Assembly (NCBI GenBank): GCA_964585245.1
Contig: CAZPCV010000002.1
Coordinates: 1-52,361 of the forward strand
Length of the DNA: 52,361 nucleotides
Reading direction: 5' to 3'
From: an uncultured Gammaproteobacteria bacterium
Lineage (GTDB): Bacteria > Patescibacteriota > Patescibacteriia > Magasanikbacterales > GWA2-37-8
In this document: positions 1-52,361 of the stretch, in pieces
Layout of the letters: every line of letters begins with the position of its first letter
Numbering within the stretch: the stretch's first letter is position 1
Notes under the pieces: generated by a model
The model's input: only the letters and a program-made list of their open reading frames with translations
Database searches by the model: none
What the model was told of the DNA's origin: nothing
Position numbers and translations under genes: made by a program

Positions 1-162
1 TAATGTTACAAGAGAACAGACCAATTTACCAACTCGAAACTTTAATTAGCTCATATATAATTCATCCGAATGCATCGCGTGACACCAGAAGAAAAAAAAG
101 TTATTACAAAACCTGGCAGACCGAAACGACCTAAGAATACTTCTCCAAGCGAGGATAAATAA

Positions 163-1155
163 TTACTTTTTTGGATGTTTTTGATACCACTCAAAAGTGT
201 TTCTTAATCCTTGTTCAAGCTTGGTTTTTGGCTTCCAACCAACTAATTTACTAATTTTTTCAATGTTGGCCAGTCGCCGTTTGACGCTGCCAACTGGAGA
301 AGGTTTAATACCAGTTTTATTCGGCGTCCAACCAGCCACTTTAAATAATTCCTGAGCCAAATCGCCCATAGTAATTTCATCAGTATTGCCGATATGCACC
401 GTTTCGATTGGTTGCGAATTGGTTTTTTCTGAATTCATCAAAACCTCCATCGCTTCTACCGCATCATCAATATAACAAAAAGTTCTAGTTTCAACGGAGC
501 CAAAAATAGAAAAAGGATCTTCTCGTTTAATTATGCGCTGACACATCTCTGGGATGACATGATCGTACCCGGCGCGTGGCCCATAAAAATTATGGGGGCG
601 GACAATTACCGCCGGAAAATTGTAAACTTGCGCATAAAAAATCACAAACTGCTCACCTATTAATTTTGTGCCGGCATAAGTCCAGCGCGAATTATAGGTA
701 TCACTTATTACCAATGGCACATTTTCCGGAGTAGGAATCGGCAGTTGGTTAAAAGCTTCCAATGCCCCAGCATAAGCCTCGTTTGACGAAGTAAAACAAA
801 GTTTTGGTTTTTTTTCTAAATTTTTAATCCATTCCAAAATGTATACCAGCGAAAGGGTGTTAATGCGCAATACTTCCTGCGGCATTTTGTAGAACCACTT
901 GGTGCCGTTTACAGCGGCCAAATGATAAACCTGATCAAAATCAGTTTCTAAAGTTGAATAATAATTCAAATCAGTTAAATCCGCTTGTCTAAACTCAAGC
1001 CGTGAGTCATTCATCAACGCTAAAAAATCTTCATCTAATCGCCCTCTTTGTAAATTATCCACTGCTACCACTCTGCTTTCTTGATCAGACAATAATTTTT
1101 TTATTAAATGATAACCGATAAAACCAGCTCCGCCAGTCACAAGAATTTTTTTCAT
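163..1155 (-). CDS. NAD-dependent NDP-sugar epimerase/dehydratase (extended SDR)
   Basis: 330-aa ORF. Has the N-terminal Rossmann motif [12 protein letters not shown] and the catalytic YAGTK (YxxxK). It is the last gene of the long minus-strand glycan operon, 28 bp after the previous gene. Confidence 0.8.
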   Translation of the reverse strand: MKKILVTGGAGFIGYHLIKKLLSDQESRVVAVDNLQRGRLDEDFLALMNDSRLEFRQADLTDLNYYSTLETDFDQVYHLAAVNGTKWFYKMPQEVLRINTLSLVYILEWIKNLEKKPKLCFTSSNEAYAGALEAFNQLPIPTPENVPLVISDTYNSRWTYAGTKLIGEQFVIFYAQVYNFPAVIVRPHNFYGPRAGYDHVIPEMCQRIIKREDPFSIFGSVETRTFCYIDDAVEAMEVLMNSEKTNSQPIETVHIGNTDEITMGDLAQELFKVAGWTPNKTGIKPSPVGSVKRRLANIEKISKLVGWKPKTKLEQGLRNTFEWYQKHPKK

Positions 1156-1183
1156 AAAAAATGAAATTTAAAATATCTACAAA

Positions 1184-2842
1184 TTATTCTTCTTTCCTGA
1201 GCCACAACCACAAATCTTTCGCTGATTCCACTTGCGTCTGCACCACCTGTAAACCAGCTCGCTCGGCCAAGTCGCGTGCCCCGGCTTCACTTAGCGAAAC
1301 CCCATAAAACCAACGCCATTTATATATCTCTGGACCAGTACGTAACTGAATTTTAGCAATTCCACCCGGCTTAAGCACTCTTTCTATTTCCTTTAAATAC
1401 CCACTCACCAACACCGCACTTGGAAGAAATTTGAACACTTGATTAGAAAAAACTAAATCAACTGACTCATCTGGAAGTGGTAAATTTTGTCCATTTGTTT
1501 CTAGCCACGAAATATTCGCATGCTGCGACAAACGTTTTTGCCCAATAGAAATCATCACGGGAGAAATATCCACGGCATAAACTTCAGCGAAGTCACGTGA
1601 AAAATGCTCGGTTAACCGACCAACTCCTGGGCCAATGTGTGCTATTTTTTTGTCTGAATGTTGACCAAGCTCAGAGAGCAGCTTATCCTCCGACACCAAT
1701 GTTTTATAGTCCGCCTGACCCGTTTCTTTGAGTTCAAATTCATCGGCTTTACGTCCGCTTCTCGTATCTGGATTAACATAATAATACGGCTGATGCAGCG
1801 CAAAATTATTCCAACGTTCTTTAATATCGATCAATGATCGGTCGGTAATAAAGTTACGCTCCACAAACCGGCGTAGCGGTCGTAAGCTGGCCCGCAACTG
1901 GCGTACGCCGGATAACTGGTTAAACCAATGCCACGCCTTAACTGCCTGAACTGAAATATGGCGTGGCGCATTACTATAGTCCCAGGTAGAAAATATTTGC
2001 GGGAGTGTTTTGTATTTTTCTGATACCTTAATATGCAGCTCATTAGACTCGTATGCGCCCTTTAATAGAGGCACACTGCGACCAGCGGCCTCGGCCATAT
2101 GGCGAAAAGCCCGCATATCTTTGGGCAAACAATGGCCGCCAAAGCCTTGACCATAGCGCACATAACTTTTTTTCTCCAAAACAAAATCGATTACCTGCTC
2201 GATCTGTTCTCGCTCTTTAGGCGAAACCGGATCCATCATGCTGTCCCCAAACTCGTTCACAAAAGCAATCCGGACTGCATTCCAAATATTAGACAGATAT
2301 TTGATGTAAGCCGCCTGTTCCGGGGTACCAAAAAAGACTCGACAAGCTCGATTTTGCCATTCTTTAAAAAAATCAGGCATCCGATCTTGCTCAACCATAC
2401 GACTACCAACTACAAAATAATATGGGTTCAAACATTCTTCTACCGCTCGAATTTCATGCAAAAATTCTGGGACATAATAATCAAAAGACAGTTTATGCAA
2501 TGAAGTAGGAATAATTGTCGATCGAAGTACAACTTTTCCTTTCAACCCCTTAAGCTGTTCTAAAGCTTGTTCAATGAAAGTTATATCCTGAATTCCGTTT
2601 TCTGCTACTCTATCTCCTACACATACAATATATGTCGTTGTATCGGCGTCGATTTCTTTTAATGTTTTAAGTGATTTAATTTTTTCATACAATTCGTAAT
2701 ACTTATCGGCATAATGAAATTTCGGTACCACCACATCATAAAACACAACCTCGTATCCCATCCTGGTCAAAGCTAAGGCATTTGCCTGGCCCACCCAACC
2801 ATAACCAACAATCACAATTTTAGTCTTTATCTCTGTCGCCAT
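1184..2842 (-). CDS. Fusion protein: NDP-sugar dehydrogenase-like N-terminal part plus class I SAM-dependent methyltransferase C-terminal domain
   Basis: 552-aa ORF. N-terminal part has Rossmann VGYGWVG and the catalytic-Cys motif GFGGHCLPKD of the UDP-glucose/GDP-mannose dehydrogenase family. C-terminal ~160 aa has methyltransferase motif I IAHIGPGVGRLT, then VYAVDIS and LKPGG. Confidence 0.7.
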   Translation of the reverse strand: MATEIKTKIVIVGYGWVGQANALALTRMGYEVVFYDVVVPKFHYADKYYELYEKIKSLKTLKEIDADTTTYIVCVGDRVAENGIQDITFIEQALEQLKGLKGKVVLRSTIIPTSLHKLSFDYYVPEFLHEIRAVEECLNPYYFVVGSRMVEQDRMPDFFKEWQNRACRVFFGTPEQAAYIKYLSNIWNAVRIAFVNEFGDSMMDPVSPKEREQIEQVIDFVLEKKSYVRYGQGFGGHCLPKDMRAFRHMAEAAGRSVPLLKGAYESNELHIKVSEKYKTLPQIFSTWDYSNAPRHISVQAVKAWHWFNQLSGVRQLRASLRPLRRFVERNFITDRSLIDIKERWNNFALHQPYYYVNPDTRSGRKADEFELKETGQADYKTLVSEDKLLSELGQHSDKKIAHIGPGVGRLTEHFSRDFAEVYAVDISPVMISIGQKRLSQHANISWLETNGQNLPLPDESVDLVFSNQVFKFLPSAVLVSGYLKEIERVLKPGGIAKIQLRTGPEIYKWRWFYGVSLSEAGARDLAERAGLQVVQTQVESAKDLWLWLRKEE

Positions 2843-2853
2843 ATTAACAAACG

Positions 2854-4617
2854 TTATATTTTATATAAATGTTTTGATCCAAATTTACCGATATATTTTA
2901 AACTTTCAAACTGGTTTATCAAAGTCGTCGGAAATTCTTCCTCTCCCGTTATAAAATCAATACGATACTTTTTCAATTCGGACAAAAAATCCTTTTTCAA
3001 AAAATCACCATAACTTTTTTCTATTTTTTCAATCGGCTCAGCCAGCCAACTTTCATCTACCTTCATAAACAATTGTGGCCAAGTGGTATAAAACAAAGCT
3101 TTTAATTCACCCCGGTGCTCTTGCAAATAATGCGGCAACTCTTGCACGCTAATACCACGCAAACGTAAAAACACCAAATAATTATGATACAAGCGATCGA
3201 GTGGCACACGAGAAAAAGCATAGCCGCTGGCATAAACGTTACAATGAGTGAAGGCCGGAACCCAATTAACCAAGGCCTCCTCGTTTTCTCGAACTAGAAC
3301 CACACAATCCTTGGGAGCATTTTTATTGAGCCAGTCAAACAACGCCATATTTTGTTGCATAGCGGCAAACCTTGGCAAGGCATATCGGAAACTTAAAATA
3401 GTGAAGACTCCATAAATGACAGAAATCGACATCACCAACACTGCCAAAATCCAAGAAAATTTTAAAGAAATTTTTTTAAAATAATTTCCTAACAACAGCA
3501 TAAAAGTTACCATTGCGAGCGGAACGGCAAATTGCATCAGGTGCGGTGGCCACACCGTGCGACCGATAATAACTTGATAATTAAAAGTTAGCCAATTAGC
3601 ACCCACCAAAGCCAGACCAAACCACCACCAATCTTCTAATTTCGAACCACGCTTTTTTTGCTTATAAAATTCATAAATAAATATCGGCAAAAAAATTACT
3701 GTCTGTAGCAAAGTAACTTTATTTAAAATCGGAGCATGAGTTAATAACAATCCATTGCGCAAGGCGATAAATTTACCGTCCGCGGCCTGCAACGAACCAA
3801 ACCAGCTGATCCAAAAAGGTATACTGACAATTAAACTGGAAATAGCCGTCAAAGATAGTATCCAAACTGTTTTTATTTTTTTTCTAAAAAAGGAAATTAG
3901 CCAGACCATTCCGAGAAAAGCCCAGCCGGTTAGCCAACTAAACACATACCCAGGCATTATACCCAAAATCATTCCTGCTAAAATAGCCAAAAAACGCTTA
4001 TTTGTTTGTATTACCCTCGAAATTAAAATTAAAAATGTAAATAAAAACAATATCCCACTAATCGGATTTACTGGTCTAGTCCATAAACTTAGGTGTAAAA
4101 TATCGTCCTTTCCCTCTAAAATACGAAATAACGAAGAGTAATCGACAAAATCAAAACCGAGTGTAACTAATAAACCTCCCGCTACAGCCACCCACCGATT
4201 AAAATTAGTTCGTTCAGAAAGCTGAAAAAGAAATAAATAAACGAGAGTAAATAATAGAGCGGGAAATAAAAATTTTGCAAAAACAAAAAATGAAACCAAA
4301 TCAATTTTTGTTAATAAAACTGGAATGGCGTACAAATACTCCCCCACTGGAAATACCACTGGTAAATTTTTCTTGTACTCATACAAAAAAGGAGACCCGA
4401 CCAACCAATAACCCTCCAAAATATCGTTGATGCGGGACAAATAATATTCTTCGTTATCCTGAAACAACAAAGGGAAACCTTGATAGCTGGAACCTAACGA
4501 ATGCTTGGCTAACAAATGCGGGCCAATTGAAATAAACCCTACCAAACAAGCAAAAACATAAATCAAATAATTACGCTTTAAGTGCTCGGTTAAAGATTTT
4601 AAAAATTTAGACCACAT
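2854..4617 (-). CDS. Large polytopic membrane protein, probable GT-C-type (lipid-linked sugar dependent) glycosyltransferase; family not recognised
   Basis: 587-aa ORF with many hydrophobic helices and a soluble C-terminal domain of about 170 aa. It shares the loop motif YY-x-x-RI-x-[DE]-I-x-[ED]-G-x-[WY]-x-[VI]-G-x-P-[FY] with the 603-aa ORF at 11280-13091. Confidence 0.5.
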   Translation of the reverse strand: MWSKFLKSLTEHLKRNYLIYVFACLVGFISIGPHLLAKHSLGSSYQGFPLLFQDNEEYYLSRINDILEGYWLVGSPFLYEYKKNLPVVFPVGEYLYAIPVLLTKIDLVSFFVFAKFLFPALLFTLVYLFLFQLSERTNFNRWVAVAGGLLVTLGFDFVDYSSLFRILEGKDDILHLSLWTRPVNPISGILFLFTFLILISRVIQTNKRFLAILAGMILGIMPGYVFSWLTGWAFLGMVWLISFFRKKIKTVWILSLTAISSLIVSIPFWISWFGSLQAADGKFIALRNGLLLTHAPILNKVTLLQTVIFLPIFIYEFYKQKKRGSKLEDWWWFGLALVGANWLTFNYQVIIGRTVWPPHLMQFAVPLAMVTFMLLLGNYFKKISLKFSWILAVLVMSISVIYGVFTILSFRYALPRFAAMQQNMALFDWLNKNAPKDCVVLVRENEEALVNWVPAFTHCNVYASGYAFSRVPLDRLYHNYLVFLRLRGISVQELPHYLQEHRGELKALFYTTWPQLFMKVDESWLAEPIEKIEKSYGDFLKKDFLSELKKYRIDFITGEEEFPTTLINQFESLKYIGKFGSKHLYKI

Positions 4618-4626
4618 AACTATTTT

Positions 4627-5934
4627 TTAATTAGCAATAAAATCGTCAATGCTTTTTAAAATATAAGCCAGCATTTCTTCACTAAGGCCAGGATAAACTC
4701 CTATCCAAAAAGTACTGTTCATCACTAAATCCGTATTTGGCAAATTGCCAATTTTTCTATAGACAATCTTTCTTTCTACAAAGTAAGGCTGTTTTAACAA
4801 ATTACCGGCAAAAAGATACCGGGTACCAATTTTTCTTTTGTTCAAAAAATCAACAATAGCGTCTCGCTTAAATGGTGCTTCTGGTTTAATTGTAAGTAAA
4901 AATCCAAACCAACTAGGATCAGCCTGCTTTTGCCAGGAAGGTAGAATGAAAAACTTCTCGTATTTTTTTAAACCTGCGTATAACACTTCAAAATTGTGTT
5001 TTCTCTTTTCTATAAAATCTGGTAATTTTTCCAGCTGCGCCAAACCAATCGCGGCCTGAATATCCGTGACTTTTAGATTGTAACCCATTTCCGAGTAGGC
5101 ATATTTATGATCATAACCAAATGGCAAACCACCCAGCTGACATTGAAAACGTGTGCCGCATGTATTATCTTTACCGGTTTTACACCAACAGTCTCTCCCC
5201 CAATCACGCACCGATTTTATTATACGATAAAGTAATGGATCGTTAGTAAACACTGCGCCCCCCTCGCCCATTGTAATATGATGAGCCGGATAAAAACTAC
5301 AGGTAGAGATTTGACCAAAAGTACCAGTATATTTACCATTATACTTGGCACCAAGTGCATCGCAATTATCCTCGATTAACCAAAAATTATTTTTACTGCA
5401 AAGCTCGGTAATTTGTTCTAAATCAAAAGGATTGCCCAGAGTATGAGCAATCATAATTGCTCGCGTCTTCGGAGAAATAGCCTTTTTAAGTTCTTCAATT
5501 GAAATATTATAGTTACCAAATTCAATATCAACAAAAACCGGCACCAAATTATTTTGAATTATCGGATTGACGGTATTTGGGAATCCGGCAGCAACCGTAA
5601 TAACTTCATCACCAGGCTTCAATGCGCGCTCACCAAGTTTAACGGAAGTTAAAGCCGTAATGGCAGCTAAATTAGCCGAGGAACCAGAGTTAACCAAAAC
5701 TGAATAATTCACACCAATAAATTTACTTAATCTATTTTCAAACTTCGCGCTAAATCTACCATCTGTCCACCAGCCGTCTAGCACCGCGTCTACCGCCTCA
5801 ATTATTTCTTGTTCGTCAAAAACCTTTCCAGATACCGGCACCACGGATTCACCAGGAATAAATTTTTTAACCGGAAAACGTTGTTGATATTGTTTTACTA
5901 ATTCTTGACGAAAACTCTCTTCCATAATCAACAA
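4627..5934 (-). CDS. rfbH: CDP-4-keto-6-deoxy-D-glucose 3-dehydrase (E1, RfbH/DdhC), PMP- and [2Fe-2S]-dependent
   Basis: 435-aa ORF with long stretches matching my recollection of Salmonella/Yersinia RfbH: SGSSANL, ALKPGDEVITVAAGFPNTVNP, FYPAHHITMGEGGAVFT, RDWGRDCWC, LPFGYDHKYAYSEMGYNLKVTD, DPSWFGF, FWIGVYPGL. His replaces the aminotransferase Lys (YPAHH). The cluster-binding spacing C-X57-C-X1-C-X7-C was counted directly. Confidence 0.88.
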   Translation of the reverse strand: MLIMEESFRQELVKQYQQRFPVKKFIPGESVVPVSGKVFDEQEIIEAVDAVLDGWWTDGRFSAKFENRLSKFIGVNYSVLVNSGSSANLAAITALTSVKLGERALKPGDEVITVAAGFPNTVNPIIQNNLVPVFVDIEFGNYNISIEELKKAISPKTRAIMIAHTLGNPFDLEQITELCSKNNFWLIEDNCDALGAKYNGKYTGTFGQISTCSFYPAHHITMGEGGAVFTNDPLLYRIIKSVRDWGRDCWCKTGKDNTCGTRFQCQLGGLPFGYDHKYAYSEMGYNLKVTDIQAAIGLAQLEKLPDFIEKRKHNFEVLYAGLKKYEKFFILPSWQKQADPSWFGFLLTIKPEAPFKRDAIVDFLNKRKIGTRYLFAGNLLKQPYFVERKIVYRKIGNLPNTDLVMNSTFWIGVYPGLSEEMLAYILKSIDDFIAN

Positions 5935-5941
5935 ATAATAT

Positions 5942-6880
5942 TTAAAAATTTATCCTTTCTTTTTCAATTACCAGCGGACGTTGTTTTACCTGGGTATAAA
6001 TTGCCCCGATATATTCACCCAAAATTCCTATAAAAAATAGCTGCACCGAGGCAAAGAAAAACATACCAATTATAAGAGGTGCTAAACCAACCTCGAATCT
6101 ATTCCAAAACAATAGCTTATAAACAAAATATATTACCGCAACCAACATACTTACCAAAGACATCCCAAAACCTATAAAACTGGCCAAACGAAGCGGTATT
6201 TTAGAATGATTAACAAATCCAAGCATGGCCAGATCATATAACGAATAAAAATTATTGCTGGTTTTCCCATTTTTTCTAACTGGTTGTATATATGTAATTT
6301 CAGCGCGATTAAAACCAAGTTCGGTTATCAAGCCCCTAAAATAGGGGTATGGCTCTTTTAAGGTACGCAAAATTTCTATAAATTTCTGATCATACAATCC
6401 AAAACCGGTAAAATTTTTAATTTGTTCAATATCAGAAAATTTTTTAATTAAATTATAATACAGTTTCCTAACATTAAACATCAATTTATTTTCTTCGCTT
6501 TTATTTTTTACAGCTACTACAATCATACTGCCTTCTTCCCATTTATTAAGCAAGTCTTTGATAAGAAGCGGCGGATCCTGTAAATCTGCTACCAGCAAAA
6601 TCGCCGCGTCTCCAGAGGCCTGCTGCAAGCCATAATATGGCGATCGCAAGTGGCCAAAATTGCGAATATTTATGATTATTTTTACATTTTTATCTACCTT
6701 AGCGATCCGTTTTAATACTTCCACCGTTCTATCAGTTGAAGCATTATCGATAAAAATATGTTCGTAACGATAACCCGGAAGCTCCCCCATTACTTGCCTG
6801 ACTTGATTATACAACTCTTCGACATTCAGTTCTTCGTTATAACAAGGAGTAACAATGCTGATAAATTTTTTTGACTCCAT
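5942..6880 (-). CDS. GT2 polyprenyl-phosphate sugar transferase (ArnC/GtrB-like) with C-terminal membrane helices
   Basis: 312-aa ORF. Has the GT-A signature IVTPCYNEE, IFIDNASTDRT and DLQDPP, plus two C-terminal hydrophobic helices as in ArnC/GtrB-type enzymes. Confidence 0.8.
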   Translation of the reverse strand: MESKKFISIVTPCYNEELNVEELYNQVRQVMGELPGYRYEHIFIDNASTDRTVEVLKRIAKVDKNVKIIINIRNFGHLRSPYYGLQQASGDAAILLVADLQDPPLLIKDLLNKWEEGSMIVVAVKNKSEENKLMFNVRKLYYNLIKKFSDIEQIKNFTGFGLYDQKFIEILRTLKEPYPYFRGLITELGFNRAEITYIQPVRKNGKTSNNFYSLYDLAMLGFVNHSKIPLRLASFIGFGMSLVSMLVAVIYFVYKLLFWNRFEVGLAPLIIGMFFFASVQLFFIGILGEYIGAIYTQVKQRPLVIEKERINF

Positions 6881-6881
6881 A

Positions 6882-7772
6882 TTATTTTATGGTTAAAAAC
6901 ATCTCTTTATTAAGAGTCGGCATAATCTTTTTGTAATACTCAACCAGACTGTCTACCGCCGTATCAAATGAAGTAAATTGAAAATTAGTATATTTCAAAT
7001 ATTTTTTGAGCTTGGTTATATTTGCCGAATATTCATTGGCCAGACCTGCTTGCCTGATAGTAATTGAAAGTTTTTTGTTAAGCTTGGCTAAGATTTTCTC
7101 TGCGATTGAATATGTTTCTACTGGTTCGCCGCTGCCAACATTCAAAAATATTTCCTTAGGCGGATAATCTATAATTTTTTCTAACAATTTTACCAAGTCA
7201 TCAATAAATAAAAAATCAAAACGCACATTTTTATTTATTTGAATAGGCAGATCAAACAAAGCCATGCAAATCACATTGGAAATAAAACGAGTTTCGTAGT
7301 CCTCGTATTTTCCAAACACTCCGAAAAGCCGAATATGTGTTATATAATCTACTCGTTCGGCATACTTGGCGCAGACATATTTATAAAACCCATATTCATC
7401 GATTGGCACCTGCTTGTCAAACTCTCGTTCATCAACTCTCACCAAAGCACGGCTTTTGCCATACTCAGCACCAGACCCAAGCATGATCATTTTCTTAAAA
7501 AAAGATTTAGCTCTAATTATATTAAAAAATATTTTGAGATTAGTAACAGCGACACTGGCGGTCTGATTTTTTCGACTAACTCCAACCGCAGCCGCATTTA
7601 TCACTACATCGACCGGATTTTTTTCCAAGTAAGAATATACGGCCTCCGCATTAATTAAATCTAACTCACCATGGGTTGGAGCCAAAATAACATAACGATT
7701 GCCAAGTTGTTCTAGGATATTTTTTCCAATAAATCCACTACCGCCTGTTAGAAATATTTTTATTTTCTCCAT
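6882..7772 (-). CDS. SDR-family NDP-sugar reductase/epimerase; candidate CDP-3,6-dideoxyhexose 4-ketoreductase (RfbS/RfbJ-like)
   Basis: 296-aa ORF with Rossmann motif LTGGSGFIGKNI. DFLFIDDL and NVGSGEP resemble my recollection of RfbS. It sits in the rfbF/G/H context. The specific activity is inferred. Confidence 0.65.
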   Translation of the reverse strand: MEKIKIFLTGGSGFIGKNILEQLGNRYVILAPTHGELDLINAEAVYSYLEKNPVDVVINAAAVGVSRKNQTASVAVTNLKIFFNIIRAKSFFKKMIMLGSGAEYGKSRALVRVDEREFDKQVPIDEYGFYKYVCAKYAERVDYITHIRLFGVFGKYEDYETRFISNVICMALFDLPIQINKNVRFDFLFIDDLVKLLEKIIDYPPKEIFLNVGSGEPVETYSIAEKILAKLNKKLSITIRQAGLANEYSANITKLKKYLKYTNFQFTSFDTAVDSLVEYYKKIMPTLNKEMFLTIK

Positions 7773-8677
7773 AAATTTTTAACTACTTCAACTATCTGCT
7801 GCGCCGAAATACCAGCGCTGTCCCGCAAAAATTCCTGTTTACCAACAAACGGCATATAGGTATCTTTTACCCCTAAAATTTGAAATGGAACCGAAATGCC
7901 TGATTGAGCAACCACTTCCGAAATAGCCGAACCAAGCCCTCCAAAAATAGTGTGCTCCTCCAAACTTACAACCACTTTTCTAGTACGGACACGGTCAATA
8001 ATTATTTCTTTATCCAGAGGCTTTAAAGTGTGCATATGGATAATTTCAACTGAAATGCCGGCGGTTTCTAGCTCTGCGGCAGCGACAAAAGCATTGTCCG
8101 TAATAGCACCAACGGCAAAAATTGTAACTTCCGCACCATTTTTTAATACCGATCCTTTACCTAATACAGGGCGACAACCTTGAGTTATTTCCTTTTCACC
8201 ACCCCTATTTAAACGAAGATAATATGGCCCGCTTGAATCCAAAATTTGACTTATGAGCATAGACGCCTCTACCGCATCGGCTGGAGCCACTACTTTCATA
8301 TTTGGCAAAGAACGCATCAAAGCCATGTCCTCTAAGCCATAATGAGTGGTGCCATGTGTACCATAGGCAAATCCCCCGCCAATTCCGATAATGTTTACAT
8401 CCAAATTTTGATAACAAACATCGTTTCTAATCTGCTCGAAGCACCGCATGGTAGCAAATGGCACAATGCTATATACAAATACTTTTTTCCCAGACATGGC
8501 CAGCCCGGCAGCCACACCAATCATATTCTGCTCCGCGATACCAGTATTTATAATTTGGTCTGGTAATTCTTCAACAAATTTTTCTATAACCGAAAAACCC
8601 AAATCTCCAGTCAAAAAAAATATATTTTTATTTTTTCTAGCAGCTTCGTGAATACTGTTTACCGCAACATTTCTCAT
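7760..8677 (-). CDS. Transketolase family, C-terminal (pyrimidine-binding/C-terminal domain) subunit
   Basis: 305-aa ORF. TGIAEQNMIGVAAGLAMSGKKVFVYS is typical of the transketolase Pyr domain. Overlaps the downstream gene by 13 nt and the upstream partner by 4 nt. Confidence 0.85.
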   Translation of the reverse strand: MRNVAVNSIHEAARKNKNIFFLTGDLGFSVIEKFVEELPDQIINTGIAEQNMIGVAAGLAMSGKKVFVYSIVPFATMRCFEQIRNDVCYQNLDVNIIGIGGGFAYGTHGTTHYGLEDMALMRSLPNMKVVAPADAVEASMLISQILDSSGPYYLRLNRGGEKEITQGCRPVLGKGSVLKNGAEVTIFAVGAITDNAFVAAAELETAGISVEIIHMHTLKPLDKEIIIDRVRTRKVVVSLEEHTIFGGLGSAISEVVAQSGISVPFQILGVKDTYMPFVGKQEFLRDSAGISAQQIVEVVKNLWRK

Positions 8678-9495
8678 AGCTCTATTTCCAATAATGCATT
8701 TTTAAACTGCTCTTCATTTGGTGACTTATAGTGCCAATCCAATGAATCTTCCATCCAAGACACCCCTTTGCCTTTAACCGTATTAGCAATTAAAGTGAAG
8801 GGCTTGTCAGTATTTCGAGCGCGACTATAGGCCAATACACTCAATAATTCCGAATAATCATGGCCATTTACTTCGGCCACCTCCCAACCAAAAGCCTCCC
8901 ATCTTTTCCGCAAATCTTTTTTCATAATACTATCTGTGTACCCAAGTCCCTGTTGATTATTACAATCAATAATCGCTGTAATTTTGCTTAATTTAAACTG
9001 GCTACAAAAAGCGGCTGATTCCCACACAGATCCTTCGTCACACTCACCGTCTCCTAAAAGACAACAAAACCAACGATTGTTACCTTTATTGGCCAATGCC
9101 ATGCCCGCAAGCATGGGCAGCCCATGACCAAGAGAGCCAGAAGTTGCTTCGATGCCTGGCAAAGCATTTTTTATTACATGCCCTGCAATACTAGCTCCAT
9201 TTTCACAAAAATCATTTAACATTTTTTTGGGAAAAAAATTGCGTGAAGCCAAGCAAACATACAGAGCAGCGGCGGCATGGCCTTTACTTAAAATAAAAAT
9301 GTCACGATTGTGATCGGCTGGAGAAGGAATCGATAAAACTGAATGATAAAGCACTGTGAGAATATCAACAATACTAAAACAAGAGCCAACGTGAGAACTC
9401 TTCGTTCTATAAACCATTTCAAGGATTCCTTTTCGGATTAATCTTGCCTCTTCTGCCAAACCTAAAAAGTTTGTTTTTTTTACAAAAGTGCTCAT
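8674..9495 (-). CDS. Transketolase family, N-terminal thiamine-diphosphate-binding subunit
   Basis: 273-aa ORF with GHVGSCFS, SKGHAAAALY, GSLGHGLP and the ThDP/Mg motif LLGDGECDEGSVWE. A 4-nt overlap (ATGA type) links it to the C-terminal subunit gene. Confidence 0.85.
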   Translation of the reverse strand: MSTFVKKTNFLGLAEEARLIRKGILEMVYRTKSSHVGSCFSIVDILTVLYHSVLSIPSPADHNRDIFILSKGHAAAALYVCLASRNFFPKKMLNDFCENGASIAGHVIKNALPGIEATSGSLGHGLPMLAGMALANKGNNRWFCCLLGDGECDEGSVWESAAFCSQFKLSKITAIIDCNNQQGLGYTDSIMKKDLRKRWEAFGWEVAEVNGHDYSELLSVLAYSRARNTDKPFTLIANTVKGKGVSWMEDSLDWHYKSPNEEQFKNALLEIEL

Positions 9496-9522
9496 AATTT
9501 TAAAAGAAAAACAAACGAACGG

Positions 9523-10491
9523 CTACCTGTAACGCTTGAAATAATCTTGATACCATACATAAGTGTCTAAAACAGCTGCCTCAAACGTATAGTTAGATTC
9601 CCATCCTAAAATTTCTTTGGCTTTTTTAGCATCTAGCGTTTGTTCTACGATCTCATTTTGCTGACTATTTACAATCTCATACTCAATACTTTTTCCAACA
9701 ATCTCGCTCACTTTTTTTATTAATTGCAATACGGAAAAATCCGAGTTGGTGCTAAAATTAAAAGCCTCGCCTTTTATTTTATTAATATTTTCCGCTAAAG
9801 CAACGTACCCTTCAACCACATCTTTAACATAGACGTAATCTCTAATGAAAGTTCCGTCACTACGCAATTTTATAACCTCATTATTTATTACGGCTTTCAT
9901 TATTCCTGGAACTATTCGATTAAAATTAAGGTCCCCCGGACCAAAGATGTTCCCAAAACGACTAATGGCGACCGGGATATCATATGTTTTGGCGTAAGTG
10001 TGGGCGATGAGATCCGTGCATGATTTTGACACATCGTAAGGATGATCGCCGCGTAATGGTTTATCTTCTAAAACACCGACACAGTCTTTACCGTACACTT
10101 TATCACTCGAAGCTACTATTACTCCTTCTATTGAAGATGCCAAACGAGCCGCCTCAAGTATGTGCACCGTGCCCATTATGTTGGTAGAAAAAGTTTCGTA
10201 AGGATTAATCAAGGCAGTTGCGACAATGGGTTGGGCTGCAATATGAAAAATATAATTAATTTCATACTTAGTTACAACCTCAGCCATTCTCAGTCGATCT
10301 TTTAAATCACCGTTAACCACTATCACTTTATTATTTAATCCGTTAGTAAAAAAATATGCCGCCGGATCTATGCTCCTGGATAAGGCAACAACTCGGAATG
10401 GTTTTAAAGACAAAATTTTTTCAACCAAATGCGAACCAACCAATCCGGTGGCCCCAGTCACCAATATATTTTTATTTTTTAATATACTCAT
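9523..10491 (-). CDS. rfbG: CDP-glucose 4,6-dehydratase-like SDR
   Basis: VTGATGLVGSHL, FHIAAQPIVATALINPYETFSTNIMGTVHILE, SDKVYG and HPYDVSKSCTDL parallel my recollection of RfbG. I chose the start at the internal ATG (MSILKNK). This places it 1 nt after the rfbF stop (TAA-T-ATG) rather than 41 nt inside rfbF. Confidence 0.7.
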   Translation of the reverse strand: MSILKNKNILVTGATGLVGSHLVEKILSLKPFRVVALSRSIDPAAYFFTNGLNNKVIVVNGDLKDRLRMAEVVTKYEINYIFHIAAQPIVATALINPYETFSTNIMGTVHILEAARLASSIEGVIVASSDKVYGKDCVGVLEDKPLRGDHPYDVSKSCTDLIAHTYAKTYDIPVAISRFGNIFGPGDLNFNRIVPGIMKAVINNEVIKLRSDGTFIRDYVYVKDVVEGYVALAENINKIKGEAFNFSTNSDFSVLQLIKKVSEIVGKSIEYEIVNSQQNEIVEQTLDAKKAKEILGWESNYTFEAAVLDTYVWYQDYFKRYR

Positions 10492-10492
10492 A

Positions 10493-11278
10493 TTACCAAA
10501 TTTTCCAAAACGGATCATTGATCCAATGCGCATTTAAATCTTCAACTTCTTTATAAGTATCCATGCATTTCCATTTTCCAGAATGTTTATAAACCGAAAG
10601 CTCCCCTTTAATCACGAGCTGCCCAAACACGCCTTCGATCATACCGTCTTCTTTAATCATATCAATAACCTGATTTTTGAAAACCATAAATCCGCCATTT
10701 ATGAAGTCGGAAGCCAATTTATTCTCGTCTTTATCGGTCACCTTATGCTGATAAAAACCAGCCACTTTTTGATTATTCTGGTCAATATCCAAGAGCCCAA
10801 ATCGATGCACCGGCTTAACCCCGGTTATGGTAGCTAAGGTATTTTGCTTATTATGAAAAGCAACCAGATCTCTGATATTTATATCAGCAACTCCATCCCC
10901 ATAAGTAAGCATAAAATCATCATTTCCAAGATACTTTTTTAAACGGCGAACGCGTTCGCCAGTGAGGCTGTCGGCTCCAGTTTCGGCAAAAGTAATTTTA
11001 AAATCATCGCAACTGTTATTATGAAAAATAATATCATTGTTGCTTGTGTCTAAGGTAAAATCATTAAGGAAGCTGCGCCAATTCAAAAAATACTCTTTTA
11101 TCATGTTTCCTTTGTACCCCAAGGCCAAAATGAATTCATTAAAACCATGGTGGGCATAAATTTTCATAATATGCCACAAAATTGGTTTGCCACCTACCTC
11201 TACCAATGGTTTTGGCTTAAATTCAGTCTCTTCTTTCAACCTAGTACCTGTTCCACCACAAAGAATAACCGTTTTCAT
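10493..11278 (-). CDS. rfbF: Glucose-1-phosphate cytidylyltransferase
   Basis: 261-aa ORF. MKTVILCGGTGTRLKEETEFKPKPLVEVGGKPILWHIMKIY, YGDGVADI and INGGFMVF closely parallel my recollection of RfbF. Confidence 0.88.
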   Translation of the reverse strand: MKTVILCGGTGTRLKEETEFKPKPLVEVGGKPILWHIMKIYAHHGFNEFILALGYKGNMIKEYFLNWRSFLNDFTLDTSNNDIIFHNNSCDDFKITFAETGADSLTGERVRRLKKYLGNDDFMLTYGDGVADINIRDLVAFHNKQNTLATITGVKPVHRFGLLDIDQNNQKVAGFYQHKVTDKDENKLASDFINGGFMVFKNQVIDMIKEDGMIEGVFGQLVIKGELSVYKHSGKWKCMDTYKEVEDLNAHWINDPFWKIW

Positions 11279-11279
11279 A

Positions 11280-13091
11280 CTATCTACCTAACTTAAATAT
11301 ACTAAAATATGTGTCGTCGTAGACTTTGGTAACATTTTCTATATTTCTCATATCATAGCCAAAATTACGTTGCGCGCCAATTTTTTTGTTTTCTACAATA
11401 TAGGTTACGTGAAACTTTTTCAATTCCTCATTTATCGTGATTTTGTATACATTATAACGCTCAAATAAGTCGTCAAAATATTTTGAACCACGAAATGACA
11501 CCGCATCTGACGCTTCGGTCCCACAATTAATACCTAATAAATTAAGTTTCAAAAGCTTACACAGCTTAACTTGGCGATTATAGGTTTTATATTGATGGAC
11601 AGCATTCCCGACTCCTCCATAAATCTGAAAATCCTGTTTAATCCCATGTTTGTCTGTATTATCAAAGTACCTGGAAACCAAATATCTTTCTTCAATTTCA
11701 TTATTGGACACAATATGAAGTATGCCTCCATTACCAAATAAAACATAGTGCTTTGTATATTCCGAAATAAAATTCAATATCGGATCATTAACATTCACCA
11801 TGATAACACTCGGTTGTGACACATTCTCATTCAACCAATTGATAGGCGCGTTATAATTAAAAGTTTCTTTTATATATTCTATATTGTCGCCTTGCTGCTG
11901 AAAATATGACCAGTAAACTCTAGAGTAATGCCACAAACTAAAACAAGACACAAAAAATAATATTATAATTGCGATCCGTTTTTTAGTTTTAAATACATTA
12001 TTTAATTTGACAAGGTCATAAGTAAAATAAAAATACGTCGCTATAGCCAGCGGTGTCCAAATCGCCATAAATCTTTCGATATGACCGGATAGCTCCAGTT
12101 CTTTCCCGGTAACAACATTACTAACAATAACAAATGACATGGCCAACCCGCTGATAATAAAAAAAATCGTTGCTGAAGAAAAATTTTTATTCTCTTTTAA
12201 TTCTTGAATTTTACGCCGACTCAAATAATAAAGGACAACAATCATCATCGTCCAACCACCAGAAGCCAAGGCCTGAAAAGTCGGCAAATGAGTCGAAACC
12301 AAACCTATTCTACCCATCGTTTCCCAATAAAATTGATGTTTAAGTTGATTAATTGTATAAAAAATTATCGGCGACGAAATAACCAGAGCCAAAATTGACG
12401 ACCCTGCCAGGTAACCAGCCGTACGAAAATTTTTCTGCAACAAAAAATAAATAGTAGCAAAAAAAATAAAAACAGCCACCACTTGCATTAAATATGTATA
12501 TACGTAGACCCCGCCTGAAATGGCTAGTGTCAAAAAAACAATCCTTTTTTTGTCTTCTGGCTTTTTAGACCAAAAAACATACGCCAGTAATAACACCATG
12601 AAGAATGGAAAAATTGTCTGCATTGAGACAGCTGGAAGTATTAAAAAAACACCCTGAGTGTATGTCAATAAAGCACCTAATAGTGCCCCCTTTTTAGAAA
12701 TACCCAAATTTAAAAGAATTGTGTAGGCTAAAAGAGTAAAAATTATTGACCAAAGAAGAGCGTTAAAAACCATGGTGACATCAAACGAAAGCCCCGCTAA
12801 ATAGGGGGCGGCAGCAATCCAATCGGCAACAAAGAAGGCTGGGGCCGGCTCGTTGTTGTGTTCTATAAAATATGGATTACCGATAAAATAATGGCCATCT
12901 TTTATCTCTCTAATTCGAGCAGAATAATAAGTGGAGCCATAGACAAAGTTCGCTGCTGCTCTGGTTATTCTGGGCAGATTAAAGCCGGTGGCCGGAATAA
13001 TTTTTAATATTGGCATCAAGGCTAAAAAAACAGTAACAAAAATAATAATAAATAAATAAAATCGGTGTTCTTTTAATTTACTAAGTAGCAT
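11280..13091 (-). CDS. Large polytopic membrane protein, paralogue of 2854-4617; probable GT-C-type glycosyltransferase
   Basis: 603-aa ORF with a multi-helix N-terminal two-thirds and a soluble C-terminal domain. It shares the YYSARIREIKDGHYFIGNPYF loop motif with the 587-aa protein. Confidence 0.5.
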   Translation of the reverse strand: MLLSKLKEHRFYLFIIIFVTVFLALMPILKIIPATGFNLPRITRAAANFVYGSTYYSARIREIKDGHYFIGNPYFIEHNNEPAPAFFVADWIAAAPYLAGLSFDVTMVFNALLWSIIFTLLAYTILLNLGISKKGALLGALLTYTQGVFLILPAVSMQTIFPFFMVLLLAYVFWSKKPEDKKRIVFLTLAISGGVYVYTYLMQVVAVFIFFATIYFLLQKNFRTAGYLAGSSILALVISSPIIFYTINQLKHQFYWETMGRIGLVSTHLPTFQALASGGWTMMIVVLYYLSRRKIQELKENKNFSSATIFFIISGLAMSFVIVSNVVTGKELELSGHIERFMAIWTPLAIATYFYFTYDLVKLNNVFKTKKRIAIIILFFVSCFSLWHYSRVYWSYFQQQGDNIEYIKETFNYNAPINWLNENVSQPSVIMVNVNDPILNFISEYTKHYVLFGNGGILHIVSNNEIEERYLVSRYFDNTDKHGIKQDFQIYGGVGNAVHQYKTYNRQVKLCKLLKLNLLGINCGTEASDAVSFRGSKYFDDLFERYNVYKITINEELKKFHVTYIVENKKIGAQRNFGYDMRNIENVTKVYDDTYFSIFKLGR

Positions 13092-13092
13092 A

Positions 13093-13962
13093 CTATTTTT
13101 TTGCTATTATAAAAAAATTATCTCGCAAATTAATCGGCACAGCCAAGTTGCCAATTGACGTACCCCTTAACCTATCGGCAAGATTTTGTATAAAGCGCAA
13201 TTTGCTGATGCGCGCCAAGGTGAGAAATGCATATATCAGTGTGAATTTTTTCCCCAACTTTCCTACCTCCAAAACTTTAAAACCGGCACCTGATAAATTT
13301 TTTGCTAAATTAGTTGGATTAAAATAGTATAAGTGTTCCGGAGGCACAAATAAATGCCAACGCTTACCCATTATTTTTGCAAATATACTGCTGGCGTCGG
13401 GTGTGTTGATAATCAAAATTCCATTCGGAGCGAGCAACTCATAGGCTTTTTTTATTTGTTCATATGGATCACTAACATGCTCAATCACATCCCACATAGT
13501 AATAACATTGAATAGTTTAGGGAACCTAACCGAATCCAAAGTTCCAGTTAAAACCGCCAGACCCTTAGCACGAGCTTTTTCGGCAGCAAAATCAGAAATT
13601 TCCACGCCAGTAACATCCCACTTATTTCTAAGAGCAAGGCCTAAAAAAAATCCTGTGGCCGCACCTACATCCAAAAGCGACCCCACCCCACCGGAATACT
13701 TTTCAATAATTTTCAAATATTTTAAAAAAGTATCTGTCATCGCTGATTTGTCGGTGTCATAATCTGCATAACCAAATCCATGAGTGGCGCCGGAAAAATA
13801 ATCTTGCTCGTATATAACACTCAAGTTTTGCGGAATTGGCCATACAAAAATTAAGCCGCACGCCTCACACTGAAATAGATCATGACAATTTTTACTGATA
13901 AAAAAAACCGACTTGCCTCCGCACAATTTGCAATCCACTATTTTTTTAACAATAGTTTCCAT
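13093..13962 (-). CDS. Class I SAM-dependent methyltransferase with N-terminal Cys4 zinc-ribbon
   Basis: 289-aa ORF. CKLCGG...CEACG forms the zinc ribbon. Motif I is LLDVGAATGFF, followed by VTGVEIS and LAPNG. Confidence 0.75.
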   Translation of the reverse strand: METIVKKIVDCKLCGGKSVFFISKNCHDLFQCEACGLIFVWPIPQNLSVIYEQDYFSGATHGFGYADYDTDKSAMTDTFLKYLKIIEKYSGGVGSLLDVGAATGFFLGLALRNKWDVTGVEISDFAAEKARAKGLAVLTGTLDSVRFPKLFNVITMWDVIEHVSDPYEQIKKAYELLAPNGILIINTPDASSIFAKIMGKRWHLFVPPEHLYYFNPTNLAKNLSGAGFKVLEVGKLGKKFTLIYAFLTLARISKLRFIQNLADRLRGTSIGNLAVPINLRDNFFIIAKK

Positions 13963-14648
13963 GGTATAAAAATGCCTTCTTTAATAATATGATTAGAAAT
14001 CTTTGATTCGCCGTTTATTCTATTTCTAAAAAGAATAGGAAGTTCAATAAAAGAGGCGCCAATCTTCCATAAACGGAACTTTAACTCAATCTGAAAAGCG
14101 TAACCGGAAGCATCCAAAGGATGCTGAATAATTTTTTTTAAAATCGAAGCCCTAATTAGATTAAATCCACCTGTACAATCTACTACTGGCAGCCGTGTCA
14201 CCAATCTTGAATAAAAATTTCCACCCAGACTTAAAAATTTTCGCCACCGTTCCCAACCAAAAACCGACCCTCCTGGTACATACCGAGACCCGACAACCAC
14301 ATCGGCCTCCTTTCCAGCTCGAATCAGCTCTGGCAAGTATAGCGGATCATGAGAAAAATCAGCGTCCATCATTATAACTTTTTCAACAGTTTGATCCCTT
14401 AAAACCACTTCAAAACCATGGCTGTACGCTCGCCCCAACCCCTCTTTCTTCTGACGAACCAAGAGAGAAAGGCCAGAAAAAATTTTTCTAAGATCGGATA
14501 CAAATTCTGCCGTTCCATCCGGAGAACTATCATCTACCACAATAATTTTTACATCTGGTAGCAAATAAAAAATTTTCTTTATCAAAAGAACTATGTTGTC
14601 TTTTTCGTTATATGTAGGAATCACGATGGCAACCTTCTCTCCAGTCAT
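13938..14648 (-). CDS. GT2 polyprenyl/dolichyl-phosphate hexose synthase (Dpm1/Ppm1-like)
   Basis: 236-aa ORF with IVIPTYNEKDNI, VVDDSSPDGT and DADFSHDP. Soluble Dpm1-like length. Confidence 0.8.
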   Translation of the reverse strand: MTGEKVAIVIPTYNEKDNIVLLIKKIFYLLPDVKIIVVDDSSPDGTAEFVSDLRKIFSGLSLLVRQKKEGLGRAYSHGFEVVLRDQTVEKVIMMDADFSHDPLYLPELIRAGKEADVVVGSRYVPGGSVFGWERWRKFLSLGGNFYSRLVTRLPVVDCTGGFNLIRASILKKIIQHPLDASGYAFQIELKFRLWKIGASFIELPILFRNRINGESKISNHIIKEGIFIPWKLLLKK

Positions 14649-15775
14649 ATTTTTTGCATAAAATCGATAATTTCAGAGGCGCGTTCAGACCAATTTTTTA
14701 CACACACAAACTTTTTTTCTTCGGCAACAATAACACGATTTTTCATATTTTGCAACATGCTAACTATCGTTTCGGCCAGCAGGTTCGGATTGTCTGGTTC
14801 AATCAATGTTGCCTGATTCTTGTTTAAAATTTCTCGAGTCGATGCTAAATCACTAGCGATAATTGGCTTATCAGCGGCCAAATACTCATATAACTTTAAG
14901 GGTGAAGTATATTTGAATCCAATTTTATATTTACCGCTTGTCGGAAGCACAAGTACGTCGGCCGCTCGAAGCCAATATGGCATCTCGCCGTGCGGCCTCC
15001 AACCTACAATGAATAAACTTGAAAATTTATACTTATCTTTAAAAACAGCAATATCCCTATCAGTGCCACCAACTAAATACACTTGAATACCTGGCGATAA
15101 AAACCCGGCAGCCTCGGCCAGAACGTTGGCGCCTTTCCAGGCGTATAGGTGTCCTGTATACAAAATAATCTTTTTATCTTTAGGCAAAGATAATTTACTA
15201 CGACATTCGAACATTGATTCTTTTATTCTAAATTTTTCTACCTCTACTGCATCGCTCGAAACTAAAATTTTATTTTCCGGAATTTTTAAACTAATTAAAT
15301 CTTTTTTTATTCCATTACTAATCACTATTAACCCGCGGCATCTGTTCCAAGTTTTAAAATGCATGCGACTCGGTTTATTTGGCAAAGAATGAATTTCATA
15401 AAAAATAGAACTATTTATTCGACTAAACCAGTTGGCAACTAACAAATCTCTGGTAAAAAAGATGACATCCTCGTCAAATTTTTTCAAAAATGTCCGAACC
15501 GAAATAATAAAAGCGAAGCTCTCTAGCCAAAAGCCAAGTCTACCAAAAAAATTCTTTGAAATTAAATCCCAGCACCATAATCTAAAAATTTTAAAATTTT
15601 TCTTAACACCATAAAATTCGTATGGGTCAGATACGAGCTTATTTAAACGATTTGGCACAAACAATTCAACTTCTACTCCTTTTTCAGCTAAAGCTTCACA
15701 AGTCTTCATGATTTGTAAACCGTGAGCTTTTTCGGTTGGCAGACGAATGTTGGCAATATAAATAACTTTCTTCAT
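14645..15775 (-). CDS. GT4 (GT-B fold) glycosyltransferase
   Basis: Has the C-terminal E-x7-E-type region LKLYEYLAADKPIIASD. The start is moved to the internal MKKVIYIANI, a typical GT4 N-terminus. The ORF-track start is 15805. Confidence 0.75.
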   Translation of the reverse strand: MKKVIYIANIRLPTEKAHGLQIMKTCEALAEKGVEVELFVPNRLNKLVSDPYEFYGVKKNFKIFRLWCWDLISKNFFGRLGFWLESFAFIISVRTFLKKFDEDVIFFTRDLLVANWFSRINSSIFYEIHSLPNKPSRMHFKTWNRCRGLIVISNGIKKDLISLKIPENKILVSSDAVEVEKFRIKESMFECRSKLSLPKDKKIILYTGHLYAWKGANVLAEAAGFLSPGIQVYLVGGTDRDIAVFKDKYKFSSLFIVGWRPHGEMPYWLRAADVLVLPTSGKYKIGFKYTSPLKLYEYLAADKPIIASDLASTREILNKNQATLIEPDNPNLLAETIVSMLQNMKNRVIVAEEKKFVCVKNWSERASEIIDFMQKI

Positions 15776-15815
15776 AACACAATAAACATGACAGATTCTT
15801 AACACAATTTCCGCT

Positions 15816-16481
15816 TCATTTTTTTACATTAAATAAATACCCTAATACAAATCTATCCTGGTTCATTTTTGGCCGCAGCTTCAAAACCAACTCATCAACT
15901 AACAATACCAACGGCACGGCGATCATCTTTACTATGCGGGGCACCACCTGCTCCACATGGGACCAGGCTGCGGTAAACGGCCCGCGGCCAAAAGGAATAA
16001 TTTCTACCTGTGAAAAACCAAGCTCATCTTTAAATATTTTGTTAAGCGTTTCTTTGGTATAGCGCCAATAATCATGCGGATCAGGATGATAATTTACTAA
16101 AAACGGTACTGCGCCAATAAGGCTACCATCAATTTTTAAAATTCGTTTTGTTTCCACCAGCACCTGCCGATAGTTATAGAGATGTTCTAACAGATTAAAC
16201 ATCAGCACTGTATCTATCGTTTCATTTTCATACGGCAGTCGACTAGTTTCTAAATCAATCCGCTGGCCAGCCTGTGATGTCTCGGCAAAACCTAAATCAA
16301 GGCAATTGACAACTACTTCGGCGCTACGCTGTAAAAAACGGTGGTAACTCGCGAGTTGGGTGGAACTCCCGACATCTACAACCTGGCCACGCAAGACAAA
16401 CCGGCGGCATGTTTCGTTCATTAATATACGATAGATGTCTTTTCCTTTCCACACTTCGCGCCAATAAGAAAACGTTACCAT
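15816..16481 (-). CDS. Class I SAM-dependent methyltransferase
   Basis: 221-aa ORF. Motif I-like VVDVGSS, then LMFNLLEHL and LKIDGSL (Methyltransf_11-like pattern). Confidence 0.65.
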   Translation of the reverse strand: MVTFSYWREVWKGKDIYRILMNETCRRFVLRGQVVDVGSSTQLASYHRFLQRSAEVVVNCLDLGFAETSQAGQRIDLETSRLPYENETIDTVLMFNLLEHLYNYRQVLVETKRILKIDGSLIGAVPFLVNYHPDPHDYWRYTKETLNKIFKDELGFSQVEIIPFGRGPFTAAWSHVEQVVPRIVKMIAVPLVLLVDELVLKLRPKMNQDRFVLGYLFNVKK

Positions 16482-16506
16482 ACTATAATTTTCTACAAAA
16501 ACTAAA

Positions 16507-18390
16507 CTATTTTTTAATAAAAGTGTTGTACCACAATTGCCACATCACGATCGCCCATAAACTGGAGAGATGATAGGCCTTCCCATCTAAATGATCGTTC
16601 AGCAAGCATTGCACTCCCGCAGGATCAAAAAATTCTGCCGGCAATTGAGACGGTGCTAAAATATCCTGCACCGTACTTTTCAAACCGCCCCTCATCCATT
16701 TCGACATAGGCGTAAACCAGCCGCGCTTTTTCTCGACCACAATATGCGCGGGCAAATATGCACTCACAGCCTCTTTCCACAGGCTTTTACCTTTGAAACT
16801 ACGGCCGCTGCCACCCAGGAGCGAAAACTTCCACGCCGTAGGCAAGCGGGCGCTAAGAGCTACCAAACGATAATCCAGCACCGGTACGCGCGGCTCGAGG
16901 CCTACACCCAAGCACATTTTATTAGTACGCAAAAGCGATTCATCTACCAGCCAACTCTGGCGATCAGTGTTCATGAAATATTTTTCAAAATCTGTTTTAA
17001 AATCAGATCGTCTAGCTAATTCCCCATCTACAAAAAAGCGCTGATTCAAATAAGCAGTCGCCGCCGATGGAGCATAAACAGCCGGTGAAAGAAACTGTTG
17101 TAAGAGTGCCTCTTTCTGCGCCAAGAACAACACCACCCGCTCAGCCCCTGGAGGAGTTTGCAGAGCGTGTAACATCTTTGTCTGATTTCCCAGAGACAAC
17201 ACACCAGTACCGATCTGCTGTACCAACCGCGGCAAACGTTGATAGGTAGTAATGAGACGGCTATAAAAATAGCGCGGATACCCGCCAAATAATTCATCCC
17301 CGCCATCACCGCCCAAGACAACGGCTACCTGCTTTTTGGCTTCCTCAGCCAACAAGAGCATCGCCCCGGCCGTGGGGTTCGCATTGGGTTCGTCGAGATG
17401 CCAGGCGATCCGCTCTAAATTATTTTTAATATCTTCCGCCCCTATCATGAGTTCAGTATGTTTCGTTCCATACCAAGCGGCCGTCTGTTTGGCCAAAGAA
17501 GAATCGGCATTAAATTTAGCCGAATCAAGACTGTCTTTAAACCCGACTGAAAAAGTATTGACCTGACCCTTGGTTGTATTCTCCGCTACCACCCCTAATA
17601 CCGCTGACGAATCAATGCCGCCACTCAAAAAAACCCCCACCGGCCGATCCGATACTAGCTGTTCCTTTACAATCTGGGGAAATAACCTCTTAATCGCTTC
17701 TACTCCTTCGGCCAGTGACGCCAGGTTCGAAAAGTCAGTTACCTGCCAGTACTTAGTAAGCACCGGCGAACTACCGGCATGCCAGCGCAAAAAGCTGGCG
17801 GGTGGAATTTTTTTAATATTCTCAAACATCGTCAGCGGCTCCGGCACATAGAGCAATTGAAAATACAAATTAAAAGCCTGTCTATCTACAGCTCGTGGAA
17901 TCCCGTGCGCCAAAATAGCTTTGATTTCTGAAGAAAAAATTAAATTGTTCCCATCGTAATAATAGTACAACGGATTGACCCCCATTTTATCGCGCGCGAG
18001 GAAAAGTTCACCAGTACGCTCATCCCAAATCGCCAGAGCAAAAATACCATTCAATTTATCTAAACAATTAATTCCATACTCTTTGTAGGCGTACAAAATA
18101 ACTTCCGTGTCACTATCAGAACGAAAATGGTATTTCTTTTCGAGCTCACGGCGCAACGCCAGAAAATTATAAATTTCCCCATTAAAAATAATCACGCACT
18201 CCCGCTTCTCATCCCACATCGGCTGATTAGCCCGCTCTGACAAATCAATAATCGACAAACGATTGTGGCCTAGTGTTACGCGCGGCAACATTACAGCACT
18301 CGTTTGATCAGGCCCACGGTGCTTGGTCAGCTCATTCATTTTGGCGATTAACCCAGCCTCAGCAAAAGTAAATCCATTAATACCACACAT
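16507..18390 (-). CDS. Asparagine synthase (glutamine-hydrolysing) family amidotransferase
   Basis: Start is set at MCGINGF so that the Ntn-amidotransferase catalytic Cys is residue 2. The ORF-track start at 18432 adds 14 aa. Has the PP-loop SGGIDSS and a typical length of about 627 aa. Confidence 0.85.
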   Translation of the reverse strand: MCGINGFTFAEAGLIAKMNELTKHRGPDQTSAVMLPRVTLGHNRLSIIDLSERANQPMWDEKRECVIIFNGEIYNFLALRRELEKKYHFRSDSDTEVILYAYKEYGINCLDKLNGIFALAIWDERTGELFLARDKMGVNPLYYYYDGNNLIFSSEIKAILAHGIPRAVDRQAFNLYFQLLYVPEPLTMFENIKKIPPASFLRWHAGSSPVLTKYWQVTDFSNLASLAEGVEAIKRLFPQIVKEQLVSDRPVGVFLSGGIDSSAVLGVVAENTTKGQVNTFSVGFKDSLDSAKFNADSSLAKQTAAWYGTKHTELMIGAEDIKNNLERIAWHLDEPNANPTAGAMLLLAEEAKKQVAVVLGGDGGDELFGGYPRYFYSRLITTYQRLPRLVQQIGTGVLSLGNQTKMLHALQTPPGAERVVLFLAQKEALLQQFLSPAVYAPSAATAYLNQRFFVDGELARRSDFKTDFEKYFMNTDRQSWLVDESLLRTNKMCLGVGLEPRVPVLDYRLVALSARLPTAWKFSLLGGSGRSFKGKSLWKEAVSAYLPAHIVVEKKRGWFTPMSKWMRGGLKSTVQDILAPSQLPAEFFDPAGVQCLLNDHLDGKAYHLSSLWAIVMWQLWYNTFIKK

Positions 18391-18409
18391 ATATACAACC
18401 TTAAGCGAT

Positions 18410-19759
18410 TCAAAATCGCTGTAAACGCTCAATAATAATCGGTAAAAAAATTATCCCGTCAAGTAGAGTTACGATCACAAAAAAGAAGCTCACTGGGAGA
18501 AGTATATTTTTAACACCTGCAAAACGTTTGGTGGAATAAACTGCCGCCAACCACCCAACCCCCAGCGCCAAAAACGGATAAATTTGAAAACGATACCGCG
18601 ACTGTACGACTGTGGGCAGCAATAATACTGGCGCACTAAGCGCCAACAACAGGAAATAATAAAATAAATTCTTTCGCTCTTTCGCCAACTGGAATAGACC
18701 AGTAAAACCACCTACAAAAACAACTGCGATCCACACCCCCGAAGATACTACAAATAAAGCCTGCTTTAAACCACTTTGATAAAACCAAAACCCCATTGGA
18801 CGAATCAAGCTAAAAAATCTAATAAATCTAAGCACGGTTAATTTGATAAATACCATCGGATGAAGAGTAACAAACTGCCAGAATTCTTTTTTGGCCATGT
18901 CCGAAAAACCAAGAAAACCATTGAGCTCGGCATAGCTGGTAGCCGGATTAAACCCGCCCGCGATCTGCCCACCAGTAGCCAACAATGTATTACCTACCCA
19001 CAAGTTATAATCCCCAATGAGAGTGGTAAGAATAAATTGATGGTATACCCCCAGATTGCTAAGACCCCACGGTAACAGTGCTAGCAATAAACTGCTGACA
19101 AACAAGAATCCGGCGCGGTAACGACGTGATACCAGGTAATACAGTACAAAAATAGCACTAAATAATACAACCGGTGGCCGTGTGAGGATTGTTACTCCCG
19201 TAATTAATCCCAAAAAAATGGGCCAGCTCAACTGCTTTTCGTTCTGAATATTGCGTATAAATACGTACCAAACCAACGTCACGAGAAACAAATACAGCGT
19301 TTCGGTAAGTAACATCGCATTGATCTCAATCAAATCGGGCCACAATCCAAAAAAGAGCGCAGCTAAAAGTCCGGCCCATTTACCTTCTGTTCCTACAAAA
19401 ATTCGCCTCGCAATTAGATACAAGAGCCCAGCCGTGACGGTATGCAAAAGCGCCTGTATCCCCCACACTGCCTCATACCTATACCCAAAAACAGCGTAGA
19501 CTCCCGCCAAAAAAAACTCATAGCCAGGACCCGCTCTCACAATCGCTGTGTCCGCACTAAAACTATTAGTGCATACCTCCTTAAAACCGCAGCCATTAAG
19601 TAAGTTACGAGCAATCGCATCATAGGCCTGCGCATCCACCGCAGGTACGATCCGATAGGCCAAGGAATACCCTAGGCTTAGACAAAAAATTATACCAAGC
19701 AGCCCCAGCACCATGCGTTGTGGAAACTTTTCGCCATACTCCTTCAAACCCCTCAACAT
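18410..19759 (-). CDS. GT-C fold membrane glycosyltransferase (ArnT/PMT, GT39/GT83-like)
   Basis: 449-aa polytopic protein. The first extracytoplasmic loop, with DAQAYDAIARNLLNG, is typical of ArnT/PMT_2-like proteins (from memory). Confidence 0.6.
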   Translation of the reverse strand: MLRGLKEYGEKFPQRMVLGLLGIIFCLSLGYSLAYRIVPAVDAQAYDAIARNLLNGCGFKEVCTNSFSADTAIVRAGPGYEFFLAGVYAVFGYRYEAVWGIQALLHTVTAGLLYLIARRIFVGTEGKWAGLLAALFFGLWPDLIEINAMLLTETLYLFLVTLVWYVFIRNIQNEKQLSWPIFLGLITGVTILTRPPVVLFSAIFVLYYLVSRRYRAGFLFVSSLLLALLPWGLSNLGVYHQFILTTLIGDYNLWVGNTLLATGGQIAGGFNPATSYAELNGFLGFSDMAKKEFWQFVTLHPMVFIKLTVLRFIRFFSLIRPMGFWFYQSGLKQALFVVSSGVWIAVVFVGGFTGLFQLAKERKNLFYYFLLLALSAPVLLLPTVVQSRYRFQIYPFLALGVGWLAAVYSTKRFAGVKNILLPVSFFFVIVTLLDGIIFLPIIIERLQRF

Positions 19760-19768
19760 AATTAAAGA

Positions 19769-20470
19769 CTAAGAGAACCAGTTAAATTTAATAATTGACC
19801 AGATCGCGCTAAACCCATCTTTCCAGCCGATTTTTTTACCTTCGGCATACGTGCGGCCATGATACGAAATTCCTACTTCATACAACCGTAATTTGAGTCG
19901 TGCCACTCGCGCCGTAATCTCGGGCTCAATATTAAAACGATTAGCCGTAAGAAGAGGTAGAATTTTTGCCAAAGCATCTTTGGTAAACATTTTATAGCAA
20001 GTTTCCATGTCGGTTAAATTCAGATCGGTTAGAGCATTAGAAAAAAAGGTGAGTAATTTGTTGCCAATAGAATGCCAAAAAAATAAAATCCGATGCGGTT
20101 TGCCACCCATGAAGCGCGATCCATAAACTACATCCGCCCGGCCAGATGTGAGAGGCGCCAATAATAACCGATACTCCTCAGGATCATATTCTAAATCAGC
20201 GTCTTGGATCACGACATAATCCCCCGTTGCTTCTTTAAAACCCCGGCGCAACGCCATTCCTTTACCCTGATTATACTCTTGAAAATAAATATGGTAGTTC
20301 GGATTATTCAAATTTTTCAGTACTTCCCGCGTGCCATCGGTAGAACAATCGTCAACAATAATAAATTCTTTTTGTATGTCGCCAAGATCAACTGCGTTCA
20401 CGGTTGAGAGCAGCGATTCAATCGTATTTTTTTCGTTAAATACCGGGATTACGATAGATAAAGTGGCCAT
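19769..20470 (-). CDS. GT2 glycosyltransferase, probable polyprenyl-phosphate sugar synthase
   Basis: 233-aa ORF with IVIPVFNEKNTI, IVDDCSTDGT and QDADLEYDPEE. First gene after the only sizeable (163 bp) gap in the operon. Confidence 0.8.
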   Translation of the reverse strand: MATLSIVIPVFNEKNTIESLLSTVNAVDLGDIQKEFIIVDDCSTDGTREVLKNLNNPNYHIYFQEYNQGKGMALRRGFKEATGDYVVIQDADLEYDPEEYRLLLAPLTSGRADVVYGSRFMGGKPHRILFFWHSIGNKLLTFFSNALTDLNLTDMETCYKMFTKDALAKILPLLTANRFNIEPEITARVARLKLRLYEVGISYHGRTYAEGKKIGWKDGFSAIWSIIKFNWFS

Positions 20471-20633
20471 ACAGATTATACAAGAAAATCAAAATTTTTT
20501 GTTAATTATAGCAATAATTCTGTTCTTTGTCCACGCCCTTTAGTCGGGCCGTCCCCCGGTATTTAGGTCGTACTGCCTTATCACATTGTCGCCCCAACCT
20601 TATCTTCTGACATCAAGACACAGGCATATCGCA

Positions 20634-21653
20634 TTACATTTCCGAGACCAATCGCTTGATTAAAAGTTCTAAACTAAAATCGGCCACAATCTTTTGTCGA
20701 GCTACTGCTGATAGGACAAACTCCGTTTGTCCTAATGCAGCGGCCAACGCCTGATCGTTCTGTTCAGGAAAATGAATAATGGTATTCCAGCTGGCATACG
20801 CTTCACTCGAGCTCACCACCGGCAATCCGCACGCCATCGCTTCGAGCACTACTTTATCAATACTGCCAGTATTACTTGCATGCACCAACGCATGGTGGGT
20901 AGCATAGATCTGAGGCAATTCTTGATAGGAAATCCCTCCTAGAAAACGCACTACCCCCTCCATATGATCAAGCTTAATTAGATGCTTCATATCATCCAAA
21001 TAGAATCGGTCGCTCGGCAGTATTGGCTCCCCCACCACATCCAATTGAAATCTGCCTCCCGCACCTTCTAAATGCTTAAGTGCTCGCACTACCGTACGCA
21101 TGTCCTTGCTGGCTGCAATTCTACCTACCATTAACAATCGCACCCCATTACTTAGAGGGGGGTAGCTCTGGCTTTGGATAGTGAAATGCCTAGTATCCAC
21201 TCCGTGCCCCACTATTACTATTTTTGAACTCGTAACTCGACAACTTTCAACCGAAGCAGTAAATATTTTTTTTACAAAATATTTTGCCAGTTGCAGTTTC
21301 CACGTCACTGATTTATGGACATACCACAAAAATATTCTTTTATGAGTCAGTCGCCACCACCACCCGGCCAAAACAATATATTCTGGATTCATGTGCACCA
21401 ATACAGTGTCATACTCATTGCGCATCTTCCACAAGAAAGACCAGAAATTTTTTAAATATGCCAAACGGGAAACACCTTTTTCTTTACCCAGCGACAGCAC
21501 CCGCACATTTTGGGGCAACGAATACTCCCCCACCGATAACGCAATTACTGTGAGTGCATCTACCTGCTCAGACAATAACTTCAACCACTCATGAAAAAAT
21601 CCGAGATTAGTGTCGTTTTTGTTGACGGTTTGGGTAACAACTAACAAACGCAT
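20634..21653 (-). CDS. GT4-like (GT-B) glycosyltransferase
   Basis: 339-aa ORF. The C-terminal half has HASNTGSIDKVVLEAMACGLPVVSS (E-x7 region). Confidence 0.65.
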   Translation of the reverse strand: MRLLVVTQTVNKNDTNLGFFHEWLKLLSEQVDALTVIALSVGEYSLPQNVRVLSLGKEKGVSRLAYLKNFWSFLWKMRNEYDTVLVHMNPEYIVLAGWWWRLTHKRIFLWYVHKSVTWKLQLAKYFVKKIFTASVESCRVTSSKIVIVGHGVDTRHFTIQSQSYPPLSNGVRLLMVGRIAASKDMRTVVRALKHLEGAGGRFQLDVVGEPILPSDRFYLDDMKHLIKLDHMEGVVRFLGGISYQELPQIYATHHALVHASNTGSIDKVVLEAMACGLPVVSSSEAYASWNTIIHFPEQNDQALAAALGQTEFVLSAVARQKIVADFSLELLIKRLVSEM

Positions 21654-21657
21654 ATCA

Positions 21658-22653
21658 TTAAATAGTCAGCATTTCTTTAATAAACGCTTCCTTATCATCA
21701 ACGGGCACAATCCGCACTTTTTCACTTGGTCTTAATTCGTAATTGGCAACGCCGACGTCGGTCATAATAACCGGAGTACCTACCGCTGCCGCTTCCATTA
21801 CCGCCAGTCCATACCCTTCGCTCTTACTTGGAAACAATAAACAATCGGCCGTTTTAATAAGTTTCCACGGCGCCTCAACCCAACTATCAGAAAATTTTAC
21901 AGTATGTTGCAAATTAAGTTTGACCGCTCTCTGCATCAAACGATTTCGCTCTGAACCATTCCCTTGCAAAAACAATAGCCAATCCCCGTGTTCATGCTTC
22001 AACTCGGCAAACACTTCAAGTAAAAAATCTAAATTTTTGACTTTTTCCATGCGCCCCAGCCACAGGAATCTTTTTGCATATCCAGGAAATAATTCCTGGA
22101 GCGAAGGTAGCGAATCGTATTGGGCCAAATTAGAAATAGCTACCTGAATCGGACGAAGTATAATTTTTTTTTCATCAATTCCCATCTTAAGCACGCTCTG
22201 CCGGACCCGTTCATTTACCACGCGCACTACATCGGCGCTTTTAATATTCTGTTTGCCAAAATAAAAATACCCGATATAATCTTTAATTTTTTTCTTATAA
22301 AAATCAGAACTATAAAAATCGCCATGTAACTGAATTTCCAGTGTTATTCCCGTTTTTTTCTTCAGCCAACGGCCAATATTCCCAATAAACGAAGGGTCTT
22401 GAACTGTACAAAAAGGTATTGCAAAATTCTTTATTAATTCAAGTCCGATCTTTTTTAGACGACCATATTGCTGCCATTTATTTCCACCGGTAGAGCGCAC
22501 ATGCACGGTTGGGCTCAAATCAAAAGAAACCGATTTGGTATGAGGTATAAGAATAAACAATTCATTCTCACTTCCATATTCAATCATCCGTTTAGCAACA
22601 ACGGATTCAGGATCAAGTATTTTCTTATCTAGACTAAGCATTAGTTGGCGCAT
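21658..22653 (-). CDS. GT4 glycosyltransferase
   Basis: 331-aa ORF with FPSKSEGYGLAVMEAAAVGTPVIMTDVG. Confidence 0.7.
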   Translation of the reverse strand: MRQLMLSLDKKILDPESVVAKRMIEYGSENELFILIPHTKSVSFDLSPTVHVRSTGGNKWQQYGRLKKIGLELIKNFAIPFCTVQDPSFIGNIGRWLKKKTGITLEIQLHGDFYSSDFYKKKIKDYIGYFYFGKQNIKSADVVRVVNERVRQSVLKMGIDEKKIILRPIQVAISNLAQYDSLPSLQELFPGYAKRFLWLGRMEKVKNLDFLLEVFAELKHEHGDWLLFLQGNGSERNRLMQRAVKLNLQHTVKFSDSWVEAPWKLIKTADCLLFPSKSEGYGLAVMEAAAVGTPVIMTDVGVANYELRPSEKVRIVPVDDKEAFIKEMLTI

Positions 22654-23744
22654 ACACGTTCTAGCAGAGCTTTAGTATCGGGTATAAGATCGGTAAGAAA
22701 ACGGCATCGTATTTTTTTGTGTTTTTCTTGATAAATAAAACGGCAAATTTTATCCACAATTTCTTGCTTATTATTATATTCAAATAAACTGTCGCCCGCT
22801 GAAATTTCAGTATTACCGCCTATGCGACTGGCCATAACTGGTACCCCTTGATGACAAGCTTCAATCAATACGTGAGAAAAGCCCTCATACGAACTATTTA
22901 ATACAAAAACATCCGCTGATGCAATGTATTCTAAGGTTTTGTTATGAGACAAATTACCCCCTAGCTCTACCCATTTTTCTAATTGAAGATTTTTAATCTT
23001 TAATTTTAAAGCATTAAACTCAGGGCCGCTACCAACAATTTTGAGCTTAGCTTCAGGGATTCTCTTCAAAATTTCCGGCATAATTTCGATAAGCGTTTCC
23101 ATCCCTTTCCACGGTACCAGACGCCCGACCGAAACTATCCAGCGTTCGCCCGGGTGAGCCAAAGGCTCGGGGGTTTCAAAGGCGACCTCGTTATAGATAA
23201 CGTGAACGCAGCTCTCTGATGCTCCCCACCCCCTTACTATTCCTTTTAAATATTTTGAAGGTGTAATCACTACATCGGCCATTCTTACCGCCTGGCGTTC
23301 TTTATCTTGGAGAGCTCCGATTTTCCCTGAATACGTCTTTTTTTGAAATGCATCAATATCATCTTTTACCACTCCCGACACCTGCCCCTGCTCCCACGCA
23401 TAATCCCCAACCACCTTAACCACAAATTTTTTCTTACGTAAACGAGCTACAATCATAGCTGGCCAACCAGCATTCACTGGCCCCATAGCATAAATTACCT
23501 CAACATTTTTTGCCTTCTTATACAATAACCAAAAATAATGGGCGTACCGGATAAGTTTACTGCGCGAAAAAACCGAGGATAATTTTACCCGTTCATCAAG
23601 CACGCTTTTATCAGAATCCGGATTCAATGATACAATCGTCACTTCGTCTCCTAGTTTGGCCAGCTCGTTGGCCAAGGTAACGGCATACGTGGCTGGGCCG
23701 CCAGATTCTGGTGGGAAAATGTCAGCGGCGATTAAAAGTTTCAT
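22641..23744 (-). CDS. GT4 glycosyltransferase
   Basis: 367-aa ORF with N-terminal ESGGPATY and C-terminal NSSYEGFSHVLIEACHQGVPVMASRIGG. Confidence 0.75.
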   Translation of the reverse strand: MKLLIAADIFPPESGGPATYAVTLANELAKLGDEVTIVSLNPDSDKSVLDERVKLSSVFSRSKLIRYAHYFWLLYKKAKNVEVIYAMGPVNAGWPAMIVARLRKKKFVVKVVGDYAWEQGQVSGVVKDDIDAFQKKTYSGKIGALQDKERQAVRMADVVITPSKYLKGIVRGWGASESCVHVIYNEVAFETPEPLAHPGERWIVSVGRLVPWKGMETLIEIMPEILKRIPEAKLKIVGSGPEFNALKLKIKNLQLEKWVELGGNLSHNKTLEYIASADVFVLNSSYEGFSHVLIEACHQGVPVMASRIGGNTEISAGDSLFEYNNKQEIVDKICRFIYQEKHKKIRCRFLTDLIPDTKALLERVCAN

Positions 23745-24883
23745 AGCATCATCTTTTTAAAAACCTCACCCATCTGATACACAATGGAATCCCATTGAAA
23801 TTGTTGTACAAATTTAGAAGCATTTTGTACTAAATTTTTTCGCAGACTTTCGTCTTCAACGATTTTTCTTATTTTTATCGCCAAATCTTCTGGGTCATTT
23901 GGCTTAGTCAATAATCCAGTGATTCCATCTTTCACTATGTCTGGGATTCCTCCGACATCGGTAGCTACGACCGGTAAATGCGTACCAAAAGCCTCTAAAA
24001 AAACATTGCCCAATCCTTCTGAGCGTGGCGAGCGACAAAAAACAGTTGAAGCCGCATACAAATAACGCAACCGATCGTGAGAAACAAAACCTAAAAAATG
24101 GATTCGATTTTTTAACCCCATTCTTTCCGCCTGCTGCTTTAGTTCATCTTCAAGATCACCCGATCCAGCGATTAGCAAATGGTACTTAGGATCTAGAAAT
24201 TTTAAAGCGCTGATCAAATAATCAACACCGTTTTTTTTGACCAGCCTGGAGGCTGTCAAAATCAGCGGTCCGGTATTTTTAATACCAAATTCATTTTCTA
24301 AAAAAACATTTTTGGCGTCTTCCGTCATGAAAAGAGAAGAGCGAAAATTATTTTGATCTATCCCGTTGGGGACAATAGCAATCGGACATTTTGCCCCCAT
24401 CTCCTTGGCCCACGTGGCCAAATACGTACTAATCGCCTGAATCCGATCAGCACGCGTAAAAATTTGCTTGAAGTATAACCAACACCACCAGACATGTTTA
24501 TAAATATGCCACTTACTATCCCCTTCTTGCAACGTTAACAAATAGGGCGTCTGTGAATGCGTTTTTTTATAAGTAAGCGCCGCAAACCCAGCATAGCTCG
24601 CCATAATGCTCCACACTGCGTCAAAATGACCCAGTTTCGCGGCATAACTAGCCCCCGCAATAACTAACCAAAATTTATCGAAACGGTTACCAGAGCCTAC
24701 CCGGTGCACCTCGACAGTACCTATTTTTTCTATCCGCGGCACCTTCGCATCCAATCGAGCGGTAATCATGACAAAATCAAAATTATCACCCAATCGATCG
24801 GTGATTTCTTTTACCGCCACTTCTGCTCCGCCAACAAAAGGCAGATAGGCAGTAGAAAAAATTAAAATTCTTTTACGCGGCAT
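23741..24883 (-). CDS. GT4 glycosyltransferase
   Basis: 380-aa ORF with PFVGGAEV and RSPRSEGLGNVFLEAFGTHLPVVATDVGGIPDIV. Has a 4-nt overlap with the next gene. Confidence 0.8.
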   Translation of the reverse strand: MPRKRILIFSTAYLPFVGGAEVAVKEITDRLGDNFDFVMITARLDAKVPRIEKIGTVEVHRVGSGNRFDKFWLVIAGASYAAKLGHFDAVWSIMASYAGFAALTYKKTHSQTPYLLTLQEGDSKWHIYKHVWWCWLYFKQIFTRADRIQAISTYLATWAKEMGAKCPIAIVPNGIDQNNFRSSLFMTEDAKNVFLENEFGIKNTGPLILTASRLVKKNGVDYLISALKFLDPKYHLLIAGSGDLEDELKQQAERMGLKNRIHFLGFVSHDRLRYLYAASTVFCRSPRSEGLGNVFLEAFGTHLPVVATDVGGIPDIVKDGITGLLTKPNDPEDLAIKIRKIVEDESLRKNLVQNASKFVQQFQWDSIVYQMGEVFKKMML

Positions 24884-24932
24884 ACATTAATACCATCACA
24901 AAGCGGCGCCATGCCGCGAAAGAATAAAAAAC

Positions 24933-25877
24933 TTATTCCAATCTTTGTCTAAAATCGGCAATAGTTTTTTCTAAACCTCTCGATAAATCAACTGTTGGTT
25001 CCCACCCAAGAATCGTTTTAGCTTTTGTAATATCCGGGCAGCGTTGACGCGGATCATCGATGGGCAAAGGCAAAAAAGAAATAGTGCCTTTGGATTTTGT
25101 TAAAGCAATAATTTCTTTTGCGATTTCGAGCATGGTTTTTTCGGTCGGATTGCCCAAATTTATGGGCCCGGTAATTGTCGATGGAGCATTCATTAAAGCA
25201 ACAAAACCGCGTACTAAATCATCTACATAACAAAAACTGCGGGTTTGCTGGCCATCTCCATAGATGGTCAACGGTTCATTTTTCAACGCCTGTACAATAA
25301 AATTAGAAATGACCCGCCCATCATTAATCGCCATCCGCGGACCATACGTATTGAAAATACGGACAATTTTGATTTCCATACCGTGCATGCGATGATAATC
25401 AAAGCACAGCGTCTCAGCACAGCGCTTGCCTTCATCATAACACGCTCGCGGCCCGATCATACTCACGTTACCGCGGTACTCTTCGGTTTGTGGATGATGC
25501 AACGCATCCGGATCGCCATAGACTTCACTGGTCGAAGCTTGAAAAAACCTGGCACCGTGTCGGCGGGCCAGGCCAAGCATATTAATCACTCCGAGTGTGC
25601 TAGCTTTAATCGTATGCACCGGATTAAATTGATAATGGACCGGTGAAGCCGGACAAGCCAAATTATACACTTGATCAATTTTGTTTTCGTAAAAAAATGG
25701 ATTGACAATATCGTGATTAAAAAAATGAAAACGAGGATTTTCTTTTATCGCCGCCAAATTAGCCAGCGAACCGGTAAATAGACTGTCTATCACCACAACT
25801 TCGTGCCCACTATCGAGTAAGCGTTCAGCCAGATGTGAACCGATAAAACCCGCTCCACCAGTGATTAAAATACGCAT
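24933..25877 (-). CDS. uxs: UDP-glucuronate decarboxylase (UDP-xylose synthase)
   Basis: 314-aa [64 protein letters not shown] and DDPRQR.PDI.KAK closely follow my recollection of UXS1-family sequences. Confidence 0.9.
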
Positions 25878-25930
25878 AGTTGTCTTAAATTATTAGCTAT
25901 AGTATGCTAGTTATAGCCTAAAAAGTCAAC

Positions 25931-27106
25931 ATGAATTCACGTCTTAGAATCCTGTATATTATTACCCAAGGGGCCTGGGGAGGAGCGCAACGCTATGTGT
26001 TTGATTTGGCGACCGAGTACGCATTGCATCACGACGTGGTTGTCGCCATTGGCGAGCCTAAGGGATCCACAAATCTACAGGAAAAACTGTACAAAATAAA
26101 TAATCTTCAAATTATTCAACTTCATCACTTGCGCCGACGCATCGCGCTGTATGATGATTTTTTAGCTATCAGAGAGCTTAAGACCCTCTATCGCACCGTC
26201 CAACCTGATATTATTCATCTTAACAGCACCAAAGCCGGAATTCTTGGATCGCTCGCAGCCACTGGCTACCAATCACCACATACCCACCACGCCGTCATCT
26301 ACACCGCTCATGGCTGGGTTTTTAATGAACCGCTTCTACCTATCTTAAAATATTCTTACCAATACCTAGAGCGCCTCGCCGCGAACCATCGCCAAGGAAC
26401 AATTGTTTTATCAAGATACGATTACGATATGGGTCTAAAAAAATTAAATTTGGACCCCAAAAAAACCGTTATTATTCCTTTGGGAATAAAACCAACACAA
26501 AAAATCCTTTCTTCCACTGCCGCGCGCCAGGAATTAAGCGCGCTGAATCATAATGCAAAAAATACCACTGCGATCAAAATCGGGGTAATTGCTAATTGTT
26601 ATAAAACTAAGGGTTTAGATATTTTATTGAAGGCAGCCCGTTTCATCGCAAACGACTTGCATGATACTACTATTTCTATAATCGGCTCCGGCCCTGAAGC
26701 AGCAAAATTAATAGCTCTTACACAAAAATACCAACTTCAAAAGCAGGTAGAATGGCTGGGTTCAGTGCCCGAGGCCGAACGCCTTCTGAAGGCTTTTGAT
26801 TTATTAGTCATTCCTTCGCGCAAAGAAGGCTTGCCGTATGTACTCTTAGAAGCGCTACGATCCGGCACGCCGGTAGTAGCTACCACCGTAGGAGGCATTC
26901 CGGAAGTTATCACTAACCAAAAAAACGGCTTACTCGTCCCTCCTAATAATCCCCACGCACTCGCCACAGCCATTATGATCGCCATTAAAAACCCCACTCT
27001 CAGGCAAGAATGGGGCAAAGAGGGACAAAAGTTGGCACAGAACAATTATGCGTTTACTCGCCTGGCAGAAGACACTCTTATTTTTTACCACTCGGCGTTG
27101 AAGTAG
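25931..27106 (+). CDS. GT4 glycosyltransferase (divergent from uxs)
   Basis: 391-aa ORF with GGAQRYV and PSRKEGLPYVLLEALRSGTPVVATTVGGIPEV. Its 3' end overlaps the convergent gene by 29 nt. Confidence 0.8.
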   Translation: MNSRLRILYIITQGAWGGAQRYVFDLATEYALHHDVVVAIGEPKGSTNLQEKLYKINNLQIIQLHHLRRRIALYDDFLAIRELKTLYRTVQPDIIHLNSTKAGILGSLAATGYQSPHTHHAVIYTAHGWVFNEPLLPILKYSYQYLERLAANHRQGTIVLSRYDYDMGLKKLNLDPKKTVIIPLGIKPTQKILSSTAARQELSALNHNAKNTTAIKIGVIANCYKTKGLDILLKAARFIANDLHDTTISIIGSGPEAAKLIALTQKYQLQKQVEWLGSVPEAERLLKAFDLLVIPSRKEGLPYVLLEALRSGTPVVATTVGGIPEVITNQKNGLLVPPNNPHALATAIMIAIKNPTLRQEWGKEGQKLAQNNYAFTRLAEDTLIFYHSALK

Positions 27107-29141
27107 CAGACATAATTAGAGTTTCTACTTGTTTGCCCTGATCATCGAATACTACGCCTGCCGCATGCGCACGCGCAAAGACCGCCTTCGCCAAATCAAG
27201 GCGGTTGGCTAATTTATATATATAGGCAAGACGCCAATAACTTTCAGCAATCTTCGGATCATCGCTGATAGCTTGCTCGAGTAAAATTACCGATTCATTT
27301 GCTTTACCTAACTGAACTTTCAAGTTGGCCAGGGTATAAAGCAACTGCTGACGACGCGGGCTATAATCAAGCGCGGTCTGAACAAATCGCTCGGCCTCAA
27401 CAACATATTGTGCATTATTATCGGCCAGAGCTTTTAATTGATACAACTGACCTAACAATAAATAAGTCCGAATATCAGCCGGATGCAACAAAACATTCTT
27501 TTCTAAAGCACCAATAGCCGCATCAATCAACTGATTACTTTGCTGTGGCGTCATTTTTTGATAGTAGCGGCCGAGCACTTCGGTAACCGTACGTGCGACA
27601 TCGCTCCTAATATCATCTATATGAGGCGAACTGAAATTAAAAGAATCTTGCATGGCCACAAACCCAATTCCGAGAGGGTCTTCATTTAGCGCTTGTAAGG
27701 TACGCAGTGTTTTTTGATTGGCACGAGCAGGCTGAACATTAAATATATAAATTAACAGAGCTGTTACCGCGAACAGGCCCACGAGTAGGCCCGGATGATG
27801 AAGAATTTTATCGGAGGCACTTTTGGCGGCGACCCTAGCATGAGAAGGCAAACGATTTTCATATTCACCGCTCAGACGATTGATCATGGCTAGCCAAAAA
27901 AAGAAATATAAATATGAAGTTGGATTCTCAAATACAGTAATATTTTGTACCAGATGCGCGGCCAAAAACCCAGCACCAATTACACTGAGATTAACATCTG
28001 TGTCGATATTTTTAGTTCGTCTGAACACGCTAAAGGCTCCTACCACAAAAATACCTAAATACGCTGCGAACCCAACTATGCCCTGAACGGTTAACGTGTT
28101 CAAAATAATATTATGCGCATTATCAAACCAAGTTTCACTGTACCCGTGTTCAAGTGAGGTGGGATTATAATATTTATTAAAAGCATAAAAAAAGTTATTT
28201 GGCCCCCATCCAAATATGGGCCGTTCTTTCCAGCTCTCTATGGCAATCTTCCAAGCAATAAGTCGCGTGCTGGCCGATCCGGCGGAAGTAGAAATATTAA
28301 GCAAACTACCTAACGTAGGAATAGTGCGCACCCACGGTTCTGTTCGTTTAACATACAACAATCCCAACACCACAATAAACAGGGCTAACAAACCAAGCAT
28401 GATCCGGCGAATTTTTTGATTAGTGTTAACAATAAAACCATAACTAAACAACATCACCATTAAACCAGCTAACAACCCCAGCATCGTACCGCGTGTGCCA
28501 CTTAAAATCATACCAACAAAACCCAACATCCCCAACGCCGCCTGTACCACGCGCCATGCCAAAATCTTTTCTTTGACAAATAACAATAAACCGACGAAGA
28601 ACAAAAATAATCCATACCCGCCGACATAAATGGCGTTCCCGAGAGTACTTGCCACGCGAGGGCTGCCCTGATTCAATAAATAATCTGGATCAAAATGTTG
28701 CTTCACGCCGACGAGCATAGCGATTGAGCCGGCAAACAAAAAGAGGTGCAATGCCAAACGCCAATCTGCCCATTTTTTAAAAATGGCTGTGGCTACTAGA
28801 TAATAAACAAAATAATGCAACAAGGTAAACAGCCCTAGCATGCGCTCATGATTATCCCAAAAACTATGATAAGGATCGACACCGATAAAAGTAGAAAGTC
28901 CGAAACTAAGAATAAAAAACCCCACAGCGATGGTAAGCGGGGTCCGGCGCAAGCGATATTCTTCATAATTGATCAGCAACAAAGCCAGATATCCAGCCCC
29001 CAGAACGAGCACGAGCGAACGAAATAACAAAATTTTGGGAACTACAAAGGGAAAAATAAACGAACTGGGCACCAATACTAGCGGAACAATAAAAGTAGCA
29101 TAGATAACACATTTTATACCCCACTCAATTACCTTTTTCAT
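27078..29141 (-). CDS. Wzy_C/O-antigen-ligase-like polytopic membrane protein with C-terminal TPR domain
   Basis: 687-aa ORF with about 12 hydrophobic helices. SGTRGTMLGL lies in the position of the Wzy_C signature loop. The C-terminal ~200 aa has TPR-like repeats (e.g. YLLLGQLYQLKALADNN, AESYWRLAYIYKLANRLDLA). Confidence 0.7.
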   Translation of the reverse strand: MKKVIEWGIKCVIYATFIVPLVLVPSSFIFPFVVPKILLFRSLVLVLGAGYLALLLINYEEYRLRRTPLTIAVGFFILSFGLSTFIGVDPYHSFWDNHERMLGLFTLLHYFVYYLVATAIFKKWADWRLALHLFLFAGSIAMLVGVKQHFDPDYLLNQGSPRVASTLGNAIYVGGYGLFLFFVGLLLFVKEKILAWRVVQAALGMLGFVGMILSGTRGTMLGLLAGLMVMLFSYGFIVNTNQKIRRIMLGLLALFIVVLGLLYVKRTEPWVRTIPTLGSLLNISTSAGSASTRLIAWKIAIESWKERPIFGWGPNNFFYAFNKYYNPTSLEHGYSETWFDNAHNIILNTLTVQGIVGFAAYLGIFVVGAFSVFRRTKNIDTDVNLSVIGAGFLAAHLVQNITVFENPTSYLYFFFWLAMINRLSGEYENRLPSHARVAAKSASDKILHHPGLLVGLFAVTALLIYIFNVQPARANQKTLRTLQALNEDPLGIGFVAMQDSFNFSSPHIDDIRSDVARTVTEVLGRYYQKMTPQQSNQLIDAAIGALEKNVLLHPADIRTYLLLGQLYQLKALADNNAQYVVEAERFVQTALDYSPRRQQLLYTLANLKVQLGKANESVILLEQAISDDPKIAESYWRLAYIYKLANRLDLAKAVFARAHAAGVVFDDQGKQVETLIMSATSTPSGKK

Positions 29142-29205
29142 ACAACATATAAATTAATACTACCCCCAGTGTAGGGCAAAAGCAGCACTCAGTCAATTTT
29201 ATTTC

Positions 29206-30939
29206 TTACCAACTTCCGCCGCCTCCACCACCGCCACCAGAACTACCGCCACCCGAAGATCCGCTACGGCTGCTTGGAGCGCTATTTAAAGTGGCAGTAG
29301 CTTGCTCAGAAAAACTATGTAGGCTAGAAGTAAACGTTACCGCGGTAAAAGCAGATAGCCGATTGCTCTCGTACCAATTAGGTGTGCTGATCGCTAAATC
29401 CTTAAATTGAGCAGCCCACTCTTTTTCAACTCGAAAAGCAATCGCATAGGGCAAAAACTTTTCAAACATCTCCGGCTTCACGGTGGGTGAATTAAAGAAT
29501 TTTAGCCGTTCAGCCTCGGTCACCGACAGGAACAACTTAAAACCCAGCGCCGCTTCTTTGGCCAAAATACCAGCAGTGGAATAGAGCGGAGCAAAAGTCC
29601 AATAAAAACAAAATATCGTTAACCCTGACAATTCTATTCCGACAAAATTAATCCATGAGGCTGAACTGGCCCTGAAACAAAACCAAAATATACCGACTAC
29701 CATTAACACAACACCCCCCGCATTAAACCATACCCCTGTCATACGGGGATTTTTGGAATAATACCCCTTTTCACTTAAACCTGCTTCTATCTGTTCTCTA
29801 ACGGTATTCATGGTGGTGTAAAATTTTTCCTTAAGCGAGGCTAATTTAACTACCTCCCCCAGACGAAATAATTCCGTGAACAACGTTCTTTCATACGCTG
29901 TGGTCAAAGTTGATCCATCTTTTAGCCGAATAAATTCGTACTCTGAATGTTCTGCATCTTTGCCCGTATCTTTAATCTTCAAAAAACCGCGGACAGCCAA
30001 ATCAATCAGTGTGGCAACTGCATCCTCATTATCGGCATCTTTATCTACCAGCGCCCCCACCTCACCGGGCAATAAACCCTGTGGCGGTTCATACTCCGCA
30101 ATAATTACGCCGCGCCCCCTAGGTTCACGGGCGATCACGAACCATCTCGTCATAAAAAAAATAGCCAGTAAGGGTGGGAGTAACAGCCATGGGTTATCGA
30201 TAAAAAAATCCACCATTGTTCGCAATCGCGACGGAATATTGACAACCCCCTTGGGCCATCCCGCTACAACGGTAAAACCTTCTCCGGCAGCCAGCGGAGC
30301 AAGGTTTTTAAAAGTTATACCCTCCGGTGTTTTCTCAATAGCGCACGCAGTAGTAGTAGAGCCATACTCTCCGACATAACAGGCAGGTTCGCCGCTGCTT
30401 GATACCTCTGCTGGGAGTCGTAAACGCACTGCTACGCGGCCAATCGGTACCGGCCATTCAGTGCCGATCGCATTCCAATACAGCTCATCGTGGTCAGCAA
30501 AATACCCCAGCGCCCGCCCTACTGTATAGGCAATACGATAATGATGCTGCCCGCTAATCAAAATGTTTTTATCACCAATTTTTACAGAGGCCTTGCCATC
30601 GGCATACGAGATGGTGTAAGGATATTTTTTTCCGCTCTCATCAGTAACGCTGGTAAATTTCAAACGCAAAGCGAACCTTTCGCCATGCCTCCCTTTGTAC
30701 ACTACCGGTATAAAACGAAAAATCCCATGCTTTGATTCAACCCCAAAATCATAGTCAATATCCTCCACCACCGAAATCGTGCTGTCGGTAGCGACGGTTA
30801 TGGTCACTCCATAATTATTTATTTTTTCTTCTGTCGCACTGCGCAGACTGTCTTCGGTTTGTGCCCAAACTCCCGAAAAACCAATTATGGTTCCCGCGAT
30901 GATGAGAACAAAAACAAACCTATTAAAGATACTCTTCAT
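29206..30939 (-). CDS. DUF2207-like membrane protein with poly-Gly C-terminal tail
   Basis: Start is set at ATG (MKSIFNRF...), which gives a signal peptide. The ORF-track start is a TTG 6 nt upstream. Architecture: extracytoplasmic N-domain, a central helix cluster, then the tail SGSSGGGSSGGGGGGGGSW, as I recall for DUF2207. Confidence 0.6.
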   Translation of the reverse strand: MKSIFNRFVFVLIIAGTIIGFSGVWAQTEDSLRSATEEKINNYGVTITVATDSTISVVEDIDYDFGVESKHGIFRFIPVVYKGRHGERFALRLKFTSVTDESGKKYPYTISYADGKASVKIGDKNILISGQHHYRIAYTVGRALGYFADHDELYWNAIGTEWPVPIGRVAVRLRLPAEVSSSGEPACYVGEYGSTTTACAIEKTPEGITFKNLAPLAAGEGFTVVAGWPKGVVNIPSRLRTMVDFFIDNPWLLLPPLLAIFFMTRWFVIAREPRGRGVIIAEYEPPQGLLPGEVGALVDKDADNEDAVATLIDLAVRGFLKIKDTGKDAEHSEYEFIRLKDGSTLTTAYERTLFTELFRLGEVVKLASLKEKFYTTMNTVREQIEAGLSEKGYYSKNPRMTGVWFNAGGVVLMVVGIFWFCFRASSASWINFVGIELSGLTIFCFYWTFAPLYSTAGILAKEAALGFKLFLSVTEAERLKFFNSPTVKPEMFEKFLPYAIAFRVEKEWAAQFKDLAISTPNWYESNRLSAFTAVTFTSSLHSFSEQATATLNSAPSSRSGSSGGGSSGGGGGGGGSW

Positions 30940-31013
30940 AACCAATTTCTAAACAAAATAGAACAACTACCTTTGGCTGAGATAAGCTGTTTTATGGCAT
31001 TTACCGTGTACAC

Positions 31014-31068
31014 ATAAAAAAAATCTCGATCTACCCCTGGTCTACGGAGACTAGCAGTAATCGAGATT
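31014..31068 (-). terminator. Intrinsic terminator after the TPR gene
   Basis: A 9-bp stem AATCTCGAT/ATCGAGATT (31022-31030 / 31060-31068) encloses a 29-nt loop with a small inner hairpin. It is followed on the minus strand by a run of 8 T. Confidence 0.55.
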
Positions 31069-31171
31069 ATTTTTCCTCCTCTTGAAGTTATTATACAGGA
31101 TAAAATGGACATTAAAATACCTGCTGTGGATAACTTTGGTCTGAATAAAATTGCCGATGGCTAGCAAAAAA

Positions 31172-31867
31172 CTATTTAGCCATTTTCAGTTTCGTTTTTA
31201 ATTCAGCTACAATTTCTTTATACCCACTCTCGTTAGGGAAGCTTTTGACCAACACCTCATATTCTTTCAGCGCCCCGGCGTAATCAGCCGTATTCCTCAA
31301 ATACGTCCCTCGCGCCCATACTACCGTCAGCTTGTTTCCTACTTTTGCCTCTGCTTCAGCATACACTGCCAAGATGTCGGCCTTTGATTTCTTTACTTTA
31401 TAAATATATAAATCGGCCAAATACAGATAGGGGCTTTCATCTAAAGGTGAGATAGTACTAGCTGCGCGATAATATTTTTCTGCCTTTTCAAAATCATTCA
31501 TGGATTCAGCTACCTTGCCAGCATTTAAATAAAATAAAATATTATTTTGGCCAAAGCGCTCTATTCCATCTTGAAAAACGAGTAGGGATTTAGCCAAGAA
31601 ACGCTGATCCTGTAGCAAATCACCAATACCCTTCCATGCTATAGCCGCCTGCAAATATCGGGCCGGCTGATCAGGTTCAGTTTTAATTTTGTGCTCGGCA
31701 GCCTGGGCCGCTTCGTACATTTTTTTCACCTCCGGCTTATTTTTTACCGTATTAAACAATGCCCTATCGGGATTAAAAATTATTCCCTGCCAATATAATA
31801 CAGCCAAAACAGCAAAAACCAACGCCGAAGCCAACCCACCTAACCAATAATGCTTTATTGAAAACAT
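31172..31867 (-). CDS. Membrane-anchored TPR-repeat protein
   Basis: 231-aa ORF with an N-terminal hydrophobic helix (GGLASALVFAVLAVLYW) followed by TPR-like repeats (AEKYYRAASTISP, YLYLADLYIY). Confidence 0.65.
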   Translation of the reverse strand: MFSIKHYWLGGLASALVFAVLAVLYWQGIIFNPDRALFNTVKNKPEVKKMYEAAQAAEHKIKTEPDQPARYLQAAIAWKGIGDLLQDQRFLAKSLLVFQDGIERFGQNNILFYLNAGKVAESMNDFEKAEKYYRAASTISPLDESPYLYLADLYIYKVKKSKADILAVYAEAEAKVGNKLTVVWARGTYLRNTADYAGALKEYEVLVKSFPNESGYKEIVAELKTKLKMAK

Positions 31868-31883
31868 ACAATAAAAAATTAAA

Positions 31884-34130
31884 TTATCTACTTTCTAAAT
31901 GATACGTTTTGATAAAATTATTCACCTCTTTCGAAAGCGACGAATCACGGCTTAGTATATCTTGTGCCAAATGCAACGCCTCTGGCTTATTGCCAGCCAA
32001 GGCATAGGCCGTAGCAAGCTTAACCATCCATTGTATATTATCTGGGTTTGCTTCGTGCAATTTTTTATAACGGGCTACTACCGTCGAATATTCTTTTTGG
32101 CTTGCATACAAATCGATCAAGAACAATTCTTGTGACAAAGTCAGACTAAAATTTTTTGCCTCTGCGGTTTCAATTGCCCGAATAGCGTCGGTAGTTTTAC
32201 CTTGCCCGGCATAGGCAACTCCCAACAACCAATGACTTAATCCAACCTCTGAATCTGCTTCGATTGCAATTGTTTGGGTGGCTATCGCTTTCTCAAAATT
32301 CTGCCGCTCGAGATACAGCTTCGTAAGCAGGAACAACACTTCTTGCTTATTCGGAGAAAGTGCTTTCGCTCTCAACAATTCTTCTTCAGCCTTAGCATAC
32401 AAGGTCGGATCATTTTTTGTTTCGCCCAACTCCTGATATAACTGTCCCGCCCACAGAGGGAAATCAATTACCTGGGGCCATCTTCTCTCGGCCGCCTCAA
32501 GGGCGGCGAGCACCAACTTGGCTGAATCGTCCGCTTTTTGTGTCAGTTGAAAATTAGGTGCCCGAGCCAATAAAGTAAACCGACGCGCCAACAAGACCGC
32601 TACTTCACCGCGCCAAAACAACGGTGTGTCTAAAGCGAGTTTGCCCTCTGTAGCCCAAGCCTGAATATCACGCTCGTTATCTGCACGAGCTAACCGATAA
32701 GAAGTACGTAACGGGATAATTGAGCCATAATAGACACTGGCTACTGTGCCCACTACTATTACCCCAATAAAGGCTCGTTTCACAGCTTCTCCGCGACCTT
32801 GCAAAAAATACCATTCGCCTCTAGGTTTAGCGTCTGAAACAAACGCACCCCCAATAAAAGCCAGCAGCAGCCACCAACCCCACAAAGAAAAACTAGTTTC
32901 AAACAAAAACAAATTCTGCACAAAACAAGCCACCAACCCACCAATTAACAACGCCCGCACATACGGAAGTCTACCTGCATCTTCGTAGTCAGCGCTAAAT
33001 ATATATTTTTTACGCACTATTATATAAACAGCACTGGTTAGAATAGCACCATACGCTGCTATGCCCGCTACACCCCCATTAATGCCGACTTCTAATAACC
33101 AATTATGCGGTTTGTCCCACACTGTTTCACTAAGCCCAAAACGCAAAAATTGTGGATTATAATACTTATTAAAAACTACTCGGTACCCTTCCCACCCCCA
33201 GCCCAACAATGGTTTCTCTTGAATGCCTTTAAGCGCAATTTCCCAGGCCATAAGCCGAGTACGAGCCGTACCGCTCGCTGGCGAAATAGTCAATAAGCGT
33301 TCTATACCTGGCATCTTAATAAAGGCGCTAGGATTATATCTCGAAACCACCCACGTACCAGCGCCCAAGATTAAAACAGATGTTACTGCTATTCCTGCCG
33401 CCCACTTAAATCGCCGCGATTGACTGAAAAATAACAAAGAACTTAGACCGATGGTAGCGCCCGCAATGACGGCCAGCCAGCTCCCTCGTGTTTGTGACAA
33501 CCAGATTCCACCTAAAAGAACTAGTATGGTTGCAAGAAAAAAATATCTACCCTTTGTTTTGGAGAGAAAAAGTCCTAAACCCGAAAGACTAAGCAGTGGG
33601 ACAAAATAAGCTGCCAAAAAAGCTGGATTCCCCACCAAACCACTAGCACGGACGGCGTCTATATTTTGCCAAGCTGCTGGCAGTACCTGTGGGAAAAAAG
33701 CTGTGATCGCAATAATACTGGCCACCGCAGCCACAACAGAAAATCCGATATACCATTCCCGGCTCGTTCTCCAGGTCTCTCTAATCAACCAATACCATAT
33801 AATAAAATGAAACCATGTAAATAAGCCTCCAGCGCGCGTCTCATTACCCCACCAGCCTAATAACCCATGCCCTGATTTCACGGTGGCGATACCATGGACT
33901 AGAAAAAATAAAATGATAGCCCATTCTAAAACACCAAATTTTTTAATTGGTACAGCATACCAACACACCCTCACCAGTTGCGCCAGCAGGGCCAGCTCAA
34001 CCAAGACCTGAAAAATCATGGTTTTACCAAAATGCCACGGGAACATGGTGGCGGGGGTAAATAATAACGGTAAAAAAAGAGTAGCTAAAATAAAGATGTT
34101 GACCGCTTTTCCCCAGGATCGATCTGACAT
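31884..34130 (-). CDS. Wzy_C/O-antigen-ligase-like polytopic membrane protein with C-terminal TPR domain (paralogue of 27078-29141)
   Basis: 748-aa ORF with many helices. Has the signature-loop motif SQTRGSWLAVIAG, the WGWEGY..FNKYYNP motif (also GWGPNNF..FNKYYNP in the paralogue), and a C-terminal TPR region. Confidence 0.7.
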   Translation of the reverse strand: MSDRSWGKAVNIFILATLFLPLLFTPATMFPWHFGKTMIFQVLVELALLAQLVRVCWYAVPIKKFGVLEWAIILFFLVHGIATVKSGHGLLGWWGNETRAGGLFTWFHFIIWYWLIRETWRTSREWYIGFSVVAAVASIIAITAFFPQVLPAAWQNIDAVRASGLVGNPAFLAAYFVPLLSLSGLGLFLSKTKGRYFFLATILVLLGGIWLSQTRGSWLAVIAGATIGLSSLLFFSQSRRFKWAAGIAVTSVLILGAGTWVVSRYNPSAFIKMPGIERLLTISPASGTARTRLMAWEIALKGIQEKPLLGWGWEGYRVVFNKYYNPQFLRFGLSETVWDKPHNWLLEVGINGGVAGIAAYGAILTSAVYIIVRKKYIFSADYEDAGRLPYVRALLIGGLVACFVQNLFLFETSFSLWGWWLLLAFIGGAFVSDAKPRGEWYFLQGRGEAVKRAFIGVIVVGTVASVYYGSIIPLRTSYRLARADNERDIQAWATEGKLALDTPLFWRGEVAVLLARRFTLLARAPNFQLTQKADDSAKLVLAALEAAERRWPQVIDFPLWAGQLYQELGETKNDPTLYAKAEEELLRAKALSPNKQEVLFLLTKLYLERQNFEKAIATQTIAIEADSEVGLSHWLLGVAYAGQGKTTDAIRAIETAEAKNFSLTLSQELFLIDLYASQKEYSTVVARYKKLHEANPDNIQWMVKLATAYALAGNKPEALHLAQDILSRDSSLSKEVNNFIKTYHLESR

Positions 34131-34186
34131 ACTAATTATTTAAATAAACATCTATTAGACCAGATTAATTTTAGCAAATTAATCAT

Positions 34187-34219
34187 AAAAAACAACCCCC
34201 TCCGGTTTCCCGGAGGGGG
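34187..34219 (-). terminator. Strong intrinsic terminator of the large surface-protein gene
   Basis: A 10-bp G+C stem CCCCCTCCGG/CCGGAGGGGG (34196-34205 / 34210-34219) with a 4-nt loop, followed on the minus strand by TTGTTTTTT. Confidence 0.8.
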
Positions 34220-34275
34220 TGCTTTAGCCTTTTGAGAGGCTATCTGCTACAAGTCTTGTTCAGACTACTAAGTTA

Positions 34276-37200
34276 TTAGTAGGTGAAGGTCTTGTATTGC
34301 AACGGAAGATCTTGATCCATGGCAGTGATGCTGGAAGTAGCATCGTCGGTCCAGACAATGTCGCTGGAACCAATGCGGATAGACAAGCTCTTTGTGGCGG
34401 CAGCGTTGGTGGTGTCCAAAACAACCCAGAACGTTCTGGTTTGACCGGACGAAATGCTGACATCGGTGAATCCGGCATCAGTGATTTCAGTGTCACCAAA
34501 GTTTTGATTGCCGCTAGCCAACCATGAAGTCGTAACCAAGATGTTGCCAGAAGCAACTGAATCTTTGTAAACCGTCAAAGCGCGGTTTGCGGTGTTCGAA
34601 ATCGTGGTTGAAAGATCGAAGTTAATCGATTTAACAGTGGCAGAATAGGTGCCTGCGTTGGCTAAGTTCGTAATAGTGAATTTAGCAACAGTCTGGGCAG
34701 CTGAACCACCAGCAGCGCCAGAAGGAGTGTCGCTACTCCAAGCAGTGACCAATTTAGCCTTGTATAACGTGGTGGTGTTGGCATAGGCAACCAAGTTGTC
34801 GGCTCCTACTCCCGGAAGGGTAACACCAGTGTTAACAACGGTCGGGTTGATAGTTACACCAGAGGAAGCGCCGGTCGAAACAACGCCCATTTGGCTTCCA
34901 GTGTAGTTCTTGAGGATGGCCAAGTTAGCAGTCTGACCAGTGGTGGCCGGAGAACCGAGATCATCATAGGTGGTGAGGTCGGCTTTCACGATAACCACTT
35001 TAGAGGTGCCTTTTGGTACTTGGAAGTTCAAACCGCTGAACACGGCGTGAGCCAAGGTACCAGTGGAGTTGGTGTTGCTGAACGACGGTACAGCCGTGCC
35101 AATCATGGCATTGTTGTCGTTGTCGTACAAGCGGATGTTTTTAACCGTACCGGTGGCAGCCGAGCTGACACGATTACTGACAACTAATTCAGTAATATTG
35201 ATAGGTTCGGTGGTGCTGGCGGTAAAGTTGAAGCGGCCAAGTTCCACATCAACAGCGCCCATCAATTGGTTGCGGGCAACTGGAGTGTTGGAATCGATCG
35301 CGACAGTGTAAGCGCCAGAGCTGGAGATGTAGTTGTATTGCAAGTTCAAAGCCTGACTAGAAACACTAGCAGAGCCACCGGTGTCTTTACCAGAAGCGAC
35401 AACAGCGTCGGCCTGGATAAGAGCGGTGCTAGCCGTGGTGAAACCAGCTTTCAAGTCCGCGTAAACGCGAATTACGTACTGAGCTCCGTTTGCAACAACT
35501 ACTGCAGGAGAAATGTTGAAAGTATAGCTGTTAGCAGTGGCGCAGCTGGTTGAAGGGTTGGAATAGGTGGTACCAAGCTGTTTGCCATCTTTGTCTTTCA
35601 ACGTAAGGTTCTGCATGTAGCTGCCGATACAGGTACCAGCTTGAGCATCTTTCAAGGTAACTTGAGAGAGTTCAACGGCTTCACCCGCGCCGGCGGTGAC
35701 TACAAACGAGCCTACCTGAACCTGGCTGGCGTTAACCGTACCATTCGGATTAGAAGAAGTACGATTACCAAACGAGGTGTCAAGAGACATCGTTACGGTA
35801 CCAGATTTAACGGTCAAGGTGTTGGCGTTCTGAGCAACCGTGTTGATGGAAGTCAACGAAACAGTGCCCTGGGCATTGCTGGAACCAGCAGATAAGCCCG
35901 TAACTACCGTGCTGTTAAGCGCAGCAGTGCCAGTAAGGTCGGCTTTAACTTCTACCGCAGCCGTAGTACCGGCTTTGATGATGAAGCTATTGCCGAAAGT
36001 GCCCCAGCCAGAATTAGCAGCACCGTTACCAGTCAAAGTACTGATAGTGCTACCAACTTGGGAACCGTTCACGAGCAAGCGAACGTTCGCCAAGGTCTGA
36101 CCAGAAGTGATGGTGGAAGATACACTCAAAGAGCTTACTTTCACATCTTCACCATTGGCTTTCCAATCGAATTTGGCCAAGGTGAGGTTGGTGCCATTTA
36201 AAGCAATGTTACCAGTCGGCGAAGTGGTCGACAAAGTCTGAGTCAAAGAACCGGAGTTAACGGTAATGTTGACGGCAGTACCACTCGAGTTTGGTTGAAC
36301 AATCGAGAAGCTGTCGGTGCCATTGGTCTTCAAGTAAACATTGTAATTTTTGTCGTAAGAAACGACGTCAGCCGCATTCTGGAGCGTGGCGCGCAAGGTG
36401 CGGGTGGTGCCGGCTACGATGTCGGCTTTCAAGCTGAGGGTCTTGGTCTGACCTTTGGTGATCAAGTATGGGGCAGCCATCATGTCAAAGGTAACGGTTT
36501 TATCCGCAGCCATATCAACTACGGTCGTACCCAACTGTTTGCTGCCATCCCAGAGCGAGAAATTCTTCACATCACCAACGTTGACAGAGCCAACGACAGT
36601 GAATTTTACTTTGCGAAGTTCTACGTCCTGGTTGCTGCTTACAGCCTGCATTCTCCAGATTTCGTAGGCATTGGTGCCAGGATCAACCGTGGTGTTAGCC
36701 GACGGAGAAACGCTGGAAATTACCAATTTACCAAGATCAGTTACGCTGGCGCTGGTGAAAATGTTACCAGTTAATGGGAACGATCCACCGACGGTGCCAC
36801 TCGCATTAGACATTACGCTCGCGGCGTCAGCCAAAGCGAATTGGAAGGTCTTGCCAGAAGAAACTTGGTTCTTGAGGTCAAGCAATACTTTGAGCGATTT
36901 CTTGGTACCTTTGGTAACCATGAAAAGGCCAGAGCTGTTGCTGAAAGTCACCATGCTATTGGTGATACTTGGGTTGCTAGCCACGACCATGCCGGTTTCA
37001 TCCTGCAAGTGCATGTTAGCAATATCGGTATCAGCCGAGATACCCATGCGTTTCAAAGCCAATGAAGTTACTTTAACATCACCACTGTTGTCAGCGGCAA
37101 CATCAAATTTCAACACTGGGATCATTGCTTGAGCACCATTGGTTCCGGCATCGGAAACGATGGTAGAAGCAAATGGATTGTCCGAAGACAATGAAACACT

Positions 37201-37971
37201 AACCGCGCCACCAGTCGTTGGGGTGGTTGGGGTGGTTGGGGCAGTTACGCCACCACTCTGGGTTTTGTCAGTAATTGATTTTACTTCAGCGTCAAGCACA
37301 GCACCCTTCATCAGACCGGCTACGGCTGAATCAGCTACTGGGCGAACAAACATGCTCTGGAAACCGTTAGCGGTCATGCCGGTAGCGGTAACTTCGCGCA
37401 ATTTGCTGTCTACGTCCACATACCAGGTTTTGCCGCCGTTTGAGACGAGCATACCAGGGTGAACTTTAGCTTCGGTAACATCCGTGCCAAGCTTGGTGTA
37501 GTTTGGCCAGAATTCATCGTTGATCACCTGTGGCTGGAAGAAATTTCCATACAAAGCTTTAGCAGCTTCTGGGGTGATCTTGGCTTTTACATTGCCCGGT
37601 TCAACGACATAAAGCTGATCCGAAGACGGACGCTTCACGACATAAGAACCTGGAGCAAAGTTAACTCCATATGGAGGGTTGGTTGGAAGACTCAAGGAGT
37701 CAAAACAAGCCATGCTTACAGTGATATAACCACCGTAAGTTGGGCGCCAACTCTTGAATACGTATCCGCTTGGGAAATATTGAACCTGGGTCTGGTTGTT
37801 AACTACGTAAATAGCTGGTTTACCGGAAACCTTGATCATGTCTCCCGGGTTTAAGGTCGGACAAACCGCAGCGTTAGCAGCGACTGGTAAGACCAAATTC
37901 AAACCGGAAAAAACGACGGTTACGGCAAACGTTACAACCGAATTCAGGATTTTGCCTAATGTTTTATTCAT
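34276..37971 (-). CDS. Large secreted Thr/Ser/Val/Asn-rich repeat surface protein (S-layer- or adhesin-like)
   Basis: Start is set at MNKTLGKILNSVVTFAVTVVFSGLNLVLPVAANA (signal peptide). The ORF-track start at 38085 adds 38 aa. Contains a PTTPTTPTT linker and at least 6 divergent ~100-aa modules, each with an F-x-[VF]-x-A...[DE]-V-x-[VL] strand pair and a G-x-x-K-x-[LV]-x-[VL]-x-[AL]-D-[LI] motif (GTKKSLKVLLDL, GQTKTLSLKADI, GTTAAVEVKADL, GAQYVIRVYADL, GTSKVVIVKADL). Has a strong terminator and a leader of about 230 nt. Confidence 0.65.
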   Translation of the reverse strand: MNKTLGKILNSVVTFAVTVVFSGLNLVLPVAANAAVCPTLNPGDMIKVSGKPAIYVVNNQTQVQYFPSGYVFKSWRPTYGGYITVSMACFDSLSLPTNPPYGVNFAPGSYVVKRPSSDQLYVVEPGNVKAKITPEAAKALYGNFFQPQVINDEFWPNYTKLGTDVTEAKVHPGMLVSNGGKTWYVDVDSKLREVTATGMTANGFQSMFVRPVADSAVAGLMKGAVLDAEVKSITDKTQSGGVTAPTTPTTPTTGGAVSVSLSSDNPFASTIVSDAGTNGAQAMIPVLKFDVAADNSGDVKVTSLALKRMGISADTDIANMHLQDETGMVVASNPSITNSMVTFSNSSGLFMVTKGTKKSLKVLLDLKNQVSSGKTFQFALADAASVMSNASGTVGGSFPLTGNIFTSASVTDLGKLVISSVSPSANTTVDPGTNAYEIWRMQAVSSNQDVELRKVKFTVVGSVNVGDVKNFSLWDGSKQLGTTVVDMAADKTVTFDMMAAPYLITKGQTKTLSLKADIVAGTTRTLRATLQNAADVVSYDKNYNVYLKTNGTDSFSIVQPNSSGTAVNITVNSGSLTQTLSTTSPTGNIALNGTNLTLAKFDWKANGEDVKVSSLSVSSTITSGQTLANVRLLVNGSQVGSTISTLTGNGAANSGWGTFGNSFIIKAGTTAAVEVKADLTGTAALNSTVVTGLSAGSSNAQGTVSLTSINTVAQNANTLTVKSGTVTMSLDTSFGNRTSSNPNGTVNASQVQVGSFVVTAGAGEAVELSQVTLKDAQAGTCIGSYMQNLTLKDKDGKQLGTTYSNPSTSCATANSYTFNISPAVVVANGAQYVIRVYADLKAGFTTASTALIQADAVVASGKDTGGSASVSSQALNLQYNYISSSGAYTVAIDSNTPVARNQLMGAVDVELGRFNFTASTTEPINITELVVSNRVSSAATGTVKNIRLYDNDNNAMIGTAVPSFSNTNSTGTLAHAVFSGLNFQVPKGTSKVVIVKADLTTYDDLGSPATTGQTANLAILKNYTGSQMGVVSTGASSGVTINPTVVNTGVTLPGVGADNLVAYANTTTLYKAKLVTAWSSDTPSGAAGGSAAQTVAKFTITNLANAGTYSATVKSINFDLSTTISNTANRALTVYKDSVASGNILVTTSWLASGNQNFGDTEITDAGFTDVSISSGQTRTFWVVLDTTNAAATKSLSIRIGSSDIVWTDDATSSITAMDQDLPLQYKTFTY

Positions 37972-38204
37972 AGATAAATTTAAAATAAATCCTTGCTCAC
38001 ATACGTACCAGCTTTCGCCGGCATCACATGAGTCAAGGTTTGTTCCGCTTCCTATGCTTTGAGGCACAGTTATCGAAACATACAACGACCAGGCAGGCTC
38101 TGTATGAGCCTTCGACCTATCGCACTGGCCAGGACTCGAATATTTTTCTCTCTCCCTGAGTCAGCCCCAAGTTATACCTAAGGCTGATTGCAGCGCTAGA
38201 GAAT

Positions 38205-39557
38205 TTATTTTTTAAATAAAGCGGAATCAATTACGGTCGTAGATGAGGGTACCAAGGTTTTTGTAGCTGATACGGTGCCTGACACCATGATGGTAACGAC
38301 CGGCACCTGTGGCGCTTGGGCAGAATCCACAGTACTCGTACTCACGATCACCTGAATATCTTTTGCTCCTACTGCTCCAGCCACCGCCTCTTTGATAAGA
38401 GGAGTTACTGGCAATACACCATTGGCTTTTTTGATAGCTACATCAGTTTCCGCAATAATATTTTTGCTGTCATTATTTACTTCTTTGATCTTGTCAACTG
38501 CTGCAGAAAGCTGATCTGAATTTACTAACTCCTGAGCTTGAGTAATTTTTTTATTCACCTCAACTGATTTTATTTCAATCGTGGTAGCCGCCGCAGTAGC
38601 CTGGCTGGCTGCCGAGGATAATTCTTTAGAAATTTTTTCCGTTTCGGCAGTGGTAGAAGAATTTTGTTTTCTGATGACTGCCTGAAAATCTTTTACCCCG
38701 GCTTCGGCTGCCTGCGCTATATTCTTTACCAGCGTAACATTTTGTTTGGAGTTATCAACGTCCGTCACAATTGAGCTGATCGCATCATTCAAAACACTTT
38801 TGGCTGCTTCTGGGGAAACCGACTGATCGTCTACTTTAGTAACAAATATCTCAATAGCTTTTACTGCAGTATCTTTGGCTAAATTAGTGGTCGCAGTAAT
38901 TTCCTTGGACAAATCAACGTTGGTGCTGCTGGCCGAGGCTAGATTACTGCTAACTTCTTGGAGGGTGCTTTTTACCTGATCCGTATTTTCTTTGGCATCT
39001 TTAATGGTATCGCCGGACAAATCTTTGTTTAAACTGTCGTTGATATGCTCGACTCCTTCTTTCAAATTGGAGACCGCTTCGGCGATATGAAAATCTTTTT
39101 TCGGATCAGCTGTATCTTTCAAACGTTTGATTTCAGTGACGCGATTCTGAGAATAGGTGATATGAGCCTGAGTGCGGACATTGCCATTGCCCACTGTTTC
39201 TGCCAGGGCCACTTTGGTTTTTTCTAAAGCAATCTTGACCGGATACAAGGTATCCCCCGGCAGAGCTTCGTTCGAAGCAGAACTGGTAGCTACCCAACCG
39301 CTTAAGCCAAGAAGCGAAACCAACACCAAAACACCAATCGGACGCACTACATTATACACGAATTGACGAGGCAAAAAAAGTGACAGCGCCGGCCACACGC
39401 GTTCAAACATCGGCACGATTTCACTGTTGGCCTGAGGCAAGGTATTGGTAATCTGCGACAACAGCAAATTACGATTGCCCGCTACCCACTCCGGGCGCGG
39501 ACTCACCTCGCCGTGGCGAAGATTTTTTAATTGATTGATGAGATTATTTTTCTTCAT
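38205..39557 (-). CDS. Single-pass membrane protein, putative anti-sigma factor (DUF5667-like)
   Basis: 450-aa ORF that overlaps the sigma-factor gene by 14 nt. Has a short cytoplasmic N-terminus, one helix (PIGVLVLVSLLGLSGWVATSSA), and a long low-complexity/coiled extracytoplasmic region. The function is inferred from gene order. Confidence 0.45.
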   Translation of the reverse strand: MKKNNLINQLKNLRHGEVSPRPEWVAGNRNLLLSQITNTLPQANSEIVPMFERVWPALSLFLPRQFVYNVVRPIGVLVLVSLLGLSGWVATSSASNEALPGDTLYPVKIALEKTKVALAETVGNGNVRTQAHITYSQNRVTEIKRLKDTADPKKDFHIAEAVSNLKEGVEHINDSLNKDLSGDTIKDAKENTDQVKSTLQEVSSNLASASSTNVDLSKEITATTNLAKDTAVKAIEIFVTKVDDQSVSPEAAKSVLNDAISSIVTDVDNSKQNVTLVKNIAQAAEAGVKDFQAVIRKQNSSTTAETEKISKELSSAASQATAAATTIEIKSVEVNKKITQAQELVNSDQLSAAVDKIKEVNNDSKNIIAETDVAIKKANGVLPVTPLIKEAVAGAVGAKDIQVIVSTSTVDSAQAPQVPVVTIMVSGTVSATKTLVPSSTTVIDSALFKK

Positions 39558-40098
39558 ACGGTGGAACTTCCAGTATGTCCTGTAATTTTTTTAAAGCTCG
39601 ATGTAGCGTAACACGTACCGCCACTTTCTTTTTATTCATTATTTCGGCGATCTCCGGAATGTCGAGCTCTTCTACAAAACGTAGCGTAATAACTTCTTGA
39701 TATTCTTGTTTTAATTTTTTTAAACCTGCTACTACGCTTTCGTTGGCTATACTTATTTCTATTCTTTCTTGCCATTTTCCTTTATCACTCACTTCAACAT
39801 CTTCACTCAATAATCCGGGTTGGGAAGCGCGAGCACGATAAAGGTCGATAATAGCGTTACGTGCCATCCGATAGAGTAACCCGCTAAAACTTTGCACCTC
39901 TTTATTTTCTTGCAGGTAATTCCAAGCTTTCAAAAAAACATCGGCCGAAATATCTTCGGCTTGCTCCCGATTATTGACTTTAAAAAAAACAAAACGATAA
40001 ATCTGTTTGACGTATGCATCGTATAATTTTGCGAACGCCTCCGGATCTCGTTTGGTTTGAATTCTAAAGAGAAGTAGTTTTTCAGTGAGCTTGTTCAT
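39544..40098 (-). CDS. RNA polymerase sigma factor, sigma-70 family group 4 (ECF-type)
   Basis: 184-aa ORF. Region 2 (IYRFVFFKV.N.EQAEDISADVFLKAW) and region 4 HTH (YQEVITLRFVEELDIPEIAEIMNKKKVAVRVTLHRALKKL). Confidence 0.88.
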   Translation of the reverse strand: MNKLTEKLLLFRIQTKRDPEAFAKLYDAYVKQIYRFVFFKVNNREQAEDISADVFLKAWNYLQENKEVQSFSGLLYRMARNAIIDLYRARASQPGLLSEDVEVSDKGKWQERIEISIANESVVAGLKKLKQEYQEVITLRFVEELDIPEIAEIMNKKKVAVRVTLHRALKKLQDILEVPPYEEK

Positions 40099-40490
40099 TG
40101 TAGAAGACGATGAAAATAGAAAAGTGTTACACCTTGGTCAACCACGATCCAGTTCAGTCCTGCTTTATCAAAGATTTTAGTAGATTATACCATACATTTA
40201 TTCCTCTACCATAAATGGGCGATACGAACTTAGACCGCCCAGCCGCCCTCTATGCATTCGCCACACTATAGCAAAAAATAGCCACTAGGTCAATATAAAT
40301 ATAGTAGTTAACCGTCAGAAAAACCACTATTTTCGACTAAGGGCTATAACACTCTCCTAGTCTGGGTTCTGTGCACCCATCTACGTAACCATTTAAGCGA
40401 TGATTAACCTACCACCTGTGCACGGATAATCAGTGAAATTTGAAGCTAAAACAACGAATAATCCCTCATAATTGAGCATAATTTAAAAAA

Positions 40491-40514
40491 TTTGTATACA
40501 CTAATGTATACAAA
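40491..40514. promoter_or_regulatory. Perfect 10-bp inverted repeat, candidate operator upstream of the HTH gene promoter
   Basis: TTTGTATACA-ctaa-TGTATACAAA. It ends 26 nt upstream of the -35 box at 40541. Confidence 0.4.
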
Positions 40515-40540
40515 AAATGTAAATATATCTTCATTTTGTC

Positions 40541-40569
40541 TTGACAAAACCCAGATTTTATGCTATACT
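40541..40569 (+). promoter_or_regulatory. Sigma-70-type promoter of the HTH gene
   Basis: TTGACA (40541-40546), a 17-nt spacer, then TATACT (40564-40569), 45 nt upstream of the ATG at 40615. Confidence 0.65.
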
Positions 40570-40614
40570 TAAGAAGTTTTGTATAGATATATATAGACAA
40601 TTTATAAAATTACT

Positions 40615-40947
40615 ATGGAAACATCGCTTGCGCCCAAAGAAATTATCCGCGTTTCCATCTCGGAAGCTGCCCGCTTGTTCGGGGTCAATACCCAAACCAT
40701 CCGGCGTGCCATCAAGGCTCAAGAGGTAACCTACGTAATCGTAAGCGGCCGTTATAAGCTAAATTTCGAGAGCCTGGTAAAATGGTCACAGCGCCACACC
40801 ACCATCAAAAATAAATTAGTCAAAAAGGGTATTGGCCAGTTTGTTGATAAATGGAAAATAAAAAACCCTCTTTTTTCTCCTAATCCCAAATCACTCACAC
40901 CCCCTAACCAACCGGCCGTCTCTGAGCCCACGACTCCTCTACCCTAG
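40615..40947 (+). CDS. Small helix-turn-helix DNA-binding protein (excisionase/MerR-superfamily HTH_17-like)
   Basis: 110-aa ORF. ISEAARLFGVNTQTIRRAIKAQEVTYVIVSGRYKL matches the excisionase-type winged-HTH pattern (from memory). Pro-rich C-terminal tail. Confidence 0.65.
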   Translation: METSLAPKEIIRVSISEAARLFGVNTQTIRRAIKAQEVTYVIVSGRYKLNFESLVKWSQRHTTIKNKLVKKGIGQFVDKWKIKNPLFSPNPKSLTPPNQPAVSEPTTPLP

Positions 40948-40975
40948 CCTTCCTGACACGGAAGGCTTTTTGTTT
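40946..40975 (+). terminator. Intrinsic terminator of the HTH gene
   Basis: An 8-bp stem AGCCTTCC/GGAAGGCT with a 6-nt loop, followed by TTTTGTTTG. It overlaps the stop codon. Confidence 0.7.
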
Positions 40976-41045
40976 GACAAACCACTCTAATAAACTCATA
41001 ATGATAGCATCTTTTACCTTAATTCTTAACGTGAGCCTCTGACGT

Positions 41046-42791
41046 ATGTCGAGCTTTTTACACCGCCACTATCATCGCCATTATCACGGCGTCTATAATA
41101 ACCCGAAAAAATTATTTATCTTTGATCTGGTTTTGCTCGGCATTGCGACACTCATGCTCGGGTCCAGTTTATTTTTCTTTTTCTGGAAACCTGGCATCAC
41201 TGATCTGATCGATCTAAAAATTTCTCTCGGCGATACGCGCCTAAAAAGCGGCGACGAGGTAATACTTACGATCGACTACACCAACCGTAGTAAAAAATAT
41301 TTAAAACAACCAACCTTGGCGCTGCGGCTCCCCCCAGGTTTCATCATTGATCGTACCAAAACTCCGGAATCCGTATTTTCTAAAAACTCTATTTTCGCCC
41401 TAGAGGATCTACACCCCGGTGCCTCCGGACAAGTCGGCGTGAGTGGGCAATACTGGGCGATGCCAGGACAAGAAGAAAGAATCTTCGCTACACTCTCGTA
41501 TCAGGTAGAAAACGACAGTGAACGTGAACAAAAGTTAGGGGCGTATTTGGCCACGTTGCCGGAAAGTGTGCTCGCCACCAACTTTACTACCGCTGCTTCA
41601 TCATCATTCCCTAATTTTCCACTAGCCTTTACCTTCAAAATAAAAAATACTTCTGCCTCCGCTATATCGGGCATTAGCATCCTCACCGAAGGAGCCAAAG
41701 CTACTTTTGCTGATAATACTCCCCTCAAAAATATTACTCTCCAAAGCGGCGAAGAAATCAGCTTGAACGGAACCTTGCTCTCGCCCACTACCCCTGGCGA
41801 ACAGACAGCCTCATTTACCACCCAGGTACTCGCCAACAATAATCCGATCACCCAGAGTAAAAATCCTACCACCTTTTCGGTGATCGCTCCGTCTTTGACG
41901 ACGAGCGTTAGTACCAATAACACGCTCGACTATATCGAACCGGGACAAATCCTGCCCATTCAGATTGCCTGGAAAAATAATACACCCTTTGCTTTAAAAA
42001 ATTTGCGTCTGCGCCTTAAAGCGAATCCTGGATTGATTAATCTAAAAACTACCGCCACAGAAAATAAATTAAAAATTATTGATGGTGATCTGATCATCGA
42101 CAGCGATGCGCGTACCGCCTTCGCCAATGGTGCAGCGAGCCAGGGCGAAGAGTTTTCTTTGAACCTGACGCTTGCCCCGAACTTCAATGCCGTAGACAAA
42201 AGCCAAACTGAATTGCGCCTTACCACCGTAATAGAAGCTGAAAGTGATCAAGTGGCCGGCCAAGTGTTTGCTAGTAAAGGCGCTGACCTTATTCTTCCGC
42301 TCGCGACTGATTTAACACTCAACACGCAAGTTCGTTATTACACTGCCGATGGCGACCAACTTGGCCGCGGGGCATTGCCACCACGGGTGGGAGAAACGAC
42401 AAAATACTGGGTCTTCATCGAAGCGCTAAATACTATCAACCCAATCGAAGATACCGCGCTGACGATTCAGTTACCTAGCGGTGTCATCCCGACCGGTAAA
42501 CAAAGTGTTACCCTCGGGAGCCCGCTAAAATGGAACGAAACGAACCGTACGCTCACCTGGAATATTTTGGATATTCCGGCACAAAGTAAAACCGGCTGGT
42601 ATTTCGAAGTGGCCGTGACCCCAACCGCGAGCGATGTCGGAAAAAATCTAACCTTACTGAATAATGTTAATTTTGTCGCCAGCGATAAAAAAGTGCATAA
42701 GAAATTCAATCTGGGCGTGGCGCAATTGACGAATGTGCTGAAAGCCAATGACCGCGGGGCGAAGAGTGGAGCAAAAGTGGTGAGTAACTAA
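41046..42791 (+). CDS. N-terminally membrane-anchored extracytoplasmic repeat protein (DUF11-like beta-sandwich repeats?), function unknown
   Basis: 581-aa ORF with a His-rich N-terminus (HRHYHRHYH), one helix (LVLLGIATLMLGSSLFFFFW), then repeated segments of the type x-L-x-[IL]-x-Y-x-N-x-S/T...L-P-x-G. The family assignment is tentative. Confidence 0.45.
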   Translation: MSSFLHRHYHRHYHGVYNNPKKLFIFDLVLLGIATLMLGSSLFFFFWKPGITDLIDLKISLGDTRLKSGDEVILTIDYTNRSKKYLKQPTLALRLPPGFIIDRTKTPESVFSKNSIFALEDLHPGASGQVGVSGQYWAMPGQEERIFATLSYQVENDSEREQKLGAYLATLPESVLATNFTTAASSSFPNFPLAFTFKIKNTSASAISGISILTEGAKATFADNTPLKNITLQSGEEISLNGTLLSPTTPGEQTASFTTQVLANNNPITQSKNPTTFSVIAPSLTTSVSTNNTLDYIEPGQILPIQIAWKNNTPFALKNLRLRLKANPGLINLKTTATENKLKIIDGDLIIDSDARTAFANGAASQGEEFSLNLTLAPNFNAVDKSQTELRLTTVIEAESDQVAGQVFASKGADLILPLATDLTLNTQVRYYTADGDQLGRGALPPRVGETTKYWVFIEALNTINPIEDTALTIQLPSGVIPTGKQSVTLGSPLKWNETNRTLTWNILDIPAQSKTGWYFEVAVTPTASDVGKNLTLLNNVNFVASDKKVHKKFNLGVAQLTNVLKANDRGAKSGAKVVSN

Positions 42792-42805
42792 AATAAAAAT
42801 ATTCA

Positions 42806-42954
42806 GACAAAAATACTCTCGAATATTTCGAGAGTATTTTTATTTTTTACTTCATTTATTCCAGACGCTACCACTATTTCCAAACTTTGGAACTAATGGT
42901 AGCTGCGTCTGGAACGAAGCTACTGTGGTTGTTTTGCCCGCGAGGTGGGGCGGA
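42806..42954 (-). repeat. Conserved structured 3' element, copy A (GC box + bulged rod hairpin + terminator)
   Basis: Aligns by hand with 43935-44082. The 62-nt block 42862-42923 is identical to 43992-44053. The GC box TTTTGCCCGCGAGGTGGG (42932-42949) is identical to 44060-44077. The imperfect hairpin at 42861-42912 pairs CCAGACGC+TACCA with TGGTA+GCGTCTGG, has a 3-nt bulge (gct) and an inner TTCCAA/TTGGAA stem. Confidence 0.85.
42809..42848. terminator. Bidirectional intrinsic terminator (part of repeat copy A)
   Basis: A 15-bp stem AAAAATACTCTCGAA/TTCGAGAGTATTTTT with a 3-nt loop and T-runs on both strands. It serves the convergent genes 41046-42791 (+) and 42976-43638 (-). Confidence 0.75.
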
Positions 42955-42975
42955 TGTGGAAACGGGGGGTGGCGG

Positions 42976-43638
42976 TTAATACATAAAGTCCTTTTCCGAG
43001 GTCGGCAGACCCTCGGACGACTTGATCTTCAGGCCTGCCTCCTCATAGAGGAGGGGGCCCTCAATCCGGACCACCATCCTCCCACCGACGTTCGCTTGGA
43101 TCGTGTCAGCCACGATCCAGATGGTCCGCGAGTTGGAGTCGGCGACCGCGAACGTTGGGGAGAGACCTAAGTAGGCCACGAAGCTTGGCGTCGGGTGCCC
43201 CACCGAATCACACTCCGACACGAGGTTAGCCGTCGCGACGCTGTCCCGATAGACGTGCAACGCACGCACCGGGAAAGTCGTGGCGATGCGAACGGGGAGG
43301 TAGTCGCCGTACAGGGTGTGCTCACGCCCGACCCCGCCCGCCCGGTTGTACACATCGACGACCGCGACGACCTGCGCGTGAGAGACACCAGCCAGCCCAG
43401 AAGGGGTGGCTATGTTCCACTGAACCTGCCCCAAGAGATCGGACTGGGGCGGGCTACCGTACGCCGCGACGTCGGGCACTTCCCAGCACTTCCGTGCGGG
43501 AGGGGGACTGAAGTCAGGCGGGACGGACTGGTCGGTGGTCGACCCGTCGACCATCGAACCACCCATGTCGCCCGACCCGTCGGGCAAAGTACAACCAATC
43601 ACCGCTAGCAAGCACAGAAATGCAAACGTTCTCGTCAT
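42976..43638 (-). CDS. G+C-rich hypothetical lipoprotein (cassette 1)
   Basis: 220-aa ORF. The signal peptide plus lipobox MTRTFAFLCLLAVIGC and a purine-rich sequence (GAGAAAGAGA) precede the ATG. Hand-counted G+C is 35-36 of 60 nt in two lines, against 21 of 60 in a glycan-operon line. Several overlapping alternative-frame ORFs are expected artefacts of high G+C. Confidence 0.7.
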   Translation of the reverse strand: MTRTFAFLCLLAVIGCTLPDGSGDMGGSMVDGSTTDQSVPPDFSPPPARKCWEVPDVAAYGSPPQSDLLGQVQWNIATPSGLAGVSHAQVVAVVDVYNRAGGVGREHTLYGDYLPVRIATTFPVRALHVYRDSVATANLVSECDSVGHPTPSFVAYLGLSPTFAVADSNSRTIWIVADTIQANVGGRMVVRIEGPLLYEEAGLKIKSSEGLPTSEKDFMY

Positions 43639-43764
43639 ATCTCTTTCTCTCGCTTTCTTTTCTAACGCTTACTTCTTCAACACAGAGAAACTTGCACTCC
43701 TTTCTTCCGTCAAAAAACACTCTGTACCTATGCGCTCATACCGAACGCAACCCTTCCTAACCCT

Positions 43765-43825
43765 TTTTCTGCACGGAAAATAAAGTACTGGCTACCTACC
43801 AATCACCTATTTTCCGTGCAGAAAA
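43765..43825. repeat. Perfect 18-bp inverted repeat with 25-nt spacer between the two cassettes
   Basis: TTTTCTGCACGGAAAATA (43765-43782) is the exact reverse complement of 43808-43825. There is no flanking U-run on either strand, so it is not a typical terminator. Confidence 0.8.
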
Positions 43826-43934
43826 TAAAATTTGACCGAATAATTTAGTTTTACTTAATAAAAAGAACAATAGCAAAGCCTAGCATCTTTTATAAAAATG
43901 TCAATAGCCGTAGACACAAAATTAAATTATTCAT

Positions 43935-44082
43935 GACAAAAAATCCTCTCGAAATATTCGAGAGGATTTTTATTTTTCGCCTCGTTTATTTCAGACGCTA
44001 CCACTATTTCCAAACTTTGGAACTAATGGTAGCTGCGTCTGGAACGAAGCTACGCTTTATTTTGCCCGCGAGGTGGGCCGGA
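43935..44082 (-). repeat. Conserved structured 3' element, copy B (GC box + bulged rod hairpin + terminator)
   Basis: See copy A. The 62-nt identical core is at 43992-44053, the GC box at 44060-44077, and the terminator hairpin AAAAATCCTCTCGAA/TTCGAGAGGATTTTT at 43939-43971. Confidence 0.85.
43939..43978 (-). terminator. Intrinsic terminator downstream of cassette-2 lipoprotein gene (part of repeat copy B)
   Basis: A 15-bp stem with a 3-nt loop and T-runs on both sides. The sequence is nearly identical to the terminator at 42809-42841. Confidence 0.65.
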
Positions 44083-44093
44083 GGGAGGCGCTC

Positions 44094-44453
44094 TTACGGC
44101 GCAAACTGGAGGACGTTGCTAATGTTGTCCTGCGCGGAGTTACGCACCGTGCAGGTGTAGTTGCGGGTGCTGACCGGAGCGCTGAAGGGCACAGTGCCCC
44201 TCCAGCCCCCTTCTGCGAAGGGCAGGGGCTCTCGAAGGAGGTCCTGCCCATGGATGTCCTGGCAAATCAGCGACCAATTTCCCTGCCGCTGCGAGACCTT
44301 GGTGGTCCAGCGGATCTGAACCAGATCCCCATCTCTCGGTCCCGGGGGCACCAACTCGATAGTCACAGGGAAAGACTCTTCCCCGGTGGTCACGTTGTTG
44401 GGCCCGCAGGCTATCAGGAGCGTCAGAAACAGAAGGCTTTTGAGATTACGCAT
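44094..44453 (-). CDS. G+C-rich small hypothetical lipoprotein (cassette 2)
   Basis: Start is set at MRNLKSLLFLTLLIAC (signal peptide plus lipobox), preceded by AAAGAGG 7 nt upstream. The ORF-track start at 44510 adds 19 aa. One 60-nt line was hand-counted at 41 of 60 G+C. The mature part is unrelated to cassette 1. Confidence 0.7.
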   Translation of the reverse strand: MRNLKSLLFLTLLIACGPNNVTTGEESFPVTIELVPPGPRDGDLVQIRWTTKVSQRQGNWSLICQDIHGQDLLREPLPFAEGGWRGTVPFSAPVSTRNYTCTVRNSAQDNISNVLQFAP

Positions 44454-44500
44454 GTTCAAAACCTCTTTTGAATTTTGATAGAAAACCCCAAGGCCTACTC

Positions 44501-44541
44501 TTTCTATCATAAATTACAAAAATTGTCAATACATATTGACA
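44501..44541 (-). promoter_or_regulatory. Candidate promoter of cassette 2 embedded in a 7-bp palindrome
   Basis: TGTCAAT-acat-ATTGACA (44524-44541) gives TTGACA on both strands. The minus-strand -35 (44529-44524) is followed after 17 nt by the weak -10 TAGAAA (44506-44501). Confidence 0.3.
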
Positions 44542-44570
44542 CATAATAATCAACGTATTTTTTCTCTAAC

Positions 44571-44605
44571 AAAAAATTAAAAAGAGCCCTTTTTCCAGGC
44601 TCTTT
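44571..44605 (-). terminator. Intrinsic terminator of metK
   Basis: An 8-bp stem AAAGAGCC/GGCTCTTT (44581-44588 / 44598-44605) with a 9-nt loop, followed on the minus strand by TTAATTTTTT. Confidence 0.65.
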
Positions 44606-44624
44606 TTAAAAAATTATTCAAATG

Positions 44625-45776
44625 TTACTTTTTCATCGCTTCTTTTAGCTTGCCCGCCATATCCGTCTTCTCCCACGGAAACTCTTTCCGGCCAAAATGT
44701 CCGTACGCGGCTGTGCCCCGATAAATCGGCCGGAGCAAATTAAGATGTTCAATAATTTTACCAGGGCGAAAATCAAATACTTTAGTTACCACGCGCACCA
44801 ATTCTTCGTCCGAAACGGTACCCGTACCAAAGGTATTAACCGCAATACTCGTTGGCTCGGCTTTGCCGATTACGTAGGCCACTTGCACCTCAACGCGCTC
44901 GGCCAGGCCTGCAGCGACAATATTTTTGGCCACATAGCGGGCCATGTACGCGCCCGAGCGATCTACTTTCGACGGGTCTTTGCCCGAGAAGCAGCCGCCC
45001 CCATGTCGGCCCATGCCGCCATAGGTATCAACAATAATTTTGCGGCCCGTGAGACCAGTATCCCCTTGCGGGCCGCCGACTACAAACCGGCCGGTCATGT
45101 TTACATAAAATTGCGTTTTAGTATCCAGATACTCTTTACAGACCGGCTCGATCACGTGCTTGATAATATCGGCCCTAATTTGCGTAGTTTTAATTTCTGG
45201 ATGATGTTGCGCCGATACTACCACATTTTTCAACCGCACTGGTTTATTATCCACATATTCTACCGCTACCTGCGTTTTCCCATCCGGACGCAAATACGGA
45301 ATAATCCCTTTTTTACGAACTTCGGTAAGGCGTCGGGCGAGACGATGGGACAAATCAATCGGCAGCGGCATTAATTCTTTGGTCTCGTTACACGCATAGC
45401 CGAACATGAGCCCCTGATCCCCGGCCCCCTGCTGTTCGACAGTTTTTTTGTCCACGCCCTGGGCAATATCCGGCGACTGTTCATGAATAGATACCAAAAT
45501 ACCGGCATGCTCGGCATCGATACCGTACGCCGGATCTGTATAACCGATCGATTCAATCACTTCGCGCGTAATTTTTTGCACATCTACATAGCCACGCGTG
45601 GTTACTTCGCCACCCACAATTACCAACCCGGTGGTGGTGAAGCATTCCACGGCCACATGAGAGTGTTTGTCTTGAGTCAAAAGAGCATCAAGTACCGCGT
45701 CGGATATTTGATCGCAAATTTTATCCGGGTGGCCTTCGGTTACTGATTCTGACGTAAAAATGAAATTCTGAGCCAT
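44625..45776 (-). CDS. metK: S-adenosylmethionine synthetase
   Basis: [45 protein letters not shown]-type motif ([19 protein letters not shown]) and VAYVIG. Start is set at [10 protein letters not shown]. The ORF-track start at 45815 adds 13 aa that fall inside leader hairpins. Confidence 0.93.
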
Positions 45777-46077
45777 ACAAAAATTAGTAAAAACTCGGAA
45801 ATAGCCAGAGGACATAGCCGCTCGCTACGGCTCGCGAGCTAGGTCTTCCAGGGGGCTTCCGCCCCCTAGGACACTCCGACTAAGTCGGAGCTGTTACCCC
45901 TTGCCGCAAAAGGTGGGAACCGTTTGGTTCCCAAACCCTCCCCATGTACCGAAATTGTAAAATTTCGGTACATGACTATCTCAGGAAGTTGTTGGACAAT
46001 AATCGTAGTATCGACCTGCCTCGCGATGAATCAGCCAACAACTAACACCATTTCCGAATAAATTAATTAAACTACTT
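45777..46077 (-). promoter_or_regulatory. ~300-nt G+C-rich, hairpin-dense leader of metK (candidate riboswitch or other structured RNA; class not recognised)
   Basis: Six hand-verified hairpins: 45988-46042 (8-bp closing stem GTTGTTGG/CCAACAAC), 45943-45974 (14-bp perfect stem), 45915-45932 (GGGAACC/GGTTCCC), 45874-45890 (CTCCGAC/GTCGGAG), 45850-45867 (AGGGGGC/GCCCCCT, GGAA loop on the minus strand) and 45820-45839 (GCTCGC/GCGAGC). The surrounding DNA is A+T-rich. Confidence 0.4.
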
Positions 46078-46083
46078 TCAGCG

Positions 46084-46112
46084 AGTATACAAAATCTAAA
46101 CTTTTTTTTCAA
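46084..46112 (-). promoter_or_regulatory. Sigma-70-type promoter driving the metK leader
   Basis: Minus strand: TTGAAA (46112-46107), a 17-nt spacer, then TATACT (46089-46084). Confidence 0.6.
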
Positions 46113-46146
46113 GGGCAAAAGCGCCATCGCCTAGCATGTCGTTGAA

Positions 46147-47295
46147 CTACGCAACTAATTTTAAAATAGTAACTAGCAAACACATGCTAAAAACCCCTAC
46201 GATCGGTACGGCAAAAAAATAAAATTTCCGCCGGCTCAACCCATTAGACTGGCAGACCCGCCAATACACTCTTACTAAAATTAATGCTTCGACACTAATA
46301 AATAATCCACCAATTACTCCTAAAATAGTGGCAAATCCACGCCATCCCAACAAAAACAAGAGAAGCGGCACCCCCAACACCAACAATAATGCCCAGGTAT
46401 TACCCACATGCTCATCCCAGACCAGCGTTTCTTTGAATGCGGTAGCAAGCCCCATAAAGCCGGTACTCATAGCTAGGATCGCCAGAATATTAATAGCGGC
46501 GGACAGCATGGGCCCAAACATCGCTCCGAGCGCTACGGACGCGAGCTCGGTCGTAGCACTCCCGAGCGCCCCCACTACCGCCACACTAAATACGATATAC
46601 ACCATGACCGGAATAATCGTGCCAAGCACCACCGCCTTTTTTAACCGAGCTGGATCGCGTGGAATCAATGCGTGCGCTTCGATAACCGCTGCCGAAGCAT
46701 GAAGAGCAAACAGAATGATACCATAGGGCAACAGCCAATTATGCCAATTAATTGTCAAAAAGTTTGCTCCGTCAAACCGGCCAAAGACAGCCAGCGAAAT
46801 TCCACCTAATAAACTAATGACTGTGATACTAATTATTTTTTCAACGGTCTTAAAACGTTCCAGTCCGGCGGCAACCAGAAAACTCATTACTACCCAAAAA
46901 ATAACGCTCCACCAATCCGCCTTACCGCCGAGGATGGCCTGAATCGCCACCCCCTCGCCCACCAAATAGGCCAACAACACCCCGCAGTCACGCACGATAA
47001 TCGTGAGATTAAAAAACTGCGCTACCCACGGACGCAAATACCGAGCCGCCAAGCCACCGAGTTGCGCGTCGTTACCGACCGCGAGCGCAATCTCTACGAT
47101 CAATAAATTTAATAATAAAATTATTCCACCCAAAACCAAGATATACAACACTCCAGGAATAATTCCGACTTGCGCGATCGCATAGGGCAACCCCAACACC
47201 CCGGCTCCGATCGTCATGCCTGTAATCAAAAAAACAGCCTCCGCGGTAGTGGCGGTTTTTGGGTCTTGGATTTTTTTCGCGTTAACAAATAACAT
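46147..47295 (-). CDS. Amino-acid permease (Trp/Tyr-permease / Aa_trans-like, ~11 TM)
   Basis: 382-aa polytopic ORF. The N-terminal TGMTIGAGVLGLPYAIAQVG is typical of this transporter family (from memory). Confidence 0.65.
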   Translation of the reverse strand: MLFVNAKKIQDPKTATTAEAVFLITGMTIGAGVLGLPYAIAQVGIIPGVLYILVLGGIILLLNLLIVEIALAVGNDAQLGGLAARYLRPWVAQFFNLTIIVRDCGVLLAYLVGEGVAIQAILGGKADWWSVIFWVVMSFLVAAGLERFKTVEKIISITVISLLGGISLAVFGRFDGANFLTINWHNWLLPYGIILFALHASAAVIEAHALIPRDPARLKKAVVLGTIIPVMVYIVFSVAVVGALGSATTELASVALGAMFGPMLSAAINILAILAMSTGFMGLATAFKETLVWDEHVGNTWALLLVLGVPLLLFLLGWRGFATILGVIGGLFISVEALILVRVYWRVCQSNGLSRRKFYFFAVPIVGVFSMCLLVTILKLVA

Positions 47296-47547
47296 GGACG
47301 AATTAATTTTTATCTATTATTCCCTATAGTTTATACTACTTGAGACAAAATTCCAATTACACATATACTCAGACAAAAAAATTATCAACCGTAAAATAAA
47401 AAACAAATCAACTATACTTTGTCGTATAGCTAGTATGCCAAAAAGTACGAAAATAATATTATTACAAGCAGGCAAACAAATTGACCTGGATTAAAAAATA
47501 TCCACAATTTTTAAAAAAATGTATTTCTGATATACTGTTCGTGCTAT

Positions 47548-47593
47548 TGGAGGGAATAGTGACAATTAATATAACCCCTCCATTTTTGGAGGG
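47548..47593 (+). promoter_or_regulatory. Candidate SD-sequestering switch in the 5' leader of 47602-49533
   Basis: CCCTCCA (47576-47582) can pair either with the Shine-Dalgarno TGGAGGG (47587-47593; 7 bp, 4-nt loop, 8 nt before the ATG) or with an identical upstream TGGAGGG (47548-47554). Confidence 0.35.
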
Positions 47594-47601
47594 ATTTTTT
47601 T

Positions 47602-49533
47602 ATGAAAGAAAAAAATACTAACTTTTCTCTATTTTTTATTGCATTTGCTATTTTGGCACTGTGCACAACACTCTGGCCATTTAACTATTCTCTTGGTGCT
47701 CCACCCGGAACTCCGTATACCCCTGGCGAAACAATCACGCCGAGTTGTTCACCGGGTAGCGCAAATTGTACCGTCATGACACCCGCGACCTCGGGTGCAA
47801 ACTCCGACATTACTTCGCTCACTGGCCTCACTACTCCACTCAGCATTGGGCAAGGTGGCACCGGGCTTTCGAACACGCCGGACTATGGCAAAATTCCCGT
47901 GGGTAACGGCAGTGGTGGGTATACCTTGACTGCCACTTCGTCACTGGGTCTTTCCGCGGGGAGTGCAACTCCAGCGGGTTCATCTGGGCAGTTACAGTAT
48001 AACAGTAGCGGCAGTTTGGGGGCAGACAGTGGTTTGTCTTACAGTAGTGTTGCACAGCGACTCACCACCATCTACGCGTCTACCACAGCTTTGACTGGAT
48101 CATATGTCTCTTCGACAAACCTGTTTGCTGGATCATTTACTCTTGGTTCGTTGACCGGTTTCCTCAAAGCGACCGCTGGAGCAATTAGCACTGCACTGAT
48201 AGATTTAGCGAATGATATAACTGGCATATTACCGATTGCCAACGGTGGTACAAATGTTTCTACCGCTCCTAGCTATGGCCAGATACTAGTTGGGAACAGC
48301 GGTGGTGGGTATACGTTGACTGCAACCTCTTCGCTGGGAATTAACGGCGGTCTCGGCATTGCGGGATCAGATACGCAGGTGCAATTTAACAACAGCGGAA
48401 GTTTGGGTGCGAATTCAGGATTAACATACAATAGCGGCGCACAACGACTTGCGGCTACATATGTTTCAAGTACTGGCCAGAGCAGTAGCTATGTTTCGTC
48501 AACAAATTTAATTGCTGGTTCATTTAATTTGGGATCGATTACCGGTTTTCTAAAGGCAACTGCCGGTGCTGTAAGTAACGCACTTATTGATTTAGCTAGC
48601 GACATCACAGGTATTCTACCGATAGCAAATGGCGGCACGGGCCTTACCAGCGCTCCTAGCTACGGACAGTTGTTGATGGGTAATAGTAGTGGCGGATATA
48701 CGCTTACAGCGACGTCATCACTTGGCCTTAGCACGCTTTCTATCGGTGGATCAGATACGCAGGTGCAATTTAACAATTCTGGTAATTTAAGTGGCAATTC
48801 CGGCTTAACGTACACTAGTACTGCGAACCGGCTCACCGCCACATATGTTTCAAGTACCGGTATTAGCGGCTCATACGTATCTTCTACCAGCTTGACCTCT
48901 GGATCATTTACCTTGGGATCGCTCACGGGATTCTTAAAGGCAACAGCTGGAGTAATTAGCACCGCTCTCGTCGATCTAACCAGCAATGTAACTGGTATTT
49001 TGCCGGTGGCCAATGGCGGAAGCGGAACATCTACTGCTTTTACTGCCGGCTCTGTGGTTTTTGCGGATTCAAACAACAAATACAGCCAAAGCAACAGCAG
49101 CTTCTTCTGGGACAATACCAATAAACGCTTGGGTATTGGTACTGCCAGTCCGGGCACGGCTTTTGAGGTCTCAGGCACAGCTACAGCGTCACATATTAAG
49201 GGTGGAGGCAGTACACCTAGTATTTCCGCAGGTGTAGGTGCCGGCACCGGAGGAATCGCCCTTATTTCTGGCACAGATACTGCTGGGCAAATTACCGTAA
49301 CTGCCGGAGTGTTACCAACCGCAGCAGCAACCATTGCTACGGTTACTTTTGCTACCGCATATAGTGGCATTCCTTATGTACAAATCACCCCTGCCAACAG
49401 CACTGCCGCAGCACTCAGCGGCAACGCTCAGGTCTATCCCACCGCCCTCACCACCACGTTTGTATTAACACCAGGCACCACCGCCCTTTCCAACGCCAGC
49501 GTCTATAAGTGGAATTACTTAATCGTAGAATAA
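47602..49533 (+). CDS. Secreted tandem-repeat protein, tail-fibre-like
   Basis: 643-aa ORF with a signal peptide (FSLFFIAFAILALCTTLW). Has three and a half ~128-136-aa repeats built on DITGILPIANGGTG...GGYTLTATSSLG...GSDTQVQFNNSG...SYVSSTNL.AGSF.LGS.TGFLKATAG, followed by a distinct ~165-aa C-terminal domain. Confidence 0.6.
   Translation: MKEKNTNFSLFFIAFAILALCTTLWPFNYSLGAPPGTPYTPGETITPSCSPGSANCTVMTPATSGANSDITSLTGLTTPLSIGQGGTGLSNTPDYGKIPVGNGSGGYTLTATSSLGLSAGSATPAGSSGQLQYNSSGSLGADSGLSYSSVAQRLTTIYASTTALTGSYVSSTNLFAGSFTLGSLTGFLKATAGAISTALIDLANDITGILPIANGGTNVSTAPSYGQILVGNSGGGYTLTATSSLGINGGLGIAGSDTQVQFNNSGSLGANSGLTYNSGAQRLAATYVSSTGQSSSYVSSTNLIAGSFNLGSITGFLKATAGAVSNALIDLASDITGILPIANGGTGLTSAPSYGQLLMGNSSGGYTLTATSSLGLSTLSIGGSDTQVQFNNSGNLSGNSGLTYTSTANRLTATYVSSTGISGSYVSSTSLTSGSFTLGSLTGFLKATAGVISTALVDLTSNVTGILPVANGGSGTSTAFTAGSVVFADSNNKYSQSNSSFFWDNTNKRLGIGTASPGTAFEVSGTATASHIKGGGSTPSISAGVGAGTGGIALISGTDTAGQITVTAGVLPTAAATIATVTFATAYSGIPYVQITPANSTAAALSGNAQVYPTALTTTFVLTPGTTALSNASVYKWNYLIVE
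47803..49026 (+). repeat. Intragenic tandem repeats (periods 408, 387, 384 nt; last copy partial)
   Basis: Repeat starts are at aa 68, 204, 333 and 461 (nt 47803, 48211, 48598, 48982). Conservation is strong at protein level, with many synonymous differences at nucleotide level. Confidence 0.85.
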
Positions 49534-49540
49534 GAGTTCT

Positions 49541-51205
49541 ATGCAACAATGGAAGCTCGTTCTATTTTCTTTTCTCGTTTTTTTCGTACTTTCACCTTTT
49601 CGAGTATTGGCATCGGGGACGATTGATTCTACCTATTATTATGCTTGGAGTGAACGCGCTGGTTGGATCAATTTCTTGCCTTCCGCCGGCAATATTACAG
49701 TCTCCAATTCTACAATTACTGGCTATGCCTGGGTCCCTAATTATGGCTGGATTATACTAGACCCCTCTACGAGCGGGGTAACCAATAACGGCGAGGGAGT
49801 GCTTTCGGGGTATGCCTGGGGCGAACAGTTGGGATTTATCAATTTTTCTGGAGTCACGATTGATCAAGACGGCTATTTTCATGGTTTTGCCAGCTCCACC
49901 GCTACCGGACGAATCAGTTTTAATTGTGTAGACACGAACTCCTGTTCATCATCTGATTTTAAAGTACGCACCAATTGGCGCTCCACTACTACTAATTTAC
50001 CACAAGCACTTAGCGATACCCCACTCACCTTTACCACAACAAGCATCGACCTGCCTAGCAGTGGACAAATTTTTGCAACTACGACACTCATAAACAGTGC
50101 TGAAGCGAAAATTATAATTCCCCGTGGAGCCATAATTCGCAAAGCGGACGGCTCTTTGTTTGATGGGTCAATCGAAATCCCAATTTCCAAAAATAGAGCT
50201 GAACTTCCAAAAGAACTACATAGTTCTAACACTTTTATTAGCGCCGCTGAAATAAATACCGGTGAAACGTCAGTAACTTTTGATAAAAATATTACTGTAA
50301 CTCTGCCCATTCCCAGTGGTAGCAGCCGGACAAATTTACGTATCAATTATTTCGACAGCGGCAGCAATCAATACCGCTTGGCAGGAAACGGCGGCACAAT
50401 AGCAAATGATGGTCAAACTATCAGCGTACAAGTAAACCATTTAACAACTTTTGTCGCTTTGAGCGATGCCAGCTCTGATAATGGGACAAATTTTGCCTCC
50501 GGTGAAACAAAAAATATACCACATACCGCAGCCGTATTCATGCCCCAACCAACCATAAAAAATACATCACTTCCCCAACTAAACGCACAAAATTCCAACA
50601 AAAATGACGTCGATATTCTCTCACCCTCACCAGTCTGCTCGTTATATATATCAGACAAAGAAAAAGCAATGTTAAACAATTCAACTGTACTTAAAAAAAT
50701 ACAAGCTTTTTTAATTGATAATGAAAAAATGAATAACCTTGAGAAGAGTGGCAAATATGATGCCGCTACAAGAAAAGCAATAAATCAGTTTCAACAAAAA
50801 TACGCTACCGATATTTTACTTCAATCTAACCTTACCGCTCCCACTGGGATTATTGGTAAAGCAACAATTCAAAAAATTAACCAACTAGTTTGTGAGTTTG
50901 CAAAATCACCATCCGAGAAATCGGGTTCAAAATTAACTCCTGTGACTACACTTCGTTTTACGAAAGATTTAAAGCCAGGCACCGTTGATCAGCAAGTTTT
51001 ATATTTGCAACAATTTCTGAATGATACCGGTTACATGGTCGCCACCTCCGGCCCAGGTTCACCCGGGCAAGAAACAACTCGTTTTGGCGCCGGAACAGCC
51101 AAAGCGTTGATTGAATTCCAGAAAAAAAACAAGATTAGCCCCGCGAAAGGTTTTTTTGGGCAAATAACTCGGTCCGTACTTCTTAAAATAATCCAACAGA
51201 AATAA
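49541..51205 (+). CDS. Secreted protein with N-terminal G[YF]AW..GWINF repeats and two C-terminal peptidoglycan-binding-like (PG_binding_1-type) domains
   Basis: 554-aa ORF with a signal peptide (LVLFSFLVFFVLSPFRVLA). Has three YAW(S/V/G)...G(W/F)I(N/I)(F/L) motifs. The C-terminal VLKKIQAFLID...ATRKAINQFQQKY and VLYLQQFLNDTGY...GAGTAKALIEFQKKNKI fit the PG-binding helical-bundle pattern (from memory). Lies 7 nt after the previous gene. Confidence 0.6.
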   Translation: MQQWKLVLFSFLVFFVLSPFRVLASGTIDSTYYYAWSERAGWINFLPSAGNITVSNSTITGYAWVPNYGWIILDPSTSGVTNNGEGVLSGYAWGEQLGFINFSGVTIDQDGYFHGFASSTATGRISFNCVDTNSCSSSDFKVRTNWRSTTTNLPQALSDTPLTFTTTSIDLPSSGQIFATTTLINSAEAKIIIPRGAIIRKADGSLFDGSIEIPISKNRAELPKELHSSNTFISAAEINTGETSVTFDKNITVTLPIPSGSSRTNLRINYFDSGSNQYRLAGNGGTIANDGQTISVQVNHLTTFVALSDASSDNGTNFASGETKNIPHTAAVFMPQPTIKNTSLPQLNAQNSNKNDVDILSPSPVCSLYISDKEKAMLNNSTVLKKIQAFLIDNEKMNNLEKSGKYDAATRKAINQFQQKYATDILLQSNLTAPTGIIGKATIQKINQLVCEFAKSPSEKSGSKLTPVTTLRFTKDLKPGTVDQQVLYLQQFLNDTGYMVATSGPGSPGQETTRFGAGTAKALIEFQKKNKISPAKGFFGQITRSVLLKIIQQK

Positions 51206-51257
51206 ACCTTGCCCTACTTGCCACGACTACAAAGTATTACAAGCTTCATTACAGCAC

Positions 51258-51292
51258 TAAAAAAACGCCAGATACATATCTAGCGTTTTTTT
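51258..51292. terminator. Bidirectional intrinsic terminator (554-aa gene and tRNA-Val)
   Basis: A 9-bp stem (one mismatch) ACGCCAGAT/ATCTAGCGT, flanked by an A-run upstream and TTTTTTT downstream. Confidence 0.65.
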
Positions 51293-51356
51293 ATTCCGAC
51301 CTCTGGTCTATTAGTAGTAAATTTTTAACAGGGGTCTTTGGACATTTTATTAGATG

Positions 51357-51430
51357 TGCACGCCAAGGGATTCGAACCCCTGACCCCCTCGGTGTAAACG
51401 AGGTGCTCTAACCAACTGAGCTAGGCGTGC
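51357..51430 (-). tRNA. tRNA-Val (anticodon UAC)
   Basis: Hand-folded cloverleaf: acceptor GCACGCC/GGCGTGC, D-arm GCTC-AGTTGGTTA-GAGC, anticodon arm CCTCG-TTTACAC-CGAGG, variable GGGTC, T-arm AGGGG-TTCGAAT-CCCTT, discriminator A. CCA is not encoded. Confidence 0.9.
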
Positions 51431-51448
51431 TTTTGGGTAACGATACAA

Positions 51449-51477
51449 ATAATAGCCAATCTAATTAAAAAAGTCAA
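51449..51477 (-). promoter_or_regulatory. Sigma-70-type promoter of tRNA-Val
   Basis: Minus strand: TTGACT (51477-51472), a 17-nt spacer, then TATTAT (51454-51449), about 18 nt upstream of the mature 5' end. Confidence 0.6.
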
Positions 51478-51605
51478 CAAAGCAGCCGGTTGTTGATCCT
51501 TGAAACAAGTCAGATTCTAAAAAATTTACCAAACGGCCAAAATGCCAATTAGTTGAATGCTAAAAATTTGGCTAAAAATGAAGATTTTATGACTGTAATT
51601 ACCCC

Positions 51606-51634
51606 TTGACAAATACCTAAAAATGTGCTATTAT
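51606..51634 (+). promoter_or_regulatory. Sigma-70-type promoter of the terminal GT4 gene
   Basis: TTGACA (51606-51611), a 17-nt spacer, then TATTAT (51629-51634), 33 nt upstream of the ATG at 51668. Confidence 0.6.
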
Positions 51635-51667
51635 TTATGGTTTTATAAGTAACATAACGCTAAAACT

Positions 51668-52361
51668 ATGCGTATTGTGATGATCGGCCAAAAAGGTCTT
51701 CCGACCATCTACGGCGGTATTGAACGCCATGTAGAAGAGCTTAGTGTTCGCCTGGCAGCAGAAGGGCACGATGTTTTAGCATACGTCCGAGACTGGTATA
51801 CCCCGGTTACAAAAACCTCTCATAAAGGGGTGCAGTTATTGCGCGCTCCGACACTACACAGCAAACATCTAGATGCGATCGTGCACACCTTTACGGCCAC
51901 TATTCATGCCTTGTTCCAAAAACCGGATATTATTCACTACCATGGCGTGGGCCCATCGTTGCTGAGCTTCATTCCTCGCTTATTCAAACCCAGCATCAAA
52001 GTGGTAGTAACTTTCCACTGTATTGATCGCTACCATCAAAAATGGGGTCCATTCGCCCGCTTCTTATTAAAGCTCGGCGAAAGAGCCGCGTGTCTGTTCC
52101 CGCACAAGACTATCGCTGTCTCGAAAACCATTCAAAATTATTGTTTCAATGAATATCGTGAAAATACCGTGTATATCCCGAATGGTGTCGGCGTGCCCGA
52201 AACTGCCGGCACCAGCACCCTTGCCCAATGGGGAGTAAAACCGCAAAAATACTTATTGATGGTATCGCGGTTGGTGAAACATAAAGGAGCACACTATTTG
52301 GTAGACGCCTGGCGCCGCTTCAAACAAAGTTTCCCAGACTTGGCGGCTGAATATAAATTAG
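51668..52361 (+). CDS. GT4 glycosyltransferase, 5' partial (runs off the window end)
   Basis: Not in the ORF track because no stop is reached. My hand translation is open for 231 codons: MRIVMIGQKGLPTIYGGIERHVEELSVRLAAEGHDV...HYHGVGPS...LLMVSRLVKHKGAHYLVDAW, a typical GT4 N-terminal domain. Confidence 0.75.
   Translation, partial: MRIVMIGQKGLPTIYGGIERHVEELSVRLAAEGHDVLAYVRDWYTPVTKTSHKGVQLLRAPTLHSKHLDAIVHTFTATIHALFQKPDIIHYHGVGPSLLSFIPRLFKPSIKVVVTFHCIDRYHQKWGPFARFLLKLGERAACLFPHKTIAVSKTIQNYCFNEYRENTVYIPNGVGVPETAGTSTLAQWGVKPQKYLLMVSRLVKHKGAHYLVDAWRRFKQSFPDLAAEYKL

Follow-up and report, generated by a model that had tools for sequence, protein, structure and literature searches.

A shared hairpin-terminator module behind two unrelated GC-rich lipoprotein genes at a hot spot of gene turnover in Magasanikbacteria

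In the gap between the gene of a 581-aa membrane protein and metK, a Magasanikbacteria-type (CPR) bacterium carries two lipoprotein ORFs, each followed by the same structured element. This raises the question whether the shared element is a recombination site of a capture system, of the kind known from integrons and HUH-type elements, or a 3' UTR module common to two otherwise different genes. Both options had been put forward in an earlier note made from the sequence alone, whose statements on ORFs, composition, lipoboxes, repeat, spacing and folding all hold. The window analyzed here is the whole stretch of 52,361 nucleotides, and the features are listed in Table 1.

Table 1. Coordinates of the features discussed, numbered from the first nucleotide of the window.
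Feature	Position	Strand	Description
C-terminal domain of native 1269-aa surface protein (gene 34276-38085)	34276..34740	-	normal-GC paralog of ORF1 mature domain, GC3 0.53
581-aa membrane protein gene, left flank	41046..42791	+	conserved; convergent with ORF1; terminator A common to both
Module A, ORF1 tail	42793..42954	-	GC box 42929-42954, rod hairpin 42849-42920, A-rich linker, terminator 42807-42843
ORF1, 220-aa putative lipoprotein	42976..43638	-	starts MTRTFAFLCLLAVIGC; lipobox LAVIGC; GC 0.63, GC3 0.78
Long hairpin in ORF1 5' leader	43762..43828	-	TTTTCTGCACGGAAAATA ... TATTTTCCGTGCAGAAAA
ORF1 promoter-like site	43877..43904	-	TTGACA 43899-43904, 16 nt, TAGGCT 43877-43882; TGC before second hexamer
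Module B, ORF2 tail	43923..44082	-	GC box 44057-44082, rod hairpin 43979-44050, A-rich linker, terminator 43939-43971
ORF2, 119-aa putative lipoprotein	44094..44453	-	starts MRNLKSLLFLTLLIAC; lipobox LLIAC; GC 0.60, GC3 0.76
ORF2 promoter-like site	44501..44529	-	TTGACA 44524-44529, 17 nt, TAGAAA 44501-44506; TGA just upstream of second hexamer
metK (S-adenosylmethionine synthetase), right flank	44625..45815	-	own terminator 44577-44609; Pfam families recorded for orthologs

Both ORFs stand out when GC is followed along the sequence, as had been expected: in 200-nt windows it is 0.60-0.675 inside the ORFs vs 0.27-0.45 nearby. Likewise, their GC3 values (0.78 and 0.76) lie above those of the 37 other ORFs in the window (0.31-0.52). 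In both, the codon positions are ordered GC3 > GC1 > GC2 and therefore the ORFs show the pattern of genuine coding sequence. The sense-strand GC skew of the GC-rich segment is about 0 and, with A at 0.19 and T at 0.17, the strand is not depleted of adenine. A chimeric assembly at the metK-side GC boundary is excluded, because an independent k-mer assembly (Logan, SRR11567520) runs from metK through ORF2 into the shared 62-nt core described below at 100% identity; it ends exactly where this 62-nt repeat ends. Searches with Rfam 15 gave nothing at gathering score in 42000-45000 (best E-value 0.06), and across the whole window a tRNA-Val was the sole match.

The 581-aa protein has 191 homologs, and those with source names come from Magasanikbacteria, Parcubacteria or Patescibacteria, while metK is 74-93% identical to its counterparts in relatives by tblastn, with one exception at 63%. 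In 16 related Magasanikbacteria genomes the two genes are direct neighbors with 60-210 nt between them, and in 13 genomes (window included) the gap is filled with differing genes that are often GC-rich. The insertion between a native membrane-protein gene and metK is thus located at a hot spot with cassette-like turnover, and the contents of this interval vary between relatives.

Both ORFs are predicted to encode lipoproteins, as their translations start with a signal peptide and a lipobox of the form [LVI][ASTVI][GAS]C. Protein comparison found no similarity between the two, in agreement with the earlier description. A native paralog was found for ORF1 and no relatives for ORF2. Residues 74-220 of ORF1 are paralogous to residues 1116-1269 of a 1269-aa protein encoded in the window (29% identity, E = 8e-11), and the alignment extends to a C-terminal F-x-Y. 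Since this native domain is of normal GC, ORF1 is not foreign by family. Its GC3 climbs only past the signal peptide. A database search with ORF1 returned only a self-match and a full HMMER search only P0124 and P0123, both weakly; P0124, which contains a paralog of the ORF1 domain, sits on a contig of 43% GC. ORF2 gave only self-matches among 5.8 billion proteins and no match in Pfam, PHROG, NCBIfam or PADLOC. It is predicted to fold as a 7-strand beta sandwich (AF2 pLDDT 66), and a Foldseek comparison of this model with the PDB gave nothing below E = 0.03.

The ~160-nt tail behind each ORF consists of a GC box, a bulged rod hairpin and a bidirectional terminator, and begins 26 nt (ORF1) and 16 nt (ORF2) past the stop codon. 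The identical block, the GC box and the near-identical terminator are present in both copies as reported before. The 62-nt core is exactly the same at 42862-42923 and 43992-44053, and shuffles of the window never gave a match of this type. Outside the core, the 103 aligned columns of modules A and B include 12 with substitutions and 8 with gaps (a difference at 12.6% of positions); under uniform divergence, zero differences in the core would have a probability of P = 2e-4. Folding of each copy as RNA resulted in the bulged rod hairpin and the terminator, with z-scores of -8.9 (A) and -7.8 (B). Both terminators were called by a terminator scan, form 15-17 pairs with A and T runs on either side, and are predicted to be of the bidirectional intrinsic (Rho-independent) type. 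Changes between A and B in the terminator stem and outer stem preserve pairing (A-U to C-G, G-U to G-C), and the A-tract and T-tract lie where the relative L003, whose site is empty, has its only terminator. The trailer of module B extends to the ORF1 promoter. That of module A runs to the stop codon of the convergent 581-aa gene, and because the repeat ends there, the whole intergenic gene end has been duplicated. The 3' ends of ORF1 and ORF2 are unrelated and lie in no repeat. Two copies of the core are present in the 52-kb window, both in this gap and with homologous flanks, and no copy of the element was found in the three public collections searched.

Upstream, each ORF has a promoter-like site and a leader, of roughly 50 nt for ORF2 and ~240 nt for ORF1. 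The pattern TTGACA-N16/17-TG(C/A)-TAGNNT is also found upstream of the GC-rich ORFs in the relatives L004, L007 and L008, and long 5'-UTR hairpins precede GC-rich ORFs in relatives too.

The combination of an ORF with a structured 3' element was confirmed as a recurrent arrangement: in relatives, non-homologous GC-rich ORFs are followed by a bulged rod hairpin and a terminator, singly or in double tandem. Hairpins of the same build, with a lower stem of 7-10 bp, a 5' bulge of 2-4 nt and an upper stem of 10-17 bp ahead of the terminator, stand behind GC-rich ORFs in L004, L008 and, twice, L007, in which a third gene of the array lacks the hairpin. Between these three genomes the hairpins (74-89% identical) are better conserved than metK (74-76%) and the 581-like gene (66-73%). 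Genomes ~25% apart in metK have the lower stem and bulge without any change in sequence, and the upper stem covaries, with compensatory changes in 4 of 23 pairs. This hairpin class, which is conserved at orthologous positions across genera, is under selection. A model built only from the hairpins of the relatives gave the hairpins of modules A and B the top two ranks in the window, both in sense orientation (25.6 and 17.6 bits), and the relatives' family was found only in this gap in 1.37 Mb (80 related loci plus the window). In 8 of 11 hairpins the more stable fold is that of the sense strand, with sense-oriented G-U pairs, and the other three fold equally well or better as antisense. By a strict criterion, rod hairpins are located behind 12 of 48 GC-rich ORFs vs 43 of 409 ordinary genes, a ~3-fold enrichment (P = 0.008). 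Long 3' hairpins are common at gene ends in general in these genomes, since rod hairpins of similar build follow ~10% of ordinary genes. The 62-nt core occurs in the window only at this gap.

The 80 related loci contain about 75 GC-rich islets, which are hypervariable, consist of single genes and hold lipoproteins and other secreted or membrane proteins at fixed hot spots. The swapped genes measure 0.4-0.8 kb, and the GC3 of the swapped part is 0.6-0.94, with 38-50% GC for the genomes as a whole. Between genomes that are ~95% identical, the mature lipoprotein is replaced from the signal peptide to the 3' hairpin. In L018 and L050, for instance, the flanks are 95% and 92% identical and the first 23 aa are the same, the mature part cannot be aligned, and similarity returns at the base of the 3' hairpin. 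The interior is replaced likewise between L036 and L062, where blastn similarity returns further downstream, past the variable upper stem of the hairpin. The rod hairpin thus coincides in position with a boundary of variation. Hypervariable and GC-rich segments share their boundaries, just past the lipobox and at the 3' hairpin, and long hairpins flank many islets on both sides. Syntenic homologous islets are GC-rich even where the flanking genes are only 65-74% identical.

The second option of the earlier note, a shared 3' UTR module, is favored by the sense-strand hairpin with its terminator. In its full form, a hairpin-terminator module of the 3' UTR would bound swap-prone surface-protein units and would have been duplicated by recombination, a reading held with a confidence about midway between belief and doubt. 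Taken alone, the tail is probably a gene end of an ordinary kind, although elaborate in build. Each unit would comprise a promoter, a structured leader, an ORF for a surface lipoprotein with fast turnover and the 3' tail. In the mRNA, this tail of ~160 nt would be read as a C-rich GC box, the bulged rod hairpin and, 5-15 nt on, a terminator of A-tract, stem and T-tract, which in module A would also stop the convergent 581-aa gene. The rod hairpin may work in the RNA, where it could stop 3' exonucleases, mark a processing site or bind a protein. Leader (or signal peptide) and tail are conserved around an ORF that is not, and for this reason they could double as homology arms, and ordinary homologous recombination after DNA uptake could replace or add units at the hot spot. 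Unequal recombination may have given rise to the tandem pair, or a second unit may have been inserted that brought along a copy of the entire 3' intergenic region. The identity of the core could be kept by short-patch gene conversion or by constraint on the sequence itself. The invariant lower stem and bulge, together with 62 of 62 identical core positions, suggest a sequence-specific recognition that a generic stabilizer would not need and that would fit a site read at the DNA level too. The GC-richness of these genes falls outside the explanation by gene ends and homology arms.

Composite gene ends that combine a 3'-UTR stabilizer with a bidirectional terminator are known, such as the 3' 'retroregulator' of the Bacillus thuringiensis cry genes. 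They share with this locus a long sense-strand 3'-UTR hairpin directly upstream of a terminator between convergent genes and an element that is portable between unrelated ORFs. Here, however, the hairpin has a fixed build with a lower stem that is invariant across genera and is enriched behind hypervariable GC-rich genes. Replacement (flexible) genomic islands and mosaic surface-antigen genes, which homologous recombination exchanges by way of conserved flanks, resemble the locus in their fixed hot spot between conserved genes, in content that varies among close relatives and in breakpoints within conserved flanks (signal peptide, 3' UTR). They differ in that here single genes are exchanged, the conserved arms are structured UTRs and the swapped part is GC-rich.

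A more far-reaching model is considered improbable. Magasanikbacteria, and perhaps further CPR episymbionts, would run a dedicated diversification of surface lipoproteins, in which bulged rod hairpins of leader and tail would mark a segment that is repeatedly exchanged or converted, through a hairpin-reading enzyme encoded elsewhere or through recombination stimulated by the structures, and GC-biased repair would raise this segment to a GC3 of 0.8-0.9 in genomes of ~40% GC; the tandem pair would represent two units after a recent exchange.

Marginally less probable still is that the bulged hairpin is a recombination site at the DNA level, read single-stranded like attC or the ends of IS608, and that the locus is an integrase-less, CALIN-like array served by a recombinase elsewhere. 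As in integrons and CALINs, short ORFs that are unrelated and differ in composition from the host genome stand in tandem at one site, point the same way and are each followed by a bulged hairpin that is imperfect and strand-specific, here and twice in L007. An invariant lower stem and bulge with a covarying upper stem is typical of protein-recognized hairpins, the replacement boundary of L018/L050 lies at the hairpin base, and the direct repeats would permit excision of a 1,130-bp circle. Capture of the integron or HUH type is nevertheless not supported, on several counts. No recombinase, transposase or RT family, and no Y1 (HUH) transposase of the RAYT type, was found among ORFs of at least 100 aa in the 52 kb, and no recombinase, HUH or RT family is recorded within 10 kb in three relatives (L002-L004). 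IntI with attI and Pc is absent from the window as well, although CALINs also lack these. The hairpin is indeed without canonical attC boxes, since neither RYYYAAC nor GTTRRRY occurs on either strand of module A or B, and no R''/L''/L'/R' arrangement is present. Each unit has its own promoter-like site and long leader, whereas integron cassettes are mostly promoterless. The repeat passes through the native terminator of the neighboring gene up to its stop codon, and therefore the element is not only a cassette-borne site. Arrays comprise only 1-3 units, the third L007 gene has no hairpin, similar hairpins follow ordinary genes, and the public collections hold no copies.

Two further explanations address the GC-richness, and both are somewhat less probable again and equally so. 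In the first, inverted repeats in leader and tail would promote segmental gene conversion through cruciforms or replication stalling, with GC-biased repair, as a diversification similar to Borrelia vls. In vls, the cassettes code for a lipoprotein, their GC is 49% vs 28.6% for the genome, and the junction is never without inverted repeats (PMC11499132). The surface lipoprotein gene is in both cases hypervariable between conserved ends and GC-richer than its genome. Conversion would fit the common boundaries of hypervariability and GC-richness, the long hairpins on both sides of many islets, the persistence of GC-rich syntenic homologs beside diverged flanks and the status of ORF1 as a GC-enriched paralog of a native domain. 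However, a tblastn search of the window and the loci with both proteins found no silent cassettes besides the distant 1269-aa paralog, the two window genes are unrelated, the GC skew that is strong in vls is absent, bulges and G-U pairs are ill-suited to cruciforms, and the comparison is between genomes and not within a strain or population. We know of no case in which GC-biased conversion of this strength is established in bacteria.

In the second, the ORFs, whose 3' end would include the GC box, would have been imported recently from a high-GC donor such as the host and would have landed beside native hairpin-terminators, the shared tail being the landing context. The codon-position profile fits a genome of roughly 63-65% GC by estimate, searches of 5.8 and 1.84 billion proteins gave no relatives of either protein, and C-rich motifs of a similar kind stand downstream of the stop codon both in ORF1 and in the L003 islet. 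Moreover, genes of the high-GC type occur as islets elsewhere in the lineage, among them pyrF subfamily 2 (GC3 0.91) and an MXAN_6577-like Cys-rich protein (GC3 0.92). For ORF1, the high-GC donor that had been proposed as a speculation, for example the host of an episymbiont, is contradicted by its mature domain, which is paralogous to the native 1269-aa protein with GC3 0.53 and to P0124. In addition, syntenic islets stay GC-rich over divergences at which their composition should have drifted to genome level, the rise in GC3 begins only after the signal peptide, and no match was found in phage or plasmid collections.

An origin of the rod hairpin as a selfish, palindromic REP- or MITE-like repeat that spread beside terminators is very unlikely: it is a long imperfect palindrome with two identical core copies that start with GTAG, as REP elements do, but only two copies are present in 52 kb, in the same gap, the relatives' family is confined to this gap and conserved at orthologous positions across genera, no Y1 transposase is encoded in the window, and GC box, linker and terminator are repeated too, which indicates that a segment was duplicated and not a palindrome inserted. 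Least probable of all is an assembly artefact that joined two alleles, or an allele and a small circle, through the core; the sole ambiguous join lies inside these 62 nt, and the k-mer assembly breaks precisely at their end, but the repeat is shorter than typical reads and larger assembler k-mers, the modules differ outside the core, each has unique flanks, and L007, an independent MAG, has an analogous tandem.

The cells of CPR bacteria are attached to those of a host, and contact is probably made through surface proteins. To our knowledge, little is known about the diversification of these proteins beyond DGRs, for which the CPR lineage is known. DGR targets combine a variable region with a GC-rich IMH (initiation-of-mutagenic-homing sequence) and a downstream hairpin, and resemble the present locus in having a GC-rich box and hairpin directly 3' of a variable surface-protein gene. 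A DGR target was rejected here, as the window contains no template repeat and no RT family, the ORF 3' ends are unrelated and the pattern is not adenine-specific. The ~75 islets and this locus point to a second route of diversification. The sharp rise in GC stops at the limits of the swapped part, has lasted in syntenic homologs and also marks ORF1, which has a native paralog. GC-biased conversion as its cause would make this a bacterial example of unusual clarity; with import from a GC-rich pool as its cause, the rise could give a lead to the hosts of these uncultured organisms. A second hairpin family, with several compensatory pairs, is located behind the permease/tRNA-Val islets.

The two minus-strand ORFs that had been described as GC-rich, mutually unrelated lipoprotein genes were found as stated with respect to coordinates, composition and protein comparison. 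In 200-nt windows they form two GC-rich blocks with peaks of 0.60-0.675 GC, compared with 0.27-0.45 between and beside them. GC content at the third codon position (GC3) is 0.78 for ORF1 and 0.76 for ORF2, and lies between 0.31 and 0.52 for the 37 other ORFs of the window. As GC3 exceeds GC1 and GC1 exceeds GC2 in both genes, it is concluded that they are genuine coding sequences under GC pressure, and their composition (C3 > G3, A about equal to T) is like that of ordinary high-GC genes. Along ORF1, GC3 is 0.55 in the signal peptide and 0.65-0.90 thereafter.

Features of the window and of sister loci from Magasanikbacteria relatives (L-numbers)
Feature	Position	Strand	Remarks
1269-aa surface protein	34276-38085	minus	cluster member; without Pfam match
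DUF5667 protein	38205-39557	minus	cluster member
ECF-type sigma factor	39544-40098	minus	cluster member
Small divergent HTH protein	40615-40947	plus	excisionase DNA-binding type, below cut-off
581-aa membrane protein	41046-42791	plus	cluster member
Module A	42793-42954	minus	begins 26 nt past ORF1 stop
ORF1 lipoprotein	42976-43638	minus	220 aa, signal peptide with ...LAVIGC
Module B	43923-44082	minus	begins 16 nt past ORF2 stop
ORF2 lipoprotein	44094-44453	minus	119 aa, signal peptide with ...LLIAC
Permease/tRNA-Val interval	47602-51205, to tRNA-Val 51356-51430	plus; tRNA-Val minus	second variable site
pyrF subfamily 2 islet	L059 18625-19476	minus	245 bits, GC3 0.91
MXAN_6577-like Cys-rich protein islet	L039 1111-2460	minus	Myxococcota-named family, GC3 0.92
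Third-site hairpins	L004 ~18475-18531, L007 ~20155-20206, L008 ~18041-18095	minus	

The structured element reported 16-26 nt past each stop codon is present in all its parts. Both copies, modules A and B, consist of a GC box, (T)CCG(C/G)CCCACCTCGCGGGCAAAA, a rod hairpin with a bulge, an A-rich linker and a terminator stem-loop with flanking A and T runs. The 62-nt core of the rod hairpin is identical in both modules (42862-42923 and 43992-44053; 0 matches in any shuffle), and outside the core the modules differ by 12 substitutions and 8 gap columns across 103 columns. Given this flanking divergence, 0 differences in 62 positions have a probability of P = 2e-4 if divergence is assumed to be uniform. 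RNA folds of modules A and B were far better than those of shuffled sequences (z = -8.9 and -7.8, respectively), and where the modules differ within the stem of the terminator or the outer stem of the hairpin, pairing is preserved (A-U to C-G, G-U to G-C). The repeat passes through the terminator and reaches exactly as far as the convergent 581-aa gene's stop codon, and the module terminator has the same position as the lone terminator of the sister locus L003, where the site is empty. This indicates that the whole native gene end was duplicated, and not a cassette-borne site.

A 22-mer of the core was absent from GTDB representative genomes, IMG/VR and JGI metagenomes, a relaxed pattern of its stem was absent from JGI metagenomes and IMG/VR, and phage (protein) and plasmid (DNA) collections gave zero matches. 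No Rfam family was found for the region, and in blastn the modules aligned to the 1.4 Mb of sister loci solely through A-rich terminator tracts. Hairpins built alike occur in relatives. The tail is a hairpin-plus-terminator gene end, a known kind of element in a new variant form, and probably an ordinary, if elaborate, one. Of the options raised in the earlier note, a shared 3'-UTR module is favoured, with the tail reading as a composite gene end.

The interval between the 581-aa gene and metK is a hot spot of gene content. Where homologs of the 581-aa protein bear source names, these read Candidatus Magasanikbacteria, Parcubacteria group or Patescibacteria group (CPR). The comparison drew on 80 sister loci of about 20 kb per relative and on 52 kb of the genome under study. 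The 581-like gene and metK are separated by 60-210 nt in 16 genomes, and by 0.6-4.7 kb of other genes in 13 genomes, including the window. The three closest genomes, with metK about 81% identical at the nucleotide level, all differ at the gap. It is empty in L003, contains several small normal-GC genes in L002 (three called and a small secreted-protein ORF), and contains the two GC-rich lipoprotein genes in the window. In a more distant clade the same gap holds GC-rich ORFs with GC3 of 0.66-0.81, one in L004 and one in L008, and in L007 two GC-rich ORFs in tandem are accompanied by a lipoprotein gene with GC3 of 0.54.

In these gaps the order of GC-rich ORF, rod hairpin and terminator was observed in L004, L008 and twice in L007. 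The relatives' hairpin, TCCAGTAGA-(T/C)CCA-AGCTT(T/A)TA(C/G)TAC...loop...TCTACTGGA, is 74-89% identical between genomes, compared with 74-76% for metK and 66-73% for the 581-like gene. Its lower stem and 5' bulge are near-invariant, with one T/C difference in the bulge, and its upper stem covaries, with compensatory changes in 4 of 23 pairs among only four sequences. Conservation extends to the promoter and the first part of the leader (74-81% over 43-110 nt), and the ORFs enclosed between them and the hairpin share no DNA or protein similarity. A covariance model built from the four relatives' hairpins, with the window hairpins left out, identified nothing else in 1.37 Mb with default filters. 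With filters off, the best two hits in the whole window were the two window hairpins, with 25.6 bits (E = 2e-4) and 17.6 bits (E = 0.02), each matching the model from end to end on the sense strand, with a common register. Because generic long hairpins score 10-20 bits with this model, so that 25.6 bits is only marginally above background, a shared architecture is claimed and not proven homology: a lower stem of 7-10 bp starting with TCCNG, a bulge of 2-4 nt in the 5' arm, an upper stem of 10-17 bp and a terminator 5-25 nt downstream. For 8 of 11 hairpins the sense fold was better than the antisense fold, and the G-U pairs are oriented as expected for the sense strand. When viral sequences were scanned for the relatives' motifs, there was either no match or a single chance one, upstream of a terminase gene.

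Among the 80 loci, 75 islets with a GC content at least 0.14 above the local value were identified; they are mostly single genes with GC3 of 0.6-0.94, and lipoprotein signals were present in 13 of 47 scored islet ORFs. A second hot spot is the interval between a permease gene and tRNA-Val, where L015, L018, L036, L050, L062 and L066 carry a GC-rich lipoprotein islet. In the window two proteins are encoded here: a secreted one of 643 aa that contains three ~130-aa repeats (at 47845, 48235 and 48622 in the DNA), and one of 554 aa that has a peptidoglycan-binding domain. The islets at this site are followed by a second hairpin family, ...TCCCG - bulge - GTANCTATA.../...TATAGNTAC - CGGGA..., with several compensatory pairs and then a terminator. 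Sequence homology of the window hairpin to this family was rejected, as its members score 12-19 bits with the covariance model, no better than generic hairpins.

L018 and L050 share flanks with 95% identity over 4.3 kb and 92% over 1.4 kb, whereas the 490 nt for the mature lipoprotein (L018 13276-13765) could not be aligned. The proteins are 38% identical with their first 23 residues the same, and DNA similarity returns at the base of the 3' rod hairpin. Likewise, between L036 (13329-13808) and L062 the mature part is replaced, with flanks 86-91% identical, similar signal peptides and a conserved 3' hairpin base; blastn similarity returns ~55 nt past the hairpin start because the upper stems differ. 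The alignments of both pairs point to replacement of the allele or to hyper-divergence, limited in either case to the GC-rich segment. Hypervariability and GC-richness therefore share boundaries, and ORF1, in which GC3 rises after the signal peptide, matches this pattern. Long hairpins in the 5' leader precede the GC-rich ORFs of L018, L050, L036, L062 and L066, and a conserved AAGGTG...CACCTT stem lies upstream of those in L004, L007 and L008, so that, together with the tail hairpins, many islets are bracketed on both sides. Full-text searches found no description of this pattern, in which hypervariable GC-rich single-gene islets of a CPR lineage occupy fixed hot spots and have conserved structured UTRs at their edges.

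The reading preferred here, held with even confidence, is that these loci are autonomous lipoprotein expression units with a gene-end tail acting at the mRNA level, which are exchanged by homologous recombination. Each gene would be an autonomous unit expressing a surface lipoprotein, and the shared tail would be a composite gene end that is read in mRNA. The bulged rod hairpin may impede 3' decay, mark a site of processing or bind a protein, and the bidirectional terminator would serve the convergent 581-aa neighbour too. As conservation is seen in the leader (or signal peptide) and in the tail but not in the coding part, leader and tail could act as homology arms, through which recombination of taken-up DNA would exchange units at the hot spot or bring in further ones. 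Unequal recombination may have produced the tandem pair, or a second unit may have been inserted together with its own gene-end copy, and the identity of the 62-nt core may reflect short-patch conversion or a sequence-level constraint.

Alternatively, the hairpin might be a single-strand DNA site for a recombinase encoded elsewhere, which would fit the invariant lower stem and bulge and the position of the replacement boundary. This is considered unlikely. Families of recombinases, transposases, HUH enzymes and RTs were not detected in any window ORF of at least 100 aa, in agreement with the earlier note, which had also correctly reported the hairpin to lack canonical attC boxes: attC core sites are absent from both strands of both modules. 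Moreover, each unit has its own promoter, the duplicated segment includes the native terminator, and the arrays are tiny. Of the cassette-like locus that had been proposed, the turnover of gap content stands (gap filled in 13 genomes, 581-like gene and metK adjacent in 16), but capture at a cassette-borne site is not supported.

Structure-stimulated, GC-biased gene conversion, as in vls systems, is attractive because it is the only reading that explains the GC-richness. In Borrelia, vls cassettes have 49% GC in a genome of 28.6% GC, with inverted repeats always at the junction (PMC11499132). Neither silent copies in the window or the sister loci nor GC skew of the two genes were found, and such a mechanism is quite unlikely here. 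A diversity-generating retroelement (DGR) target was rejected, as there is no adenine depletion, no template repeat and no RT in the window.

The origin of the genes was addressed by database searches. Neither protein matched Pfam, PHROGs, NCBIfam or PADLOC, and among 5.8 billion proteins each matched only itself. Exact-protein look-ups for strain variants of the ORF1 protein (P0001) and MetK found neither on record. The predicted structure of ORF1 (pLDDT 40) was too uncertain for use, and Foldseek with the ORF2 model gave generic beta-sandwich noise only. Domain relatives of ORF1, however, could be identified. Its residues 74-220 align throughout, down to the C-terminal F-x-Y, with the final 154 residues of the 1269-aa protein encoded in the window (29% identity, E = 8e-11), and likewise with orthologs of that protein in five relatives. 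Apart from these, a representative-protein search (1.84 billion proteins) yielded only P0123, a 917-aa repeat protein matching ORF1 residues 160-211 (E = 1e-5), and P0124, whose C-terminal domain is of the same type and whose GC3 is 0.34; the contig of P0124 has 43% GC and stems from an SRA run with an adjacent accession. The suggested high-GC host donor is thus not supported for ORF1, a paralog of a native domain with GC3 of 0.53.

Recent import of the ORFs from a high-GC donor is judged improbable. Syntenic homologous islets are GC-rich even where the flanking genes are only 65-74% identical, and this persistence cannot be explained by slow drift to genome composition after one old transfer. 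Of 20 GC-rich ORFs of relatives searched against Pfam, PHROGs, NCBIfam and PADLOC, 12 had no match, 6 had weak sub-threshold matches and 2 belonged to known families. The pyrF subfamily 2 and MXAN_6577-like islets indicate that import from GC-rich donors does occur in the lineage, although the latter is close to the end of its contig and may be chimeric.

That the rod hairpin is a REP- or MITE-like element is very unlikely. The cassette reading is tempered by the finding that long hairpins other than terminators are common behind genes of these genomes. In counts based on simple ORF calling and on folds of minimum free energy, such hairpins lie within 170 nt of the stop in 43 of 409 ordinary genes (10.5%) by a strict criterion, compared with 12 of 48 genes of the GC-rich or intermediate class (Fisher P = 0.008); by a loose criterion the figures are 154 of 409 and 14 of 22.

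With regard to the assembly, the window is an entire NCBI contig of 52,361 nt. At 100% identity, the Logan contig L001 (SRR11567520; 1-1614) matches it through metK, ORF2, GC box and core, and hence the GC boundary on the metK side is real. The Logan contig ends on the last base of the 62-nt core, which shows the core to be repeated in the population sequenced; a stop at a repeat is expected from the assembly graph, presumably with k = 31. The sole possible wrong join in the locus is inside the core. As the flanks of the two modules are distinct, and as an analogous tandem arrangement occurs in the independent MAG L007, an artefact behind the tandem order is hardly credible.

Some further features were observed. 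The left half of the window is a glycan-synthesis cluster. The genes for the 1269-aa protein, the DUF5667 protein, the ECF-type sigma factor, the HTH protein and the 581-aa protein form a cluster that is conserved, whole or in part, in the relatives examined, and the HTH gene adjoins the 581-aa gene in all relatives with gene calls, including the empty-site L003. A separate rod hairpin lies 3' of the DUF5667 gene (window 38146-38203), and most loci examined have a comparable one there. At a third site, a hairpin family TCGTCTAGA...TCTAGACGA lies 3' of GC-rich or intermediate ORFs in three genomes. The ~240-nt 5' leader of ORF1 contains a hairpin with a perfect 18-bp stem (43762-43828, minus strand), from which a GA-rich tract runs up to the start codon. 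C-rich, G-poor tracts are located immediately 3' of the stops of GC-rich ORFs (window 42955-42975 and 44083-44093, minus strand; L003 13728-13790, plus strand), for example CCGCCACCCCCCGTTTCCACATCCGCCCCACCTC and, in L003, CCGCCACCCCGCACATCC...CCCACC; these could be putative rut-like sites, or could pair with the ribosome-binding site through an anti-Shine-Dalgarno-like CACCTC.
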